IMG/VR virus record: IMGVR_UViG_3300047476_002043
Location: 18,024 to 82,023 of that record
From: a virus
DNA length: 64,000 bases
Reading direction: 5' to 3' (one strand)
A program made the translations under genes and the position numbers. Of the stretch, positions 1 to 64,000 are shown one piece after another. The notes beneath the pieces are model-generated. The model had not been told where the DNA came from. It saw only the letters and a list, made by a program, of their open reading frames with translations, and did not search any database. The stretch's first letter is position 1; every line of letters begins with the position of its first letter.

Positions 1-863
1 GCGATTTTGTTTTTGAATTCTAGGATTTCGTTGGCCTTTGAATCTTCGAGCAGCTTGACCTTTCTTTCGAGAGCGCTGTATCGAGTCTTGAAATCATCGC
101 GTTCGGCCGCCATCCTTTTGCCGACGCTTTCAACAACTGCCGCCTCTTGGGCGCTTTGAAATTTCTTATGGGCAGTAACAGCTTCATCGGCCGTTAACCC
201 AAGGGCAATCAATGATTCGGTTTCGCTATGCACAAAATTTCCGTCTGTGAATAGTGATTCTATATTTAGAGATGCGGTCATATAAGACACGTCCCCATTA
301 TTAACAACTAGATTCATCGTAGCTTCCGGCGCTTTTACATTGGTTACCGAGATCGGTACTGTAGCACCTGCGAAATAAGCAAAGACATTGCCAGCCCTTG
401 CTTTTGGATCATTGATTACACAAGAGATGAAGAACTTGCTATGAGCATTTTTGATGCTAAGCATTGCCTTCTCAACTGCATCATTCAAGATATCCATTTT
501 GAATGGATGATCAACTTTTGAACCGATGATGGAACTTGAGAACAAGTAGTTTGTCTCGACGTCGTAAAAACTACGACGTTCAATTTCCATCTGTGGAATC
601 TCTATGACGATTGTCTGAAGAGGGATTCCAGAGTAGTACCTCTGGTCCTTCGATGCTCTAGAACCTATGTGATGCCTGACGGTAATCACTAGGTATCCAT
701 GTCTGATCGGATAGGTATCCACAGGAAGTAGTTCTGCTTTGTTGTTGCAGTCTACAGCGTGAATGGGGAGCGGAGTGCCGTTAGAGATGAGGATCTCTTT
801 GTACAAGCCATTGTGACATAGCGCGACGGCATCCGAGGAACATGTATATTTGAATACTCGCAT
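1..863 (-). CDS. hypothetical protein, 3' end runs off the window
   Basis: Reading frame from ATG at 863 (MRVFKYTCSSDAVALCHNG...) read by eye; early-type promoter motif at 910-938 upstream. Confidence 0.7.
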   Translation of the reverse strand, partial: MRVFKYTCSSDAVALCHNGLYKEILISNGTPLPIHAVDCNNKAELLPVDTYPIRHGYLVITVRHHIGSRASKDQRYYSGIPLQTIVIEIPQMEIERRSFYDVETNYLFSSSIIGSKVDHPFKMDILNDAVEKAMLSIKNAHSKFFISCVINDPKARAGNVFAYFAGATVPISVTNVKAPEATMNLVVNNGDVSYMTASLNIESLFTDGNFVHSETESLIALGLTADEAVTAHKKFQSAQEAAVVESVGKRMAAERDDFKTRYSALERKVKLLEDSKANEILEFKNKI

Positions 864-909
864 GATCCAACCTTAGTTATGTCTTCTTGCATTTCGGGGT
901 TGCAAATAG

Positions 910-938
910 GTAATATAGATCTAAAACGATCTTGAAAT
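910..938 (-). promoter_or_regulatory. early-type phage promoter motif (ATTTCA-N15-TATATTAC)
   Basis: Matches a motif repeated about 10 times in the window with fixed spacing; core resembles the phiKZ early promoter TATATTAC. Confidence 0.7.
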
Positions 939-995
939 AACCGGTCTTGCGAGATATAGAGATGGTACGGCAGCGTAAAAAATAAAAAGAACTAG

Positions 996-1025
996 CCACC
1001 CTAGCGGCTCATGCCGCTAGGGTGG
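996..1025 (-). terminator. intrinsic terminator
   Basis: 13-bp perfect stem CCACCCTAGCGGC/GCCGCTAGGGTGG with a U-rich tail on the minus strand. Confidence 0.75.
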
Positions 1026-1030
1026 TTTAG

Positions 1031-2098
1031 TCACTTAGGTTTGCTTTCAGGGACAGTCTTCTCTCGAAGATCCAGTATCTTGACGACACCAAATGTTGTA
1101 GCTTGTCTGGCAGTAGGTATCGATGGAGAATAACCAGGAGATGCCAATGTTCCAACGCCCTGGAGGACATTGTTATTGGAGCTTGTAGCAACGATATTTG
1201 TCGCTTTAGCCATTCTCTGCTGATTTGTATCGATAGCTCCAATCTCTGTCAGAACAGAACTCGATTTAGAGTAGCGATCTGTAGTCGCCACGTTTATCAT
1301 CGGATCGAATGTCTGTCCAACAGATGCTGATCTTGGTTGTTGGATGACGGACGAGAAGATATCGACGCCAACTGATCCATATTGCTTTATGGTGTCTCCG
1401 GTCACTGTATCTTTAGCCTGAACACCAACAACAGACTTAGCTGCTGCTATGTTCTCGTCTGTTCCAGGCATGGCAGCAAGACAGTTTTCCGTATTCTCCT
1501 CCAGGTCAGGATTGAATTCGGCAGGATTGTTTTCTGATGCTTCCTTGAAGATGTCCATCGCTCCAGACTTAGCTACGGTATCGAACACGTTACCAAGAAG
1601 AGTTGGTGAAGCCTGAGCTACCGCTAAGGGATCGCCGGAGATGATTCCTTCGGCGTTGTTCCTATCTACTCCTGAGTATTCTAGAACATCACCAATTTTG
1701 TTGATGACGTACTGACCACCAGATTTAGTTTTGTCCCAAACCGTAGCACCGACATCTTTTGTCTTTTCCCAGAAAGAAGGTTCTGGGTCAAAATCTGGAG
1801 CGTCATCGGTTGATGCGGCGCCGTCTTGATTAGGAGCGACGACGTTGATATCTTCGATCGCTCTATACTGATTCGACGTTAATGAAGTCTTGTCTGAGTA
1901 GAAATTAGAGAATGCATCAGATTTGGCTCTTGCCAATTCTGTATCATTTGTAATTGCGTATGGCGTGTTGGCCTGAAGCGCCTTCAGTGTTTTGGGATCA
2001 ACTTGACTCAGATAGGTGGTATCCGACGAAGTTGTCTTGGCGACTTGAGGAGACGAGACGGGCTTTTGAGTTTCGGTAATGAATAGACCGTTTGGCAT
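1031..2098 (-). CDS. hypothetical protein (acidic, Ser/Thr/Ala-rich; possible virion protein)
   Basis: 355 aa ORF, AAGGAG RBS. Confidence 0.75.
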   Translation of the reverse strand: MPNGLFITETQKPVSSPQVAKTTSSDTTYLSQVDPKTLKALQANTPYAITNDTELARAKSDAFSNFYSDKTSLTSNQYRAIEDINVVAPNQDGAASTDDAPDFDPEPSFWEKTKDVGATVWDKTKSGGQYVINKIGDVLEYSGVDRNNAEGIISGDPLAVAQASPTLLGNVFDTVAKSGAMDIFKEASENNPAEFNPDLEENTENCLAAMPGTDENIAAAKSVVGVQAKDTVTGDTIKQYGSVGVDIFSSVIQQPRSASVGQTFDPMINVATTDRYSKSSSVLTEIGAIDTNQQRMAKATNIVATSSNNNVLQGVGTLASPGYSPSIPTARQATTFGVVKILDLREKTVPESKPK

Positions 2099-2174
2099 GT
2101 GAATCTCCTTGAATTAAACATATAATCGTCTAAGACCTACCAGCTGGCCGCTAAGCCAGCTGGTAGATTTAGAG

Positions 2175-2852
2175 TCATTCATCGATGAGGTTGCTATCAA
2201 TGTGCATACCCGCAAGGAGCACACTTGCAACTTGAGCCGTTCTGCTGACCGAACCACCAGGGATGTTCTTGAGGCTGGCGCTGCCAGTCTCTTCCAACAT
2301 AGCTCGGAAACTACCGTAGGCATTGATATCACCACCACGAACTGTAACCAATTCATTGAGTGTGTTTTTCAATCCTTTAGCACTAAGAGCCTGAATCTCG
2401 GGAGCAGTAACAGACGAAGCTCTGTCCTTACCTGTAACCTGACCAGTGATCATATCGATCCGGCGGTCACTATCAGGAACACTGAGCTTCTTATCCAAGA
2501 ACTGCTGCATCCTTCTCAGTGGAAGCCTGAGGATAGGGAGCTTATGTCTCGATCTGTAGTGCGTCTTGAGTTCTTTGTCGTAGAACCATACGTAATCGAA
2601 CAACTTAACGTCGACCTTTTTAGCCGTAGCCAGGATTTGGTCGAGCGAGATTCGTTTAGTCATGTTTGGAACGGAGAAGTTGAATTGCACTCTTCCTTCT
2701 CGCATATTGGTCATGAAAGTTGTTAGCTCTTTGTCGGACATGTTGGTAAACATATCGACATATCGCTTGACGTTTGTTCCGTTAGGATCGATTCCAGAAA
2801 GACTCTGGACATAAGAGATGAGCGCCTTGCGTTTGCTCGCCATGTCAGCCAT
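2175..2852 (-). CDS. virion RNA polymerase beta subunit, C-terminal fragment (phiKZ gp149-like)
   Basis: RRMQQFLDKKLSVP..IDMITGQVTG..PEIQAL..ELVTVRGGD pattern of the RpoB C-terminus in a stand-alone 225 aa protein; recognised from memory. Confidence 0.8.
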   Translation of the reverse strand: MADMASKRKALISYVQSLSGIDPNGTNVKRYVDMFTNMSDKELTTFMTNMREGRVQFNFSVPNMTKRISLDQILATAKKVDVKLFDYVWFYDKELKTHYRSRHKLPILRLPLRRMQQFLDKKLSVPDSDRRIDMITGQVTGKDRASSVTAPEIQALSAKGLKNTLNELVTVRGGDINAYGSFRAMLEETGSASLKNIPGGSVSRTAQVASVLLAGMHIDSNLIDE

Positions 2853-2898
2853 GATAGACTCCTTTTTGAATTAGATGTATACGATGACTGACATCTAT

Positions 2899-3129
2899 TC
2901 ATCTAAAGATTGCGTTACTAAGATCTTTAAGTTTTTGTCTGAGCTCTTCTTGTGTAGTGTCATCAAGAACGATACGCTGTGTTTCTGTTGATTTGAATAC
3001 ATACGAAGTATCTCTGTTCTTAGCCATTTCTTCTCTAAGTTCAGCGATCTTCTTCGCACATATTTCTGTGTCAGTCCCATCTAAAGAAATGAGTGTTTTA
3101 AGACTGACGATGGTCTCTTTTTTAGACAT
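2899..3129 (-). CDS. hypothetical protein
   Basis: 76 aa ORF with GAGGAG RBS. Confidence 0.6.
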   Translation of the reverse strand: MSKKETIVSLKTLISLDGTDTEICAKKIAELREEMAKNRDTSYVFKSTETQRIVLDDTTQEELRQKLKDLSNAIFR

Positions 3130-3209
3130 AGGTTTATCTCCTCAAAAAAAAAATTAATACACTGGACACAACCTCCGGGAGCGATGAGCTCCCGGAGGCA
3201 ACTTGTTCT

Positions 3210-5450
3210 TTATTTCAAATGCATCAGGTGTGTTCCATACTTACTCAGGGATCTTCCATCGCTGGATGATCTCTTGGAAAGATCGATAATGATCGACCCG
3301 GCCGTTTCGGAAGAATGGATTAGAACGTGCGCGATAGAAATGCGATTCAAGTGGGATTCGGGAACAGAGATGATCGAATCTTCACCAGGCTTCCAAACAG
3401 TCAAGATTGTCGTCTCGCCAAGTGGCGACCGTCTCAACCTACCGCTAGTTTCGAGTTTCACAACACGCACGACATTTTTCTCGTTGGAGTTGATGTATGC
3501 GATGTAGACCTCATTACTAACGATCGGGTATACGTTTTCGATATCACTTAAGATACCGGTGCTATCCGCACTTTTACGTACGGCCAAATCGTTGGGAGTC
3601 AGGATCTTGAGACAACCGTCTTTGTCAATTGTCAAGAATTGCTCACTGACGTGAACGTACTTAACATCCGGTTCATCCCTATAGTGTAGTCCCTTAACCG
3701 CAAAGATAGTTGTCGGGTTCTTGCGAATACCGACTGTAAATTTGTGTTTCCGGTTGGACACTTGGAAATGTTTCGTAACGAATTCTTTAGGGAAGCTGAG
3801 TTCACTCTCATCGTCCAATCCGTCGTCATGGTGACGAACCTTATTCTTAACTCCATTGGGGTAGAGCCGAATATCGGTATCGATACCGAAGCGACTAATG
3901 ATCATGTCGGCTTCGGTCAAGGAATTGAATTGGATACGTCCCTGGCCGATCGTAGCACATCCGATGAACGAAGGAACGGCACTGCGTCTATGCCCGAATT
4001 CTCCGCCGAATTTCTTGCGGATGTTTTCAGCAGCTTCGCAGATGACCGCATCGATCATGAACATCTTCTTCTGAACTTCCACGCTTTCTGTGTGGATACG
4101 TTCGAGGTCAAGCTTAAGCTTTTCCACGTTGATGTTGGTAATACTACCGAGTGTGATCTCGCTCAAGTATTTAGCCTGGAACTGAGTCATACCAAATCGC
4201 TCAATGAGCGGTTGGATAGTGTCCTCAGGTTTCTTTGCATTCTTGAAGATTTGGAAGACGGCATCCATGTCAGTGTGTGCCATGAGGATAGCCTCAAAGC
4301 GACGCATAGCGATGGTGAGATGCCTCTGGGTATTCTTGAAGCCAGCGAGAACTGATCGCTTGCGCTCTTGGTACCACATATCGAGAACATCGAAGGGTGA
4401 TAACTCAGGGCACTTACGCTCCTTTGTGAAGAAGCGGTTGCAAGGAGTGTAGCGACCAGTGAACTCGATCAGTTTCTTGAGGGGTTCGATGACATCCCAG
4501 GGAGATACGCCACGCTTGAGTGTGAATTCAACCCTGCTGTCCATACATCCCTTAGATGCATTGGTAATCCCGTCGATGTTCAGGTTGACGAAGTTTTCTT
4601 TTTTGTCAACGATCATCTTACCAACATTCTTTTCTGCTTGAGAAAAGTTCTTGAAGTACGGAAGGGTTCTGAGGATGATGGATTTTGGAGTAACTTCCAT
4701 TGCACCATCCTGAACGATGGAGCATTTGAAATCACCACTCCGATAAGCTTCAAGAAGTTCGGCTTCATTTCTCAGGAGACCGTCTGTTGGAGTATCCGGG
4801 ATGAGGAAGTGTCCAAGTTGCTCATTCAGCTCTTTGGCCGGTGGGCGGAAACCGAATTTGTTGTAGAGATTGACATAAGCGACAGTCAGTCTACAAAGTG
4901 CATCGAGATTGAGGGTGGTTGGTGAAGTCTTGAACCCGATGGACATACCAAAGCCGCCAGTGATCAAAGCCATAGGCAGAGCAGGGATGAGATAATCCGG
5001 CTCTTTGGTAGTTTCAGTATCCGACGTAACCATGTTGAGTGTGCCCAACTCGGTATTGTCGAAGTACACAGCTCTTGTGAACTTATGTTCCTGAACTTCA
5101 AGATAACGCGGCTGAGCTGGTTTACCGCCACCGTAGTCACCTACGTTAGTCTCAGCGTAAAGCAGAGGCACGATGAAGTTGAAGGGTTGACAGAGGTGAG
5201 AGATCGCTTCGTTCACGGATGAGTCACCACTAACGTGGTATTTCTCAAGCACATCACCACCAAGAACGGTAGCTTTATGCTTTCCAGGATTGCGATGATA
5301 GATAGTCCAAAGGATCCTTTTCTGGATCGGCTTCAGTCCATCGATGACGTGCGGGAGTTTGGTGGCAACCGTGTGTAGACCATAGTCTCGGTAGTCCGAG
5401 ACAACGGCTTCATCGGCGTTCATTTTTCCATTTACTGTATCTTCTGCCAT
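3210..5450 (-). CDS. gyrA: type IIA topoisomerase/gyrase subunit A
   Basis: DGLKPIQKRIL, YHVSGDSS, catalytic AQPRY, EPDYL motifs; C-terminal domain retained; start re-picked at MAEDT after GGAG. Confidence 0.9.
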   Translation of the reverse strand: MAEDTVNGKMNADEAVVSDYRDYGLHTVATKLPHVIDGLKPIQKRILWTIYHRNPGKHKATVLGGDVLEKYHVSGDSSVNEAISHLCQPFNFIVPLLYAETNVGDYGGGKPAQPRYLEVQEHKFTRAVYFDNTELGTLNMVTSDTETTKEPDYLIPALPMALITGGFGMSIGFKTSPTTLNLDALCRLTVAYVNLYNKFGFRPPAKELNEQLGHFLIPDTPTDGLLRNEAELLEAYRSGDFKCSIVQDGAMEVTPKSIILRTLPYFKNFSQAEKNVGKMIVDKKENFVNLNIDGITNASKGCMDSRVEFTLKRGVSPWDVIEPLKKLIEFTGRYTPCNRFFTKERKCPELSPFDVLDMWYQERKRSVLAGFKNTQRHLTIAMRRFEAILMAHTDMDAVFQIFKNAKKPEDTIQPLIERFGMTQFQAKYLSEITLGSITNINVEKLKLDLERIHTESVEVQKKMFMIDAVICEAAENIRKKFGGEFGHRRSAVPSFIGCATIGQGRIQFNSLTEADMIISRFGIDTDIRLYPNGVKNKVRHHDDGLDDESELSFPKEFVTKHFQVSNRKHKFTVGIRKNPTTIFAVKGLHYRDEPDVKYVHVSEQFLTIDKDGCLKILTPNDLAVRKSADSTGILSDIENVYPIVSNEVYIAYINSNEKNVVRVVKLETSGRLRRSPLGETTILTVWKPGEDSIISVPESHLNRISIAHVLIHSSETAGSIIIDLSKRSSSDGRSLSKYGTHLMHLK

Positions 5451-5504
5451 GAGGGTCTCCAAAAAATAACCGCAGCCAGTTTTCACCAGCTGCGGTTGTT
5501 GAGG

Positions 5505-5975
5505 TTAGAGTTGAACTTGTCGATGAGCTGAGGTGTTGATGTTGGAATAAGTGAAGCTACGGACCGTGGCCTTCTTATCAACAAGAGTCACACTGATGTC
5601 GACGGAATAGCCGAGGATACATTCAAGAATTTCAACGAACTTCTTGTACGTGATTTCATTCCTGGCCAAAGTTGAAAGGAGATTCCCTCTACCCGATGAG
5701 ATCCTACTTGGGGTTTCACCAAGAACAACTCTGGCGTACTCAGCATATCGATCGGTGATGTACTCTTTGCTAACCTTGTCGTCAACTAGAATTCTTCTGA
5801 GGATTTTCATCAGTGGGTGCGATGTGTTATGAACATCCTCTTCTCTAAAGAGGGGATCACCATCCATAGCATCCGACCGATCAAAGTTGACCCCTTCTTC
5901 CATCAACTGATGGAACGATTTGTAGGCTACGTCTTTTGACGGTGGAAATTGCATGTCACTATGACTCCTTGACAT
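5505..5975 (-). CDS. hypothetical protein, possible HTH-like DNA-binding protein
   Basis: 156 aa; RGNLLSTL..ITYKKFVEIL helical pattern; early-type promoter core at 6001. Confidence 0.6.
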   Translation of the reverse strand: MSRSHSDMQFPPSKDVAYKSFHQLMEEGVNFDRSDAMDGDPLFREEDVHNTSHPLMKILRRILVDDKVSKEYITDRYAEYARVVLGETPSRISSGRGNLLSTLARNEITYKKFVEILECILGYSVDISVTLVDKKATVRSFTYSNINTSAHRQVQL

Positions 5976-6068
5976 GGGTTGAGGTTGAGGTTACCTTAAG
6001 GTAATGTATGTCTGAATGTCTTCTCATCTCTTTTCATCCTGGGGAGGTGGGCGATGAAAGATTAAGAG

Positions 6069-6142
<74 letters not shown>

Positions 6143-6151
6143 AATGTATCG

Positions 6152-8656
6152 TTACTCTGCGTCGATGTAATCATCATCCTTAGCGCCCTTGAACTTGAGA
6201 ACTTGCTCAAGATCTTGGAGGTTTTCTTGGATGAGCATCTTACGCAGTTTCGTTGCAACACCAAAGATTTCGTGGATGATGTCAACATCACCGACGTTCG
6301 TGATCTTGGTGTAACTACGAGTGAGCGGGTCCAAACAAACATGCACAAGCTGGGCAGGAGGAACCTGAGCCAACCCTTTGAGTCTGCTAGGAACAAAGTA
6401 TTCGTTGATGGTCTGGAAGACTTGATAGAGCTGGAGATAAGTCATCATCCTCTCGTTGTAAAGGGGCGAATGTCTTGTTGTCACAGTCACGTAAATCCTG
6501 TTGTGCTTAACTGCCCGCAAGGTAGGCAACACATTCATGCGGATTTCAGTAGCCAAGTCTTTGCACTGAATAACAGTGTCAACATTACCTACGGTAAGGA
6601 TGAGACTGTCGCTTTCTTTTCGGTATTCGCAGTGGTCAAGTGCAAGACCTTCTTTGATCTTCTCAGGATTGATAGGATCAAGATGATCGACAACACTCAC
6701 CAAGCTTTCAAGGATATGCGGATCGATGATCAGTTTGGTGGCAACCGCATTGATGATGCGACCAACCTCATAGATCAGATAGCAGAAGTCTCTGAATGCT
6801 GCGCCGGACAGTTCATGATGAGCGACCTCACCATAGACCTTGATGCGAAGAAGGGAATTGTACATGTCAACTCGCTGATCCATCAATGCATGTGCATCTC
6901 TGGCAAAAATCCGAAGCTTCTTGTGAAGCAGTAGATACAACGGCGGGTTGATCATGATAACGCGACCGGAAGTGACAATCAGAGGATTGATCTTGTAGAG
7001 CGTACCGATGCAGAGTGACCGGATATGATAGCCGTCACAGTCAGCGTCAGCCAGCAAGCAGATCGTCGCGAAGTTCATGTTGTCAAGATTGGTATCAGTT
7101 GGGCTAACACCAAGGATCTTGCTCAAGTCTTGATACATTTCGCTAGAGCGAAGCTGGCGCGTTTCTTTCTTGAACGGATTGGTAGGCTTGCCACGACACT
7201 TGTACACAGCTTGAGTCTGTGCATTGCGGTGTTGCTTAATGTAGTCACCGGACGAGTCGCCTTCAGCGAAGAAGATCTCGGTGATGGTCTTGTCACGAGA
7301 AACACATTCAAGGTAACAATCAGGGTTATTGAGTGTATACTTGAGGTTCTTGAGGCCGTTGTTGGATTTGAGGTCGCGATTGAGGAATCGCTTGTAGCGC
7401 TCTTCAACATCCTCAAAGATTTGAAGAAGGTAATCCTTCCAGAAGTCGTCACCAAGACGTTCGCATGCTTTGATGAGGCTAGCCGTGAATTGCTTCAAGA
7501 ACTCATTGTCGCTGAAGTTATTCTTGGCTTGGTCATCAAAGTTGGCTCCTTGCCATTCTGCCATGATGATGATACCACCAGGTAGTTGGTAGAAGTTCTC
7601 GAAGTAGTCTCGCATTTCAACATCTGCGATCTTCTTCATGAGCATCTTTTTGATAACGGAAATTGTACCGAAGACATGTGATGCCTTAGGGTTTTGGATG
7701 CGGACCATGTTAACCGCAGCAACCATCATCTGACTTCTTTTACCGAAGTCTTTCTGAAGGAAGGTTTGAATCGTGTATCCAAGGCGACCATCAACATTGA
7801 TGTCTTGTTCGATGATGGGCGATTCCCAAAGAACAGGAGCATTGATGCCGTTGGAGCGAAGAACATAGCTACTGAAACTTACGTTCTCCGGGGAGAGGTA
7901 GATTTCTCTAGCGCTATTGGTTTCGCGTTTGTAGTAGAGTGAGCGCCAGATGTCTTCGATCGGAGCCCCAATGTGGTAATCAGGATCTTCTGCGATTGAA
8001 CAGGCTTTGACTGAGAATCTGATGTTCCTAACGAAAGTTGCTTCGAAGTCGAGGTAGTCCAAGAGCAGCTTGATGCCGCTATCAGGAGTGTCCTCAAAGA
8101 AATCGCCAGCGTCTTTGTAGACTGTCCAGTCGGGCTCATAAATGACTGTAACACCATCAAGTGAACGGTCTTCTGGATGCATCTCAAGAACCTCGCTCCT
8201 CATGGTCTTACCAAGACGAGAATGAACGATGGCGAAACCATCACGACGACGAGAGATGACAGTGATGAATTTCGAGAGAGCATTGGTGGCCTTAACGCCA
8301 ACACCGAATGTACCGATGGATGTAGTGTAGGAAGAGGGTGACCACTTACCGGATGTACCATACTTGGTGTACGATGCGTCAAGTTTGTGAAGTGGGATAC
8401 CGCGACCTGTGTCGGTGATGATGACTTGGAATCGACCTTCGGCTTTCAGAACGAAAGTGATAGAGATCAAATGCTTCTTATCTTTCGTGATTTTGGCTTC
8501 ATCGATAGAGTTGTCGATGATTTCCTTGAGCAACTGATACATCCCCTTTTGGTTGGGAGAAAAGCCATACATCGTAGGCTTAAGGCGGATGTGATCGAGT
8601 ACCGTTTCAACTGATTCAATGTCTTTAGCTTCGTAAGACTTGGTATTCACGCTCAT
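6152..8656 (-). CDS. gyrB: type IIA topoisomerase/gyrase subunit B
   Basis: GHKL motifs EIIDNSIDE, DTGRGIP, GTFGVGVKATNALS; TOPRIM motifs EGDS, RGKPTN, DADCDGYHI; RLKGL. Confidence 0.92.
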   Translation of the reverse strand: MSVNTKSYEAKDIESVETVLDHIRLKPTMYGFSPNQKGMYQLLKEIIDNSIDEAKITKDKKHLISITFVLKAEGRFQVIITDTGRGIPLHKLDASYTKYGTSGKWSPSSYTTSIGTFGVGVKATNALSKFITVISRRRDGFAIVHSRLGKTMRSEVLEMHPEDRSLDGVTVIYEPDWTVYKDAGDFFEDTPDSGIKLLLDYLDFEATFVRNIRFSVKACSIAEDPDYHIGAPIEDIWRSLYYKRETNSAREIYLSPENVSFSSYVLRSNGINAPVLWESPIIEQDINVDGRLGYTIQTFLQKDFGKRSQMMVAAVNMVRIQNPKASHVFGTISVIKKMLMKKIADVEMRDYFENFYQLPGGIIIMAEWQGANFDDQAKNNFSDNEFLKQFTASLIKACERLGDDFWKDYLLQIFEDVEERYKRFLNRDLKSNNGLKNLKYTLNNPDCYLECVSRDKTITEIFFAEGDSSGDYIKQHRNAQTQAVYKCRGKPTNPFKKETRQLRSSEMYQDLSKILGVSPTDTNLDNMNFATICLLADADCDGYHIRSLCIGTLYKINPLIVTSGRVIMINPPLYLLLHKKLRIFARDAHALMDQRVDMYNSLLRIKVYGEVAHHELSGAAFRDFCYLIYEVGRIINAVATKLIIDPHILESLVSVVDHLDPINPEKIKEGLALDHCEYRKESDSLILTVGNVDTVIQCKDLATEIRMNVLPTLRAVKHNRIYVTVTTRHSPLYNERMMTYLQLYQVFQTINEYFVPSRLKGLAQVPPAQLVHVCLDPLTRSYTKITNVGDVDIIHEIFGVATKLRKMLIQENLQDLEQVLKFKGAKDDDYIDAE

Positions 8657-8680
8657 GAAAATCTCCTTGGTTGGGGTGGG

Positions 8681-9073
8681 TTAAAAGAAACCGAGCTCAT
8701 GCGCAAATTCGAGGCAGGCTTGAGCATCGATCTGGGTGATGTTTTCAACAGTAGCCAAATCAGCCAATGTAAAATCCGGGTTATCGACGTGCAGGGTGGC
8801 AACCGAATACGCCTTATCTTGATTGGTCTGAATACTGTTGTAAGTGTACTTGGAGCAGATATCGAAATCATACTCCTTGAGTCTGATGCTCTTAATGATG
8901 TTCGCTGGGACATGGGAGAAGTAGAAAGCTATCCGCTCATCACTCCACCCATCCAGCATGTGATGACAGATGTCAACTATGTCTTCATCCTGAAGAATTT
9001 GTACACATCCATCCACATCTTTTCTGCGTGGGAGATAGATTATGCTTGGCGCTTTGACATGTTCATCATACAT
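8681..9073 (-). CDS. hypothetical protein
   Basis: 130 aa ORF, AGGAG RBS, co-oriented with gyrB. Confidence 0.7.
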   Translation of the reverse strand: MYDEHVKAPSIIYLPRRKDVDGCVQILQDEDIVDICHHMLDGWSDERIAFYFSHVPANIIKSIRLKEYDFDICSKYTYNSIQTNQDKAYSVATLHVDNPDFTLADLATVENITQIDAQACLEFAHELGFF

Positions 9074-9088
9074 AATCCATCTCCTATG

Positions 9089-9730
9089 TTAAGCTTCTAC
9101 TGGCACCAGGCCGGTTTTATCTCTAAGCCAGAAGTTGTGGTCGCCGAATTTGATTCCCGACAACTCTTCAACCTTCTGATGAATCTTGTAGCAGAGGTCG
9201 TCAGGTGTTCCGTCATTGACAACATCAGCATCACTACCAGGGAGGTAGAGATAATTGCGTGAGTCGCCGGCGAACGATTTACCTTCTCTGTGAATCCGAA
9301 TGACGATGAGTTTCGAGTCTTTGACTTCTTTAAGACACTCGATCTCTTCCATGAAACCACCATCACTGAAGAAGTAGAAGGTGTTGGTCGTCCATGGGAT
9401 ATCGTTGTCAGTGTCGATGACAGACTTAACTGCCATGTGACCGAAGTAATCTTTTCCGAAAATAGGCTTGCACCATTCTTCCGAGATCTTGATCATGAAC
9501 TGGCGCTGACTTAATCCGCCGAGTTTATCCCAAGGTTGACTCTTGAGTGTCGGACACTCGTAGCGTTCGTCCCATTCTTTCTCACTGAAGGGGATGATAG
9601 ACTTGGCGATTTTGAAAAGCTGTCGCTTCATTTCCAAATGCTCGCAGCAATGGTACCAGCGATTGAACGCAGATGCCGCAGTGTCCTTACCACATGAAGG
9701 AGGTCCGCTCAAAACAATGATAATTTTCAT
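9089..9730 (-). CDS. deoxynucleoside monophosphate kinase
   Basis: Walker A GPPSCGKDT, RQFMIKISEEWCKPIFG, FSDGGF, IRIHR motifs of phage dNMP kinases. Confidence 0.8.
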   Translation of the reverse strand: MKIIIVLSGPPSCGKDTAASAFNRWYHCCEHLEMKRQLFKIAKSIIPFSEKEWDERYECPTLKSQPWDKLGGLSQRQFMIKISEEWCKPIFGKDYFGHMAVKSVIDTDNDIPWTTNTFYFFSDGGFMEEIECLKEVKDSKLIVIRIHREGKSFAGDSRNYLYLPGSDADVVNDGTPDDLCYKIHQKVEELSGIKFGDHNFWLRDKTGLVPVEA

Positions 9731-9767
9731 TCGATTTTATCCTTATGGAAAGTGGTTGCTCTTATAA

Positions 9768-9796
9768 GTAATGTAGATCTCAAGCTTCACTGAGAT
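9768..9796 (-). promoter_or_regulatory. early-type phage promoter motif
   Basis: ATCTCA-N15-TACATTAC on the minus strand upstream of the dNMP kinase/gyrB cluster. Confidence 0.7.
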
Positions 9797-9860
9797 GCCT
9801 CTACTTACTCGATATAAAATCAGTGAGTCCTCTAGTTTTTAATCGCTGAAAAAAGAAAGG

Positions 9861-9896
9861 AAGCTACACCAGGGCCGCGAGGCCCTGGTGTAGCTT
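9861..9896. terminator. 16-bp perfect hairpin, GCGA loop
   Basis: AAGCTACACCAGGGCC-GCGA-GGCCCTGGTGTAGCTT. Confidence 0.65.
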
Positions 9897-10164
9897 ACCT
9901 CGAACAAGTATTTCTCTCATCTCCCACCCCTGAGGATGAAAGAAACTACGGGCATGATTGGGGAGCCACCAACCACATCCACTCGCTCAACGACATTGCA
10001 ATTAACGATGTGCCTCACGCATCGCCAACTACAACTGCTCAATTCATCAACAGAAAAGGATCAATTCCACCTGCCCACTGTTGAATGACGAATTGTGTTG
10101 TCGTATACAATCATATGACCAACACTACAAAATTACGGATTAATTCCGTTTGGAGAACTTATTT

Positions 10165-10650
10165 ATGAGCAAGCAAGTTGATGACCGCATCGATGCAGTT
10201 GTTGCACTCTCTGCAAAGAACAACGAAATCCGCAGAGCTATGGCTGAGAAGCTTAGCGCAGCGGCTAACAAACTCAACTTCGACGACATCGATAAGATGC
10301 GATCGAGTGAACTTGAGAGTAGACTCGGTGTTTTCACCACCGTAGACAGTATCCTCAAGAGCATGGAAAGTTCCGAAATCAACAACGTTAAGATCATGCT
10401 CAGTAAGCAAAATACTGAGGCTAACGTCGGTACCGCCGAAACCGTTGCTAACCTCCTCAGGGCCGTTAAGGTTGGTGACATCATTCCGCCCAGACATGGC
10501 GATGCCACTGAAGATGACATCGATAACAAGCTCGATGGGGTCATCAGTGGTAATGCTGAAATTCGTCCTGTCTCGGCAGGGGAACTTGGTGCCAATGAAC
10601 AACAAGATGTGATCAATCTTAGCGATAAAAAAACTGATGTGGAAGAATGA
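10165..10650 (+). CDS. hypothetical protein
   Basis: ORF with GGAG RBS before MSKQ. Confidence 0.7.
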   Translation: MSKQVDDRIDAVVALSAKNNEIRRAMAEKLSAAANKLNFDDIDKMRSSELESRLGVFTTVDSILKSMESSEINNVKIMLSKQNTEANVGTAETVANLLRAVKVGDIIPPRHGDATEDDIDNKLDGVISGNAEIRPVSAGELGANEQQDVINLSDKKTDVEE

Positions 10651-10655
10651 AAGAC

Positions 10656-10687
10656 CACCTACGTCACCCGCAAGGGTGACGTAGGTG
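10656..10687. terminator. hairpin between convergent genes
   Basis: 14-bp perfect stem, GCAA loop. Confidence 0.7.
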
Positions 10688-10696
10688 TATCTTCTA

Positions 10697-11305
10697 TCAC
10701 TCGATGCGAGTGGCAAGGAAGCTGACGATCTCTTCGCGATGGAGGGTCTCGCGCACGATATCAAGGTTGGGCTTGACGCGGCTGAGGTTCTTCTTGTAGT
10801 CGATGGTCATGTTGATGGCGGTGTACAGAACGCTCATCTGACGACGAGTTCCAGCACTGATGCTGTCATTAATGCCGTAGATCACGCTGGCATCGATCAT
10901 GAGACCACGATTCTTCAGGAAGAAGTCGTAGAAGATGACCAGGTTCTCGATGTCCGGATGTTCGATCAGGTAGACGGTAGCCTTCTTGAGCAGGTCAACG
11001 AGGACGGCACGAGAGGCATCGGTGTGAGCCGGGGTAGCTTTGAAGGCCTTTTCGAAATTGGCAAGGAGTTCAGCTTGCTTGGTGCCGGTCTTGACAACAT
11101 CGACAGGAGCCGCGAGTTTCGGCTCTCTTTGCGGTTCCGGGATGATCGGAGCCGGAGCAGGTTGAGTCTCGACAACAGGAGCTTCACTAACGACGACCGT
11201 TTCGGTGGCGGTAGCTTCAGGAGTGGGTTGGGTTTCATTCATGGGAGGAGTTCCTTGGTTGACAACACCAGTGACGGTGGTCGTGTTCTTTCTGGGTCTA
11301 GCCAT
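10697..11305 (-). CDS. hypothetical protein with Pro/Thr/Glu-rich N-terminus
   Basis: AAGGA RBS before MARPRK. Confidence 0.75.
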   Translation of the reverse strand: MARPRKNTTTVTGVVNQGTPPMNETQPTPEATATETVVVSEAPVVETQPAPAPIIPEPQREPKLAAPVDVVKTGTKQAELLANFEKAFKATPAHTDASRAVLVDLLKKATVYLIEHPDIENLVIFYDFFLKNRGLMIDASVIYGINDSISAGTRRQMSVLYTAINMTIDYKKNLSRVKPNLDIVRETLHREEIVSFLATRIE

Positions 11306-11355
11306 AAGTAATTCCTTTGTAGTTGATCTTTGACAGAAGCAAGCATACAATAGTT

Positions 11356-11970
11356 TTACCCGGCGAACTTGAGCTTCTTAAGGTACATGGCATGTTCTTG
11401 TTTGCTCATCCAGGCCAGATTATCTGGTGTTGGTGGCAGAGTTTTATCGACGACTACAACAATCATGGTTTTCCATGCTGTGGGTTTTGGAAGGAATGCG
11501 AGAGCCACCAATCTAGCCACGGAGACACCATAAGCCTTACCACGAAATGAGTATGTAATTTCCTTTTTATGTCTAAGGAAGCGAGTGGAGTTTGATCTAT
11601 AGACCGCTCCATCTCTAGTTACTCTGATTCCAGGAAATTCGGGAACTTTAACAGCATCCTTAGGGATTCTGTAATCCTCATCATCAACCCAGAGAAGGTT
11701 GGTCAGTTTGCAGTTCATTTCATCGCCATCGCGATGAATCAACCGTGTAGCCCCAGCCGGTTTAGGGTAGAACATTTCTGCAACCAATTCAGCAACGGAT
11801 CTCATCTCGGCCTTCTTTACAGAACCAATGAATCGGTAAAGTTTGACCTTGGCTCGACCTCGACTACTGATGATATCATGTGGCCAGGTTGATGCAGTAT
11901 CGAACACTTGACCAGCTTCGTTAATCGAATCTCGAATGTATCCTAATGATTTCAATGAAGCAACTTTCAT
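11356..11970 (-). CDS. tandem degenerate HNH (HNH_3/NUMOD4-type) protein
   Basis: Two copies of SVAxLVAxxFxPKP...NLxW; the first retains HRDGDEMN. Confidence 0.65.
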   Translation of the reverse strand: MKVASLKSLGYIRDSINEAGQVFDTASTWPHDIISSRGRAKVKLYRFIGSVKKAEMRSVAELVAEMFYPKPAGATRLIHRDGDEMNCKLTNLLWVDDEDYRIPKDAVKVPEFPGIRVTRDGAVYRSNSTRFLRHKKEITYSFRGKAYGVSVARLVALAFLPKPTAWKTMIVVVVDKTLPPTPDNLAWMSKQEHAMYLKKLKFAG

Positions 11971-12035
11971 TGCTAACCTCGACTGTTTTTTTGTTTTCTT
12001 CCTCCTAACTGGCGTTAATATACCAGCTCAAATAT

Positions 12036-12064
12036 GTAATGTAGATGTAACTTTATTTTGAAAT
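12036..12064 (-). promoter_or_regulatory. early-type phage promoter motif
   Basis: ATTTCA-N15-TACATTAC on the minus strand. Confidence 0.7.
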
Positions 12065-12108
12065 GGCACCCATCGTCGTGGCTAACGCCACGACGATGGT
12101 TACGCTTC

Positions 12109-13545
12109 TCAAGTTCCAGTACTCTCTTCTGCCTCAGTATCGTCGCTGATTCTAAGAACAGATTTCTTCTTGTCGACGGTTCTGATGTACGTCATCGGCT
12201 GAAGTCTCACGGTACTAATCTTGCTACCGTGCATATTCTTCATCTGAAGACCTTGGAAGGTTGATCCAATGTCGACCGCCTGCGCACCAATGAAGTTGAG
12301 GCCGAGACTCTTGATCTTACTGCCGATACAGGCATAACACAGTCCGCCCTCAGCTTTGCAATAAAGCGGGGAACGGATGTAGACATCTTTATCGGTATAA
12401 GCTGCGGCAGTCTCCGAGTTGATCGGGGTTAGGCCAGAGGGGCCGATGACGAATCTTCCTTGGTACCTACCGAGCTCTTCCTTGCTAAGGTTGATGCGAA
12501 TTCCTTTGGTGGTTTTACAGTCGTCCATAACAACCTTCACATCCTGGAAGATGCGTAAGAGTGTTTTGGCCATGGCACCACCTAGGGCGGTCAAGATACC
12601 ACGAGAGTAAGAACCTTTGCGGATCTCGTTAGCGATGGCATCGAAGTTATTCTTGTTCCATCCTTCAGCAAGGCTGTTGGGGATGTTGACATATCCAGAT
12701 GTTGCGCCGGATGTGAAGTCTTCGATAGCACCGACTGTAAGGAAGAGTTTCTTCCTGTGGATAGCCAAGGACTTGGTCGGGTTAACGGCCAAGTGGAAAC
12801 CAAGACTATCATCACCCTTGAGGTACTCTCTATCCATCTTGAGCAACTCATTCTCGATCTTGTCAAGAACCAACGGATCACTGAGCTGATCCTTGTGTTC
12901 CTCAAAGAGTTCCTTTTTACGGGCTTTGATTTTTGGATCAGTAGTGAAGCTGCGTTCTGTGATTGTAGGGACGGAGATTTCCGCTAAGTGACCGATGAAG
13001 TATCCATGATCGATATACTTCCTGTACTCGACCATAGTAATCGTCCCGGCAAGGAGTCCGGCTGCGATCAGATCTTCAGTCTTACCGATATTCCAGACCG
13101 TGTTGATGTATGGGATCTTGTCGCCGAAGACACTAGCACCTACGATATAGTTCAAGACGAAACGACCGATGGTGGTTGTGGTTTCAGCTCCCTTGAAGTT
13201 AGCGATATCGCCTTCCTTAAGAACGATCTGGTCATAGATATCGAAGAGAGGTCCATCATCATCTTCTTTGATGTTCCATAGAACGTCATCGCCGCCGTAA
13301 ATGGTTAGGTACGATCTATGATTGGAAACGACCTTAATCACATCACCGACAGTGATCGGCGTTTGTGACATCAGCGTCTGAAGTGCAGTTGGGTCGACTT
13401 TCCAGTTACCATCAGGTTGAGCAGTTACCATCTCCACTACCTTGTTGTGCACAATGGCAGTGAAGTAGCTCAGAAGGATCTTCCGTTCAAGCAACCGAGG
13501 CATCACTGCCGGAAGCTTAACGCACTTGGAAAAGGCTTCATTCAT
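12109..13545 (-). CDS. virion RNA polymerase beta' subunit, C-terminal part (phiKZ gp80-like)
   Basis: TTIGRFVLN, DDC, IRSPLYC...LCYACIG zinc site, QMKNMHG trigger-loop-like motif. Confidence 0.82.
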   Translation of the reverse strand: MNEAFSKCVKLPAVMPRLLERKILLSYFTAIVHNKVVEMVTAQPDGNWKVDPTALQTLMSQTPITVGDVIKVVSNHRSYLTIYGGDDVLWNIKEDDDGPLFDIYDQIVLKEGDIANFKGAETTTTIGRFVLNYIVGASVFGDKIPYINTVWNIGKTEDLIAAGLLAGTITMVEYRKYIDHGYFIGHLAEISVPTITERSFTTDPKIKARKKELFEEHKDQLSDPLVLDKIENELLKMDREYLKGDDSLGFHLAVNPTKSLAIHRKKLFLTVGAIEDFTSGATSGYVNIPNSLAEGWNKNNFDAIANEIRKGSYSRGILTALGGAMAKTLLRIFQDVKVVMDDCKTTKGIRINLSKEELGRYQGRFVIGPSGLTPINSETAAAYTDKDVYIRSPLYCKAEGGLCYACIGSKIKSLGLNFIGAQAVDIGSTFQGLQMKNMHGSKISTVRLQPMTYIRTVDKKKSVLRISDDTEAEESTGT

Positions 13546-14564
13546 GACGGTTGCCCTTGATTAGGATTAATGGTTGATCCCACAACAGGTTGAGAAAGTT
13601 TCGTGAGAACGGCAACGATTCTTTCTTTGAATGCTTGGTTGATATTGAGTCGTGTGCACTCTTTCTCAAGTTCGACCAAATTCTTATCCAGACCCCACTC
13701 GGCCCTGTAGAACATGGAAGAAACACCAAGGATCGCGGTGTCATCGTATCCTTCAGCATTCAGACCGACGTAGTGATCTAGGAAGAACTTGCATGATTTG
13801 CGATAGGCGACAACGTTACCATCCTCAACAGTTTGGCAGTACCAAGGATTGGAATCGTTTGAGGCTAGGTAGTACGGGAGGAATGAATCATCGATGATGT
13901 TGAGAATGTGAGGAGCAACGGCAGCCGTTGCTAAATCAACAGTGGTGACATAGACGGCACCGTTATCAGCCTTAGACATAGTTCCAATGCGGTTACTGAC
14001 GACTGTGGTGTAGGCGACTACCTTGTTGGTGAAGTCACTCATCAGAACCGAGTTGTTGCTGTAGTGCTGTTCGATCATCGCTCCTGTGAGCATGCTGTCG
14101 ATGTGAGCATGGAAACTTTCATTGTTGCTGAAATGTTCCATGTATGTTTCCAGGTAGGAATAAACCGGAGATAGCGGGAATGTTCGGTTGAGTAAGCTAA
14201 CGATCTCGTGGATCAGGTTAGACTCATCGTAGTCGTCTCCGATAAGAAGCGCACCAAGGATTTCTTTCAGATCCTGATTGCCTCTGAGCAGCTCAGGGAA
14301 GTGATTGATGTCGAATACCGTGCGGAGATGGTAAATGACTTTGATGATGTTGGAGTCGGTGTACATGTCATCGCCACATTCCAGCATGATACCCATAGTG
14401 ATCAATTCTTGGTTGACCTTGTTCAGGACCAGATTGAAGATTGTAGTATCACTAAGAACGTCTACGGTTTCGACTTCTGCCAGGTAGCTCTGTTCGTTGA
14501 GATAAGCTCGAACCATCGGGCTAACATCTCTGATGTTGAGGAGAAACTGCTCTCTTGCGTTCAT
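13542..14564 (-). CDS. hypothetical protein translationally coupled to the vRNAP beta' gene
   Basis: ATGA overlap with the downstream gene; AGGAG before MNARE. Confidence 0.75.
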   Translation of the reverse strand: MNAREQFLLNIRDVSPMVRAYLNEQSYLAEVETVDVLSDTTIFNLVLNKVNQELITMGIMLECGDDMYTDSNIIKVIYHLRTVFDINHFPELLRGNQDLKEILGALLIGDDYDESNLIHEIVSLLNRTFPLSPVYSYLETYMEHFSNNESFHAHIDSMLTGAMIEQHYSNNSVLMSDFTNKVVAYTTVVSNRIGTMSKADNGAVYVTTVDLATAAVAPHILNIIDDSFLPYYLASNDSNPWYCQTVEDGNVVAYRKSCKFFLDHYVGLNAEGYDDTAILGVSSMFYRAEWGLDKNLVELEKECTRLNINQAFKERIVAVLTKLSQPVVGSTINPNQGQPS

Positions 14565-14639
14565 GAGAACTCCTGAGGTTGTTGAGTGTGTAAACATAGG
14601 ATGGTTTTACCGCCTCAAGTACAAATGAAACAAAAAAAA

Positions 14640-14671
14640 AGATCTAGCTTGGCCTGGGCCAAGCTAGATCT
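14640..14671 (-). terminator. intrinsic terminator
   Basis: AGATCTAGCTTGGCC/GGCCAAGCTAGATCT stem followed by a T9 run on the minus strand. Confidence 0.75.
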
Positions 14672-14673
14672 AA

Positions 14674-15159
14674 CTAATCACCACCGAAGTCAACGACGAT
14701 GATCTCTCTTTTCGGACACCAATCGTTGGCAATGTTTCGTATTGTTTCGGCATAATCTTCCCAGTTGCCTTTGGCCAAGCCACTACCGATATTCTTCGGT
14801 ATAGCCAAGCTATCGACATCCGAGGTTGCTGTGGTGAGTTCAATGAAAGCCTCCCTGAATTTCTCAAGTCGACTGACCGCACTATCCGGCCCAAAGAGAG
14901 CTGGCTTCCCTGGGTAGATTTGTGCGTAGAGATTAGCAACTCGTACTTTGACACCGAAGGGCATGTTCATTTCTCCTATCAGGCATCTTCCGTATAACTC
15001 AACACATCGACGTCCTTGTCTAGTGTCGGTATCCGGATATTGTCTGTAGATTTTTTGAGCCAGTCCTTTCAGGTCTTCGCTGACGCAGTTGCATTGTTGA
15101 ACGATGATGTGAGAATTGGCGTAGGAGAAGATGTTTCCCTTAACTAGCCTTAGTGACAT
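14674..15159 (-). CDS. macrodomain (ADP-ribose binding/hydrolase, Poa1/TARG1-like)
   Basis: GNIF, IVQQCNC, GLAQKI...YP, VANLYAQ, AIPKNIGSGLAKGNW. Confidence 0.85.
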   Translation of the reverse strand: MSLRLVKGNIFSYANSHIIVQQCNCVSEDLKGLAQKIYRQYPDTDTRQGRRCVELYGRCLIGEMNMPFGVKVRVANLYAQIYPGKPALFGPDSAVSRLEKFREAFIELTTATSDVDSLAIPKNIGSGLAKGNWEDYAETIRNIANDWCPKREIIVVDFGGD

Positions 15160-15401
15160 GTTGCCACCTTGAGTCTGCTGAAAAATGTACGCATCTTGCC
15201 CATTCTCCCGGTTCTGTTGTAGGATATCGTGATATCGGCAAGGTAACGCAGTAAACCATTAGGGCTATCGATGCGGCGCTTTCCGATCACAGACATCACG
15301 TTGTTGAGGTGCTTCCTTCTCGTAGCCAACTTGACCACATGTCTAGCGGCAATGATTTGACGAAATTCATCAACCAAAGGTCTAAGCTCTTTGTACTTCA
15401 T
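15150..15401 (-). CDS. hypothetical basic protein
   Basis: 83 aa, overlapping start/stop with neighbours. Confidence 0.6.
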   Translation of the reverse strand: MKYKELRPLVDEFRQIIAARHVVKLATRRKHLNNVMSVIGKRRIDSPNGLLRYLADITISYNRTGRMGKMRTFFSRLKVATCH

Positions 15402-15613
15402 CGGCGCTTTCTCCTTTTGATCACGCGTTTGAATTCACGCATGAGTTTTCGGCCTGGGTACATGGCGTAGTAAAAGTCTCCAGTAATGACGAAGGCATCG
15501 TCACAAGGGAGGGCTTCGGTGAAGATGTACTTCTGCCTAATGTTGACCGAGGCGTTAGTGCATTCCTCGGCCATCCATTTAGCAGTCAGCTTATCCAATT
15601 CAGTGCTGACCAT
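15398..15613 (-). CDS. hypothetical protein
   Basis: Start re-picked at MVSTE after AAGGA. Confidence 0.5.
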   Translation of the reverse strand: MVSTELDKLTAKWMAEECTNASVNIRQKYIFTEALPCDDAFVITGDFYYAMYPGRKLMREFKRVIKRRKRR

Positions 15614-15974
15614 AGCGCATCCTTCGGTAGACGTTTTCCTTGGCGCTTTGCATGAATGCATCCCAAGCGGCTTGACCGATATTTCTTCTGGCATGATCTT
15701 GTAGTACCGCCTCAAAATCGACACCGGTCGTCTCAAGGTCGACGGTGAGATTTCGCTTGGTTGGATAGAAGCTCTCCACCAGAAGGCCAGTCACAAGCTT
15801 CTCAAAGAAAGTCATCCTGACAGACAACTTATTCCTGATGAACTCGCGAAACGTAAAGGGCGCTAGCCGGTTGCGGATGGATTCCAAGGATGGGATAACC
15901 TGTATCGGCGGACCTTCGTCCTGCGGAAGTTCAGAGTCTGGAATGACTGAGATTGTAAGTTTGCTCATCGTCAC
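15600..15974 (-). CDS. hypothetical protein
   Basis: ORF with AAGGAG RBS. Confidence 0.55.
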   Translation of the reverse strand: MTMSKLTISVIPDSELPQDEGPPIQVIPSLESIRNRLAPFTFREFIRNKLSVRMTFFEKLVTGLLVESFYPTKRNLTVDLETTGVDFEAVLQDHARRNIGQAAWDAFMQSAKENVYRRMRYGQH

Positions 15975-16123
15975 TTTCTCCTTGTAGCGAAGAATGCTGG
16001 ACGCTTGATGATGGGGATTGTGATGTTGTTCAGTGTGGCATCGATGAGCGTTGTATGACGCTCGTGGATGAAGGGTGAGTGGATGCGGATTTGGCGTGAT
16101 GCTTTCGAATGCTTGACGATCAT
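15971..16123 (-). CDS. small hypothetical protein (50 aa, not in the ORF track)
   Basis: MIVKHSKASRQIRIHSPF... fills the gap with 4-nt overlaps on both sides. Confidence 0.5.
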   Translation of the reverse strand: MIVKHSKASRQIRIHSPFIHERHTTLIDATLNNITIPIIKRPAFFATRRK

Positions 16124-16692
16124 GAGATTAATCCTTCTTCTCTTTGTTTTTGGACGGTCCGAACATCTTCGATGGCGAGATGTGTTTTGTAGCGCTCCTC
16201 TAAATCACTGAGGATTTTGTGAACGAGTGGTCGGATTGTCTTGGTGGATTCTGGACGTGTGTATCCGAAGACGTTCTCCACCTTATCCTTCAGTGCTATG
16301 TTTTTATCCTCGAAGTTGTTAACGACACAGTTGATCGTTAGGAGGAGTTCTCCTGGATAGATGACGCTTTTCTTATGGCTGAAGGTGCAAAAACTGTGCA
16401 TGTGCCTACCGAAGTTGACTGATGCTTCGAATGGCTGGGAAACCAATTGCATCAGGAAGTCCGATATCTCAGCAATATCGTCAGTTTCTAAGTAGCAATT
16501 CCTGTCAGTTGAAACAATGAACTTAGCCTGCTGACGCTCGTCGGGCTTGTTATACATCCTCCCGAGATTAGAACAGTTCGTGCATTGCTGCGCGAAGCCA
16601 ATGGAGCGTTTATCATTACCGTCCTGGATGAAGACGCGAGTGCGAGGAGAAGTGAGTGTGAATTGGCAATAGGCACAGATTTCTAATTGCAT
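16120..16692 (-). CDS. hypothetical protein with N-terminal CxxC...CxxC
   Basis: CAYC and CTNC; AGGAG RBS. Confidence 0.65.
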   Translation of the reverse strand: MQLEICAYCQFTLTSPRTRVFIQDGNDKRSIGFAQQCTNCSNLGRMYNKPDERQQAKFIVSTDRNCYLETDDIAEISDFLMQLVSQPFEASVNFGRHMHSFCTFSHKKSVIYPGELLLTINCVVNNFEDKNIALKDKVENVFGYTRPESTKTIRPLVHKILSDLEERYKTHLAIEDVRTVQKQREEGLIS

Positions 16693-16705
16693 GATTTGCT
16701 CCTAT

Positions 16706-16999
16706 TCATTTCGGTGGTTGGATCGGTTTGGGTTCTGTCGCCTCTTTGAGGAGGGCGAGGATAGTTTCGAAGTCTTCCTTGGAGCAGTTGATGTCATGAC
16801 TAAGGTCGTTACATCCGGTAACACGAACGTTGAGACCGAGGCCTTTTACGATCGCGTCGAATGTATTCCAGAGGTAGTTACCTTTAGACGTTTCAGCGAT
16901 CTCGTTGGGAACAACTTCTTCTTGGGCGAAGGGATGTCGTCTCACGACCCGTTTCCTTTGATGAGGGTTTGTATATGAGGTTGAAAAGGAATTTGCCAA
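16706..16999 (-). CDS. hypothetical protein (start uncertain)
   Basis: ORF in the early gene run. Confidence 0.5.
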   Translation of the reverse strand: MANSFSTSYTNPHQRKRVVRRHPFAQEEVVPNEIAETSKGNYLWNTFDAIVKGLGLNVRVTGCNDLSHDINCSKEDFETILALLKEATEPKPIQPPK

Positions 17000-17279
17000 T
17001 ATCCTCGTTAGTGAGTGTTGTATCTCTACTCATTTCCACAAGGTACCTGACAGGGTATTCATATCCTCCAAGTTCAACCAACATTAGGCCACCAGGGCGA
17101 TGCTTATCGGACAGGACGCTCTGTTGCTGTCTAATCAAGGCTAGGACAAGTCTTCTGGCGCACTTAGCCGCCTGTTCCTGATCTTCAAGACCCTCAATCA
17201 GTTGCATTACGCGACACAGTGCAGTGTCGTATAGGCATCCTTGCTCATGTAGGATTTCCCGAAGTCTTTTGAATTTCAC
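16893..17279 (-). CDS. hypothetical protein
   Basis: GTG start after GGAGGAGG. Confidence 0.55.
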   Translation of the reverse strand: MKFKRLREILHEQGCLYDTALCRVMQLIEGLEDQEQAAKCARRLVLALIRQQQSVLSDKHRPGGLMLVELGGYEYPVRYLVEMSRDTTLTNEDIGKFLFNLIYKPSSKETGRETTSLRPRRSCSQRDR

Positions 17280-17524
17280 TTGTCCTCCTCCTTGATGACT
17301 GACGCATCCTGCCGCCAATTACAGTGGATGCAGGTTCGGCTTTGCTTTCCTGGATTACCAGGAGATGATTCCCAGCATCCGTAACGATGCCGCCCCTCTG
17401 CGCAATCTTTCTTTTCGCGTTGGTACTTGTCGTAGGCGGATTGGTTGGCCCCGGCAAGAATGGCCAAACAAAGCGCCAGGATGGCAATGCCGAAAAGAGC
17501 CGGGAGAATTTCTTTGAATTTCAT
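17276..17524 (-). CDS. membrane-anchored CHCC zinc-finger protein (paralog 2)
   Basis: N-terminal hydrophobic helix; CxxGxHxYGxW...RxCxHCNxRQD. Confidence 0.7.
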   Translation of the reverse strand: MKFKEILPALFGIAILALCLAILAGANQSAYDKYQREKKDCAEGRHRYGCWESSPGNPGKQSRTCIHCNWRQDASVIKEEDK

Positions 17525-17790
17525 TTGCCGACTCCTTTGACTGCTTCGGTATCTTGCCGAAGATTGCAGTGTTTACAGAATCGCATTTGCTGACCCATGC
17601 TGAGTCCTGATGTGCACCAGGATCCGTACACATGGTGACCAGCTTCGCACTGAGCTCTCTCATCGGCTCGCTTCTTGTCGACGGTTCTGATGATGATGGC
17701 GGAACTGCACGCCACGACCGCTGTCCAGATAATAAACACCTGGACAACTTTTGCGCGGCGCGAGGTGAGAATTTCAATCAGTCTTTTCAT
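17521..17790 (-). CDS. membrane-anchored CHCC zinc-finger protein (paralog 1)
   Basis: Same motif as the neighbour; start re-picked at MKRLIE. Confidence 0.7.
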   Translation of the reverse strand: MKRLIEILTSRRAKVVQVFIIWTAVVACSSAIIIRTVDKKRADERAQCEAGHHVYGSWCTSGLSMGQQMRFCKHCNLRQDTEAVKGVGK

Positions 17791-18098
17791 TTGTTGTCCT
17801 GTATTTTGAGTTTGTGGACTCGCGAATTCCATTTCGCAACGCTTTGATGAACATCTTCTCCGACGGGACCCAAAGATCCACAGGAACCGCAACCTACGGC
17901 ATTCTTGTAGATATTGAATTTCTTCTCATTCACGTTACCGCAGAATGGACAGAAGACGAGAGAGAAAGTCAATGTTCCTTTTTTGGATTGATCTTCTTGA
18001 ACTGGAGGCTCCTCAGTCTTGACTTCCAAGGTTTTATTCCTGTTGACGAATCCGCCGAACAAGAACGATCCGATGACGTCACCAATTTGCTTGAACAT
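17787..18098 (-). CDS. Lar-family restriction alleviation-like zinc-ribbon protein
   Basis: CPFCG...CGSCGSLGP...AKWNSR. Confidence 0.65.
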   Translation of the reverse strand: MFKQIGDVIGSFLFGGFVNRNKTLEVKTEEPPVQEDQSKKGTLTFSLVFCPFCGNVNEKKFNIYKNAVGCGSCGSLGPVGEDVHQSVAKWNSRVHKLKIQDNK

Positions 18099-18100
18099 GA

Positions 18101-19003
18101 TTATTCTCCGAATTCTTGTTTAGCGATCATGGTGATGAGTTTCTTGCAGGCTTCGTGATCATCGTAGAGATTGTTGTCGAAGTCGGTAACGCTTCGGTAT
18201 CCAACCTTAGCACGAAGTTCTCGGTTGCTGCGGATTTTGATGAACCCAGGAACAAGGTGTGCCGGTTCCAGGATAGTGAAGTGCGCATCTTTCACAGACG
18301 AATTATAGACGGGGATAACCCATCCATATTCACCCTCGAGTGCTACAGCAACGCTGATTGCGCTCGGTTTGATGTGATGCATGTATCGGTCAATGATGCA
18401 CTTATGGAAAACTTCAGCGAACTCATCGCTGTAGAACTTCCTCAGCATGCTGTAGGCATTAGACCTAGCGGTCAGAATAGCATCACGCCCACATGGGAGG
18501 TTCGCTTTGTGGCAGATTGTGTGGCATCTGGCCAGGGCTAATGGATCTTTGGTGCAAGCATCCGCAACTTCTACCACATCGATAATGCCATCGAAGGTTG
18601 GATAGATCAGAGCGTAATGACTAGGGTCACCGAACTCAATCATTCTCAACAATGTGAGATATATCTCGAGAAGGATGTCTTCATTCTTACTCCCGACTGA
18701 GGCCCAAGCGATACCACCGCGATGCACACTATTCAGAGATGTCACGCTGAATACGTCATTGATAGTCAGTTTGATATCAAGTCGCGGTTCCATCGGACAG
18801 TTGGTTGGATTCAACATGTCGGTGATGATGGATGTGACGATGGATCGCATAGCGGAGCGATAACGTGTATCATCCATGCTGAAGTCTTTGGGAGGAAACT
18901 TCTGTTGCATGTAACTTTCGATGAGGAACACAATAACGTTCTTATTCTCTTCGAGGTTGTTCTTATTAAGGCTTCTGGAATTGAGGAATGTCATGTGTGT
19001 CAT
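18101..19003 (-). CDS. hypothetical protein
   Basis: About 300 aa; AAGGA before MTHMT. Confidence 0.7.
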   Translation of the reverse strand: MTHMTFLNSRSLNKNNLEENKNVIVFLIESYMQQKFPPKDFSMDDTRYRSAMRSIVTSIITDMLNPTNCPMEPRLDIKLTINDVFSVTSLNSVHRGGIAWASVGSKNEDILLEIYLTLLRMIEFGDPSHYALIYPTFDGIIDVVEVADACTKDPLALARCHTICHKANLPCGRDAILTARSNAYSMLRKFYSDEFAEVFHKCIIDRYMHHIKPSAISVAVALEGEYGWVIPVYNSSVKDAHFTILEPAHLVPGFIKIRSNRELRAKVGYRSVTDFDNNLYDDHEACKKLITMIAKQEFGE

Positions 19004-19007
19004 GGGA

Positions 19008-19241
19008 TTATCCTTTTGTGTTTTTGATGTTGAGATACGGGGCTCTTGACGTCCGTAAGTTATTCGAGGCCTCAAGCAGGTGCTCGGTGGTTATGATCTC
19101 TCGCATAAGTATGAGACGGAGTTTTCCATCCTGATCAGGAACAACCGCCTTAAGTTCCCATCCCTCGAGGCCATGTCCTTTCAATGATGCTGTAGCATTT
19201 ATAGGAGCAACGACCTCCTCGCAGTAATCGAAACGTCTCAT
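19008..19241 (-). CDS. DUF4177-like small protein
   Basis: LxxHGxEGWELxAV motif. Confidence 0.55.
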   Translation of the reverse strand: MRRFDYCEEVVAPINATASLKGHGLEGWELKAVVPDQDGKLRLILMREIITTEHLLEASNNLRTSRAPYLNIKNTKG

Positions 19242-19516
19242 GTTGTTTTCCTTAAAATTTCAAGATTGATTTCGGGTGAGGATCTCATGATTCCGCGCAT
19301 GGCGCTAGCTTCATCACTACAGATGAGATCGGAAAGATCAGAATCTGCCGCAGGCTCGTAGTCGATCTTAAGTAAGTCAGATAGAGGATACTTCCTGATC
19401 TCATCTCCAGGGAATCTGTCGAAAATGAACGTCTCAGTCTTGTGGTAGAGATCGCGCAACTTTATATCACCTTTGATGTAACCATAAGCATCCTCTACGG
19501 ACACCGGTATGATCAC
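19238..19516 (-). CDS. hypothetical protein
   Basis: 92 aa, coupled to neighbours. Confidence 0.55.
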   Translation of the reverse strand: MIIPVSVEDAYGYIKGDIKLRDLYHKTETFIFDRFPGDEIRKYPLSDLLKIDYEPAADSDLSDLICSDEASAMRGIMRSSPEINLEILRKTT

Positions 19517-19678
19517 CTATCTATGACATACGTTGTCTTGATCTACCCAAGAGAAAATGAAAAACGCATCGTCCTTTTTGTACAGTCTTTCCATTATTCC
19601 TTCGAACTCTATCAAGTCAACAACTTTCTTGTAGCTGCTCATGCGGTCAACGACCGGCGTACCAACTAAAGCTTGCAT
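19517..19678 (-). CDS. hypothetical protein
   Basis: AAGGAG before MQALV; early promoter core at 19718. Confidence 0.5.
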   Translation of the reverse strand: MQALVGTPVVDRMSSYKKVVDLIEFEGIMERLYKKDDAFFIFSWVDQDNVCHR

Positions 19679-19756
19679 GGAAATCTCCTTATTTTTTTTC
19701 TTGACTTCATCACTTAAGTAATGTATATCTACAAGATCTTCGAGTACAGCATCCAC

Positions 19757-20413
19757 CTACCTGGCCGATGCCAGGTAGGTGGATGGTATATCTCCCATCG
19801 CAACGTAATGTCTACTGTTCTGATTGCGCTTGTAGCGCCACTCTGGAGAGATCTTGAATTTACCGTACATCATGGCGGTATTGTTGGGATAGACAGCGTT
19901 TACAGCGCAAGCGCGTTTAAGCTCCTTGTACTGCGGCATTTCGAACATCTGTCTAATCACTTGCTTATCGCTAAATGTAGAGAATCCACTACCGTCATGA
20001 ACATTGCCCTTAATCATGAATTTACCGCGAAGCTCGATCACATCAGCTATGTCACTAAAGTGAGTACGAGCTTCTTTGCTGTGAGTTCCCCATGCGATGC
20101 AGTAACCTCTGGCTATAGTTACTCTGCTTCTTATCGATTTGCATCTTGCATAGAAGGCATGAATGAATTGCATGTCTTGATCATCGAGGATCGATTCGAT
20201 GGTTAGGATCTTACCATTCCTCGTCTTGCTACTGATCTTGATGGTATTATCAACCTGTTCAAGAATCAATTCATCATTGTTCCAAACATCATGAAGGTCT
20301 TGTGTTGTAGCTCGTCGAGAGATGATGATTTCATCATCCTTGCATAGAAGCTGCTTAACGGCTTCGAAAAACAGAGAGAATAATTTGGTTGGATCAACCG
20401 ATTCTAAACTCAT
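19757..20413 (-). CDS. hypothetical protein
   Basis: 218 aa, AAGGAG RBS. Confidence 0.7.
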   Translation of the reverse strand: MSLESVDPTKLFSLFFEAVKQLLCKDDEIIISRRATTQDLHDVWNNDELILEQVDNTIKISSKTRNGKILTIESILDDQDMQFIHAFYARCKSIRSRVTIARGYCIAWGTHSKEARTHFSDIADVIELRGKFMIKGNVHDGSGFSTFSDKQVIRQMFEMPQYKELKRACAVNAVYPNNTAMMYGKFKISPEWRYKRNQNSRHYVAMGDIPSTYLASAR

Positions 20414-20639
20414 TAGATTCTCCTTCGTTGGTTTGGGTGGCTCATAGAGTGATAACGACTACATTTACTTTAAATATCTCTAAGGTCTCAATCCTCAATT
20501 TAAGAGTTTGTGATGTTCCCTACTCAGTGTTCTTTGTAATTCATTCCTTCGGCTTTAGAGTGTAGAATAACTTTGAGTTTTAGTTGATGATTTTTGCTTC
20601 GCCATCTTTTTTGAAAGATTCTTGATATCGATGAAATCT

Positions 20640-20930
20640 TACTTTGTTGTTCTACCCTTCCACTCAGGGAAGGGTATAAGTTATGATATCTATAAATATT
20701 TTTTTAGTTGTTCTCGTGCGCGCTTGCGCGTATAGATACTAGTATTAAGATTACTTAATACTAGTTATATCTTTATTTATCTATTATTATTTCTTATATA
20801 AGAAGAAGTATTTATTAATATCTTCTTATACTCTTTAGAGTATAAGTTTATATTTATAAGTATCTTACGTAGTAAGATACTTCCTTCTAGCAACGCAGGC
20901 CTGCGCGCGCGTATTTATAGTTGTCAAATT
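20640..20930. other. AT-rich non-coding region with multiple palindromes (candidate replication origin)
   Basis: No ORF; at a divergent transcription switch; four or more short palindromes bracketed by GCGCGTAT-containing motifs. Confidence 0.4.
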
Positions 20931-20945
20931 TAATTCCTAAGGGTA

Positions 20946-20957
20946 GTCATCTTATAC
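20946..20957 (+). promoter_or_regulatory. late-type promoter motif GTCATCTTATAC
   Basis: Member of a recurring RYYATYYTATRC motif upstream of structural genes. Confidence 0.5.
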
Positions 20958-20982
20958 CTAACCAATTTCAAGGAGCTCCCTA

Positions 20983-21630
20983 ATGCCCGAAGATCCCAAA
21001 ATCCACACCATCAGAGCTGAGGAAGATCCAACATTACCTCCTCCCGACTTAGCTATGCACTACGTCAACACAGTAACCAAAGCCATCTGGCTCTCAGCAG
21101 GCATTGATACTGTTGATGACTGGATCCTGATCGTTCCTGCATCAAGAACAGTTACAGTTGGACCTGGCTTAGTTGGTGGTGGGGCACTGGATGACGATAT
21201 CAGTATATCCATTGCCGATACCGATGTCACTGAGGGTACCTACCGTAACCCGCTCATGACAGTCAACTCAAGAGGTCAGGTTACTGATATCTCTGAAGGG
21301 CTAACTGGTAATGACGTTGTGCGTCGGTTGACGATCGGTATTGATGCTATCACTGATTCAACTTTCGATATACCGGACCTCGTTCGAGTCATCGAAGTTA
21401 GAGTCGTCATCACAACGGCCTACGACAACAATGCTCGTATCTCTGTTGGTAAAGCTTCTAGTCCATCGTGCTATGCAACGGACAACAAGAGCTACCCAGC
21501 TGCGATTGGCACTTATGTCTTTAGGCAGGATGTGTTTAGTGGTCTTGCTGCCGCTCCGCTACGAGTTAGCATCAGTAACAATCCTACGGTTGGTGCTGGT
21601 GAAGTTGTGATCAAATACCTCCTTCCGTAA
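20983..21630 (+). CDS. tail fibre/virion appendage-related protein
   Basis: GPGLVGGGAL..ISI..T.VTEGTY...TVNSRGQVT motif typical of phage fibre proteins. Confidence 0.6.
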   Translation: MPEDPKIHTIRAEEDPTLPPPDLAMHYVNTVTKAIWLSAGIDTVDDWILIVPASRTVTVGPGLVGGGALDDDISISIADTDVTEGTYRNPLMTVNSRGQVTDISEGLTGNDVVRRLTIGIDAITDSTFDIPDLVRVIEVRVVITTAYDNNARISVGKASSPSCYATDNKSYPAAIGTYVFRQDVFSGLAAAPLRVSISNNPTVGAGEVVIKYLLP

Positions 21631-21635
21631 GTTGA

Positions 21636-21676
21636 CGTTCTACTCCTCCCATGATGGGAGGAGTAGAACGCTTTTT
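21636..21676 (+). terminator. intrinsic terminator
   Basis: 16-bp stem followed by CTTTTT. Confidence 0.75.
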
Positions 21677-21724
21677 GATCATCCTATGGAACCATAATAA
21701 TTCACCACCCAAGGGGTAACCTTT

Positions 21725-22210
21725 ATGCCCGATAGTACAGACATCATTGAAAATATCGTCGGTTTCATGACCGCCGATGGTAAGGTGTGGCGACTTCCGA
21801 CTGGAGTGGCTACAACCCTGAAGCAAGTCCTGGCCGTCACGAACGCATCGACAGGTCAGGTTGAATTCGTTACATTGACCAAGACTGATCTTGGCTTAGG
21901 TAATGTGAGCAATGTTGACCAGTTACCAAGAAGTGCTGAATACGAAATGACAACAGCCGGAGTCGCTTACATGGTAGTTCAAGCCGACAACGGGAAGACT
22001 AAAGGCTGTGACACTGGAGTTGTTCTCGACGACCTCTTACCATTCACTCAAATCGTTGTGTTCAATGAAGCTAACGTTGACATCCCGTACACGCTTCCCG
22101 TTGGATACACCCAGAAAGGCGGTAATACGGATTCTAAAATCCGTAAACACACCTACGCCTCTTTCCAATGGATTTCTTCAACAGAGCTCCGCATTGCTTG
22201 CTCACCTTAA
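21725..22210 (+). CDS. fibre-associated virion protein
   Basis: TKTDLGLGNVSN repeat-like motif seen in phage tail fibres. Confidence 0.55.
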   Translation: MPDSTDIIENIVGFMTADGKVWRLPTGVATTLKQVLAVTNASTGQVEFVTLTKTDLGLGNVSNVDQLPRSAEYEMTTAGVAYMVVQADNGKTKGCDTGVVLDDLLPFTQIVVFNEANVDIPYTLPVGYTQKGGNTDSKIRKHTYASFQWISSTELRIACSP

Positions 22211-22232
22211 CAACTAACATGGAGATGTTCTT

Positions 22233-23057
22233 ATGGCACTAGCCTTAGATGTTGTTCAGAACATCTTGCAATGTTCTGTTAACGGTCAGGGTACAGCCAA
22301 CGGCTGGACCTTTAGTTTGCCAGCTGGAGTGCTGGACAATGATCAATTCCAGATTAGTGGAGATTATGTCCAGCCTAAGTCTACTGGGACATTTAGATGT
22401 GCTCATATGGTCGTTAGGATAATGGCTGTTAATGGCGGTACAACGGTTTATGCCAACAGGCTTATAAACGTTGTCGACTTTGGTATGAAGATGACTGCCC
22501 TAGGGCAGGGAATATCCTACAACAGCACCATCTATTCGTCATTCGCTATTAACAACAGCGGACAAAATTCCTACACCATCTCCTTCAATTTCTACATCAA
22601 TGCGACACCATCGATCAACCATGAGTTTGCTATATTTGGTAAGTCCTCTGCGGCCACTTACTACATGTACATATACGTCACTACAACATCAGGCGTTATC
22701 TTGTACTGCAAAACCGGTGCTGGCGCATCTAACACGATGGTTCTAACGAGCACGAACACATGTAGACGTGGACAATGGAATCAGTATTCGATATCCATAC
22801 CAGCTGGATCTTCGGTATTGTGGTCAACTACGCTCAATGGTGTAGTGACTACATCAGGTAGCAATGTGGCATTCCCTAACTTAAACTTTTCAACAGGCTT
22901 AGATTCGTACGGTGGACCATCAGGATCGGGAAACACGATGATCATTTCTGATCTTAAGGTTATTGAGAACTCAACAACAAAGATCGATGAAAAACTCCAA
23001 TCATTGCCGACCAATGCGTCAGCTTTAGGATCACCAACATTCAATCAATCCTCTTAA
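22233..23057 (+). CDS. adhesin-like protein A: conserved N-domain plus LamG/ConA-like domain
   Basis: GQGTANGWTFSLPAG..DNDQFQISGD N-terminus; YTISFNFY, GQWNQY, LNG lectin-like pattern. Confidence 0.6.
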   Translation: MALALDVVQNILQCSVNGQGTANGWTFSLPAGVLDNDQFQISGDYVQPKSTGTFRCAHMVVRIMAVNGGTTVYANRLINVVDFGMKMTALGQGISYNSTIYSSFAINNSGQNSYTISFNFYINATPSINHEFAIFGKSSAATYYMYIYVTTTSGVILYCKTGAGASNTMVLTSTNTCRRGQWNQYSISIPAGSSVLWSTTLNGVVTTSGSNVAFPNLNFSTGLDSYGGPSGSGNTMIISDLKVIENSTTKIDEKLQSLPTNASALGSPTFNQSS

Positions 23058-23072
23058 CCCCAAGGTAACAAG

Positions 23073-23945
23073 ATGGCTATCTATGCGACAGCAGGACAGA
23101 CTATCTTCAACTGCTCAGTTGGTGGACAAGGTACAGCCAACGGCTGGACTTTTACTTTACCTGCTGGAGTTGCAGATAATGACCTTTTTCAAATCAGTGG
23201 TGATTCCGTCCAGTTCAAATCAGCCACAGCTTACTACTGTAGACAATACGCAGTGCGCGTCAACGGCGTTAATGGTGGCAACACGACACTGATTGCGCAA
23301 ACGTTTATCGTTGGCGAGCGTGGGATGCGACCTAACCTAACTAGTGTATCGGGTTTGAGTTATAACTCAGCGATTTACAACAGTCTGGTTAATACTAGCG
23401 CTTCCATGGACTGTACAGTTGAATTTGCGGCCTACATTCCTCCGGCAGGATCTAACTCGCTGTATTCGATCATGGCAAGGGGCACATCGTACCTCAGCAG
23501 TTCATCACCAACAGGAACTTCACACATTCTAGCGCTGATGATCTCCAACGTAGCGACTCCGACCGTAAGTCTATACGCACTCAACACGTCAGGAGCCCTC
23601 CAATCTTTAATTACTGCATCATCTGCATTCGGCCTTACTCGATCGGTGTGGATTAGTGTCAAGATAACGTGGACAGCAGCCGCAGCAACAACAGTCACGC
23701 TTGATATCAACGGTACTCAAGTTGTTGCTGGTACATCTTCATCCTATCACCTCAATTTACAACAGGCAGCTATTGATGGAGGTATGTGGACAGGGTGTTC
23801 CAATGGAGTTGCTAACTCAGGTGCTCCTTTGATGGCAGATTTGGTTATCACTCAAAACAGTTACAACGTCCTCACCGATCCTATGACGTCCCAACACGCC
23901 AACGCCACTCTTGTTGGCACCCCAGTCTTCAACCTACTCAACTAA
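23073..23945 (+). CDS. adhesin-like protein B (paralog)
   Basis: Same N-terminal domain, divergent Ser/Thr-rich beta-sandwich-like C-terminus. Confidence 0.6.
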   Translation: MAIYATAGQTIFNCSVGGQGTANGWTFTLPAGVADNDLFQISGDSVQFKSATAYYCRQYAVRVNGVNGGNTTLIAQTFIVGERGMRPNLTSVSGLSYNSAIYNSLVNTSASMDCTVEFAAYIPPAGSNSLYSIMARGTSYLSSSSPTGTSHILALMISNVATPTVSLYALNTSGALQSLITASSAFGLTRSVWISVKITWTAAAATTVTLDINGTQVVAGTSSSYHLNLQQAAIDGGMWTGCSNGVANSGAPLMADLVITQNSYNVLTDPMTSQHANATLVGTPVFNLLN

Positions 23946-23964
23946 CACAACAAGGATCATCATC

Positions 23965-24840
23965 ATGTCTATCTACGCAACAGCAGGGCAGACTATCTTC
24001 AGCTGCAACGTCGGCGGTCAGGGTACAGCCAACGGCTGGACCTTCACCCTTCCGGCAGGCATCCAGGACAACGATAGCTTCCAGATCAGCGGCGACAACG
24101 TTCAATTCAAGTCAGCCATCACCTACTACTGCAAAACCTACAACATCCGTGTTCAGGGCGTTAACGGTTCCAGCTCCGCGCTCATTCTTCAGCCGATCAC
24201 CATCAAGGAACGTGGCATGAAGTCTAGCGCTGCTACCGGTACTGGCGTTAGCTACAACTCAACCATCTGCAACGGCTGGGTCAACTCCAGCGCTACTGTC
24301 GATACCACAGTCGAATTCGCATTCTACATCCCGACTACAGCAGCGGCGACTGTCGCTTACTGCCTCTGTGCTAGGACATCTGGTACCAACATCACAACAA
24401 CTGTTCCAACACAAGCGACAACAGTTCTCTCGATGCTGCTCGATACGACAACCAGTCCTAACGTAACGCTTTACGTCAGGAACCCCGCCGGTACCTTGAT
24501 CACAACCCACTCAGCCATCTCTTCCTTCGGCTTGGTTCGTGGTAACTGGTACAGCTGCAAAATCACTTGGTCGGCCGCTGCCTCCACTGTCGTTACTCTC
24601 GACATCAATGGCATTCAGTCCAACGCCACTGCCTCTGCCAACAACCACATCGGCGGAGCCACCATCCAGACTGACGGTATCGTGTATACCGGAAGCGCCA
24701 TCTCTAGCGGTACCAACTACCCGATCATCGCTGACCTTCGCGTCATCCAGGCCGGCTTCGGTGTTATCACTGACCCGATGACCGCACAGCATTCTCAGGC
24801 TACACTTGTGGGTACACCTACCTTCAACCAAGTTAGCTGA
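23965..24840 (+). CDS. adhesin-like protein C (paralog)
   Basis: Same N-terminal domain; start re-picked at MSIYATAG after AAGGA. Confidence 0.6.
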   Translation: MSIYATAGQTIFSCNVGGQGTANGWTFTLPAGIQDNDSFQISGDNVQFKSAITYYCKTYNIRVQGVNGSSSALILQPITIKERGMKSSAATGTGVSYNSTICNGWVNSSATVDTTVEFAFYIPTTAAATVAYCLCARTSGTNITTTVPTQATTVLSMLLDTTTSPNVTLYVRNPAGTLITTHSAISSFGLVRGNWYSCKITWSAAASTVVTLDINGIQSNATASANNHIGGATIQTDGIVYTGSAISSGTNYPIIADLRVIQAGFGVITDPMTAQHSQATLVGTPTFNQVS

Positions 24841-24856
24841 TAGGGCTGATTAAGTA

Positions 24857-26893
24857 ATGCGTACGGCCATCTCAACTGCGATGATTAGCAGCTTCGCGGC
24901 TTCGGTGGCCGTGTTGTCTGTAACCTTCGCTGATGAAGATATACTCCTCAATAACTTCAGTGAAACTACTCCTGCGGTTATTGGGGTAACCTTCGTCGAT
25001 AACGATGTTCTTAGAGACAATATGGTCGATGAGGTTATGCCTATATCGACCAACTTCGTCGACCCAGATATCTTGTTGAAGGATGTTGATGAAGAGCCCT
25101 TTTACGGGAGTACCGCATTTGTTGATAGTGAAATCTTGCGCACCGATATGCAAGATATCACCAATCCAATAAACGCTTATTTCGCGGATGGAGACATCCT
25201 AGCAAGAAACCTTTCTGAAGCATACCCAGGAACAATAACTGCGGTAGAAACGGATAGTGATGTCTTGCTGAATAACTGGAACGAAACCATCCTCACGGGA
25301 TCAACATCTTTTACCGATAGCGATATCCTTTTAACGGGACTCACCGCTTCGTACCCAGCTCTAATATCGGCAGTCATTGTCGATGCCGACATCTTACTCG
25401 CGAACATGTCCGATGGCGTCGCCACGATCGTCACATCGTTCGCCGATAACGACATCCTTTTACGAAGCCTAGCTGAGGCCCCAAGTTACGGAAGCGCATC
25501 AATAGCCGATAGTGACATTCTCAGCAAAAACTTAACTGAAAGCTACAGCACAGCCATAAGTGCTTCGTTTGCTGATAGTGATGTTTTGTTGAGAGTGCTT
25601 AATGAAGGTCCCGCCTCCGGATCGGCCTCTGTAGTTGATAGTGATGTGATGCGCGCGGCGCTTTCCGAGAGCTACCCAACATCAGTCTCGACTAGCTTCC
25701 CGGATACAGACATCCTGCTCGTTGTTCGCGCAGAAGCCCCAACATCGGGATCCACGAACATACCAGATACGGATATCCTTCTGATCAATATGCCCTCCGG
25801 GCCGACGATTGGAAGTACCAACATCCCAGACTCGGATATGCTGCTTAACCAAGTTACAGCAGGCCCTTCGATCGGTAGCACCACGATACCTGATAGCGAC
25901 ATTCTTCTCAAATCTCTCACTGCCAACGGCGGCACAACCATCACCACATCCTTCCCAGATAGTGATATCCTTAGAAGGAGTCTTGCAGCTGAGCCTACCA
26001 TGGGTAGCACAACCATACCCGATAGTGACATACTACTCAGATCCTTGGTTGAACTCCCACTTACCGGTAGCACCACGATTCCAGACACAGACATCCTCAA
26101 AGCTAACCTTGTTGAAAATGGTGGCGTAGCCATCTCTACAACATTCGCCGATGCGGATATCCTCAATCGAAATCTCACCGCTGGTCCGACAATCGGATCG
26201 ACTACAATCCCTGATAGCGACATCCTTGTTGCTAACAACACGGCGACCTACCCAGGTGTTGTTACAACCTCGATTCCCGATGCGGATATACTCCTCAATA
26301 ACCGAACAGCCGGACCAACTAACGGTTCGACATCTATTCCGGATAGCGATATCTTGCTTAGATCTCTTACCGCTTCTGGAGGCACACTCGTCACTGCTAC
26401 GTTCGCTGATGCTGATGTTCTCCTTAGGTCGCTCACAGCCTCCGGTGGTACCCTCATTACAGCCACATTCGCGGATGCCGACATCTTGCGCATGTCCCTT
26501 GCTGAATACTACCCGACACCCGGTTCGACTTCGTTTGCTGATAGTGATGTCTTGCTCAAAGATATGCCTGCGACAACAGTTCTCGCCGGTAGTGCAAACT
26601 ACCCCGATTCTGACATTGAAAGACTCAACCTTACAGGTTCCGCTGGTAACGGTGGGTTGGCAACATTCCCTGACTCCGACATCGAAAGACGTAATCTCAC
26701 CGGCTCTGCTGGCAATGGCGGTCTCGCTACCTTCCCGGATAACGATATCGAGAGAAGGAACCTTACAGGTTCCGCTGGTAACGGTGGGTTGGCTACCTTC
26801 CCCGACAGTGATATCGAACTTAAAGTCGCTACTGCTCCTGCCTACCAGGCAACGATCACCGACCTTGATTCGGTCTACACTATCAACACATAA
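24857..26893 (+). CDS. repeat protein made of 31 tandem 21/22-aa DxD-IL repeats
   Basis: (F/I)(P/A)DxDIL recurs along almost the whole 678 aa. Confidence 0.8.
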   Translation: MRTAISTAMISSFAASVAVLSVTFADEDILLNNFSETTPAVIGVTFVDNDVLRDNMVDEVMPISTNFVDPDILLKDVDEEPFYGSTAFVDSEILRTDMQDITNPINAYFADGDILARNLSEAYPGTITAVETDSDVLLNNWNETILTGSTSFTDSDILLTGLTASYPALISAVIVDADILLANMSDGVATIVTSFADNDILLRSLAEAPSYGSASIADSDILSKNLTESYSTAISASFADSDVLLRVLNEGPASGSASVVDSDVMRAALSESYPTSVSTSFPDTDILLVVRAEAPTSGSTNIPDTDILLINMPSGPTIGSTNIPDSDMLLNQVTAGPSIGSTTIPDSDILLKSLTANGGTTITTSFPDSDILRRSLAAEPTMGSTTIPDSDILLRSLVELPLTGSTTIPDTDILKANLVENGGVAISTTFADADILNRNLTAGPTIGSTTIPDSDILVANNTATYPGVVTTSIPDADILLNNRTAGPTNGSTSIPDSDILLRSLTASGGTLVTATFADADVLLRSLTASGGTLITATFADADILRMSLAEYYPTPGSTSFADSDVLLKDMPATTVLAGSANYPDSDIERLNLTGSAGNGGLATFPDSDIERRNLTGSAGNGGLATFPDNDIERRNLTGSAGNGGLATFPDSDIELKVATAPAYQATITDLDSVYTINT

Positions 26894-26905
26894 GGAACCT
26901 GCACA

Positions 26906-27250
26906 ATGTTACCCAACGAAAGAATGTACAAGGTCACGTTCAAGGATGGAACGGTTAATAACGTTCCGTTCGAGATCCCGCCTGAACCGAGTGATGCAAC
27001 TGGTATCGTTTCAGTCGTTCTGAAAGATCCGACGCCAACTACCGATGTTGTACAAGTTAGCGCCAGTTTCTGGCGCAGCTTACCCGATGAAATCAGAGGA
27101 GCGTTCTTGGTTTATCGATCATCGATAACTCAGGCTCTCGAAGAAGGCGATTATGTCGCCGCTAGACTCTGTATAGGCAACGTTACGGTACCTCCAGAAT
27201 TGGAAGCCGTTAAACAACAGTTGCTTGATTTGATACCAACAGGGCCTTGA
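26906..27250 (+). CDS. hypothetical protein, possible fibre assembly chaperone
   Basis: 114 aa, last gene before a strong hairpin; function inferred from position only. Confidence 0.55.
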   Translation: MLPNERMYKVTFKDGTVNNVPFEIPPEPSDATGIVSVVLKDPTPTTDVVQVSASFWRSLPDEIRGAFLVYRSSITQALEEGDYVAARLCIGNVTVPPELEAVKQQLLDLIPTGP

Positions 27251-27253
27251 TCC

Positions 27254-27285
27254 ACCATCCCATCTCCAAAAGGAGATGGGATGGT
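27254..27285. terminator. 14-bp perfect hairpin
   Basis: ACCATCCCATCTCC-AAAA-GGAGATGGGATGGT. Confidence 0.65.
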
Positions 27286-27327
27286 TATTCTATGCCGTCA
27301 TAAAAAACAACAAAAGGAACCAAAATC

Positions 27328-27858
27328 ATGCGATCGTTCTTAATCCTCCTCATTACACTCATCCTTACCTCGTGTGGTATGGTTGGGTTCGAAAACAAAT
27401 CCGCCGTTGCTGCCAGAGAACATACGGCACCTATCAACGATGGTGAGTACGACAATATCACTTCAACCGAAGGTAAGGTTGTCATTCGTCGGACAACCTC
27501 CTATCGTGCATTGATCAAAGCCGATACTCATGTGGACACCAAGCAACAAGGTGTTGATGCATCGAGTAAAGTTGATGTCAATCTTGCGGTTAGTAAGTAC
27601 CTCGGGACCATCTTCACTGGAGGAGCTGGTTCGGCTATGATGGCCCTCGATGCTTTGGTTGCTAAGCCTAGCGATGCACTTACTTCGGAGGAAGCTCTGG
27701 CTCTTGCCGTTTCTGCCAATAAGAAAAACGGCGGGGTTCAGCCTGGTAAGGAGGAGATCCTTGCTGCTGTTGAAAAGTATTTACCATCGGCTTCTACGGA
27801 TAAAGCTAAAGAAGCAGCCATGGCGCTTATCAACGACTTGAAATCCAAAAAGGAATAA
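27328..27858 (+). CDS. lipoprotein
   Basis: Signal peptide with lipobox LTSC. Confidence 0.7.
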   Translation: MRSFLILLITLILTSCGMVGFENKSAVAAREHTAPINDGEYDNITSTEGKVVIRRTTSYRALIKADTHVDTKQQGVDASSKVDVNLAVSKYLGTIFTGGAGSAMMALDALVAKPSDALTSEEALALAVSANKKNGGVQPGKEEILAAVEKYLPSASTDKAKEAAMALINDLKSKKE

Positions 27859-27861
27859 GTT

Positions 27862-28119
27862 ATGAAAAAATTAAACCTTCTCTTCCTCATCCTGTTGTTT
27901 GCTAGCTGCGCTAGCGTCTTCAGCCCTACCTCCAGCTCTACCGGCACCGTCAAAGACAAAGGTCAGATGCGTGGCGATTATGCCAACATCAGCGGTAAGC
28001 GAGGTGTTGAGATCATCGAAGAAACAACTGTCGTTTATGAAGGCGACCTGAAGTCAGTTCAGGAAGCCTTGCAGAAGGACGTCACTGCTAAGCAGGGCGC
28101 AAAAACAAAAGGCGAATGA
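27862..28119 (+). CDS. lipoprotein
   Basis: MKK + hydrophobic stretch + FASC lipobox. Confidence 0.7.
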   Translation: MKKLNLLFLILLFASCASVFSPTSSSTGTVKDKGQMRGDYANISGKRGVEIIEETTVVYEGDLKSVQEALQKDVTAKQGAKTKGE

Positions 28120-28125
28120 GATCCA

Positions 28126-28161
28126 ACCCTACCAAGCTACCTTGCGGTAGCTTGGTAGGGT
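28126..28161. terminator. hairpin between convergent genes
   Basis: 16-bp perfect stem, TTGC/GCAA loop. Confidence 0.7.
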
Positions 28162-28168
28162 GTTCTGT

Positions 28169-28600
28169 TTAGAGCTCACCGTCAAGTAGCTTTCTAATAA
28201 GATCTTCAAGATTGCTAATAACTGTCTTGGTAAGGATATCGCGATGGAAGAACGGGAACTGATGAATGAGCACGCTCAGCTTGTAAATATGCACCTCACC
28301 GCCAACGATTTTAATATCGATAAACGGTAACGGTAATGCACTATCTCCTCTCTTGGTTGAGATGCTGACAGTGGAGATGTTGAAATTGGCCACGACCAAC
28401 ATGTCGACGGCAGCAGCTGCTGCTTCATGCGCGCTGCTGGTTTCGAGAGACTGGTTTAGAGCGGTCACTTTGAGTGTGACTACAGCTTTAGACTCATCCA
28501 TCGATCCATCGGCGATAAGCTTCTCGATGTAGGCATCGTACTTGTCCATGACGGCCTTGATTTCAGCATCGCGCTGCGCGAAGATTTCTTTGAGGTTCAT
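28169..28600 (-). CDS. hypothetical protein
   Basis: 143 aa, GGGAG RBS. Confidence 0.65.
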   Translation of the reverse strand: MNLKEIFAQRDAEIKAVMDKYDAYIEKLIADGSMDESKAVVTLKVTALNQSLETSSAHEAAAAAVDMLVVANFNISTVSISTKRGDSALPLPFIDIKIVGGEVHIYKLSVLIHQFPFFHRDILTKTVISNLEDLIRKLLDGEL

Positions 28601-28896
28601 GTCTGATCTCCCTGCTGTTGTTTTGGTGCTTTGACGAATGTAAATCCAAACCCTCTTCCTGTTATAGGCTTGCGATTGACTAAGGATCCAACTAGAATTA
28701 TGACTGACCCGTCAGAAAGCTTCACGGGTACAGCTTTATCTTTAATCCAGCGATCTTCAGAGGAAGCTTTCACATCTTGATTCACCGGATCACGACAGGT
28801 CAATTGAGCAACAGTCACAAGAATCTTGTAAAGATCATTGTAGCTGTATCTTAACTCATCATCTTCTTTGCTCATAAGCTTCTCCCAGTTGTTCAT
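28597..28896 (-). CDS. hypothetical protein
   Basis: 99 aa; early promoter motif ends 4 nt before the ATG. Confidence 0.6.
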   Translation of the reverse strand: MNNWEKLMSKEDDELRYSYNDLYKILVTVAQLTCRDPVNQDVKASSEDRWIKDKAVPVKLSDGSVIILVGSLVNRKPITGRGFGFTFVKAPKQQQGDQT

Positions 28897-28900
28897 GAAA

Positions 28901-28929
28901 GTAATATACTTCCAAGTAACTAATGAAAT
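28901..28929 (-). promoter_or_regulatory. early-type phage promoter motif
   Basis: ATTTCA-N15-TATATTAC. Confidence 0.65.
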
Positions 28930-28978
28930 TGTAGTTGATATAGTTCATTGAATGCGATAGTTAATTCAACAGAAAAAG

Positions 28979-29521
28979 ATGGAGATTACTAAGATGCCAG
29001 AAGAAACTCAACAACAGGGCCTGAAATCTCTCCCGACCTCCTGGTCCAAAGATGACGGCGAAAAGACCGCGAAGACTTTCCCAATTCCGAATAGCAAAGA
29101 AGTCGCTCTCGACTACGCGTATGAAAACGATACCGATGAGCGCGACCGCATTGATGATGAACAGGATGATACCGAGTCCAAAGAACATGTTGAAAAGGCC
29201 ATCAAGCTCTCCAGGAAGCAGGACATCCTCGAGCGTAAATTGGCTATCGAGGAACTCAAGACTAAGATAGCCAAACTCAAACATGAGAGAGTTATTCTTG
29301 AACATACTGAGCGTCGCTTGGAAGTGGCCACTCAAGCCATGGAAGAAGATTGGGACTACTCGCCTGAGGTTCGGATCAAACCTCCAAGTATTCTCGACCT
29401 TGTCAAAGAAAACAATGAAACCGCGCTAGCCAGCAAGAAAACTGCAACAGAAACAATGATCGTTCTGACTTTCATTGTTGGTGTAGCTGTTGTGTTGTCG
29501 CTCTGTGCCATCTTCCAGTGA
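28979..29521 (+). CDS. coiled-coil protein with C-terminal membrane anchor
   Basis: Heptad-like central region and hydrophobic C-terminus. Confidence 0.65.
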   Translation: MEITKMPEETQQQGLKSLPTSWSKDDGEKTAKTFPIPNSKEVALDYAYENDTDERDRIDDEQDDTESKEHVEKAIKLSRKQDILERKLAIEELKTKIAKLKHERVILEHTERRLEVATQAMEEDWDYSPEVRIKPPSILDLVKENNETALASKKTATETMIVLTFIVGVAVVLSLCAIFQ

Positions 29522-30171
29522 AAACCAAACAGTTTTTAATCGTCATCTACTCTTGTAAACACTACGAGGATACAAGAGTGAGGTGGCAGATAGATACCTG
29601 GACTAAGCGACTACCTGAGAACATGAAGCTTCTTGTCATGACTGGGTCAGGAAATGATCGGATCGATGATGTCGGAGTACTGAGGCTCAACTGCCCAGAT
29701 GATTACTACGGTCTCATAGATAAGACACAGGCTCTGTTCGACTGGTTCACCAAAGAAAGGTCTGAAGATTATTTGATCAAGGTGGATGATGACGTGTGGT
29801 TATCCGATCAATCAATCGAGAAGATAGCCAACTTTAGAGATCTGTACGGAGGACTTTATTTGTCCGGATCATGGGCATCAGGACCTCTCTACGTTCTCGA
29901 TAAAGACGTCATTAAATCCCTACCACGTTTGAGATCTTTTGATGTACCTGGTGTTAGATGGTCACCTGAGGATGTTGCTGTTGGGGCCGCCTGCGCTTCA
30001 ACTAACGTCTATCCAGTATGTCTAAATTTAGGTCACGTCGAATGGCTAAAGGATGATACATCGTTTGATACATGCAAATCTTGGGAAGCGGTTTTCTGTT
30101 TCCAAAGAAGCAGACATCAGGAGATGTTCGAGACCATGGAGAAAAGTAGATCTTCACTTATTTTTAAGTAG
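29518..30171 (+). CDS. GT31-like (beta-1,3-galactosyltransferase/Fringe) glycosyltransferase
   Basis: R..IDTW, DDYYGLIDKT, YLIKVDDDVW (DxD), ASGPLYVL, EDVAVG. Confidence 0.8.
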   Translation: MKTKQFLIVIYSCKHYEDTRVRWQIDTWTKRLPENMKLLVMTGSGNDRIDDVGVLRLNCPDDYYGLIDKTQALFDWFTKERSEDYLIKVDDDVWLSDQSIEKIANFRDLYGGLYLSGSWASGPLYVLDKDVIKSLPRLRSFDVPGVRWSPEDVAVGAACASTNVYPVCLNLGHVEWLKDDTSFDTCKSWEAVFCFQRSRHQEMFETMEKSRSSLIFK

Positions 30172-30749
30172 GTCTATTATCTTATGCGTCAAAACCGCTT
30201 AAGTGATACTCTGGATAGTTGGCCCAGACTTCGCGGACATAAAGAACAACGAGGATCTATTCATGCACTGCATGGATTATCTTGACACGGAGCCTAAGAC
30301 TCTCCGGCAACAAAAGGTCTACTCCAACACAACTGATAGCGATGCAAAGACACAAACACTTTTCTTGGTAGCCATCACGGCGAATTACCAACGGACCTGT
30401 TAGCAATCATCGCTTTAGCTCTCCTGATGTTATCAGGAAGCATCGTCGCTATCCTTATGTGTTGAATCCTGCCGTCATCTACAGGTAACTGTTGGGCATG
30501 ATGATGGTGTGCCAAAATGACTAGATTGAAGTCACCTAACTTCGTCTAGCTAGCTCTGTCGTACTCGGGTCTTTCCTAGACCTCACTTGAGCCGAATCAA
30601 AATAGGCTCAAGTAGAAACTCATTCTGACGTACGCAGATCTACTCTTTCATCAGGAATAAGAGAGAAGAAATTGACGAATGAGTATATGTGTTGGTGTAA
30701 TAGAAAACTTGCGGTGATGAAACCAACGTAAACCGCACCCTTTCAAGGA

Positions 30750-30825
30750 TCCACGATAGCTCAGTTGGTAGAGCTCGGTGCTGTTAACACCGCTGTCCTA
30801 GGTTCGAGTCCTAGTCGTGGAGCCA
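30750..30825 (+). tRNA. tRNA-Asn(GUU) with CCA
   Basis: Full cloverleaf; CGGTG-CTGTTAA-CACCG anticodon arm. Confidence 0.95.
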
Positions 30826-30831
30826 GATCAT

Positions 30832-30870
30832 GCCCTCTTAGCTCAGATGGTAGAGCAGCTGTTTTTGTGA
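30832..30870 (+). pseudogene. 5'-half tRNA remnant (probably tRNA-Thr UGU)
   Basis: GCCCTCT TA GCTC AGATGGTA GAGC A GCTGT..TTGT, then no 3' anticodon strand or T arm. Confidence 0.65.
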
Positions 30871-30874
30871 TTAA

Positions 30875-30962
30875 GCCAGCTTCCGTTAGTGGTCGAGACG
30901 ACAGGACTTGTAACCCTGCGAGGGATACCTCCGCGTGAGTTCGAATCTCACAGCTGGCTCCA
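30875..30962 (+). tRNA. tRNA-Thr(UGU) with long variable arm (88 nt, CCA)
   Basis: GCCAGCT/AGCTGGC, CAGGA-CTTGTAA-CCCTG, V-arm GAGG-GATA-CCTC, GTGAG-TTCGAAT-CTCAC. Confidence 0.85.
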
Positions 30963-31060
30963 AGATTCTCGCTGGCTGCGAGGACAGAGTGTCTGACAGT
31001 ATGCACTATAAATAATCTGTTGCATGCACATTGAGTTCTCCACCTCACGTAGATCAGTGA

Positions 31061-31150
31061 TCAATCATCTTCTAGACGACCTCGCGTCGCACTTGGTAAG
31101 AACTGCTCTTTAGAGCAGGAATGATGGTTCAAATCCGTCTGGTTGATCCG
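31061..31150 (+). pseudogene. tRNA-like element with D-loop insertion and non-canonical anticodon arm
   Basis: TCAATCA/TGGTTGA acceptor, GATGG-TTCAAAT-CCGTC T arm, CTGCTC-TTTA-GAGCAG arm. Confidence 0.55.
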
Positions 31151-31470
31151 TTACAATTTTCAACGGCCTACTCGGAGCTATGTTCGACATGACCATGACC
31201 TCTATGTCGAAAGACAGACGTCGGTGGTGTGCGATTATCTGTGGGTAATAGCTATTATCGATAGCTAGGGCAACCTGAGAGGCTGACATCAAGCTAGGCT
31301 TAAAAATTCTCAGTACAACCTTAGACGGTGCGCAACGTCAACGGATCGATAGTCGATAGCCAGGTTAGTCTGTCATGAACCCTATTGTTGGCCTACGCTA
31401 GCGGTAGAGCGACATCGTCCCAAGATGGTGTACAGGTTAGTGATCATCACCTAGCAAATTCGTCGAAGGA

Positions 31471-31510
31471 ACCACCTAGGCCCCAACGGGCCTAGGTGGT
31501 TTTTTTTATT
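31471..31510 (+). terminator. intrinsic terminator ending the tRNA/ncRNA unit
   Basis: 13-bp stem plus long T run. Confidence 0.8.
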
Positions 31511-31572
31511 TTATCTTTTCTCCCTATAGTAAGCGTAGCCGCACCAACCAACAAAAAACAAGAGGTAGAATC

Positions 31573-32535
31573 ATGGGAACAATCCAGCTCAAGAAAGAGA
31601 ATGATCAGAACGATGGTCTCGTTGCCGACAACATCATCCGTATCAACAAGCCTGCCAACCTTGCTCATTTGGCTATCGACTGCACCAAGCCTGGTGGCAG
31701 CAAAATCTGTAGCACCAACCTCATCGAGCGTAATGTCAAACTGACACACGTTCACTTCCTTGTTGATGATGTTGGAGAGGACGGAAATAAAACCAAAAGT
31801 CTTGCGGCTCAAGAATGGCCGACCAATGCTCGCCTCACCGTTGAGGACATCTCCTCAGGCGATCAAAACATCGTCTCCTATCGCGGCATCGCCGAAGTCA
31901 CGGTGCCGGTTTACTACGAGATCACCTTCGTTAAAGTTACGATCGATCTGTGCGTTCGTGTCGACCTCCGTTCCGGACATGTTGAGTCTCAGGTGACTGT
32001 TGTGGACGGATTCAAAGACATCGAACTCGTTGGGTACACCCTCGATGCATCCTTCACCACCGAAGAAGTTAAATTCAAGGTCAACGATCCTTTGACAGGC
32101 GTTGGCTATCGAGAAATGAATGACCTTCAGAAATTCATCAGTTCACGTGTGCGTGAAATGAATAAAAGGTTGGCGAGACTCATCAGAGTCGGCAATGATG
32201 GTGATAACATCATTAATGACAACAACACCCTCATCGTCGCATGTGGTCGCCAAGTTGGACATACCACATACATTTACAATGTTGCTACAGAAAACGATAT
32301 CGTCTTCTGCCATAGTGACTTTCTCAAAAACGAGATGATCGGCTGCGGCTGTAAAGCTACAATCGTCGCTAAGGTCAATGGTGTTTTCACCATCCCCAAG
32401 GAGCTTGCCGATAAAGGATTCACCAACTTCTATGTTGATGGCTTCTCTTCAGCTAAGCTTCCCAATTCGTTTAAGACTGATCTGATCGCAGCGTTCAAAC
32501 CGAAAAAAGACGCCCTCTTCATCTTCCTTGGGTAA
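31573..32535 (+). CDS. hypothetical protein with degenerate P-loop-like C-terminal domain
   Basis: 320 aa; IVACGRQVGHTT and FYVD. Confidence 0.7.
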   Translation: MGTIQLKKENDQNDGLVADNIIRINKPANLAHLAIDCTKPGGSKICSTNLIERNVKLTHVHFLVDDVGEDGNKTKSLAAQEWPTNARLTVEDISSGDQNIVSYRGIAEVTVPVYYEITFVKVTIDLCVRVDLRSGHVESQVTVVDGFKDIELVGYTLDASFTTEEVKFKVNDPLTGVGYREMNDLQKFISSRVREMNKRLARLIRVGNDGDNIINDNNTLIVACGRQVGHTTYIYNVATENDIVFCHSDFLKNEMIGCGCKATIVAKVNGVFTIPKELADKGFTNFYVDGFSSAKLPNSFKTDLIAAFKPKKDALFIFLG

Positions 32536-32632
32536 CCAAGGTTCTACCTCATGGGCACACGCCCATGAGGTAGCAGACGATTTTATTTCAGGTGACTGAG
32601 CTAGTATATAAACCCTAAAAAGGAACAGTCAA

Positions 32633-33130
32633 ATGAATCCAATCCTTACCAGACACGCCGCCCTCAAGAAAAAGATCAAGCCTTCTTACGTGAGTCTTTT
32701 TCTGACCAATCAAAAAGTTACCCAACCAGAAATCGATACCACCATCAGTCTTCTCGAACATCAAGGTGGGTACGATGCGCTTGTTGAGCTCGCGCTACAT
32801 GGACCTATCCCTTACGACGATGGTGTCATCAGCCGCCTGTTCAAAATCCCACTAACTAATCTGACAACAACTACTGTTGTTAAATCTTCGTCCTCAAAAA
32901 AGCTAGTCCTTGCTGAAGGGATAAGCGAACTAGGACTTAAACTTCTTGCCGCACACTACGGCTTCCAGGCTTCAAGGGGTAATCAGTACCTCAAAGATAC
33001 ACTAGACTACATATTCTGCCTTGATGCCATCAAGCAAGATGAAGAAGCTGGTGATGGCTGCGTCAGATGCGGGGGACCTAGTGATGTATGTAAGTTCTGT
33101 GGAAAACTCCAGAAGGTAGCACATGCTTAA
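32633..33130 (+). CDS. hypothetical protein with C-terminal zinc ribbon
   Basis: CVRCG...CKFCG. Confidence 0.65.
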   Translation: MNPILTRHAALKKKIKPSYVSLFLTNQKVTQPEIDTTISLLEHQGGYDALVELALHGPIPYDDGVISRLFKIPLTNLTTTTVVKSSSSKKLVLAEGISELGLKLLAAHYGFQASRGNQYLKDTLDYIFCLDAIKQDEEAGDGCVRCGGPSDVCKFCGKLQKVAHA

Positions 33131-33569
33131 GACTATCGATAATGATACAGAAGGATGCCTGCGGAAGGTATCTCAACCCATCGTCTTCGATGATACATCA
33201 GCTGAGTTCCTTGAACGTCTTGTCAAGGTTATGATGAAGACGGTTATTGATTCTGGAGGCATCGGCTTAGCCGCTCCACAGGTTGGTATCTCCAAACGCG
33301 TTATCATCATCAAGCGAAGAGCACACAGCGACTTCTTGGTTATGATCAATCCCAGCATAATCAGACGAGTAGGCAAATTGGTAGCCTGCGAAGAAGGCTG
33401 TCTCAGCGTTCCCGGAAAAGCTGTGCTCAAAAAGAGACATGCATCTGTCCTGGTTGCCTATCAAACTGTTGATGGCAAACATCTGACTAAAACCTTCGAT
33501 AACGTTGACGCCCGATGCGTTCAACACGAGATCGACCACTTAGATGGCGTTCTCATATCGGATGAGTAA
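33123..33569 (+). CDS. def: peptide deformylase
   Basis: GIGLAAPQVG, EGCLS, QHEIDHLDG; short C-terminus as in phage PDFs. Confidence 0.95.
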   Translation: MLKTIDNDTEGCLRKVSQPIVFDDTSAEFLERLVKVMMKTVIDSGGIGLAAPQVGISKRVIIIKRRAHSDFLVMINPSIIRRVGKLVACEEGCLSVPGKAVLKKRHASVLVAYQTVDGKHLTKTFDNVDARCVQHEIDHLDGVLISDE

Positions 33570-33596
33570 AAACAAAAAAAACAAACACGAGGATTT

Positions 33597-34781
33597 ATGG
33601 AACAAGAAATTCACACAACTAGCGCCGACCTCACCATCAAAATTGATTTCATCAACACCATGATGGAAGTTTCGGGGAAATTCAAAGGCAATGAGAAACT
33701 TGCGCACCACGCAGCCAAGATCTTACGTAAGGTCATCTTTGCACACAAAGAAAGAAGCCTCAGTGAGAATGAAGGGTTTATCACTACAACCATCGAATAC
33801 CTCACCGGTAAGATCGGCAACAATAGAGTTACTCACTACGCCTTCTCAAATGGAGTTTGTGAGCGCTTTGGTATCACCCCATCCGACACTCCTGAAGTTG
33901 TCAAACGCGCGGAAGGTTCTGAACGCAAAGAACTTATCATCACACTCAGAGAGCGAGAGCTGAGCTTTGTTTCCTTCACTAAAGACTGTCTGAAACTGGC
34001 CGAATTGGCAGCAGATCTCTGGCTAGATTTTGTCTACCTAAACTCTAATAGTAATTTCAACCCTCGCAAAGACTCCAACCAGCATAAGCTCAACTTCGAG
34101 TCTCAGTTGCAGGCCTTTACCAACGTAGATGGTAGGACTCTGACAACCCATCTCGTACACAAGGCCGCCGGTAGATTAGGTCTTATTCAGAATGAAAAAC
34201 TCAATGTCAAAATAGACTTCCGCTCGAAGAGCATGGATATTTCTGGCGAGTTCCATCATGACGAAAAGATGTCTAGACTTGCTGCTACCATCCTCAAAAT
34301 TGTCATGTTTGGTCATAACGATATGAACCAAGAAGAGACCGATGAATTTTACGCAAAAAATATCGAGTACTTCATGCATAAGCTGAAAAGTGGGTATAGG
34401 GCAACTTATGTCTTCCACCACGCTGCTCTCACAAGATTCAACATCCCCATGACTTCTGAACAATCGATGGATCAAATCATTAGTGAGAAATTCAATCCCA
34501 ACGGTGGTAGACAAGATATCACCATTCGGATCAATGAAGATGGGACTATGGCGTTTGAGAGTTTCATTCGCGACAACATCTATCTTGCCTACATCGGTGC
34601 AGCGATTTGGGAAGCCATCGAGATCGATCTTGGAATCTACGATCACGCCTGCAACAAAGAGGCCTACATTTGTGGACTTGTTGAAAAGTTTGCAACCGGT
34701 AGTCGGGCTACTATCAATCCTAGCTTCGAGCACTACTCCAAAATGACCACCGCAACTCCGAGGATCAAGTGTGCGGATTGA
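33597..34781 (+). CDS. hypothetical protein with an internal duplication
   Basis: Two copies of KIDF....M..SG.F...EK....AA.IL..V.F.H. Confidence 0.7.
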   Translation: MEQEIHTTSADLTIKIDFINTMMEVSGKFKGNEKLAHHAAKILRKVIFAHKERSLSENEGFITTTIEYLTGKIGNNRVTHYAFSNGVCERFGITPSDTPEVVKRAEGSERKELIITLRERELSFVSFTKDCLKLAELAADLWLDFVYLNSNSNFNPRKDSNQHKLNFESQLQAFTNVDGRTLTTHLVHKAAGRLGLIQNEKLNVKIDFRSKSMDISGEFHHDEKMSRLAATILKIVMFGHNDMNQEETDEFYAKNIEYFMHKLKSGYRATYVFHHAALTRFNIPMTSEQSMDQIISEKFNPNGGRQDITIRINEDGTMAFESFIRDNIYLAYIGAAIWEAIEIDLGIYDHACNKEAYICGLVEKFATGSRATINPSFEHYSKMTTATPRIKCAD

Positions 34782-34992
34782 TGTAGGAGAGCTCAGAGTC
34801 TTGCTAGCAAGACTCAAGAGTCTAAATTCTGTCTCACTTGATCAGATCGAGTGGGTTGAGAACGATGTTCTAATAGAAGTTGACAAGAAGGATATCGATG
34901 GGTGGAAGTACATTGGTCTTAGTAACCAATACTTCTTCACGGACTTCCTTGAGCCAGAACTTCTCAAACGAGCTAAACAGATTAAGTCTTAG
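34771..34992 (+). CDS. hypothetical protein
   Basis: 73 aa, GTG start overlapping the upstream stop region. Confidence 0.55.
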   Translation: MRIDVGELRVLLARLKSLNSVSLDQIEWVENDVLIEVDKKDIDGWKYIGLSNQYFFTDFLEPELLKRAKQIKS

Positions 34993-35219
34993 TTTGGTTT
35001 ACCATAATAAGCGAGAAGAATCTTGCTGATGAGCTAATCCCTTGTCGAGCTGCTTCATAAGATGCAGAATCAAATAGGGCAACCTAGTACTAGAAGTAGT
35101 GCGAAGTCTATCCGACTCAAGATGAGCTGGATAGTGACATCAGATACATTGCTGGTAACCAGGATATCGTCCTTAAGGACTGATCCTACTTCCTGACTGA
35201 GAAAAAACTTAAGTCTGAT

Positions 35220-35268
35220 AACCACCACCTGCTACCTTGCGGTAGCAGGTGGTGGTTGTTTTTTTTTT
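35220..35268 (+). terminator. intrinsic terminator
   Basis: 17-bp stem, TTGC loop, T run. Confidence 0.8.
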
Positions 35269-35328
35269 GTTGCTTAAGCGATATTGTAGGCGCGCGCTCG
35301 ATGTGAACCCATGAGAGGTTCTCCTTTC

Positions 35329-35649
35329 TTATTTCGTTGAGTTTATAGGTCCTGCATCCTGTAGAGATGTGATATCAATGCAAGCGTCACTGTGTGGTGC
35401 AGGAGGATTTTTGATATCGCTGGCCCATCTGGTAAAGACGACTTCGATGTTGGTAGGTTTGCCCTTTACTTCATACTCGAGCTTCTTGATCGATGGTACC
35501 TTGTCGGTCTTCTCAGTAAGATTAACGTTGCCGATAGATACCGGATAGATCTCTTTAGGACCTGGACCCATCGCTTTAATCGCCTCATTGACGAATGCTT
35601 TATCAAGTTTCATCCCACGGAAGCGGTTTCTTAATTCTTGGTATTTCAT
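35329..35649 (-). CDS. hypothetical protein
   Basis: 106 aa, coupled ATGA overlap. Confidence 0.6.
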   Translation of the reverse strand: MKYQELRNRFRGMKLDKAFVNEAIKAMGPGPKEIYPVSIGNVNLTEKTDKVPSIKKLEYEVKGKPTNIEVVFTRWASDIKNPPAPHSDACIDITSLQDAGPINSTK

Positions 35650-36452
35650 TTTGGTTCCTCGCGTTTCGATTGGTTGATGTTGTGAAGTTTGACGATGAGG
35701 TCGAAGGTCTCTTCCTCCGTCATTTTGAAATCCAATGTCGCCAATCTTTCATGTTCCTTACGCCTAGTGAGCGCAGGACTGTCGAAGAATGGCAAGAGTG
35801 ACTTATCGCGCACCGAAATTCGAACAGAAATTGAAGGGTTGATGTTGGTAAGCGAGAACGTCCTGCGACATAGAACACCAATCTTAAGATCCTTGAAGTA
35901 AGGTTTCCAGAATGAAGTTATCTCCATTCGTGGATTAAGAAGGAATGTCACCCTGTCGTCGAATTTAGATCCGATAGCCCTGGCATATGTGAATGCTGGA
36001 CCGAGCCACTCAGGAAGAGTAAGTATGGTTTCGATATACTTAACAATCTCAGTTGTGGTATAGCTTACCTTCTTGTCCGGGCTATCTTCAGGGGCAGAAT
36101 CTGATTCGTTAAAGTGAACCCACTTCCCGGTACCAAGATTGCACGCAACTATGTGATCGCCGGTGATCGCATATGGATAGAGCTTTTTCGCTTCTCTTGG
36201 GACAGTATACGAGAAAGCGAAATCCGACACGTAGGTCACCTTAACTACAAGCGCTACATCGAAGGTGGAGGTAAATGCTACGATGGCGTTAACCGCCAGT
36301 TTGTCGGCAATGCGCTTGAACATTTCGTCAAATTCGTTCAGGATGAGTTTCATCTGAGGAGGCACATTCTCCTTTTCCAAGTCGTAGGATCCGGAAGCGA
36401 TTCTGTGAGCCTCAATGTAAAACGTCTTGTGAAGTGAGTATCCTTGTTGCAT
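35646..36452 (-). CDS. hypothetical protein
   Basis: 268 aa, AAGGA RBS. Confidence 0.7.
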   Translation of the reverse strand: MQQGYSLHKTFYIEAHRIASGSYDLEKENVPPQMKLILNEFDEMFKRIADKLAVNAIVAFTSTFDVALVVKVTYVSDFAFSYTVPREAKKLYPYAITGDHIVACNLGTGKWVHFNESDSAPEDSPDKKVSYTTTEIVKYIETILTLPEWLGPAFTYARAIGSKFDDRVTFLLNPRMEITSFWKPYFKDLKIGVLCRRTFSLTNINPSISVRISVRDKSLLPFFDSPALTRRKEHERLATLDFKMTEEETFDLIVKLHNINQSKREEPK

Positions 36453-36557
36453 CTGGTGTTCCTTTCTCTTTTCGGCTACGCGGTAAATGTTGCTCGCCGT
36501 TTTGTTTTGATTGATCCATTTTGATTAGGCTAGGACGGATCTTAAACCTAGCATCAA

Positions 36558-36758
36558 TTATTTTTGCCGGTCGTCCTGCGTGAAGCGCTCATGGCTACAT
36601 TTATCACAGAGAAGAAGACCAGGTAAACCTTTTAGAGGACCGGTTCGTCCGCATCCATCACAAGATCCCAGACCCTTTTCCAACTTACGACCTGAGACGT
36701 TTATGGGATCAGGGCGGATTCCAACCAAGCTCAGGAATTTTGAGAGTAAGCCGCTCAT
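36558..36758 (-). CDS. small zinc-finger protein
   Basis: CDGC...CDKC. Confidence 0.55.
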   Translation of the reverse strand: MSGLLSKFLSLVGIRPDPINVSGRKLEKGLGSCDGCGRTGPLKGLPGLLLCDKCSHERFTQDDRQK

Positions 36759-37138
36759 GGTTTGTTCTCGGTGTCCAATTCTTTCTCATCATGAATATAA
36801 CTATCCTTCGATGAGAAGACTTCCACGCTAGAGTTTACATGTCCACATGGGGCGGCCATGAGGAGTGCGCGTTCTTCGCCGCAGTGGATGATAACCTTGT
36901 CGAAGTCGCTGTCAGTGGTGATGTTGGTTATCGTCTTACCAACAAGACGTCGCTTCAAATCCTTCAAGTTTTCTTCAGTGCTCATTTGTGATTTTCCTTT
37001 TTCGGTTGAGTGAAGTCTTATCGCGGTATGATGAGCGGATCTCTTTTCCATACCAAGGAAGGCGAGGGATAGAGAAACTCCCGCGATCATCCCGCCGATA
37101 AGTATTTTTTTACTGAGTCGATCATAGTAGTCTTGCAT
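36755..37138 (-). CDS. hypothetical protein (start uncertain, N-terminal hydrophobic segment)
   Basis: ORF in the early run. Confidence 0.55.
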   Translation of the reverse strand: MQDYYDRLSKKILIGGMIAGVSLSLAFLGMEKRSAHHTAIRLHSTEKGKSQMSTEENLKDLKRRLVGKTITNITTDSDFDKVIIHCGEERALLMAAPCGHVNSSVEVFSSKDSYIHDEKELDTENKP

Positions 37139-37702
37139 TTAACTTCTCGCGGATTTCAATTTCTTGTGGGTTGATGGCTGCGCCCTGACAAGTGCATCGG
37201 GCGTAGCCAGTTTCTTGGCAACAAAATCATGAAGACCAGCACTGAACTGATGTAGGTATTTCATTCTTTGTTGCAAGATATTTTCAGGACCAGACTTAAG
37301 TCCTTCAAGATGCGTGATCAGTTCGTAAATGATCACGTGTTCTCGTGTGGTCAAACACGTGCATTCCGGATCTTTTGGATTGAACACCAGAGCCGCCGAC
37401 ATGACGAGATGCGGGTAAGTCATAAGCTTAGTCGGTCGCGACTTTTTAAGCATTTCATCTGTCCTCACGAGAACGTTACCGGCAAAGGTTCTCTGATTGT
37501 CGATCTCGCGATTTAGACGATTGATCCTTGATGCAGCGATGTTGCCGACGTTAGTAAGTACCTTGTTGAGAAGTTCGTCATCATTGGATTTGAGAAGGAA
37601 TGCAACTAGTCCTGAGCGGAAAGCCTCCTTCTCAGACTCACGACAAGAATCGTTGAGTGTATTGATAGCATCGAGAAAATCATTAGCTGTGCGTTGACTC
37701 AT
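37139..37702 (-). CDS. hypothetical protein
   Basis: 187 aa, AAGGAG RBS. Confidence 0.65.
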   Translation of the reverse strand: MSQRTANDFLDAINTLNDSCRESEKEAFRSGLVAFLLKSNDDELLNKVLTNVGNIAASRINRLNREIDNQRTFAGNVLVRTDEMLKKSRPTKLMTYPHLVMSAALVFNPKDPECTCLTTREHVIIYELITHLEGLKSGPENILQQRMKYLHQFSAGLHDFVAKKLATPDALVRAQPSTHKKLKSARS

Positions 37703-37719
37703 ATCGAAGCTCCTTGTTA

Positions 37720-38352
37720 TTACTCTTGTTCGATTGGGTCGTAAACCGTCACGGTCACTTGACGAGGTTTAACGGGTTTGAGCTCGACGAGATTGGAGCA
37801 ATTAGCGAAATCTCCATTGCGGCAGGAAGCTTCGTAGAGATTACCTTGAGTATCTTTCAGTATGAACTTAGAGCAGTCTTCAAGGTCGGAATCGACAGGC
37901 AACTCCGTAACTACACAGTCGTAGTTGTACCCAACAAAGGGGATATCAGGATTGAGCGTGATTCCAAAGAAACGCTCAAATTCGGCTTTGTGAATAAGTA
38001 CCTGACGCTTGCTAAGATTCGCGAAGCGAAAGTGAACTTCGGTAACATTGCTTAACACTTCACACATTTTTGCAGTGATGTGCTTTGCTACGTCGAAGGA
38101 AATCTCAGGACATTCGAACCTCAGAGTGAGGTAGAGAGACTCGACTAACGAATCTAAGCACGCGCGCAAATTGACCGTTGCGGTGAATTGCTCGACTGAT
38201 CTAGATTCTAGCGTTGCACGGCGCTCGAGCCATCTGATCTTGTAGGCGTCGCAGACACTGGATAAAAGTGCTGCATTGCTGTTTCTGCGACTAACGTCGA
38301 GAGTGAATGTGAATGTCTTATCACCTTCGACCAAATTGAATTCTTGCTTCAT
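37720..38352 (-). CDS. hypothetical protein
   Basis: 210 aa, GGAGG RBS. Confidence 0.65.
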   Translation of the reverse strand: MKQEFNLVEGDKTFTFTLDVSRRNSNAALLSSVCDAYKIRWLERRATLESRSVEQFTATVNLRACLDSLVESLYLTLRFECPEISFDVAKHITAKMCEVLSNVTEVHFRFANLSKRQVLIHKAEFERFFGITLNPDIPFVGYNYDCVVTELPVDSDLEDCSKFILKDTQGNLYEASCRNGDFANCSNLVELKPVKPRQVTVTVYDPIEQE

Positions 38353-39008
38353 CGAGCACCTCCGGGTTTGTTGGTTTCTTCTGGTGAGGTCTGTACGAAT
38401 TCGTACGTCACTCGTCTTACGTAGCGATAGAATCTAATGATGCCGTGATCTGAGTCCAACCCACAAGTTGTTCCTTCTGTCTTTAGGTAGACGTCGTTGA
38501 ATGTATCGTAAGGAAGGTACACTTCCCCGTCAGAGAACGTTGCGTTGCCGTTCATGATCAGATCGCGGACATTCTTAGTCCCTTCATCCGTTCTTCCTGG
38601 GAACAGGAGGTGGAGATGGTCTTCATGAATCGGTATGAAGCTACCATGGAACATGTTGAACATCAGTCTGCCGCCAGAGGCTTTGTTTAGAAACATATCC
38701 GTTGAAGTACCAATCTGTCGCAGCTCAGCTAGCAAGTTTGGACTAAATATGTGGTTATCGACCAGTAAGCGGAACAGCTGAGCCGAAGCGGTCCTCCTGA
38801 TTTGAGTTGACTCATAACCAGCTATCATTAGATCCTTACACTTGTGCAAGGTGATGTTCAGATCATCTATGTATCTAACGATAGTTGGATTCGGGATATG
38901 GTTCCGAGTATTGACAAGCCTGAGGAACTGATTGCTCCCATCGTCTGCTTGAAGATTGAGCTCTAGCACATCGATGTCTGCATCGATTTCTCCTAAGAAA
39001 ATTTGCAT
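38349..39008 (-). CDS. hypothetical protein
   Basis: 219 aa, GGAG RBS. Confidence 0.65.
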   Translation of the reverse strand: MQIFLGEIDADIDVLELNLQADDGSNQFLRLVNTRNHIPNPTIVRYIDDLNITLHKCKDLMIAGYESTQIRRTASAQLFRLLVDNHIFSPNLLAELRQIGTSTDMFLNKASGGRLMFNMFHGSFIPIHEDHLHLLFPGRTDEGTKNVRDLIMNGNATFSDGEVYLPYDTFNDVYLKTEGTTCGLDSDHGIIRFYRYVRRVTYEFVQTSPEETNKPGGAR

Positions 39009-39034
39009 GAGTTATCTCCATTTTTTGATTGACA

Positions 39035-39652
39035 TCAATCCGTGATGATAACGGAAGTGAGGATGAGCGATGAATCGTTGTAGAAGATGAACGGAGAGAT
39101 TACGCTGTTATGATCCGTGCTGTACTCATGATCTTTCATTGTTTCTAGATTACAGACCGAGCCAACAGGGAAAGATCCACGAAGGATCGCAACATTACCG
39201 ATTTCTTTCTTGATCATATCAGCATGCCGATCGATCTCAATCAAGAATGCTGGATCACAATGTAGAATACCGAGCAAGTAAAATTGACGATTTGGGATAT
39301 TAATTTCCATCCTCGCCTTCGCTTGCTCAATGAGCTTGTCGACATGGCTTAAAAGCTCCTGCTTGAATGATTTAAACATGTTAGACTCCTCCGGCTCGGC
39401 AACTGCCATATTCGCAATGAGAAGTTTGATGTCATCCGAAGGAACGGGGTTTAGGAATTTAATGTCCATCACGCGAATCGTTTGTGGGCTACTTAGGTCG
39501 CAACAGGAGAATTCGATTCTCCCATTATTGATAATAATCGATCGTTCGCGATCCAAGAATCTGTTCAGTTTGACGTCGTTAAAGTTTAGCCACTCTTGAA
39601 GGACTTTCTTTCCTGCGTCATTGAGGATTGAATTTAACTTAGGCATGATCAT
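39035..39652 (-). CDS. hypothetical protein
   Basis: 205 aa, GAGGAGG RBS. Confidence 0.65.
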   Translation of the reverse strand: MIMPKLNSILNDAGKKVLQEWLNFNDVKLNRFLDRERSIIINNGRIEFSCCDLSSPQTIRVMDIKFLNPVPSDDIKLLIANMAVAEPEESNMFKSFKQELLSHVDKLIEQAKARMEINIPNRQFYLLGILHCDPAFLIEIDRHADMIKKEIGNVAILRGSFPVGSVCNLETMKDHEYSTDHNSVISPFIFYNDSSLILTSVIITD

Positions 39653-40110
39653 TCCTCCTCATTTTCTTCAAGTGAATCTTCCTCGACCGGTTCACCGATA
39701 GCAATCGTCGTCTTGGTGTCGATGAAGACCGCCGGTGTAATTGTCACACAACAGAAGGTTCCGTTGGTTTCAGCGAAGACGCTAAAATTGTCTTGCCAAT
39801 TCTCTTCAGTGCTATCCTTCTCGATGCCGATAGAAAGAGTAACGATCTCTCCAGAATCGCCAGATAGAAGGAAATCCCACGTGAGATTTCTCTCTCCTCC
39901 AGAAATCGCCGAAGAATCGATCTCGTCGAAATTGAAGATCTCGCAACTAGCGACAACACCATGATCATCGGCGTTGACTCGGAAGTCGTAAATATCAAGT
40001 TCGATAGGAAGAAGATGAGATACATCTTCAGTCATGGTAAAGACAAATTTGGCAACGAAATTGAAACCTTTGAATTCGAACGGAGCAGACGTAACTGAGA
40101 TTTTCTTCAT
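39649..40110 (-). CDS. acidic hypothetical protein
   Basis: Start re-picked at MKKISV, downstream of the early promoter at 40147-40175. Confidence 0.65.
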   Translation of the reverse strand: MKKISVTSAPFEFKGFNFVAKFVFTMTEDVSHLLPIELDIYDFRVNADDHGVVASCEIFNFDEIDSSAISGGERNLTWDFLLSGDSGEIVTLSIGIEKDSTEENWQDNFSVFAETNGTFCCVTITPAVFIDTKTTIAIGEPVEEDSLEENEEE

Positions 40111-40146
40111 GATGATTTCCTTGGTTGGTTTTGCGAGGGCAATAAA

Positions 40147-40175
40147 GTAATATATACTCATTATGATCATGAGTT
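40147..40175 (-). promoter_or_regulatory. early-type phage promoter motif
   Basis: AACTCA-N15-TATATTAC. Confidence 0.65.
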
Positions 40176-40236
40176 GATTCTAAGAAATAAGTCCACCAAC
40201 TCCATATTAAAACATTCAACCGCTCAGGAGAATAAC

Positions 40237-40755
40237 ATGAGTAAAAGAGTCACGTTAGCTAAATCAAACGATAACAAGAACCTTCTCCTTGAAGATAACA
40301 TCATCATTAGTCAAAAAGACACGATGATCAACTTGCATCTTCTAGTGAATCCGGATAGTGCTTTTGATAAGGACAAGCCAAAGATCTGCATAAAGAACAC
40401 GAGGCCGCGTGGGGTTATTGTGGCTTTTGATGTTATTAGAGGTGAGGAAAAAGAGAAAGAGGAGCTACGATTGGCGATCGAGTTGAAGGAGTATGAGGTT
40501 ATGCTTCTTCCGGCAAACTGCTCCACTTATAAGTGTGCCACTTATACACTTGGTCCTAACGCAAGCATTGTTACGGCCTTTGGGTTCATTAAGATCACGG
40601 GTATCTTTACTCTGTTGCTCGATGAGAATTCTGGCATACTCACTGTCAAGATTGACGACAATGCGTGGATTGGCGGTAACTTACTTGGCGAACCGGTTAA
40701 GCGCGGGAAGATAAAGACGTTAGGCTTCATCTTTGATCTTTGGTACGAAGACTAA
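40237..40755 (+). CDS. hypothetical protein
   Basis: AGGAG before MSKRV. Confidence 0.65.
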   Translation: MSKRVTLAKSNDNKNLLLEDNIIISQKDTMINLHLLVNPDSAFDKDKPKICIKNTRPRGVIVAFDVIRGEEKEKEELRLAIELKEYEVMLLPANCSTYKCATYTLGPNASIVTAFGFIKITGIFTLLLDENSGILTVKIDDNAWIGGNLLGEPVKRGKIKTLGFIFDLWYED

Positions 40756-40812
40756 AAAAAGATTTGAGCAAAGAACCCCAAGTAGACGGCGTACGCCGTC
40801 TACTTGGGATAT

Positions 40813-41262
40813 TCATGTGAATCGACAGAAATGAGAATCGAAATCCTTGACATCATCTAGTTCTTTTGTGTCAAGAACATCGATGCGTCCATAATGAGGA
40901 AGCTCAGTGTACATTTCATTGTAACACTGTGCACAGATATCGACGTATTCCACGAACGGTATCTGAAGATCCTCACCGCATCTATCACATCTACCGTGAC
41001 TCATGTAGGAATCCCAAGATCCTTCATCAGGGTTAAGAACAGAAGGGCGATCATTGATGGAGAACACTTGTTCGCAGCCATCAGGTGCCTCTATCTCATT
41101 CTGATACAGGACAGATTCGCTGCGTATTCTTTCTATCGCAGGGTAGAACACCCGTAAGATTTCATCTATCCTTTCGGATACCGAAGTCGTACTTAGGAGG
41201 CGTGCGTGCGCCGGAAGCCCTAAGGTGTTATTCTGAGATAGATCGATAGGGTTGTGTTCCAT
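40813..41262 (-). CDS. hypothetical protein with CxxC pair
   Basis: CDRCG...CAQC. Confidence 0.6.
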   Translation of the reverse strand: MEHNPIDLSQNNTLGLPAHARLLSTTSVSERIDEILRVFYPAIERIRSESVLYQNEIEAPDGCEQVFSINDRPSVLNPDEGSWDSYMSHGRCDRCGEDLQIPFVEYVDICAQCYNEMYTELPHYGRIDVLDTKELDDVKDFDSHFCRFT

Positions 41263-41277
41263 ATCGACCTCACTTGA

Positions 41278-42105
41278 TCATTTGAATAGAGAGATGATTT
41301 TCTGGAGGAATCCAGGGTTCTTGATCTCCATTTCTTTGAGCTCAACGATCTCGCGACTCTCCCTCGCAGCATCTTCACGTTGCTTGATGAGCTTACGTTT
41401 TGCAAGCTCGGTTACCATGAACTTATTAGCTGCATCGGAGAACTTATCGTCACTGGTCAATGTTGGTTGACCATCACCGATGCGAAGATCTTTCATTTCA
41501 TCGAGCAATACGCTCAGTGTGAGGTCGCAGTGTTCATCGACCCAGTCTGCTATGAAGTAGAATCTTTCCACTACATAGGTCTGGGTTCGATAAACACCGA
41601 AAATGATAGGGTCTTTCTTCCTGTCTTCCTGCTTGACTTGCTTTGTGATTTTGTTGGTGTAGTCGGTGAACAGAACGTAGAACTCGTCCCACAGGTTGAG
41701 GCTTTGAGCTAAGGTAATCTTCTCCCTAACCTCAGGAGGAATAGGGCGAGGGTAGCGTTTGAGTTCGATGAGTTTGACGACTCGCTTGTCCACCTTTTCG
41801 ATGTACTTAGCGATGTGCTCTCGCATGACAAACTTGTCGAACCCATGACGGACAGCTAGCTTTTCTCTGCGGATAGCCTCGAGGTGGGTGACCAGGTTTT
41901 TAGCCAAGTCAGTTTGACCACAAGCGACCGCATCATCGAGAAGATTTTTGGACAGATCGAATAGGCCATTGAGGGACTCGTCGGTTTGAATACCGACGCT
42001 GTCTTTGATCTTCATGAAGTATGTGTCAGGATCGAGCACAGCCTCTTGGGTTGCTTTGTCGATGATGGAATTGGATATCTGATCAATCCGTAAGTCGTCG
42101 GCCAT
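41278..42105 (-). CDS. hypothetical protein
   Basis: 275 aa, GGAGG RBS; YPRPIP, LFTDY, DPIIFG, FIADW motifs. Confidence 0.7.
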   Translation of the reverse strand: MADDLRIDQISNSIIDKATQEAVLDPDTYFMKIKDSVGIQTDESLNGLFDLSKNLLDDAVACGQTDLAKNLVTHLEAIRREKLAVRHGFDKFVMREHIAKYIEKVDKRVVKLIELKRYPRPIPPEVREKITLAQSLNLWDEFYVLFTDYTNKITKQVKQEDRKKDPIIFGVYRTQTYVVERFYFIADWVDEHCDLTLSVLLDEMKDLRIGDGQPTLTSDDKFSDAANKFMVTELAKRKLIKQREDAARESREIVELKEMEIKNPGFLQKIISLFK

Positions 42106-42106
42106 G

Positions 42107-42478
42107 TTAACTCATCCTCCGATTGCGCATTTCGTTTTCTTTTTTCCAATAAGCCAGACTATGCCTCCGTTCCGATTTATGATCTCGGATGGCGAAGAAG
42201 GGCTTGCGTTTGAGATACTTTGCGTCATCGGAATTAAGTAGTGATTCATGATCCGTCACGACCACAGACTTGATCGGTTCGAAGACGCAGTTGAGCATCG
42301 TCATGTCTGGAGAAATGAGGGTCATCTTGGATGCCATCACTTGCCCACGAATTCCCAGGTCGACAAACTCGAACATGGTGTATGAAAACCAGAGGTAGTA
42401 GCCGCAGATCTGCCCGGCCTTGTTGGTTACATACAGTCGGGCTTCGTAGGTGGCTAAGTTCTTTTTGGACTTACTCAT
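42107..42478 (-). CDS. hypothetical protein
   Basis: 123 aa, AAGGA RBS. Confidence 0.6.
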   Translation of the reverse strand: MSKSKKNLATYEARLYVTNKAGQICGYYLWFSYTMFEFVDLGIRGQVMASKMTLISPDMTMLNCVFEPIKSVVVTDHESLLNSDDAKYLKRKPFFAIRDHKSERRHSLAYWKKENEMRNRRMS

Positions 42479-42481
42479 GAG

Positions 42482-43234
42482 TTATCCTTTATTCTTAGGA
42501 GTTGGAAGGTTGATCATGTAACGTTCGAGAACGTCGACAGCGTATCCGTACGCTGACTTGTTCATGAGGATGCGAGGACCGATATCGGCAAGAGCATAGA
42601 TGTATGCCTTGTGTTTGGTGTCTCCGACATACTTCATTGCGCCGCGCTTTTTGTTCAAAGTGAATGTTACTTCGCAGTGCCATTCTTCTCCAACTTTAAC
42701 GTTGGTGATTTCAAGATCGGTGAGTTTACCGTCAATGATTTCATTGATCCAAGCACACGGGCATCCTTTGAATGCTTTGGACAGCATCATCGCTGTTGAG
42801 ATAGAGGATTTCCTACCGCAGGAACACTGGACGACGTAGCGAGTGGAGACGGCTCTGTTGGTATCAACTTCAGATACAACAACGCGCCCGTCGATGATCT
42901 TGTTGCCCACCGAGAGGTTGGCTCGACGGAGACCGCTTTCCAGAATTTCTTTGTACTCAACCAGACCTTTGACCATGAGTTCTTCGTACTTCTCGATGAT
43001 CTTGGAAGTTTTGTTGTAGTACATAGATGAACCGCGAGGATTCATGATGTAGAAGCTGCTGAACTCAGCAACGAAGTGACTGTGCTTGAGTCCGGAGAAA
43101 GACAGGATCTCTTCTTGCGAGACCGACTGCTTCGTCCGAAGAAGAACGTATGCGAGCAGCTTTTTGTATTTCGGAGTGTTACCGAACCAGATTTGGACGT
43201 ACTCCTTGAATTTGACCAACTCATCTTTTTTCAT
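42482..43234 (-). CDS. hypothetical protein with a zinc module typical of phage HNH/AP2 proteins
   Basis: YVVQCSCG...GCPC. Confidence 0.55.
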   Translation of the reverse strand: MKKDELVKFKEYVQIWFGNTPKYKKLLAYVLLRTKQSVSQEEILSFSGLKHSHFVAEFSSFYIMNPRGSSMYYNKTSKIIEKYEELMVKGLVEYKEILESGLRRANLSVGNKIIDGRVVVSEVDTNRAVSTRYVVQCSCGRKSSISTAMMLSKAFKGCPCAWINEIIDGKLTDLEITNVKVGEEWHCEVTFTLNKKRGAMKYVGDTKHKAYIYALADIGPRILMNKSAYGYAVDVLERYMINLPTPKNKG

Positions 43235-43254
43235 GTTGCTTTCCTTTTTTTGCG

Positions 43255-43845
43255 TTAGAAGACCCACTCTGTTGCACCGACCATTTTTCTATGCTCAACT
43301 GCCATATCGTACATGAGCATCCAGTTACCTTTGAACGTTTTGTACTCCAGACTCGTAAATGTCACTTTAGTACAATCGCACGTAAGGGTCCAGATGCACG
43401 GATCCGGATCAGGGTGACATGCGATGAAGTTATCATCCCAATCAGCCTTCCCACACTTATGACATTTGTAGCGCCGGCCGTAAGTTGTTGCCAACTCTTC
43501 AGCCATTGATTCCGTGACATTGCGATACGCGTCAGCGAATGTGAATCCTCTTTCGCCGATACACTCACCGCTATCGTTAGACCATGCAAGAGCGATCTCT
43601 CTTTCTTTGGGAGTATCGCAGCACATCTTGATGAACTCTTTATCGAATCCACCCTTGAGCCACCAGCAGCAGATGTTTTTATCCTTACACTTCCAGTCGT
43701 CGTTAGGGAAGTCCTGACGGCGGACGATTAGGAAGTTGCTCAAGAAAGGATACTTTTCCACCAAGTGTTCTGGGAATGGTTTGTAAGGCTGCTGTTGTTG
43801 CGCTAGGAATTTCTCTTTGCGCCATTTATCTCTGATTTGTTTCAT
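43255..43845 (-). CDS. Cys-rich hypothetical protein
   Basis: Start re-picked at MKQIRD, downstream of the early promoter at 43882-43910. Confidence 0.6.
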   Translation of the reverse strand: MKQIRDKWRKEKFLAQQQQPYKPFPEHLVEKYPFLSNFLIVRRQDFPNDDWKCKDKNICCWWLKGGFDKEFIKMCCDTPKEREIALAWSNDSGECIGERGFTFADAYRNVTESMAEELATTYGRRYKCHKCGKADWDDNFIACHPDPDPCIWTLTCDCTKVTFTSLEYKTFKGNWMLMYDMAVEHRKMVGATEWVF

Positions 43846-43881
43846 TCTTATCCCTTTGATGTTGATGAGGGTTATATGTAG

Positions 43882-43910
43882 GTAATATATCGCTGATACA
43901 TTGATGAAAA
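43882..43910 (-). promoter_or_regulatory. early-type phage promoter motif
   Basis: TTTTCA-N15-TATATTAC. Confidence 0.65.
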
Positions 43911-44017
43911 AAAATAACTCTAGTGCTCCGTTATGGAGCACTAGAGGCGTGAATCGATTATGTCGGATCTTCATTAAATCATCGAGTACCACGAATGGTA
44001 TTTTCTTGAGGAGGAAG

Positions 44018-44635
44018 CTAGTTTTTGTGATCAGCTTCAGGTAGTTCGTTCATGCCGCCTTGATTGGAAGCACCCCAGCGGTCCTTCCTGACCTCGGCCA
44101 TGATTTTAGGCCGAGAATCCGGAGTGACTTGGATACTCATGATGTGGACAACAAAGGGGAGGATGACCAATCGGAAGAACGACTCCATGCTCCCACCAAC
44201 AGGGACTGTTTCAGTCTTGATGATGGTTGCTCCCTTGTACGGTTCGATGTGATCGAGATGGAAAGATGTGTCAATGACGAACAGAGTCTTAGTGATTTCT
44301 TCCGTCGGGATAACGCGCTTGACGAAGTCGTTAAACTCCTCCATCGAGGTGATACCATCAGCAACATGCCATAAGCCAATATTCTTACCTTTCGGCCGGT
44401 ATTCCGACAAGATAGTCAGAAGAGCTTCCGATGAATGATCTTGCGTTACGAAAACGCACTGCTCGAATTTGTGTTCATTGTTCGCCATGATGGTAACGGC
44501 GGCGATAACTGCTGCCCTGGTTTTACCAGAATTGGAGCGACCGATGAACATGCTAAGCTCACCTTTGGGGATAACCAGCGTGCTGGTGTAGTCGCGGAGC
44601 TGGATGTCGGTATTGATGTATTTCTGTTCACTCAT
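44018..44635 (-). CDS. RecA/DnaB-superfamily P-loop ATPase, short and divergent
   Basis: GELSMFIGRSNSGKT Walker A, LFVID Walker B, RKDRWG. Confidence 0.6.
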   Translation of the reverse strand: MSEQKYINTDIQLRDYTSTLVIPKGELSMFIGRSNSGKTRAAVIAAVTIMANNEHKFEQCVFVTQDHSSEALLTILSEYRPKGKNIGLWHVADGITSMEEFNDFVKRVIPTEEITKTLFVIDTSFHLDHIEPYKGATIIKTETVPVGGSMESFFRLVILPFVVHIMSIQVTPDSRPKIMAEVRKDRWGASNQGGMNELPEADHKN

Positions 44636-44835
44636 GATTTATTTTCCTTGTTTTCGGTGTGACAGTTGATTTTTTCAAGCAGCTTAAGCATCTGTGTTGG
44701 GATCGGGGTCGGATCCTTTTTGTTGACGCGGAGAGAGAAAGTCGTCTCGCAGCCAAGGCATTTGATTGTCGTTTTTGCGATCGTCACCTTAAGGTTGGTG
44801 TTGTCGCAGAGCGGGCATCGCGGAGGATTACTCAT
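44632..44835 (-). CDS. small zinc-ribbon protein
   Basis: CPLC...CLGC. Confidence 0.6.
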   Translation of the reverse strand: MSNPPRCPLCDNTNLKVTIAKTTIKCLGCETTFSLRVNKKDPTPIPTQMLKLLEKINCHTENKENKS

Positions 44836-44859
44836 GATGAGTTTCCTTTAAGCGGTTGG

Positions 44860-46101
44860 TTACGATCCGGATTGTTTGCGGCTAAGACTGGCATTATAAC
44901 CAACATCGCGGAACGCGATGCAGGTCTTTCCCCCGTAGGAGAATGTCAATCTGTCATGATTCTTGGACACCACGGCAGTGAGCTCAGGGATTTCTGGATG
45001 GACGAAAGAAGCGCGGTCATCGCCTACGAGCATGTCTTGAACATGATCCCATTCGACACCAAGTTTACGCTCAACCCAGTTACAGGTTCTGAGTTGAAGA
45101 AATTGGTCCATGGCTGTAATGATTACGTTTGTGCCGCGAAGAATGAATGAATTGTATTTTCGAGGAGCGAGAATAACCTTCTTACGCTTAGTCCTCGTCG
45201 AAGATTCGTCTTTCGATTTCGCCGCCAAACTCACACCATCTACCATGTCCCGCTCATCTCTAAATCCTTTAAAGATTGGGTGTCTGGGACGATCTTTGTT
45301 GCCCACTGGGAGGTAGCTGTAGTGAGCTATCTTCCCAATGTACTCTTTCTGGTTTTCCCAGATATCTTTTCTTTGCTTAGCGTTGAACCCTGAGCCGATC
45401 TTGATATCACCCCATTTACTAGAGTGACAGAGTAAAGCTCCAAGTTCACCTTTAGGCGTTAAGCCGTTTTTGTCATCGCTCCTTTCTGTTAAACCAAGTT
45501 CGTTTACAACAGCCTCATTGTTGTTGTGATAAGCTTCAACCATAGAGACGATGGTCGCTTCATCAGTTTCTACAGGCTTAAGCTTATACAAGTAACCCTC
45601 TTTAGGTGTCACCTTGCCGAACTTGTATGGACCATCAAGTGTTCTGATCATGATGCCCTCATAACCAAGAGACAAGAATCTATCGTAGTAAAACTTAAGC
45701 TCCTTCTCGTTGTAGATGAGCTTTTGTGGAACTAGACAGATCCGTGAATCTCTAGCCTTTCTGATCATCCCGACCAATGTGTTATACCTCTCGGAGAACG
45801 GGACAGTATCTGATATGAGGTCAAAAACATGAAAAGTGAAATTTGGTTTCCCATCTTCACTCATCACAGCAGAGGTGACATCCTGAAAATTACCAGGCAC
45901 CATCAACTCCCCGTCAAGGAGGTTGACATTAGCCTTGGTTAGATAATCGCAGATGAACTTGTTAGGTATGGGCTTCAGAGACTTACTCAACACTCCATTA
46001 TTAAGTAAGCACCTTATCCCATCATGCTTCGGACTGATGTAAACCGGATACCTTAGAACCGAGAAGTCGGTTAAGGTGGCCGCCCGCATAGGTCTCATCA
46101 T
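44860..46101 (-). CDS. lig: ATP-dependent DNA ligase with C-terminal extension
   Basis: KHDGIR, LDGEL, FDL, EGIMIR, LYKLKP, IGSGF, PRHPIFKGFRD. Confidence 0.92.
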   Translation of the reverse strand: MMRPMRAATLTDFSVLRYPVYISPKHDGIRCLLNNGVLSKSLKPIPNKFICDYLTKANVNLLDGELMVPGNFQDVTSAVMSEDGKPNFTFHVFDLISDTVPFSERYNTLVGMIRKARDSRICLVPQKLIYNEKELKFYYDRFLSLGYEGIMIRTLDGPYKFGKVTPKEGYLYKLKPVETDEATIVSMVEAYHNNNEAVVNELGLTERSDDKNGLTPKGELGALLCHSSKWGDIKIGSGFNAKQRKDIWENQKEYIGKIAHYSYLPVGNKDRPRHPIFKGFRDERDMVDGVSLAAKSKDESSTRTKRKKVILAPRKYNSFILRGTNVIITAMDQFLQLRTCNWVERKLGVEWDHVQDMLVGDDRASFVHPEIPELTAVVSKNHDRLTFSYGGKTCIAFRDVGYNASLSRKQSGS

Positions 46102-46877
46102 TTCCTCCTTTTACGTTTACCGCCGTTAGGGCCGCGTTTAAGATCCCACCAGTTTTGCTGGGTTTTGATGGAGCTTGTGGGGATGTAGACTTCTTTCTCA
46201 GGTTTGATGTCGAGTGTGTAGATGGTTTGCTTCGGGAATTCGTCGAAGATCTCTTGCATGCTGCTAAATTCGGGGCTACCTGCTTCTCCCTTTCCGTCGT
46301 AGAGACGTAGCGCGATGGCGCGGCGTTTAGCCTCAGCCAGTTGGAATCTAACCCCAGCTTCGATGAACGATGCAAGGAATTCTTGTCCTTCGTTGCCGTA
46401 GCGTGCGCTGATGATCTTCCTGTTAGCTTCGCTGGAACAGATGTACAGATCGTGCTCTTGGTAACGACCCAGGAAGATACACTCTTCGCAGGTGTGTTTA
46501 AACACGGGCATGAATTGATGATCTGTCATCGAATCCAGAGCGATCTGTGGCTCGGAAGCTGGACGACCTGTAGAGCAGATGGTACGATAGAGCTTCTGGT
46601 ACATGTTCTTCGACAGAGGACCTTGGTAGTGTCCGAGATGACGATAGCCGATGATACCATACCCACTACCGTATTTGATCTTCGGGTCAAGGTCGATTTT
46701 GGCACAAAGCTCTTTGAACTCTTCAATCTTTTTGTTCTTCTCCATGTTCCAAATTTCAGCGAAAAGATCAACACCACCAGAGTGGTAGTAGGGGGAGAGA
46801 CATTCGCCTGCGACAAGGATCTCAAGTTGGCCGGCGATTTCGACTTCTTCTTGAGTGCTGTTGAAAACGGTATTCAT
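46098..46877 (-). CDS. hypothetical protein
   Basis: Start re-picked at MNTVF; FKHTCEECIFLGRY..HDLY motif. Confidence 0.6.
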   Translation of the reverse strand: MNTVFNSTQEEVEIAGQLEILVAGECLSPYYHSGGVDLFAEIWNMEKNKKIEEFKELCAKIDLDPKIKYGSGYGIIGYRHLGHYQGPLSKNMYQKLYRTICSTGRPASEPQIALDSMTDHQFMPVFKHTCEECIFLGRYQEHDLYICSSEANRKIISARYGNEGQEFLASFIEAGVRFQLAEAKRRAIALRLYDGKGEAGSPEFSSMQEIFDEFPKQTIYTLDIKPEKEVYIPTSSIKTQQNWWDLKRGPNGGKRKRRK

Positions 46878-46878
46878 C

Positions 46879-47394
46879 TTAACCCTCAGGTAGATTGTTG
46901 AGTTTGTAGGTGTTGAACGGTGGTGAATGGAACATGTCGATTCCGCCAGTAGTCCTTGTTCTGACGGCAAGAGAGTACCTGAGCCATTCTCGCACGATCT
47001 TCATCCACGCATCTGGTATGGCTCCTGGCCAACCTTGTTCGATGCCGACGTTATCAAGATAGATCTTTCCATCCATCTCGATAATCGGAACGACAAGAAT
47101 CACCGGAGATCCGTTCCAGATGAATTTCATGCACTTGAAGATTTCTCCGTGACGAAATACCTGAGTGATTTCCAGAACGATATCCCCGTATCTATCTCGG
47201 TCGAGATACCCAGGTAGATTCTCTCTGATCCATTGTGGAAAGATGTGCGCCATGAAGGTTCGCCACCACTCAGAAAGACAGAGTCTCCCCTTTAGGTATT
47301 GTTGCAACTTCAGGTCATTCTCGGCTATGGATTTTTTCTTTTCATGCGAGCGCTTTGCTGCACCGCGCAAGACCTTTGGTTTTTCATTGCTCAT
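46879..47394 (-). CDS. hypothetical protein
   Basis: 171 aa. Confidence 0.6.
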   Translation of the reverse strand: MSNEKPKVLRGAAKRSHEKKKSIAENDLKLQQYLKGRLCLSEWWRTFMAHIFPQWIRENLPGYLDRDRYGDIVLEITQVFRHGEIFKCMKFIWNGSPVILVVPIIEMDGKIYLDNVGIEQGWPGAIPDAWMKIVREWLRYSLAVRTRTTGGIDMFHSPPFNTYKLNNLPEG

Positions 47395-48035
47395 TTGTGC
47401 CTCTCTTTGTATTGCTCGTACAAGACGAGGAATTTGTCCATTGGGATAGCGCGATCCTCCTCTCCGAGTTCCGGATTTCCCACCTCGAAGAAGATGTTAC
47501 ACCACGCGAAGAAGACGCCGAATTCACGAGCCTTGGCTAGAGCCGTGAGCCAGACATCAACAATGAAAGGAGAGTCTAGATCAGGATGGTCGTTCATCCA
47601 CGATGGACGGAAAGATTTATCCTTTTCTAAACTAAGCATAGTCTCGTAAGCTTGGAACTCACAATCGGTAAGCCAGCCAACCATTAATGCTTCAGAGACC
47701 ATGTTGATGCAGTCGTAGATCAGCTTACAGGCTTTGGTAAAGTCCGTCAGCTCATAATACTCCTTACTCACAACTCGAATGTTCTCTTCTTTCATCAAGT
47801 TGCGCAGGTCATCATTGAGCTTTGTCGGTAGCGTTATTTCATCGGTAAAGACCAAGCTGAGGATTTTGTCAAAAGGCATCTCTTTCGTGATGTAGCCATG
47901 ACGAAGACATGCGTCCATGGTCCGGCAGTCCGAAATTAGAGACAATTCCGGACCACGCTTTCCTCGAACGACGACAGCGTATAGATCTTTCTTAGTCGTC
48001 ATCCTCATCTCCTTCGTCGACGTCTGTGTCCTCAC
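47391..48035 (-). CDS. hypothetical protein
   Basis: 214 aa (start possibly at MRMTTK). Confidence 0.6.
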   Translation of the reverse strand: MRTQTSTKEMRMTTKKDLYAVVVRGKRGPELSLISDCRTMDACLRHGYITKEMPFDKILSLVFTDEITLPTKLNDDLRNLMKEENIRVVSKEYYELTDFTKACKLIYDCINMVSEALMVGWLTDCEFQAYETMLSLEKDKSFRPSWMNDHPDLDSPFIVDVWLTALAKAREFGVFFAWCNIFFEVGNPELGEEDRAIPMDKFLVLYEQYKERHK

Positions 48036-48270
48036 GATGGACGTAGATACCTTCTGCGGTGATGAGCTTAGAGCTCATCATGTAGTCTTTGATATCTTCG
48101 GTGCAGTCATCGTACTTGACGAAGGGGCCGCCAGGGAGAGACGGTTCGCTTTCATGATTGGTTGTAGTCCACCAGAATCGATTATCAATGACGCTGATGT
48201 TGATGGCGAACTGCTCATCCATCGGATCATCGGTTTCGCCATGATTAAAGAATTGCTTACCAGTTCCCAT
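47992..48270 (-). CDS. acidic hypothetical protein
   Basis: 92 aa, AAGGA RBS. Confidence 0.55.
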   Translation of the reverse strand: MGTGKQFFNHGETDDPMDEQFAINISVIDNRFWWTTTNHESEPSLPGGPFVKYDDCTEDIKDYMMSSKLITAEGIYVHREDTDVDEGDEDDD

Positions 48271-48305
48271 GATCAGATTCCTTTTTTTTTGTTTCGTTGA
48301 TGGAC

Positions 48306-49085
48306 TTATTCTTCAAGTTCGATTACGTCAGTTCCAACGACCGCGAATTTCGACTGTCTCAGGAGCTCTTGGTATTCTGGAGTTCTTTTCTTAAACTCAG
48401 GGTCCTTGTCGAATGTAAATCCTGCGGTGGTCAGTTTGAATGATTCTCCGCCATTAAGGTAGATATCGATAGCTTCAGCGAATTCTGTATGCACAACCCA
48501 CTTCTGTTCTTCTCCGCATAGTTCAAGTTCCCTTACCTGAACTCCCGCTTTATTGCTCATGTTGAGGAAGGTATTTGAACCGCAGGCTTCTTGTGTGAGG
48601 AAGTGCCAGCGCTCTCTCGCCGAAGTGCAGCGGAGGAATCCATGGAGAAGACCAGGTGAACATTTCTTAAACACCGAAGCGCCGCTAAGCTCAAGAAGAG
48701 CTTCGCGACGACCTTCACATTTTGAAGTGATACAGCTTCCATTGAGAAGGATGGGAGTGATCTTCAAACTGTAGCCGGCATATTCCTCTTTCTCTGATGT
48801 GCGCGGGCGGTGTCCAATAACGATACCTAGACCGCTGGAGTTTTCATGATCGCGATGATCGAAGATTACCCAGGTCCCAATGGGGTAAGTTGTGGTTAGA
48901 TGGTAGGTGTCGTGTTGAATCATCCTAGCGAGTTTATCGAGTTTGTTTTTCTCAGTCACTCGGTAGTTCTGTTCTTGGATGTTCTTCATCCAATCCAGTT
49001 GCTTCATGAGCGAACGGTTGATAAGAATGCAGGTGACAATGAAAATCGAAAGAGTGATGATGATTATGAGGGACAAGGCGTTCAT
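48306..49085 (-). CDS. membrane-anchored hypothetical protein
   Basis: N-terminal TM helix, 259 aa. Confidence 0.65.
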   Translation of the reverse strand: MNALSLIIIITLSIFIVTCILINRSLMKQLDWMKNIQEQNYRVTEKNKLDKLARMIQHDTYHLTTTYPIGTWVIFDHRDHENSSGLGIVIGHRPRTSEKEEYAGYSLKITPILLNGSCITSKCEGRREALLELSGASVFKKCSPGLLHGFLRCTSARERWHFLTQEACGSNTFLNMSNKAGVQVRELELCGEEQKWVVHTEFAEAIDIYLNGGESFKLTTAGFTFDKDPEFKKRTPEYQELLRQSKFAVVGTDVIELEE

Positions 49086-49103
49086 GGTAAGTTTCCTTTG
49101 TGG

Positions 49104-49517
49104 TTAATTGATTTCTTTTTTCTCGAGGTAGAGATGACTGTGATCGGACATGCAGCTGTGGTGTTTGAGAAGATGATCGGCGCACGCCTCAGACATGAGT
49201 AGGCTAAGTTGGTATTTAGTGGGTAGTTCCTTGTAGAGACGAATGATCGTAAAACCGTTGACGATCGCCCACACAAAACCCTTAGGTTCATTATGATCCC
49301 TTAGGTCTGAGGTCTCCCCTTTGTAGGTCATGCATCTAGAGACTAGACCGCTAAAGGTTTCATGTGTGTTGGAACCTTCAGGTTGGAATTCTTCTGGGAT
49401 AGGCTCACCAAGGTGAACCAATTCGATGTCGTCTTGAGTCATGCCTCCAATCTTAGAAATAAGTTTAAAGGCATCCAAGATCGCATTCACTTCGATTCGT
49501 TCTTTACTCATCATCAT
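49104..49517 (-). CDS. hypothetical protein
   Basis: 137 aa, AAGGAG RBS. Confidence 0.6.
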   Translation of the reverse strand: MMMSKERIEVNAILDAFKLISKIGGMTQDDIELVHLGEPIPEEFQPEGSNTHETFSGLVSRCMTYKGETSDLRDHNEPKGFVWAIVNGFTIIRLYKELPTKYQLSLLMSEACADHLLKHHSCMSDHSHLYLEKKEIN

Positions 49518-49962
49518 TCTCCTTATCTATTTGACAGGTGATTGTTAAACGTGGGTTGTATGGTCTTAGTAGATTCTTGGCCTCTTCTTGGCTAATTGGT
49601 TGTTTGTAGTATTTGGGCTTATCTGGCATCATCTCGATCACTCTGGCTTTTATCTTCTCGTAGTCCGATTCCACAGGAGAGTATGATTTGTTCCACTCGG
49701 CTTCATGTTCAACATAGTCGAGAGTGGTATTAACACCGCGCCTCTCTAGTTCATTCTTTATGCGATCGAATCGCTCGCTTATAAACTTACCCTTATCGGC
49801 AAAGAACTTAACATGACCTTTACCTAATGTAAATTCTGGAGGTATTTGTTTTGGAGTTGTTCTATCTGGTTCTATTCGCACCCTAAGAATCTCGCGATAT
49901 TCTGCCAACAGATGCTGATCTGTTAACGAGGAGGGATCTATGGCAACATTAACTCTAGTCAT
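49504..49962 (-). CDS. denV: pyrimidine dimer DNA glycosylase (T4 endonuclease V family)
   Basis: MTRVN, LTDQHLLAEYREILRV, FTLGKGHVKFFADK, ELERRG. Confidence 0.92.
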   Translation of the reverse strand: MTRVNVAIDPSSLTDQHLLAEYREILRVRIEPDRTTPKQIPPEFTLGKGHVKFFADKGKFISERFDRIKNELERRGVNTTLDYVEHEAEWNKSYSPVESDYEKIKARVIEMMPDKPKYYKQPISQEEAKNLLRPYNPRLTITCQIDKENDDE

Positions 49963-50004
49963 ATTTCACCTCCATTTGGTAGATTTGATGTTGAGTACAT
50001 TTAA

Positions 50005-50033
50005 GTAATGTAGATCTGAAGAAATGATCAGAT
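50005..50033 (-). promoter_or_regulatory. early-type phage promoter motif
   Basis: ATCTGA-N15-TACATTAC upstream of denV. Confidence 0.65.
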
Positions 50034-50292
50034 AGGCGAAAAAAAAATAACTAACGATTGCTCGTTAGTTATGCAGCTAATCAGCTGCGTGAAATCTTGG
50101 GAATCGAGTTAAGCCTGGATGGCTTTTCGAAGCGTAATTCGTTTCGCTTTATTTCCAGTCTTATAATTTCGATCTGGCACTGGATAATCAGATGTCTACG
50201 CTCACTGGCCAGAAGTTCTAGCTGATACTCTTTTTTCATAGGTGTAACCACCATCCCCATCTAGCCGCAGACTAGATGGGGATGATAGCGCG

Positions 50293-51249
50293 TTACTTGG
50301 AGAACGCTTTCCAGGCCCACTGAAGGACCAGGACGGTGACGGCACCGGCCGTGAAGGCGCCGACGTCGCGTTTGGTGATGCCGCCGAATTTGACGGGCTT
50401 GGCTTCTTGGCTCATCGCTTCTTTCTCCTTTGCAGCTTCATGCTGCGCTTCGGGTTGGGCACCGCTATCGATGATGATGGATTCAGCGGCGGATTCGTTG
50501 CTGTTGTTGTTGTCTTTGGACATGGTGACGATCTCCTGTTCAGGTTCTTGTTTGGGGGTGATTTTGGTGAATGTGGTTTTGCCGTTATGCCGTTCGGCGA
50601 CGTAGTTGCCGCTCTTGATGATGATGTTGTAAGACCGCGTCAGGGCCTGTTCAGCCTTGAGCTCTGTCATGGCTCGATGATTGCCAAGTTTCTTATTCTT
50701 AGCGATCAAAGCGCGGATCTCATGATGCATGGCTTCAAGAGATTTGTCAGGGTTCTGTTCATAGACTTTGAGTCTTTCTTGAACTTCGATGAGGACCTCT
50801 TCGCCACTGTCGGTTTTCTTGTTCCTGACCCAGCGTCTGCTGTTGTCAGGGAAAACCTTCAGTTCGGCAGATTCTCCTTTCATCATCTGTTCTACCTGAC
50901 GCAGAGCGGCTGCTTCAAGCTCGATACCACCCTCTTTAAGGAGAGCGCATTCGTTCTTGACCTCAGCCAGCCAGCGATCCCAGTCGATATCTTCCGGGAA
51001 ATTGGCAAGAGTGTCGACAAGATCTCTGACCTTTTCGCTCACTTTCTTTTCGAGTTCAGCGGCGGCCTTGATGGCCGAATCCATTTTGCTAATGTCGTCG
51101 TACATCAGAGCCTTCCTTGTTGTTGATTGTTCTACGGCCATTTGACCGATTAGGTTATCTAAACATTCTCGCAGAGACCTTAAGTCAGCTTTTGGTCTCA
51201 GGCCGTAAGCAACCAGAAGGTCGCGTACGTACGATAACGATTCGCTCAT
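50293..51249 (-). CDS. coiled-coil protein with C-terminal hydrophobic anchor
   Basis: 318 aa, GGAGG RBS. Confidence 0.7.
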   Translation of the reverse strand: MSESLSYVRDLLVAYGLRPKADLRSLRECLDNLIGQMAVEQSTTRKALMYDDISKMDSAIKAAAELEKKVSEKVRDLVDTLANFPEDIDWDRWLAEVKNECALLKEGGIELEAAALRQVEQMMKGESAELKVFPDNSRRWVRNKKTDSGEEVLIEVQERLKVYEQNPDKSLEAMHHEIRALIAKNKKLGNHRAMTELKAEQALTRSYNIIIKSGNYVAERHNGKTTFTKITPKQEPEQEIVTMSKDNNNSNESAAESIIIDSGAQPEAQHEAAKEKEAMSQEAKPVKFGGITKRDVGAFTAGAVTVLVLQWAWKAFSK

Positions 51250-51419
51250 TCGTAGCTTCCTCCTGTTGCTGTTGGCGTTTCATTTTCTGCGTCCATGTTT
51301 CTTTCTCATGGCGCATGATCTCAAGAGCCGCGTGGCTATCACTTAGAAGTTTTTGGTCCATTTTTTGTGTAAGGGGGTTAAGTTGAAGATGAAGGCCGGA
51401 TTACTCCAACCACCAGGAT

Positions 51420-52010
51420 TCATTGGCTCATTTGAGCTACGTCAGCTAGATAATCCATGCCGTCCTTCCATTGGTTCCTATAGAAACCATCCAGGCTACG
51501 CATACCCTGGGGAACAACGATGTAGCCTTCAGTTTCAAAGAACCTTTCAACTAGTCGAGCATTTTGCTCAGCCAGCTGGGAATTTTTGAAGGTCATGGAA
51601 ATCGATGCGAGCATTAGACCATTAGCGGCCTTGATGCACAGAACGTTGTCTGTAACAGTAACACTCTTCTCATCTTGTTCTTTGATGAAATCGAGAGCTC
51701 TGTTAAGATCAATATTCGTTATGTGCTTATCAAGACTAGCTTCGTAATCGGCGATCGCCTTAGCTGCTTCTAGCAACCCAGCATTTACATCTTGGCCATG
51801 AGACCAGAGTACGCGGTGGGCTTCTAGAGTGAGCTCATAGCGCTTCAACTTGGACCTGAAGCGTTCGCACGCTTCTTTGTAGAACCCCTTAGAGAGTTCG
51901 GTAAAGTTTTCGTAGATGCCGATATCCTTATCGATACCTACGGCTTTAAGGTCCAAGGAAATAGCAACACTTGTTTCGAACGTAATCATTGTTTTCTCCT
52001 TGAACCTCAT
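51420..52010 (-). CDS. hypothetical protein
   Basis: 196 aa. Confidence 0.65.
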   Translation of the reverse strand: MRFKEKTMITFETSVAISLDLKAVGIDKDIGIYENFTELSKGFYKEACERFRSKLKRYELTLEAHRVLWSHGQDVNAGLLEAAKAIADYEASLDKHITNIDLNRALDFIKEQDEKSVTVTDNVLCIKAANGLMLASISMTFKNSQLAEQNARLVERFFETEGYIVVPQGMRSLDGFYRNQWKDGMDYLADVAQMSQ

Positions 52011-52013
52011 CTC

Positions 52014-52352
52014 TTAGGAGACGCAGACGGTCTCCTCGAGAATCAGTTTTCTTGGTGTGATGGAGCTAAGCTCCTTTTCGAGTTTGGCCGACAGACTTAC
52101 CAACAGTTCAGTCTGCTGGTAATCCTCGTCGTCGCCTTTGCCACCACGATGAGCGTGATAGGCTATTTGGGCCTGGAGAGCCGAATGCTTCGCCTTTTGA
52201 CGGGCGTCGTTCAGCGATGACTCCCAGACCGATCTCGAGGCTTTGCCTTTTATGGCGTCCTCAGCCAGACTGTAGAGATTCCTTTTGGCGTGAGCCGAGA
52301 CAGCCCAGGCGACTTCAGCTACTTCAAGTAGATTCTTCAGATCGCTACTCAT
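52014..52352 (-). CDS. hypothetical protein
   Basis: 112 aa, AAGGAG RBS. Confidence 0.6.
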   Translation of the reverse strand: MSSDLKNLLEVAEVAWAVSAHAKRNLYSLAEDAIKGKASRSVWESSLNDARQKAKHSALQAQIAYHAHRGGKGDDEDYQQTELLVSLSAKLEKELSSITPRKLILEETVCVS

Positions 52353-52542
52353 GGCGGGTTCTCCTTATTTGAACATTTTAGGAGCGGTAAGAACGAGAAC
52401 GAAGGCGGCTGCTGCAAGCAGCATGCCGAATGAGATTTTGATGTCGATAGCAACTCGCTTGTTATCTTCAGATTCATTGCTCATGGCGATTCCTCATGGT
52501 TTTAGGGTTAAGACTTAAGCTTTTGATAGCTTATTCACCCAG

Positions 52543-52570
52543 GTAATGTAGATCTATGAGCCAATGAACT
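52543..52570 (-). promoter_or_regulatory. early-type phage promoter motif
   Basis: AGTTCA-N14-TACATTAC. Confidence 0.6.
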
Positions 52571-52606
52571 ACACTTTTTGAATTAATCATTATATACTCG
52601 AAATCA

Positions 52607-52860
52607 CTTGCCTGTACCTCCCAGCTTTTAGCAGCCCTTGTAGATGGGGATAAAGGATAGGCAAGCCACTGGTTAATTCGGCTACCAAGACAGTTCGGTG
52701 TCTAGGTGGTTACAAGGGTTGGCATGTGTGTGCTCTGGAGGTTTGACCGGCGGTAAGTTAGCTGTTTAGGGGTTTTGTGTCCTCGTGGTTTACCCTAGGT
52801 AGTCTAACTTATCCAGGAATTGGTCCTCCTGGATTGCGGGGCCTAAGGTCTAACACCTCC
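52607..52860 (+). ncRNA. candidate structured non-coding RNA with pseudoknot
   Basis: No ORF; nested helices and an 11-bp loop-to-downstream pairing; late-type motif upstream and terminator-like hairpin downstream. Confidence 0.55.
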
Positions 52861-52881
52861 AAAAAGACAACATGAAGCCTA

Positions 52882-52917
52882 GCTCACCCCTCCCGGCTTG
52901 CGCCGGGAGGGGTGAGC
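52882..52917. terminator. 16-bp perfect hairpin
   Basis: GCTCACCCCTCCCGGC-TTGC-GCCGGGAGGGGTGAGC. Confidence 0.7.
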
Positions 52918-52934
52918 CTTGCTCTGTTTGATTG

Positions 52935-53303
52935 TCATTTCTTTCTTTCTAGGCGATCTAGCGCATTCATAATGATTTTAAACCCGTTCCTGGATAGCCC
53001 ATTCTTATTCGAGCAGTTGTATAACCACCCAAGTCCATTGTGATAGATACAGATGTTGTATACCACGGAGTCGTGATCTATTATCTCAATGTGGATATCC
53101 TCAAAATGGAAAACTTTGGCAGTTTGAGTAACCGAGAAGCTGCACTTTCTATGAAAGATCCTGAGGTCGTGCATATCGTTTATTCTCTTGAACAGCATAT
53201 GGCGCTGATCCGGAGATGCGATATTGAAGAATTTGTAAGCTGTGTTCATACAGAAGAACAGAGTCGCAGCGATCATAAGTAGAATGATGTACAACATTGC
53301 CAA
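52935..53303 (-). CDS. membrane-anchored hypothetical protein
   Basis: TTG start after AGGAGG; N-terminal TM. Confidence 0.6.
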   Translation of the reverse strand: MAMLYIILLMIAATLFFCMNTAYKFFNIASPDQRHMLFKRINDMHDLRIFHRKCSFSVTQTAKVFHFEDIHIEIIDHDSVVYNICIYHNGLGWLYNCSNKNGLSRNGFKIIMNALDRLERKK

Positions 53304-53372
53304 TACCTCCTTCCTGTTTATAAGATGACCACCAACCTACGGCCGAAAGGCCGTAGGTTGACGGAGTGTATC

Positions 53373-55451
53373 TTAAGAACCGTAGATGTCACCAAGCAGA
53401 AGCTGACGCTTATCATGGCCAACAGCGATACCCAAGCGCTCAAGTGTTAGGTAAGCGGGCTTGAGGTTACTGAAGATGATGTGTCTAACGTTGATGAGCG
53501 GAATCAGTTCTTCAGGAATAGACCTACAAAGAGAATGTAGGACGATCGCCGAAGGTTGCTTCTTGTCGCCAACATGAGCAAGGTATTTCTTGTAGGCAGA
53601 AGGATTGCGCTCATTGAGCCATTCCAGGTACTGCGGCGTGATCGTGCAGAGCTTGATGAGAGGTACTTTATCAGGAGGATTGATGATTCCGTACTTATCG
53701 CCGAAAACGGCATTCCAAGCATCGCAATAGGCCCAGACTGAACCCTCAGGGTTGTCGTAGTCCTTATCCATCTTGACGGTTTGCTTAGGGAGATAGGTGA
53801 GTTCACCCTTAGCTAAACTCTCTCGGATAGCCTGTTCGAAAGCGATGACTTTATCGATGAGAGCAATACCGCTAATATCCCCTTTTGTAGCTGGGATAAC
53901 GATATCGTTGATGATGAGATCTTCGATGAAGTCCAAACTATCTTCAGCGATAGTTGAACCTTTGAGAACCGCACCTTTGATGTCAGGCTTAGGCTTAGGT
54001 AAGTTGACACCTTCTTGAATCTTGATGAGACCGGCGTATGTCTTTTTGGTATCGTACAGGATCAGCGCAGGATACAAGAACTCGTTCTTCATCCGCATGA
54101 TCTTGGTGTTCTCTTTAGTCGCACCCTGAGCGATGCTGAATTTACTCATGGCATCATCGTTGGCTTTGGTGAGCCAGTAGGTGACAAGAGCCGAGATGCT
54201 GAAGTGTGGAACATCGATGTTGTTAAGGTGACCAACGAACCACTCTGCCCAGTCCTTTGAGGTAAAGATAACCGAGTCAGTGTCAGAGATGATGACGGTA
54301 TTCCTAATCATCGCTTTGCGAGTAAGGATGTTGGGCGTCATGATGTTGTGGTAGATGAACGTTTCGAACAGATCATCCAGGAACCGGAGTTTTTTGTCCA
54401 TAGACTTGGCTGTCTGGACACAAAGTCTTGCGAGATTCGGATGCTTGTCGACCAGTTCACTATGTTTGGTGTCGGCCAGTTGAGGACTAAGGATAGTGTA
54501 GACGATAGGCATCATGTCCCCATCGAACTTATGGATATCCTTAGGGTCGACACTAGGGTCAACTTCAACGATCGGTGTAAGGATATCTTGGATGATGGGG
54601 CGGAAGATTGATTCATTAGCCCAGAAGAGATGGCGCAGGTTGCTGGCGTAGTAGATGAACTGGTGCACATGCCAAGGGAGGCTTCTGATGTACTGAGCGA
54701 GCATTCCAAAGTTATCACGTCGTTTGTATTGCATGACTGTTTTGGTCATGTAGTCGACAACATCTTCTGCCGAGACAGCTCTGATGTTATACTTGGTAAT
54801 GGCGTTCTGGATGGTCTCATGTGGTGGACCAAGGCGATTGCAAAGAATAGCCCAGTTGAGAGCTTCGGTGACATTGAACCAGGCGAAGTTACCACCGAGT
54901 GTATTCTCAGCTGTAGTGTAAGAGTGCGCGATCATCGCTCGAGCGCTTGAGGTGATCGAGTTGTAGCCGGCTTTGCAGTAGAAGACGTTGTACGCAGAGC
55001 CGTATCCACCAGGGAGTGAGTTTAGGCGAACCTTAACTGTAGTCTGTGCACACTTGTACTTGCGGACCATCATCTTCTCGCCAGACTCTTCAGCGGCGAA
55101 TTGTTTCTTCTTCAGAGTCTTCCGTTCGAGAAGACCTTCTTTGGTCATAGTTGAAAGGAACGCTTCTTCAACGTGAGCTGGCTTGTAGACTGTACCACTA
55201 GGAGTAATGATGTCTTTGTTGTACTTTTGAAGATAATTACCGAGGTTGCTTGATACAACTTTGGCAACCCCATCTCTAGGGTTTTCAACGCAGGTGATGG
55301 CAGGATTTTTGAGACGGGTCATTTGTGATTCGATGTATGCCATAGCCTCTTCGGGCGAGCATTTGGTGGATGCAGTCAACAGGCTAAGCATGTTGTTTTT
55401 GTAGGACGCTAGAAGCTGTGGGCGGACAACTTCGTCTGCAACTCTTTCCAT
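53373..55451 (-). CDS. divergent family B DNA polymerase (phiKZ-type polymerase-domain subunit)
   Basis: KVRLNSLPGGYG (motif B), SITSSAR, IISDTDS (motif C), KNEF, KKTYA, IKG. Confidence 0.85.
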   Translation of the reverse strand: MERVADEVVRPQLLASYKNNMLSLLTASTKCSPEEAMAYIESQMTRLKNPAITCVENPRDGVAKVVSSNLGNYLQKYNKDIITPSGTVYKPAHVEEAFLSTMTKEGLLERKTLKKKQFAAEESGEKMMVRKYKCAQTTVKVRLNSLPGGYGSAYNVFYCKAGYNSITSSARAMIAHSYTTAENTLGGNFAWFNVTEALNWAILCNRLGPPHETIQNAITKYNIRAVSAEDVVDYMTKTVMQYKRRDNFGMLAQYIRSLPWHVHQFIYYASNLRHLFWANESIFRPIIQDILTPIVEVDPSVDPKDIHKFDGDMMPIVYTILSPQLADTKHSELVDKHPNLARLCVQTAKSMDKKLRFLDDLFETFIYHNIMTPNILTRKAMIRNTVIISDTDSVIFTSKDWAEWFVGHLNNIDVPHFSISALVTYWLTKANDDAMSKFSIAQGATKENTKIMRMKNEFLYPALILYDTKKTYAGLIKIQEGVNLPKPKPDIKGAVLKGSTIAEDSLDFIEDLIINDIVIPATKGDISGIALIDKVIAFEQAIRESLAKGELTYLPKQTVKMDKDYDNPEGSVWAYCDAWNAVFGDKYGIINPPDKVPLIKLCTITPQYLEWLNERNPSAYKKYLAHVGDKKQPSAIVLHSLCRSIPEELIPLINVRHIIFSNLKPAYLTLERLGIAVGHDKRQLLLGDIYGS

Positions 55452-55580
55452 AGTTGGATTCTCCTTGTATGATTTCTGGCAGGTGGTAGATTATGATCGA
55501 CGGACGTAAATAAACAATAGTATGCAAAGCTAGAGCAAGACTAGCACTTACCATTCTAACAACCAAAAGGATATCACTCC

Positions 55581-56021
55581 ATGCCTGATTTCAACCTCAC
55601 CGCCAAAGCTTCCGCCGCTATCGCTCGTCTCGTTCTTCAGCAGCGCATGCTCAACGAAGCTGAAGAGTGCTGCTTCAACATGACCGCTGAGAACTACGAA
55701 GCCGTTCTCGCCAAAGTCACAAAATCTTGCGATGCCCTCGTCAACACTGGCAAGCTCTACAACGACATCTACGAGAAAGTCACCGCCATCGTCAAAGCGC
55801 GTCTTCTTGAAGGTAAAAACGGTCCCCCGTCTACAGATGTTCCTGTCTGGCTCGATGTTGATTCCATCATCGCATCTGTCGTTGCCGACCCGAGCATCGA
55901 ATCTCCCGATCTTCGCAAAGCATGTGAAGACTACCTGGCAGCCAAGAAAGCCCTTGATGCCACCAAGGACAATCTTGAAGATGTCTTCTATGGTGCTTAC
56001 CGAGTTGCCAACCCATACTGA
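55581..56021 (+). CDS. hypothetical protein
   Basis: 146 aa, AAGGA RBS, strongly C-ending codons. Confidence 0.7.
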   Translation: MPDFNLTAKASAAIARLVLQQRMLNEAEECCFNMTAENYEAVLAKVTKSCDALVNTGKLYNDIYEKVTAIVKARLLEGKNGPPSTDVPVWLDVDSIIASVVADPSIESPDLRKACEDYLAAKKALDATKDNLEDVFYGAYRVANPY

Positions 56022-56094
56022 TCTCTCCTCATCCATCCTGACCGCCTGGTCAGGATGGATGATCTTCTTTATTTTTACCTAGGGTAGTCATTCC

Positions 56095-56874
56095 ATGAAC
56101 CAACCCAAAGGCATAATCATGAGCGATGCTTTAAGTAAACAAGAGGAAGAATTCCTCAAACTCCACATTGCGTCCACATTCCGCCGTAGACCGAAGTGGA
56201 TTGTCTATAATCCAGAATTCCCGAACAAGCTCCTCTTCACGTCTATCGAGTGCGATGGCATCTTCGACTACAAACCGACCATCAATGATGTTGTACATAC
56301 CGTTTACTTCAAAGACCGGAAGATCATGGATCTCTTCAGAAAAGTCTACGGTAAGTACATCGATATGCAGAAAATCTTCTTCATGCATCAGCCGATGAGT
56401 ATGATTCTCCTCACGTCCAAAAATCACACAGAAGACTTCATCATTCAGAATACCGAGAAATCTGTTCTGATCACGAAGCTCAAAGTCAAGGAACCCGAGC
56501 CAGAAGAATTCGTTCATATCGTCGACGATTTAACATACCTACACCTTATCGAAGTTGCCGACAGCTTCGATAAGTTCACGGAACCGGGTAAATCGAGTAG
56601 CTTTAGCTGCCCGTTAAATATTTCAGCTCACGAGCTCGATGAACCATCGCGCCTTCAGATCAATACGCCTCTCGGTACAGTTAATCTCGTTTTCTTGGAT
56701 GGCCACTCTACAGTCTCCGTGAAGGAGTATTCCAAGAAGATCAAAGAGACATACACTGCCACCATCCATCTAGGGAAAGAGTTGGGTGTAACGAGAAATG
56801 TCATCTGTTACGACAACAAGTACATGACCGTTAAGTCACTCATTCCGGCGTCCATTCAATTCATCAGGAAATGA
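56095..56874 (+). CDS. hypothetical protein
   Basis: 259 aa. Confidence 0.7.
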   Translation: MNQPKGIIMSDALSKQEEEFLKLHIASTFRRRPKWIVYNPEFPNKLLFTSIECDGIFDYKPTINDVVHTVYFKDRKIMDLFRKVYGKYIDMQKIFFMHQPMSMILLTSKNHTEDFIIQNTEKSVLITKLKVKEPEPEEFVHIVDDLTYLHLIEVADSFDKFTEPGKSSSFSCPLNISAHELDEPSRLQINTPLGTVNLVFLDGHSTVSVKEYSKKIKETYTATIHLGKELGVTRNVICYDNKYMTVKSLIPASIQFIRK

Positions 56875-56991
56875 ACCTCCGATCCTCTAGTCCCGTGAGG
56901 GACTAGAGGAGCTCTCTTTATTAAAAAGACTATTGTTATTTTATACTCCGTCTCAGGAGATCCCTCAATTCAACTGCAACAAGGACAACCT

Positions 56992-58455
56992 ATGACTCAA
57001 GTTAATCATGACGAGATGGCTTCCAGAATCGATGCTGCCGGTGAAACTCTCGGCGCCGAAAAAGTCAAAGTGATCGATCCGGTCGAACAACAAAAACAGA
57101 ACTCCGCAAAAGCTGCAAAGGACCGAGGCGGCGATTCGGCCGATTTCAGAGACATGTTCTCGCTTCTCCTCGCCAGCCAGAAGCAAGTCATGCAGGCCAT
57201 GGAGTGGATCAATAAATCCCTCGAAGGCGTTGAGACCGAAAAGCTCTTCAAGGATAACCCTAGCGATCTGCGCATTCGCATCGCAGAGAGTGTTGAGTCT
57301 CCTGTTCGCAATCGCAACACCGACTTCAACAATAGTGCCGTTATGCGCCAAGAGGCCTCAGGTGCTGTTTTCCGCGATTCCTCCCTCGATGAACGCATCC
57401 GCACAAGAGCTGCATATGGCGCCAACAAGGTTGGTGAACTTACCGGTAAGGACGCCGAGAACGTCTTCACTGCCCGTATGCGCGGTTACCAAAAAATCTT
57501 CCTTCTCGGTTCTGGCTTCTCCGTCACCATCCGTCCTCCTACCATCGAAGAGCTGAACCGCTTCATCATCAATGCCGATGCTGATGGCCGCGAAATCGGT
57601 AGCATCCTTGGCGGTCACTATTTCTACATCAGTGACAACTACATCAAAGCAAAGTTCATGGAGTTCTTCCCGCTCCTGATCAAAGATTGCAATCTGGTTG
57701 ATTGGGAGAAGGGGAACAATTTCGCCAACTCCGTCAGCATCCACGACTACGAAACTCTCATCTGGGCTGTCACCAGAACTATGTACATGAAGGGATACTC
57801 TCTCCCTCACATCTGCATCAAAGAAGAGTGCAAGCATGAGCGTGATGTTCTTTACGACATCGGCAAACTTCGTCAGGTCAATACCTCTATGCTTGGTGAT
57901 AAAGCATACGAGATGTTGCTTGGTCAAACAGTTACCGTCGAACAAGCTAACATCTATCGCAACACCCTCATCGGCGGTAACAGACAGTTCAAAGTCGAAG
58001 ATTACACTTTCTACACGAAAGTCCCGAGTGTTCAAGAAGTCATCGACTACAACAACAAGATCATCGCCCGTCTTGTTGCCAACACTCAAGGTGAGCGTAC
58101 CATTACCTCTAACAAGGTTGTGCATCAGCTGACCATCCTGTTCGCCAACACCTTCGCTCCGTGGATCCGCAAAATGGCACACGAAGCAGAGGACATCCCG
58201 CGCATCGAAACTGAAGATATCAACGCTATCTATAGCGTCATCGCACAGTTCCAAGATACCGATGCCTTCGATGAAATCAAAGAAGCTCTCTCCAATCTTC
58301 CCAAAGACACACGAGTTAGTTTCATCGGCTATCTCAATGAAGCATGCGTCGCTTGCGGCGCCAAAGATGAGGAGGCTGGTTCCTTCAAGACTTGGGACCC
58401 CTCTACAGCTTTTTTTATGCTTTCCGGAATCAAGATAGCCAAAAGGATCAAGTAA
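56992..58455 (+). CDS. putative tail/baseplate assembly chaperone-like protein
   Basis: VTIRPPT..E, C..EECKH and CVACG; ends just after a slippery T7 heptamer. Confidence 0.55.
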   Translation: MTQVNHDEMASRIDAAGETLGAEKVKVIDPVEQQKQNSAKAAKDRGGDSADFRDMFSLLLASQKQVMQAMEWINKSLEGVETEKLFKDNPSDLRIRIAESVESPVRNRNTDFNNSAVMRQEASGAVFRDSSLDERIRTRAAYGANKVGELTGKDAENVFTARMRGYQKIFLLGSGFSVTIRPPTIEELNRFIINADADGREIGSILGGHYFYISDNYIKAKFMEFFPLLIKDCNLVDWEKGNNFANSVSIHDYETLIWAVTRTMYMKGYSLPHICIKEECKHERDVLYDIGKLRQVNTSMLGDKAYEMLLGQTVTVEQANIYRNTLIGGNRQFKVEDYTFYTKVPSVQEVIDYNNKIIARLVANTQGERTITSNKVVHQLTILFANTFAPWIRKMAHEAEDIPRIETEDINAIYSVIAQFQDTDAFDEIKEALSNLPKDTRVSFIGYLNEACVACGAKDEEAGSFKTWDPSTAFFMLSGIKIAKRIK

Positions 58456-58868
58456 AGCATTACTTTAGGAACTACGACGAACTTAGAAATGATTTGGACA
58501 AGACATCTGGCTTCGATAGGTACTACCTGTTCTGTCACCAATACGAAGCCATTTTCTATCCTAACAAAATCGCTCCCATAGCTAGTACCTACAGGTATGG
58601 TTACAAGATCGACACTGATGAGATAAATAGCCCGTTTTACCACCGGGTCATGAACCTCTGTCTTAAGCCGATCAATCGTGACCCTATGGGAGGTGATAGG
58701 TTCTTGGTTAACATCCTAGGACTTACGCCGAACGATATCTTTAAGTTCGACTTCGCCAGTTTCATAGATCTTGAAGACCGGATCGTAGCTCTTGAAAACA
58801 GCTACAGAGATGAACTTGCCGAGAAAGCAAACTCGGCGGCTAAACTGAAACAGGAAATATCTAAATGA
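58392..58868 (+). CDS. -1 frame extension of the upstream protein (probable frameshift product)
   Basis: Overlaps in the -1 frame across T TTT TTT (58410-58416); no convincing start or RBS of its own. Confidence 0.55.
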   Translation: MGPLYSFFYAFRNQDSQKDQVKHYFRNYDELRNDLDKTSGFDRYYLFCHQYEAIFYPNKIAPIASTYRYGYKIDTDEINSPFYHRVMNLCLKPINRDPMGGDRFLVNILGLTPNDIFKFDFASFIDLEDRIVALENSYRDELAEKANSAAKLKQEISK

Positions 58869-60751
58869 CAAAAAACGACAATGAACGACCGGGCGCCATG
58901 ATCCTGGATGCTTACGAAGGCAAAACCAACATCATCGAAGACAAGAATATCGATGACACAATGATCAAAACCTTCGAGTTCATGCTCAACCTCCTCAGTG
59001 ACTATTGTGGTCCTTATGGCAAGTATGCCATCTTGGCTGCAACTCCTGGATCGGGCCTGGAACCAACGTTCACCAAGGACGGTATCAACATCGTCCGTTC
59101 AATCGAGTTCGTCAATCTGATGCAGCGTCATGTCAAGGACATGATCACCTACATCGGTTCCTGCGTTGAGCGTTCGGCTGGTGATGGTACAACATCCTCG
59201 ATGATCGTTGTCACGAAAGTCCTCCTTGAGATCCGTAAGTATCTCAGCGAGGTCGATGACCAGAAGAAATATCTGAATCATATCACCTATACCCAGTTCC
59301 GCTCTGAGTACGAGGCTTTCGTAGCTCGTGTCGTCGAAAAAATGAACGCTTACGCCATCAAGGTCACGAAGGAAACTCCCAAAGACAAGATCGCGGCCTT
59401 GGCTTATCACCAAGCCATGACCTCATCCCACGGAGACAAAGTACTTGCTGAGATGGTCAGTCAGTTCTTCAGTAGCATTTCACCCGAAGCGTGGAAGAAC
59501 ATCCACTACCGTCGAGAAACGCACGAGTCAGCTGCTCTCTACAGCTTCGAAACGAAAGATTGCGACTTCATGTCGAGTCGAGCTTCGGTCTTCAGCGGTA
59601 ACATGCTGAATGCTGAACAGGGAACAGAATACGTCATGGAGGGTGGTAAATTGGTTGTCTGTCCGACAGCTCTCATTTCCAACTCGCCCAACTGGCCTAT
59701 CCTTAAGAACCTGATCAAGGAAGCCATCGACAGTAAAGACAAACTCACTGTCATTGCCGGGTCGGCTTACGACTCAACCATCCAGCAGCAGTTTGAAGAG
59801 ATGTTCCATCAGGCCACAGAAGGCCACAATGTAGCGATCTTCACTCTCGATGCTACCGGCAACCCACTGACACAACACTTGACAGCCCTTGGTGCTATCC
59901 TCGGCTACAATGTTGCGAATTACCAAAAGCTAATCACTGTCGACAACGTGGATGTTAAGTTCAAACGGCGTAGACTGATGCTTAGTGGTATCGCTACCTA
60001 CGACGCGGATTGTCAGATCGTAGGACACGCTGACGAGAAGATCATCATCGGTGCGTACCTCAAAGATTTGTCGGCGTTCATCGAACGCCGCACCAAAGAA
60101 AAAGATGATCCGTACATCGCCAAAGAGCTCTCTGTTGCCACTGAGCTTTACAACCATGTCAAGTTCCGCAACCTGAGCACCTTCGTTATCGGCGGTAAGG
60201 CTTACGACCACATCGCTGCTAATGAGGTTGTCCATGATACCTTCACAGCAACTCGTCGCAGTTTGTTGGAAGGTACTGTCTTGGGTAGCTTTGCTACGCT
60301 CAAGCGAGCTCTCTCGGACATCATCAAAGAAGAGCGCAAAGAGAAAAAATCTCTCGCTGCTGTTCTTGCCCATGCCTTCATTTCAGGCATTCAATTCGTC
60401 GAGATGTGCGTTCTCAAATACAGCCCTACCCCGGACCTCAATGAGATTCTGCCTCTCACAGAAACAGAACCTTCTCGTGAATGGATCGCGAGTAAACTCG
60501 AAATCAGTCAATTCCTAACCGCAAGAGAAATGGGACTCTGCGTTTACGATGTTATGACGAATAGCTTCGTCAACTTGGAGATGGCTGAGACTAAGGGCAA
60601 TCATGTGATTGTTCAACCGATTAGCACAGACATCGCCATGATGAATCGCTTCGGTGAAGTGGCTTTAAAATTCCTCTTCGCCAACAGAATCATGGTTCCT
60701 AACAGTGTCGTCGTCAACGATGACCCTAAAAGCAAGGAAGCTAAGAAATGA
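58865..60751 (+). CDS. groEL: GroEL-like chaperonin (divergent)
   Basis: GPYG, TKDG, AGDGTTS, HDTFTATR (GroEL D398 region), EGTVLG; no GGM tail. Confidence 0.85.
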   Translation: MTKNDNERPGAMILDAYEGKTNIIEDKNIDDTMIKTFEFMLNLLSDYCGPYGKYAILAATPGSGLEPTFTKDGINIVRSIEFVNLMQRHVKDMITYIGSCVERSAGDGTTSSMIVVTKVLLEIRKYLSEVDDQKKYLNHITYTQFRSEYEAFVARVVEKMNAYAIKVTKETPKDKIAALAYHQAMTSSHGDKVLAEMVSQFFSSISPEAWKNIHYRRETHESAALYSFETKDCDFMSSRASVFSGNMLNAEQGTEYVMEGGKLVVCPTALISNSPNWPILKNLIKEAIDSKDKLTVIAGSAYDSTIQQQFEEMFHQATEGHNVAIFTLDATGNPLTQHLTALGAILGYNVANYQKLITVDNVDVKFKRRRLMLSGIATYDADCQIVGHADEKIIIGAYLKDLSAFIERRTKEKDDPYIAKELSVATELYNHVKFRNLSTFVIGGKAYDHIAANEVVHDTFTATRRSLLEGTVLGSFATLKRALSDIIKEERKEKKSLAAVLAHAFISGIQFVEMCVLKYSPTPDLNEILPLTETEPSREWIASKLEISQFLTAREMGLCVYDVMTNSFVNLEMAETKGNHVIVQPISTDIAMMNRFGEVALKFLFANRIMVPNSVVVNDDPKSKEAKK

Positions 60752-61179
60752 GCATCGATATCCTTGGTCACCTTGTTGACAGACTTACGAAGGTCTCCTT
60801 CACAACAGTCAACACCTACGATTCCAATGTCTACATTGGTGTCATCGAAGCCATTGCAACCAAGAGCATGGCTTCTATCATCAGTGACGTTGATGGCTAC
60901 CAGGACCAGGTCTTGAAGTCCATCGACATCGGAGCACCCGAGAACGCAAACATTGTTAACCTTGATGATAGCACTCCATTTATCATCATCCGTACAAGCG
61001 ATGATGGAGAAGTTAGTAAGCGGGTTGCTATTGCAGTACCGTGGATCGCTTCTCTTGAAGTTCTCACCGCTACCAAGTTCGTCGACTTCCGAGTCTTCGG
61101 TATCACTGATGCTGCTGTTGGACCCATCCTTCAGCTCCTCACCGCTGCCGGCTACAAAGCCAAGCCGACTCCAAAATGA
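60748..61179 (+). CDS. hypothetical protein coupled to the chaperonin gene
   Basis: ATGA overlap, 143 aa. Confidence 0.7.
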   Translation: MSIDILGHLVDRLTKVSFTTVNTYDSNVYIGVIEAIATKSMASIISDVDGYQDQVLKSIDIGAPENANIVNLDDSTPFIIIRTSDDGEVSKRVAIAVPWIASLEVLTATKFVDFRVFGITDAAVGPILQLLTAAGYKAKPTPK

Positions 61180-61185
61180 ACACCA

Positions 61186-61223
61186 CCCATCACCCATCTC
61201 CCGCAAGGGAGATGGGTGATGGG
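61186..61223. terminator. 17-bp hairpin between convergent genes
   Basis: Perfect stem, GCAA loop. Confidence 0.7.
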
Positions 61224-61228
61224 GGTTC

Positions 61229-62779
61229 TCATTGACTGAGCTGGTTTAGCTGAGCGCTACGAATGAACAGCTTGTTGGAGCTGGTCGCCTCGATAGCGTT
61301 CAGTAGCTTGGTATAACTCTGGTCCATCATCCCGTGTTTGAGGATATTGATCAATCCACCAACAGACAGGAAGGTTTGAGCGATGATGGCGAAGCGGTCA
61401 ACCGATTCGTAGAACTCACGAGATGACTTCAGCTTACGGATAAGGTTCTCACACTTGACAACTTCATCCAAGTAGAAGTTCATAACCTCATCACTAAGAC
61501 CTTCGTGCTTAAAGATCTTGATGAGATTCTGTAAGTTGCGTTCCGATCGCATGATATTCGATTCATAAGTGAGTCCACCGTTGACGGTACTTCTACCAGC
61601 CAGGATGACACTAAGTCTGGTGACTATGGTGTTGATGTGGAAGTTGATGCTCGACTTGCGAACGATATCGATGTTGCTAGAGATGGATGCACCTTCTTCA
61701 ATTTTGTTAGTCTTCTCCAATCCCGAAATCAGAGCAGCGGCAAGACCATGTCGAACTGTGAACTCGTCAGCGTAGCGCTCACAAATCTTGTTACTTGCAT
61801 CTGTAGTCAGGAAGTCGCTTGACTTATTAACGTAGAAGTCTCCCGAGATAGTGCTTCCTGTATCAGGTCCAAGAGCGGTATACATCAGACGGCAGAGGAG
61901 ACCACCAAGCATAGCTTGAATAGCATTCAGTGCAACAGCTGGCGCGCCAGCAACAGTTGCGAAGAATTCGGAAACCATGCTGTTGTTCTGATCAGTCGAA
62001 TTCTCGGCGATCAGTAAAGAGTTGTTAGTTTCTTCAATCCTGCCGGTCTTCGAAAGTCCTTCCTTGAGAGCGGAGAGTCTATCGAGTAGTATCTTATTCG
62101 ACACCTTCTTATTGTCAACCGAGGTGAGCTGAAGAAGACGGTCATGACGACGGATAAGATCGCCACCGTATTCAACGGCCGATATCATGTGACCAACTTC
62201 GTGGATCAGGATGGCAGCGATTTCAGCAGCAGTCAAATAATCAACTTGAGTGGTGTAACACTCCTTGCTGAGGAATGCTGTCCAAGGATCGAAGAGGATG
62301 ACAACACTCATATCGGGGTATTTCTTATCGGCCTTGGGAGAGAGCTTACTTGAGCTAACATCAAGTAGCTTGGAGATGTTCTTTAAACTCTCCTTAATCT
62401 CTTCTTCAGATTTGAATGGAGTTCCGTAAGGATCTTTCGGATCGATGTAGGCATGCGGATCGAATCCTAGACCACTGAATCGGCTTATGGAATCGCCAAG
62501 CGCAACATCGTCGGCTACGAACATACGACATTCGAAAGCCATATTTGGATATTTGGAAACGATAATTTTAGGTACGACAAGACCAGTAGTCTTGTTGATG
62601 GCATCGATCATCTTTTTGACACTGACATTATGGAAGAAGGTAACCGTATCAAATTTGTATTCTTCCGATGTCTTTGTTAGACTATCACGATGATTGATAA
62701 CCTCCTGGAAAATTTCAATGAGAGCGATGGCTAGTTTACTACCACCTTGGAATGCTACTGCCTCAAGACTAGGGTTCAT
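61229..62779 (-). CDS. virion protein with zincin metallopeptidase motif
   Basis: AILIHEVGH and ERYADEF; N-terminal SLE motif like phiKZ prohead protease sites. Confidence 0.7.
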   Translation of the reverse strand: MNPSLEAVAFQGGSKLAIALIEIFQEVINHRDSLTKTSEEYKFDTVTFFHNVSVKKMIDAINKTTGLVVPKIIVSKYPNMAFECRMFVADDVALGDSISRFSGLGFDPHAYIDPKDPYGTPFKSEEEIKESLKNISKLLDVSSSKLSPKADKKYPDMSVVILFDPWTAFLSKECYTTQVDYLTAAEIAAILIHEVGHMISAVEYGGDLIRRHDRLLQLTSVDNKKVSNKILLDRLSALKEGLSKTGRIEETNNSLLIAENSTDQNNSMVSEFFATVAGAPAVALNAIQAMLGGLLCRLMYTALGPDTGSTISGDFYVNKSSDFLTTDASNKICERYADEFTVRHGLAAALISGLEKTNKIEEGASISSNIDIVRKSSINFHINTIVTRLSVILAGRSTVNGGLTYESNIMRSERNLQNLIKIFKHEGLSDEVMNFYLDEVVKCENLIRKLKSSREFYESVDRFAIIAQTFLSVGGLINILKHGMMDQSYTKLLNAIEATSSNKLFIRSAQLNQLSQ

Positions 62780-62844
62780 TGTTTAATTCCTTATTTTAAG
62801 AGACCTCCACCTACAGGTATGATCCTGTAGGTGGATGGGCGAAC

Positions 62845-63816
62845 TCACGTGGTTTTGACCTCAATCTTCTTGAGGACGCTCATCAATTGATCGGCAAGAA
62901 CGAGGCTAACTCGTTCAATGACGACAATGACTTTCTGAATATGAGCAAGACGGTTTTGCATCGCCTTAGCTTCTTCAGCCGTGATTTTGTTATCAACGGA
63001 TTTGGCTTCGGCCTTCCAGGTGTTGATAGCGTTGGTACCGGCTGTTCTCACGTTAGTGAGGGCGGTAATAGTGGATGCGGTAATGACTTTAACCTCGTTA
63101 ACGCTCCAACCAAGAGTACGCATCTCTTCAACCTTGAGTGTGTGATCTTTTAGACGACCGATCTCATCATCATCGACGCCGTAACCAACTTTACCGAGGA
63201 TGGTAACGAAACTGGGATCAAGGGATTTGACCACGGAATCATCACCACTTACAACAACAGTATTGTAATTGAGAGACGACAGCTTCTCGACAACGCTTTT
63301 GAAATCTGCCATCGGGAGGATGTTGCTCTGAATGAAGCTGAATTTGTCAGTGTCAACAGAAGCGATATCCTTGAGCTTCTCGCCAGAAAGAGCCCTGAGC
63401 TCATTGATCTTGCGACGGTTAGCATCGATGCAGTCATTGATGAAATCTGCGATAGCGTCAATGATGCGCATGAGCACAGCACTAATGTTACCGGATTTGA
63501 CATCATCGATCATGCCTTCGATGGCTGAGATAGCATCACCGGCTGGATGCAGCTTGAGATTGATCCCCCGCTTATCGAGATCCTGACCAACAAGACTAAT
63601 GAGAGTAGGTGTGATACCATGCTCACCAATGTACTTGCTGATGTTTTGGAGAACCGCGACAGCTTCGAAAGTTTCATCAATGATGAGTTCGCCATACTTG
63701 TGCGACTTCTTCATATCGATTGCTTCGAGACTGAAGGTATTCTGATCGATAAGACTTTGCTCAGGGACCTTAATCGCGCCAGTGCTACGGAGAGCATTGA
63801 GCCTTAGTACGCCCAT
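62845..63816 (-). CDS. internal head protein-like virion protein
   Basis: FSLEA and SAIEG candidate S/A/G-x-E maturation sites; helical composition. Confidence 0.6.
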   Translation of the reverse strand: MGVLRLNALRSTGAIKVPEQSLIDQNTFSLEAIDMKKSHKYGELIIDETFEAVAVLQNISKYIGEHGITPTLISLVGQDLDKRGINLKLHPAGDAISAIEGMIDDVKSGNISAVLMRIIDAIADFINDCIDANRRKINELRALSGEKLKDIASVDTDKFSFIQSNILPMADFKSVVEKLSSLNYNTVVVSGDDSVVKSLDPSFVTILGKVGYGVDDDEIGRLKDHTLKVEEMRTLGWSVNEVKVITASTITALTNVRTAGTNAINTWKAEAKSVDNKITAEEAKAMQNRLAHIQKVIVVIERVSLVLADQLMSVLKKIEVKTT

Positions 63817-63940
63817 TTGGTAGTCCTTTTTGTTGAGAGAAAAAAAGAAGGGTTAAAAGAATGAACCTCGCTCATGGGTCTTTTGAACCCATGAGCGAGG
63901 CTTTCTCATCACTTGCCGATGTAGGCAATGATGAGGTGGA

Positions 63941-64000
63941 TCACTTGGCGAATGCCTTGAAGGCTGCACCAGCAGCCTGGTTGGCAGCGCGCGAGCCGAG
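63941..64000 (-). CDS. 3' end of an Ala-rich protein entering from beyond the window
   Basis: ...LGSRAANQAAGAAFKAFAK-stop followed by hairpins. Confidence 0.5.
   Translation of the reverse strand, partial: LGSRAANQAAGAAFKAFAK

What the first reader, a model, noticed from the sequence alone, without database searches (positions are those of the whole stretch)
52607..52860. Highly structured ~250-nt ncRNA candidate with a pseudoknot
Seen: P1 CTTGCCTGT/ATAGGCAAG encloses CCCA/TGGG, whose loop CAGCCCTTGTA (52632-52642) pairs with downstream TACAAGGGTTG (52711-52721). A CCAC/GTGG three-way junction carries two TTCG-capped hairpins. A second domain is closed by GGAGGT..GACC/GGTC..ACCTCC and contains AGTTAG/CTAACT, TAGGG/CCCTA and ATCCAGGA/TCCTGGAT. 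G-U pairs favour the plus strand. A late-type motif lies 10 nt upstream and a long hairpin lies downstream. Inference: an independent phage ncRNA (ribozyme, packaging RNA or protein sponge) that I cannot assign to a known family.
Basis: partly seen in the sequence, partly recalled or inferred. Interest (0 to 1): 0.7.

Follow-up and report, generated by a model that had tools for sequence, protein, structure and literature searches.

The report
Orphan non-coding unit in jumbo phage
A 450-base gene-free gap in an uncultured freshwater jumbo phage looks like a small stand-alone gene for an untranslated RNA, with its own promoter-like motif and a terminator hairpin, but the detailed fold proposed for it, pseudoknot included, is no better than chance and no relatives were found to test it.

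Summary
The statistics are weak. Whole-region MFE z is -1.72 (12 of 200 shuffles fold as well). A helix as good as the pseudoknot occurs in 137 of 1000 shuffles. Domain 2's z of -2.29 is matched by 74 of 512 windows sampled across the window.

The better support is the layout. No ORF in the gap exceeds 32 aa. A promoter-like motif, YATYNTATR, ends 9 nt before the first helix. That motif is enriched between genes (10 observed, 2.5 expected) and depleted inside them (1 observed, 14 expected). A 16-bp hairpin of the phage's usual between-gene type lies 21 nt after the last helix.

There is no Rfam match. No homolog was found in any collection reachable here, so covariation could not be tested. 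No RNA data were available.

Verdict: a plausible orphan ncRNA gene of about 320 nt on the plus strand (about 45%). The specific fold and any ribozyme, packaging or sponge role are unsupported. Interest is modest.

The parts
52543..52553 (-). Motif A (ATCTACATTAC). A promoter-like site for the next minus-strand genes, starting with the 39-aa ORF at 52484. It lies back to back with motif B and marks the left boundary of the unit.
   Evidence: 6 copies with at most 1 mismatch in the window against 0.93 expected. All are on the minus strand. Most lie 34-74 nt before minus-strand starts.
52587..52597 (+). Motif B (TCATTATATAC, matching YATYNTATR). An orphan promoter-like site with no ORF behind it.
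   Evidence: 12 of 13 copies in the 82-kb record are non-coding. Between genes: 10 observed against 2.5 expected (1/300 shuffles). In genes: 1 observed against 14.1 expected (0/100). Other copies lie 24-55 nt before start codons.
52598..52930 (+). Predicted untranslated transcript of about 320 nt. Both ends are inferred, not measured.
   Evidence: Start inferred from gene-linked motif-B copies whose Shine-Dalgarno sequence begins 6-17 nt after TATA. End inferred from the hairpin. No ORF over 32 aa and stops in all six frames.
52607..52721 (+). Domain 1.
   Evidence: z is -1.56 on plus (14/200) and 0.06 on minus.
52632..52642 (+). 5' strand of the proposed pseudoknot. It pairs with 52711-52721.
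   Evidence: Inverted repeat I2, 11 nt, 91% complementary. Duplex energy -15.8 kcal/mol. A helix this good occurs in 137/1000 shuffles.
52711..52721 (+). 3' strand of the proposed pseudoknot.
   Evidence: As above.
52737..52860 (+). Domain 2. A closed multi-branch fold of GGAGGU/ACCUCC, GACC/GGUC, a long imperfect hairpin (52752-71 with 52793-813) and the hairpin 52811-18/52827-34.
   Evidence: MFE -47.5 and the centroid equals the MFE. z is -2.29 on plus (2/200) and -3.83 on minus (0/200). It is not an outlier against the window's background.
52882..52917 (.). Perfect 16-bp GC-rich hairpin with a 4-nt loop. A likely two-way terminator shared with the convergent polymerase/ORF122 genes, which end at 52935.
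   Evidence: z is -7.56 on plus and -9.56 on minus. It is one of 38 perfect hairpins in the record, 33 of them mostly non-coding. A strain in run X5 changes only the four loop letters 52898-52901. The generic terminator scan did not flag it.

Best explanation
The gap holds a small stand-alone gene for an untranslated RNA on the plus strand.

Inferred sequence of events: a phage RNA polymerase starts at or just after the motif-B site (52587-52597). It transcribes about 320 nt that fold into two domains (52607-52721 and 52737-52860). It stops at the 16-bp hairpin (52882-52917), which also ends the convergent polymerase/ORF122 genes.

The RNA most likely acts in trans through its folded shape, by binding a protein, rather than by long antisense pairing.

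Shown here: the absence of coding capacity, the motif and its genome-wide behaviour, the hairpin, and the presence of the helices.

Inferred only: transcription, the two ends, the fold and the function. The pseudoknot and the three-way junction are not supported.
For: 1. Non-coding. The longest ORF in the gap is 32 aa and stops occur in all six frames. The record is about 90% coding by my crude gene calls.
2. Promoter-like motif. YATYNTATR has 13 copies in the 82-kb record and 12 are non-coding. Between genes it is 10 observed against 2.5 expected (1/300 shuffles). In genes it is 1 observed against 14.1 expected (0/100). Selection therefore appears to remove stray copies. The other TATA-type copies lie 24-55 nt before start codons. 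The copy at 52587-52597 has no ORF behind it and ends 9 nt before P1.
3. Divergent promoter layout. Motif A at 52543-52553 points the other way.
4. Terminator-type hairpin 21 nt after the last helix. It belongs to the phage's standard between-gene hairpins (33 of 38 mostly non-coding). Its stem is kept in a strain whose loop differs.
5. The two folded domains fill the space between motif and hairpin. Domain 2 has a well-defined fold in which the centroid equals the MFE.
6. The phage carries phiKZ-type split RNA polymerase genes (phrog_2962, phrog_3233) and the divergent family B polymerase PF20286. Intergenic sRNAs have been mapped in giant phages of that kind (PMC11512511, passages read).
7. 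Weak hint. Two other studies' contigs match only 52627-52777 and 52647-52800, with 1 and 0 differences.
Against: - No transcript evidence of any kind.
- No homolog was found, so there is no covariation. Single-sequence models found nothing in 74 polymerase-anchored or other fetched loci, in 5 whole relatives or in a 44%-identity relative's contig. In that relative the polymerase is followed by an unrelated 211-aa ORF.
- Fold statistics are ordinary: whole-region z -1.72, and 74 of 512 background windows reach domain 2's plus-strand z.
- Domain 2's core helices are all Watson-Crick and score better against shuffles on the minus strand. Structure alone does not choose the strand.
- The hairpin lacks a canonical U-run on either side, and the terminator scan did not flag it.
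- The total count of motif B equals the shuffle expectation (11 against 12.9). Only its placement is unusual.
- No complement of 14 nt or more to the RNA exists elsewhere in the 82 kb. That leaves no target. The record is also only 31% complete.
Confidence: 0.45

Rival explanations
1. Non-functional spacer or decayed gene remnant. The stretch lies between the terminator of one minus-strand operon and the promoter of the next. The motif-B copy is a leftover or cryptic promoter, and the helices are what a G+U-rich 250-nt stretch gives by chance.
For: Fold statistics are at background level. No homolog was found in any collection. Gene order around the polymerase is not kept in relatives. The genome has other gaps of about 400 nt.
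Against: Motif B is strongly purged where it is not used (1 against 14 expected in genes), so an idle copy would be unexpected. No trace of an ORF remains in any frame. The record is about 90% coding, and long idle gaps are unusual in a phage (established knowledge). Run X5 shows no difference across 52485-52881, although it shows none in the flanking genes 51400-52484 either.
Confidence: 0.3
2. The functional strand is the minus strand, or the element acts as DNA. One version is a structured read-through or 3'-UTR segment of the polymerase/ORF122 transcript. The other is a protein-binding, replication or recombination site next to the replication genes.
For: Domain 2 scores best on the minus strand (z -3.83, 0/200). 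Its core helices contain no G-U pair. The hairpin has no U-run directly after the stem on the minus strand, so read-through is conceivable. The DNA polymerase gene is 500 nt away.
Against: Domain 1 has no minus-strand fold beyond chance (z 0.06). No direct-repeat iterons were found, only short imperfect repeats. The plus-strand motif B would be left unexplained. GC skew follows gene direction and does not turn here.
Confidence: 0.15
3. A very small protein gene, such as the 10-codon ATG ORF at 52644 or the 32-codon GTG ORF at 52777-52875, is the real product.
For: ORFs of 10 and 32 codons exist downstream of motif B. AGGGG lies 4 nt before the GTG.
Against: Genes in this record use strong AAGGAG/GGAGG sites and mostly ATG starts. 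Neither small ORF has such a site. The 32-aa product has no evident character and lies inside the most stable helices.
Confidence: 0.03

Closest known systems
Intergenic sRNAs of giant phiKZ-like phages (201phi2-1, phiKZ), mapped by ONT-cappable-seq
   Same: A short transcription unit in which a start site is followed closely by a terminator, set between genes of a jumbo phage that has its own multi-subunit RNA polymerases. Function is unknown there too. PMC11512511 reports 11 sRNAs, 3 of them intergenic (passages read).
   Different: Those were defined from RNA data and filtered to under 250 bp. This one is about 320 nt and is defined from sequence only. The polymerase of this phage is at most about 27% identical to those of cultured phages.
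phi29-type packaging RNA (pRNA)
   Same: A phage-encoded structured RNA of a few hundred nt or less, with loop-loop pairing (recalled knowledge).
   Different: No Rfam match at E up to 10. pRNA belongs to small phi29-like phages with a terminal-protein genome (recalled), whereas this is a phiKZ-like jumbo phage. Nothing here links the RNA to packaging.
Large ornate phage-associated RNAs (GOLLD, ROOL)
   Same: Structured non-coding RNAs found in phages and prophages, with unknown function (abstract of 10.1101/2024.12.08.627333 seen in the listing).
   Different: No Rfam match. Those RNAs are about twice as long or more and often lie beside tRNA genes (recalled). This one lies 22 kb from the tRNA cluster.
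Four ncRNAs annotated in jumbo phage PA5oct
   Same: Jumbo-phage ncRNAs called from combined genome and RNA-seq data (abstract only).
   Different: PA5oct is not phiKZ-like.

Membership tests
Any Rfam 15 family (4227 models, including ribozymes, riboswitches, tmRNA, RNase P, 6S and the phage RNAs held there) | Covariance-model score at or above the family's gathering threshold | tested here: not met
   Whole window: only three tRNAs reach threshold. Region 52400-53000 at E up to 10: five chance-level hits of 16.3 bits or less, mostly on the terminator hairpin.
tRNA / tmRNA | Cloverleaf, or a tRNA-like domain with a tag reading frame | tested here: not met
   ARAGORN finds three tRNAs elsewhere and nothing in 52485-52934.
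Group I or group II intron | Interrupts a host gene so that flanking exons join into one frame, and matches an intron model | tested here: not met
   No Rfam intron hit. The flanking ORFs on both sides are complete minus-strand genes with their own stops and starts. Whether Rfam's models cover all intron subtypes was not tested.
Giant-phage intergenic sRNA (as a kind, not a sequence family) | A mapped transcription start followed by a mapped termination site with no coding sequence between them | tested here: inconclusive
   Sequence-level stand-ins are present: motif B, the hairpin and no ORF. No RNA data exist for this phage.
Giant-phage intergenic sRNA (as a kind) | Detectable, discrete transcript during infection | not testable with these tools
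   The phage is uncultured, and the run search returned DNA-type rows only.
Structured RNA family in the comparative sense | Homologs with compensatory base changes in the proposed helices | not testable with these tools
phi29-type pRNA | Match to the pRNA model, and a phi29-like genome context | tested here: not met
   No match. The context is a phiKZ-like jumbo phage. That Rfam holds a pRNA model is recalled and was not checked in a call.

The most novel reading that the evidence does not exclude
This is the first member of a new class of folded RNA, about 320 nt long, made by phiKZ-like jumbo phages from their own promoter. Its core (about 52627-52800) would be held nearly letter-perfect across freshwater and sludge samples whose surrounding DNA was not recovered. 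That pattern would point to a very strongly constrained, or very abundant, RNA that works as a protein-binding scaffold or decoy during infection.
Probability: 0.12. Interest if true: 0.65.

Novelty: new member of a known kind. Interest (0 to 1): 0.3.

Why it matters
Few non-coding RNAs of jumbo phages have been mapped and none has a known role, going by the passages read in PMC11512511 and PMC8244752. A stand-alone structured RNA made by the phage's own polymerase would be a useful handle on RNA-level control in these phages. As it stands the case rests on one sequence. Its practical value is a defined, testable candidate with predicted ends. A second product is a two-motif promoter grammar plus hairpin punctuation that can be used to annotate this divergent phage lineage.

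Tried and rejected
Homolog searches that found nothing:
- blastn of the gap against 50,697 phage records.
- nhmmer of the gap against 74 fetched loci.
- tblastn of nine neighbouring proteins against those loci: no hit for any neighbour.
- Single-sequence covariance models R1 (domain 2) and R2 (domain 1) against the window plus 74 loci. Only the source itself scored, plus chance hits of 15.7 bits or less.
- The same models against 5 whole IMG/VR relatives, 4 of them at least 90% complete.
- The same models against the 13 loci from the word scans and against the own record, which holds a single copy.
- The same models with filters off against L091, the JGI contig of the 44%-identity polymerase P0005.

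Exact-word scans:
- IMG/VR gave 1, 9 and 4 hits. All lie inside coding genes of unrelated contig families, as checked by alignment or by reading the context.
- JGI metagenomes gave 0 hits.
- GTDB genomes gave 0 hits.

Protein-anchored searches:
- The polymerase alone in IMG/VR returned one 25%-identity locus.
- ORF122 and the 196-aa neighbour in IMG/VR returned none.
- P0004 in GTDB genomes returned none.

Other dead ends:
- The scan's earlier notes hold no look-alike stretches.
- No RNA holder is listed for this stretch. This says nothing about expression.
- Parts of the laid stretch without cover in runs X3, X6 and X7 are not interpreted.
- A complement scan for an antisense target found one 13-mer, which is the chance level.
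- The repeat scan found no iteron-like array.
- I looked at a second motif-B copy at 35056-35064(-) as a possible further orphan unit and dropped it. The stretch behind it holds small ORFs on both strands.
- I rejected the ribozyme, riboswitch, tmRNA, intron and pRNA readings because no model matched and the context does not fit.

Supplements are closed. The candidate lists of PMC10690425 (structured RNAs in viruses and phages, abstract only) and the sRNA tables of PMC11512511 could not be checked and may bear on novelty.

Full report
SETTING

The window is bases 18024-82023 of an 82,023-bp IMG/VR virus record that CheckV rates 31% complete. Runs that hold it are labelled freshwater, aquatic and freshwater-sediment metagenomes.

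The record is a distant phiKZ-like jumbo phage:
- The 692-aa ORF at 53373-55451(-) is a divergent family B DNA polymerase (PF20286, E 6e-101; phrog_2927).
- Two ORFs match phage RNA polymerase beta-subunit families: phrog_2962 at 12109-13545 and phrog_3233 at 2175-2852.
- A divergent chaperonin follows at 58865-60751.
- The polymerase is at most about 27% identical to those of cultured phages. It is at most 48% identical to anything in the large protein collection, apart from a fragment of the same phage.

THE LOCUS

The finding lies in a gap of about 450 nt (52485-52934) between two minus-strand genes.
- Upstream in their direction is a 120-122-aa ORF (52935-53303). It has an N-terminal hydrophobic helix and its own motif-B site.
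- Downstream is a 39-aa ORF (52365-52484) with a C-terminal hydrophobic stretch.
- Neither ORF matches Pfam or PHROGs.
- No ORF in the gap exceeds 32 aa, and all six frames carry stops.

CHECK OF THE OBSERVATION

Three details are weaker than described:
- The 'TTCG-capped' hairpins have 10-nt and 6-nt loops, not closed tetraloops.
- RNAfold replaces the three-way junction with one bipartite hairpin.

Against chance:

| Measure | Result |
|---|---|
| Whole region, plus strand | z -1.72 (12/200 shuffles as good) |
| Whole region, minus strand | z -1.57 (10/200) |
| Domain 1, plus / minus | z -1.56 / 0.06 |
| Domain 2, plus / minus | z -2.29 (2/200) / -3.83 (0/200) |
| 512 background windows of 124 nt | mean z -0.86, sd 1.53; 74 reach -2.29, 29 reach -3.83 |
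| Helices with at least 8 Watson-Crick pairs | 4 observed, 1.39 in shuffles; 44/1000 reach 4 |
| Best single helix (the pseudoknot) | matched in 137/1000 shuffles |

The background windows used 30 shuffles each, so those z values are noisy. Even so, domain 2 is not an outlier in this genome, which is rich in hairpins. The sequence is foldable, but 'highly structured' and 'pseudoknot' are not shown.

WHAT FRAMES THE STRETCH

I made crude gene calls (105 ORFs, about 90% coding) and read the upstream regions. Two recurring motifs emerged.

Motif A is ATCTACATTAC.
- It has 6 copies in the window with at most one mismatch, against 0.93 expected. All are on the minus strand.
- Most lie 34-74 nt before minus-strand starts.
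- The genes behind it include an endonuclease V-like gene, an HNH endonuclease and a dNMP kinase.
- One copy lies in the gap at 52543-52553(-), pointing at the 39-aa ORF.

Motif B is YATYNTATR, in its best form GTCATCTTATA.
- It has 13 copies in the 82-kb record, 12 of them outside genes.
- With region-wise dinucleotide shuffles it is enriched between genes (10 against 2.5, 1/300) and depleted within them (1 against 14.1, 0/100).
- Its total count equals expectation (11 against 12.9). The signal is in where it lies.
- Two of the copies are start-codon contexts (11344-52 and 14595-603).
- Most of the other copies lie 24-55 nt before start codons.
- In two gene-linked copies the Shine-Dalgarno sequence begins 6-17 nt after the TATA. 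Transcripts must therefore start at or just after the motif.
- The copy at 52587-52597(+) has no ORF behind it and ends 9 nt before helix P1.
- Its temporal class is open. Besides the repeat-protein cluster at 20983-27858, it precedes an RNA polymerase subunit gene, ORF122, the head of the chaperonin operon and the stretch before the tRNAs.
- The resemblance of motifs A and B to phiKZ early (TATATTAC-like) and late (TATG) promoters is recalled and was not tested.

THE HAIRPIN

At 52882-52917 there is a perfect 16-bp stem with a 4-nt loop (z -7.6 on plus, -9.6 on minus).
- The record holds 38 perfect hairpins with stems of 9 bp or more. 33 of them are mostly non-coding, typically between a gene end and the next promoter motif.
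- The tails on both sides of this one resemble tails of other copies. It is probably a two-way terminator shared with the convergent polymerase/ORF122 genes.
- The generic scan did not flag it, because no U-run directly follows the stem.
- In run X5 a 3.8-kb contig matches 51400-53103 with only four differences. All four are in the loop letters 52898-52901, and the stem is untouched.

READING

The layout is: divergent promoters (A to the left, B to the right), 9 nt, domain 1, 15 nt, domain 2, 21 nt, hairpin. This is what a small independent gene looks like, and it cannot code for protein. That is my best explanation at about 45%.

The mode of action is inference only. No complement of 14 nt or more exists elsewhere in the available 82 kb, which weakly favours a shape-dependent, protein-binding role over antisense pairing. 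However, 69% of the genome and the entire host are unseen.

The RNA carries several CCUCC-type strings, and the closing helix of domain 2 is GGAGGU/ACCUCC. I note this without drawing a conclusion.

COMPARATIVE EVIDENCE

None could be obtained.
- No Rfam family matches, and ARAGORN finds nothing here.
- The sequence searches, the single-sequence covariance models and the exact-word scans all failed.
- Gene order next to the polymerase is not kept, either in the 73 IMG/VR relatives or in the 44%-identity JGI contig, where an unrelated 211-aa ORF follows.
- A single-sequence model has limited reach, so absence in relatives at 30-44% polymerase identity is weak evidence.

AN UNEXPLAINED HINT

Two runs from other studies, one labelled sludge and one unlabelled, hold only short contigs.
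- The contigs are 151 nt at 52627-52777 (one difference) and 154 nt at 52647-52800 (no difference, word depth 5.8).
- The runs were found with words from 52400-53400. That both fragments fall inside the predicted transcript and overlap by 131 nt has, by my own rough estimate, a chance of about 5%.
- Possible explanations: a core conserved in otherwise different genomes; libraries that contain RNA (their kind is only guessed); or low-coverage luck.
- I could not pursue this further because both tools were at their cap.

LITERATURE

- PMC11512511 (passages read) reports 67 promoters, 132 terminators and 11 sRNAs in 201phi2-1. Three of the sRNAs are intergenic, and one 5'-UTR sRNA is conserved across giant phages.
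- PMC8244752 (passages read) predicted one 75-nt phiKZ sRNA that a northern blot did not confirm.
- PMC7318152, PMC10690425 and 10.1101/2024.12.08.627333 were seen as listing and abstract only.
- My searches found no paper describing an RNA like this one. They were keyword searches, and the supplements were closed.

VERDICT

The interpretation as an independent ncRNA is plausible on gene-layout grounds, not on structural grounds. The candidate is an orphan in every collection I could search. I file it as a new, unverified member of the known kind 'jumbo-phage intergenic ncRNA', with interest 0.3.

Noticed in passing
window 52543-52553(-), 50005-50015(-), 12036-12046(-), 9768-9778(-), 19718-19728(-), 910-920(-); also 6009(-): Motif A (AGATCTACATTAC-like) recurs only on the minus strand, mostly 34-74 nt before genes such as an endonuclease V-like gene, an HNH endonuclease and a dNMP kinase. 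It is probably one promoter class of the phage's own transcription system.
   Followed up: partly
window 2878-2886(-), 20948-56(+), 21680-88(+), 27286-94(+), 30178-86(+), 35056-64(-), 53319-27(-), 56937-45(+): Motif B (YATYNTATR) is almost absent from coding sequence (1 observed, 14 expected) and enriched between genes. The copy at 30178 lies before the non-coding stretch and tRNA cluster at 30467-30962.
   Followed up: partly
whole record; e.g. window 9861-9896, 21636-21670, 28126-28161, 35220-35257, 61186-61223: The record holds 38 perfect GC-rich hairpins (9-17 bp), 33 of them mostly non-coding, which act as punctuation between operons. Many have GCAA or TTGC tetraloops, and several are followed directly by a motif-B site.
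   Followed up: partly
window 52898-52901: In run X5 the four loop letters of the 16-bp hairpin all differ, while 1.7 kb around them is identical. The new loop is close to, but not exactly, the reverse complement of the old one.
   Followed up: no
window 53058-53207: A second, low-depth contig in run X5 differs at 10 of 150 letters within ORF122, starting near 53091. The sequence to the left is identical to the window, so there appears to be a recombination or mosaic boundary inside ORF122.
   Followed up: no
window 11344-11360(-) and 14595-14611(-): Two genes share the start context GGTAAAAC.AT..TATG, in which the ATG of a motif-B-like string is the start codon itself.
   Followed up: no
window 52935-53303(-) and 52365-52484(-): The genes flanking the gap encode small proteins with one hydrophobic helix each, N-terminal in the 120-aa protein and C-terminal in the 39-aa protein. 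Neither has a family match.
   Followed up: partly
window 52617-52625 and 52902-52910: The 5' part of domain 1 (CCTCCCAGC) is complementary, with one mismatch, to the 3' arm of the terminator hairpin. This could be an alternative pairing, or it could be a by-product of the shared CCUCCC strings.
   Followed up: no
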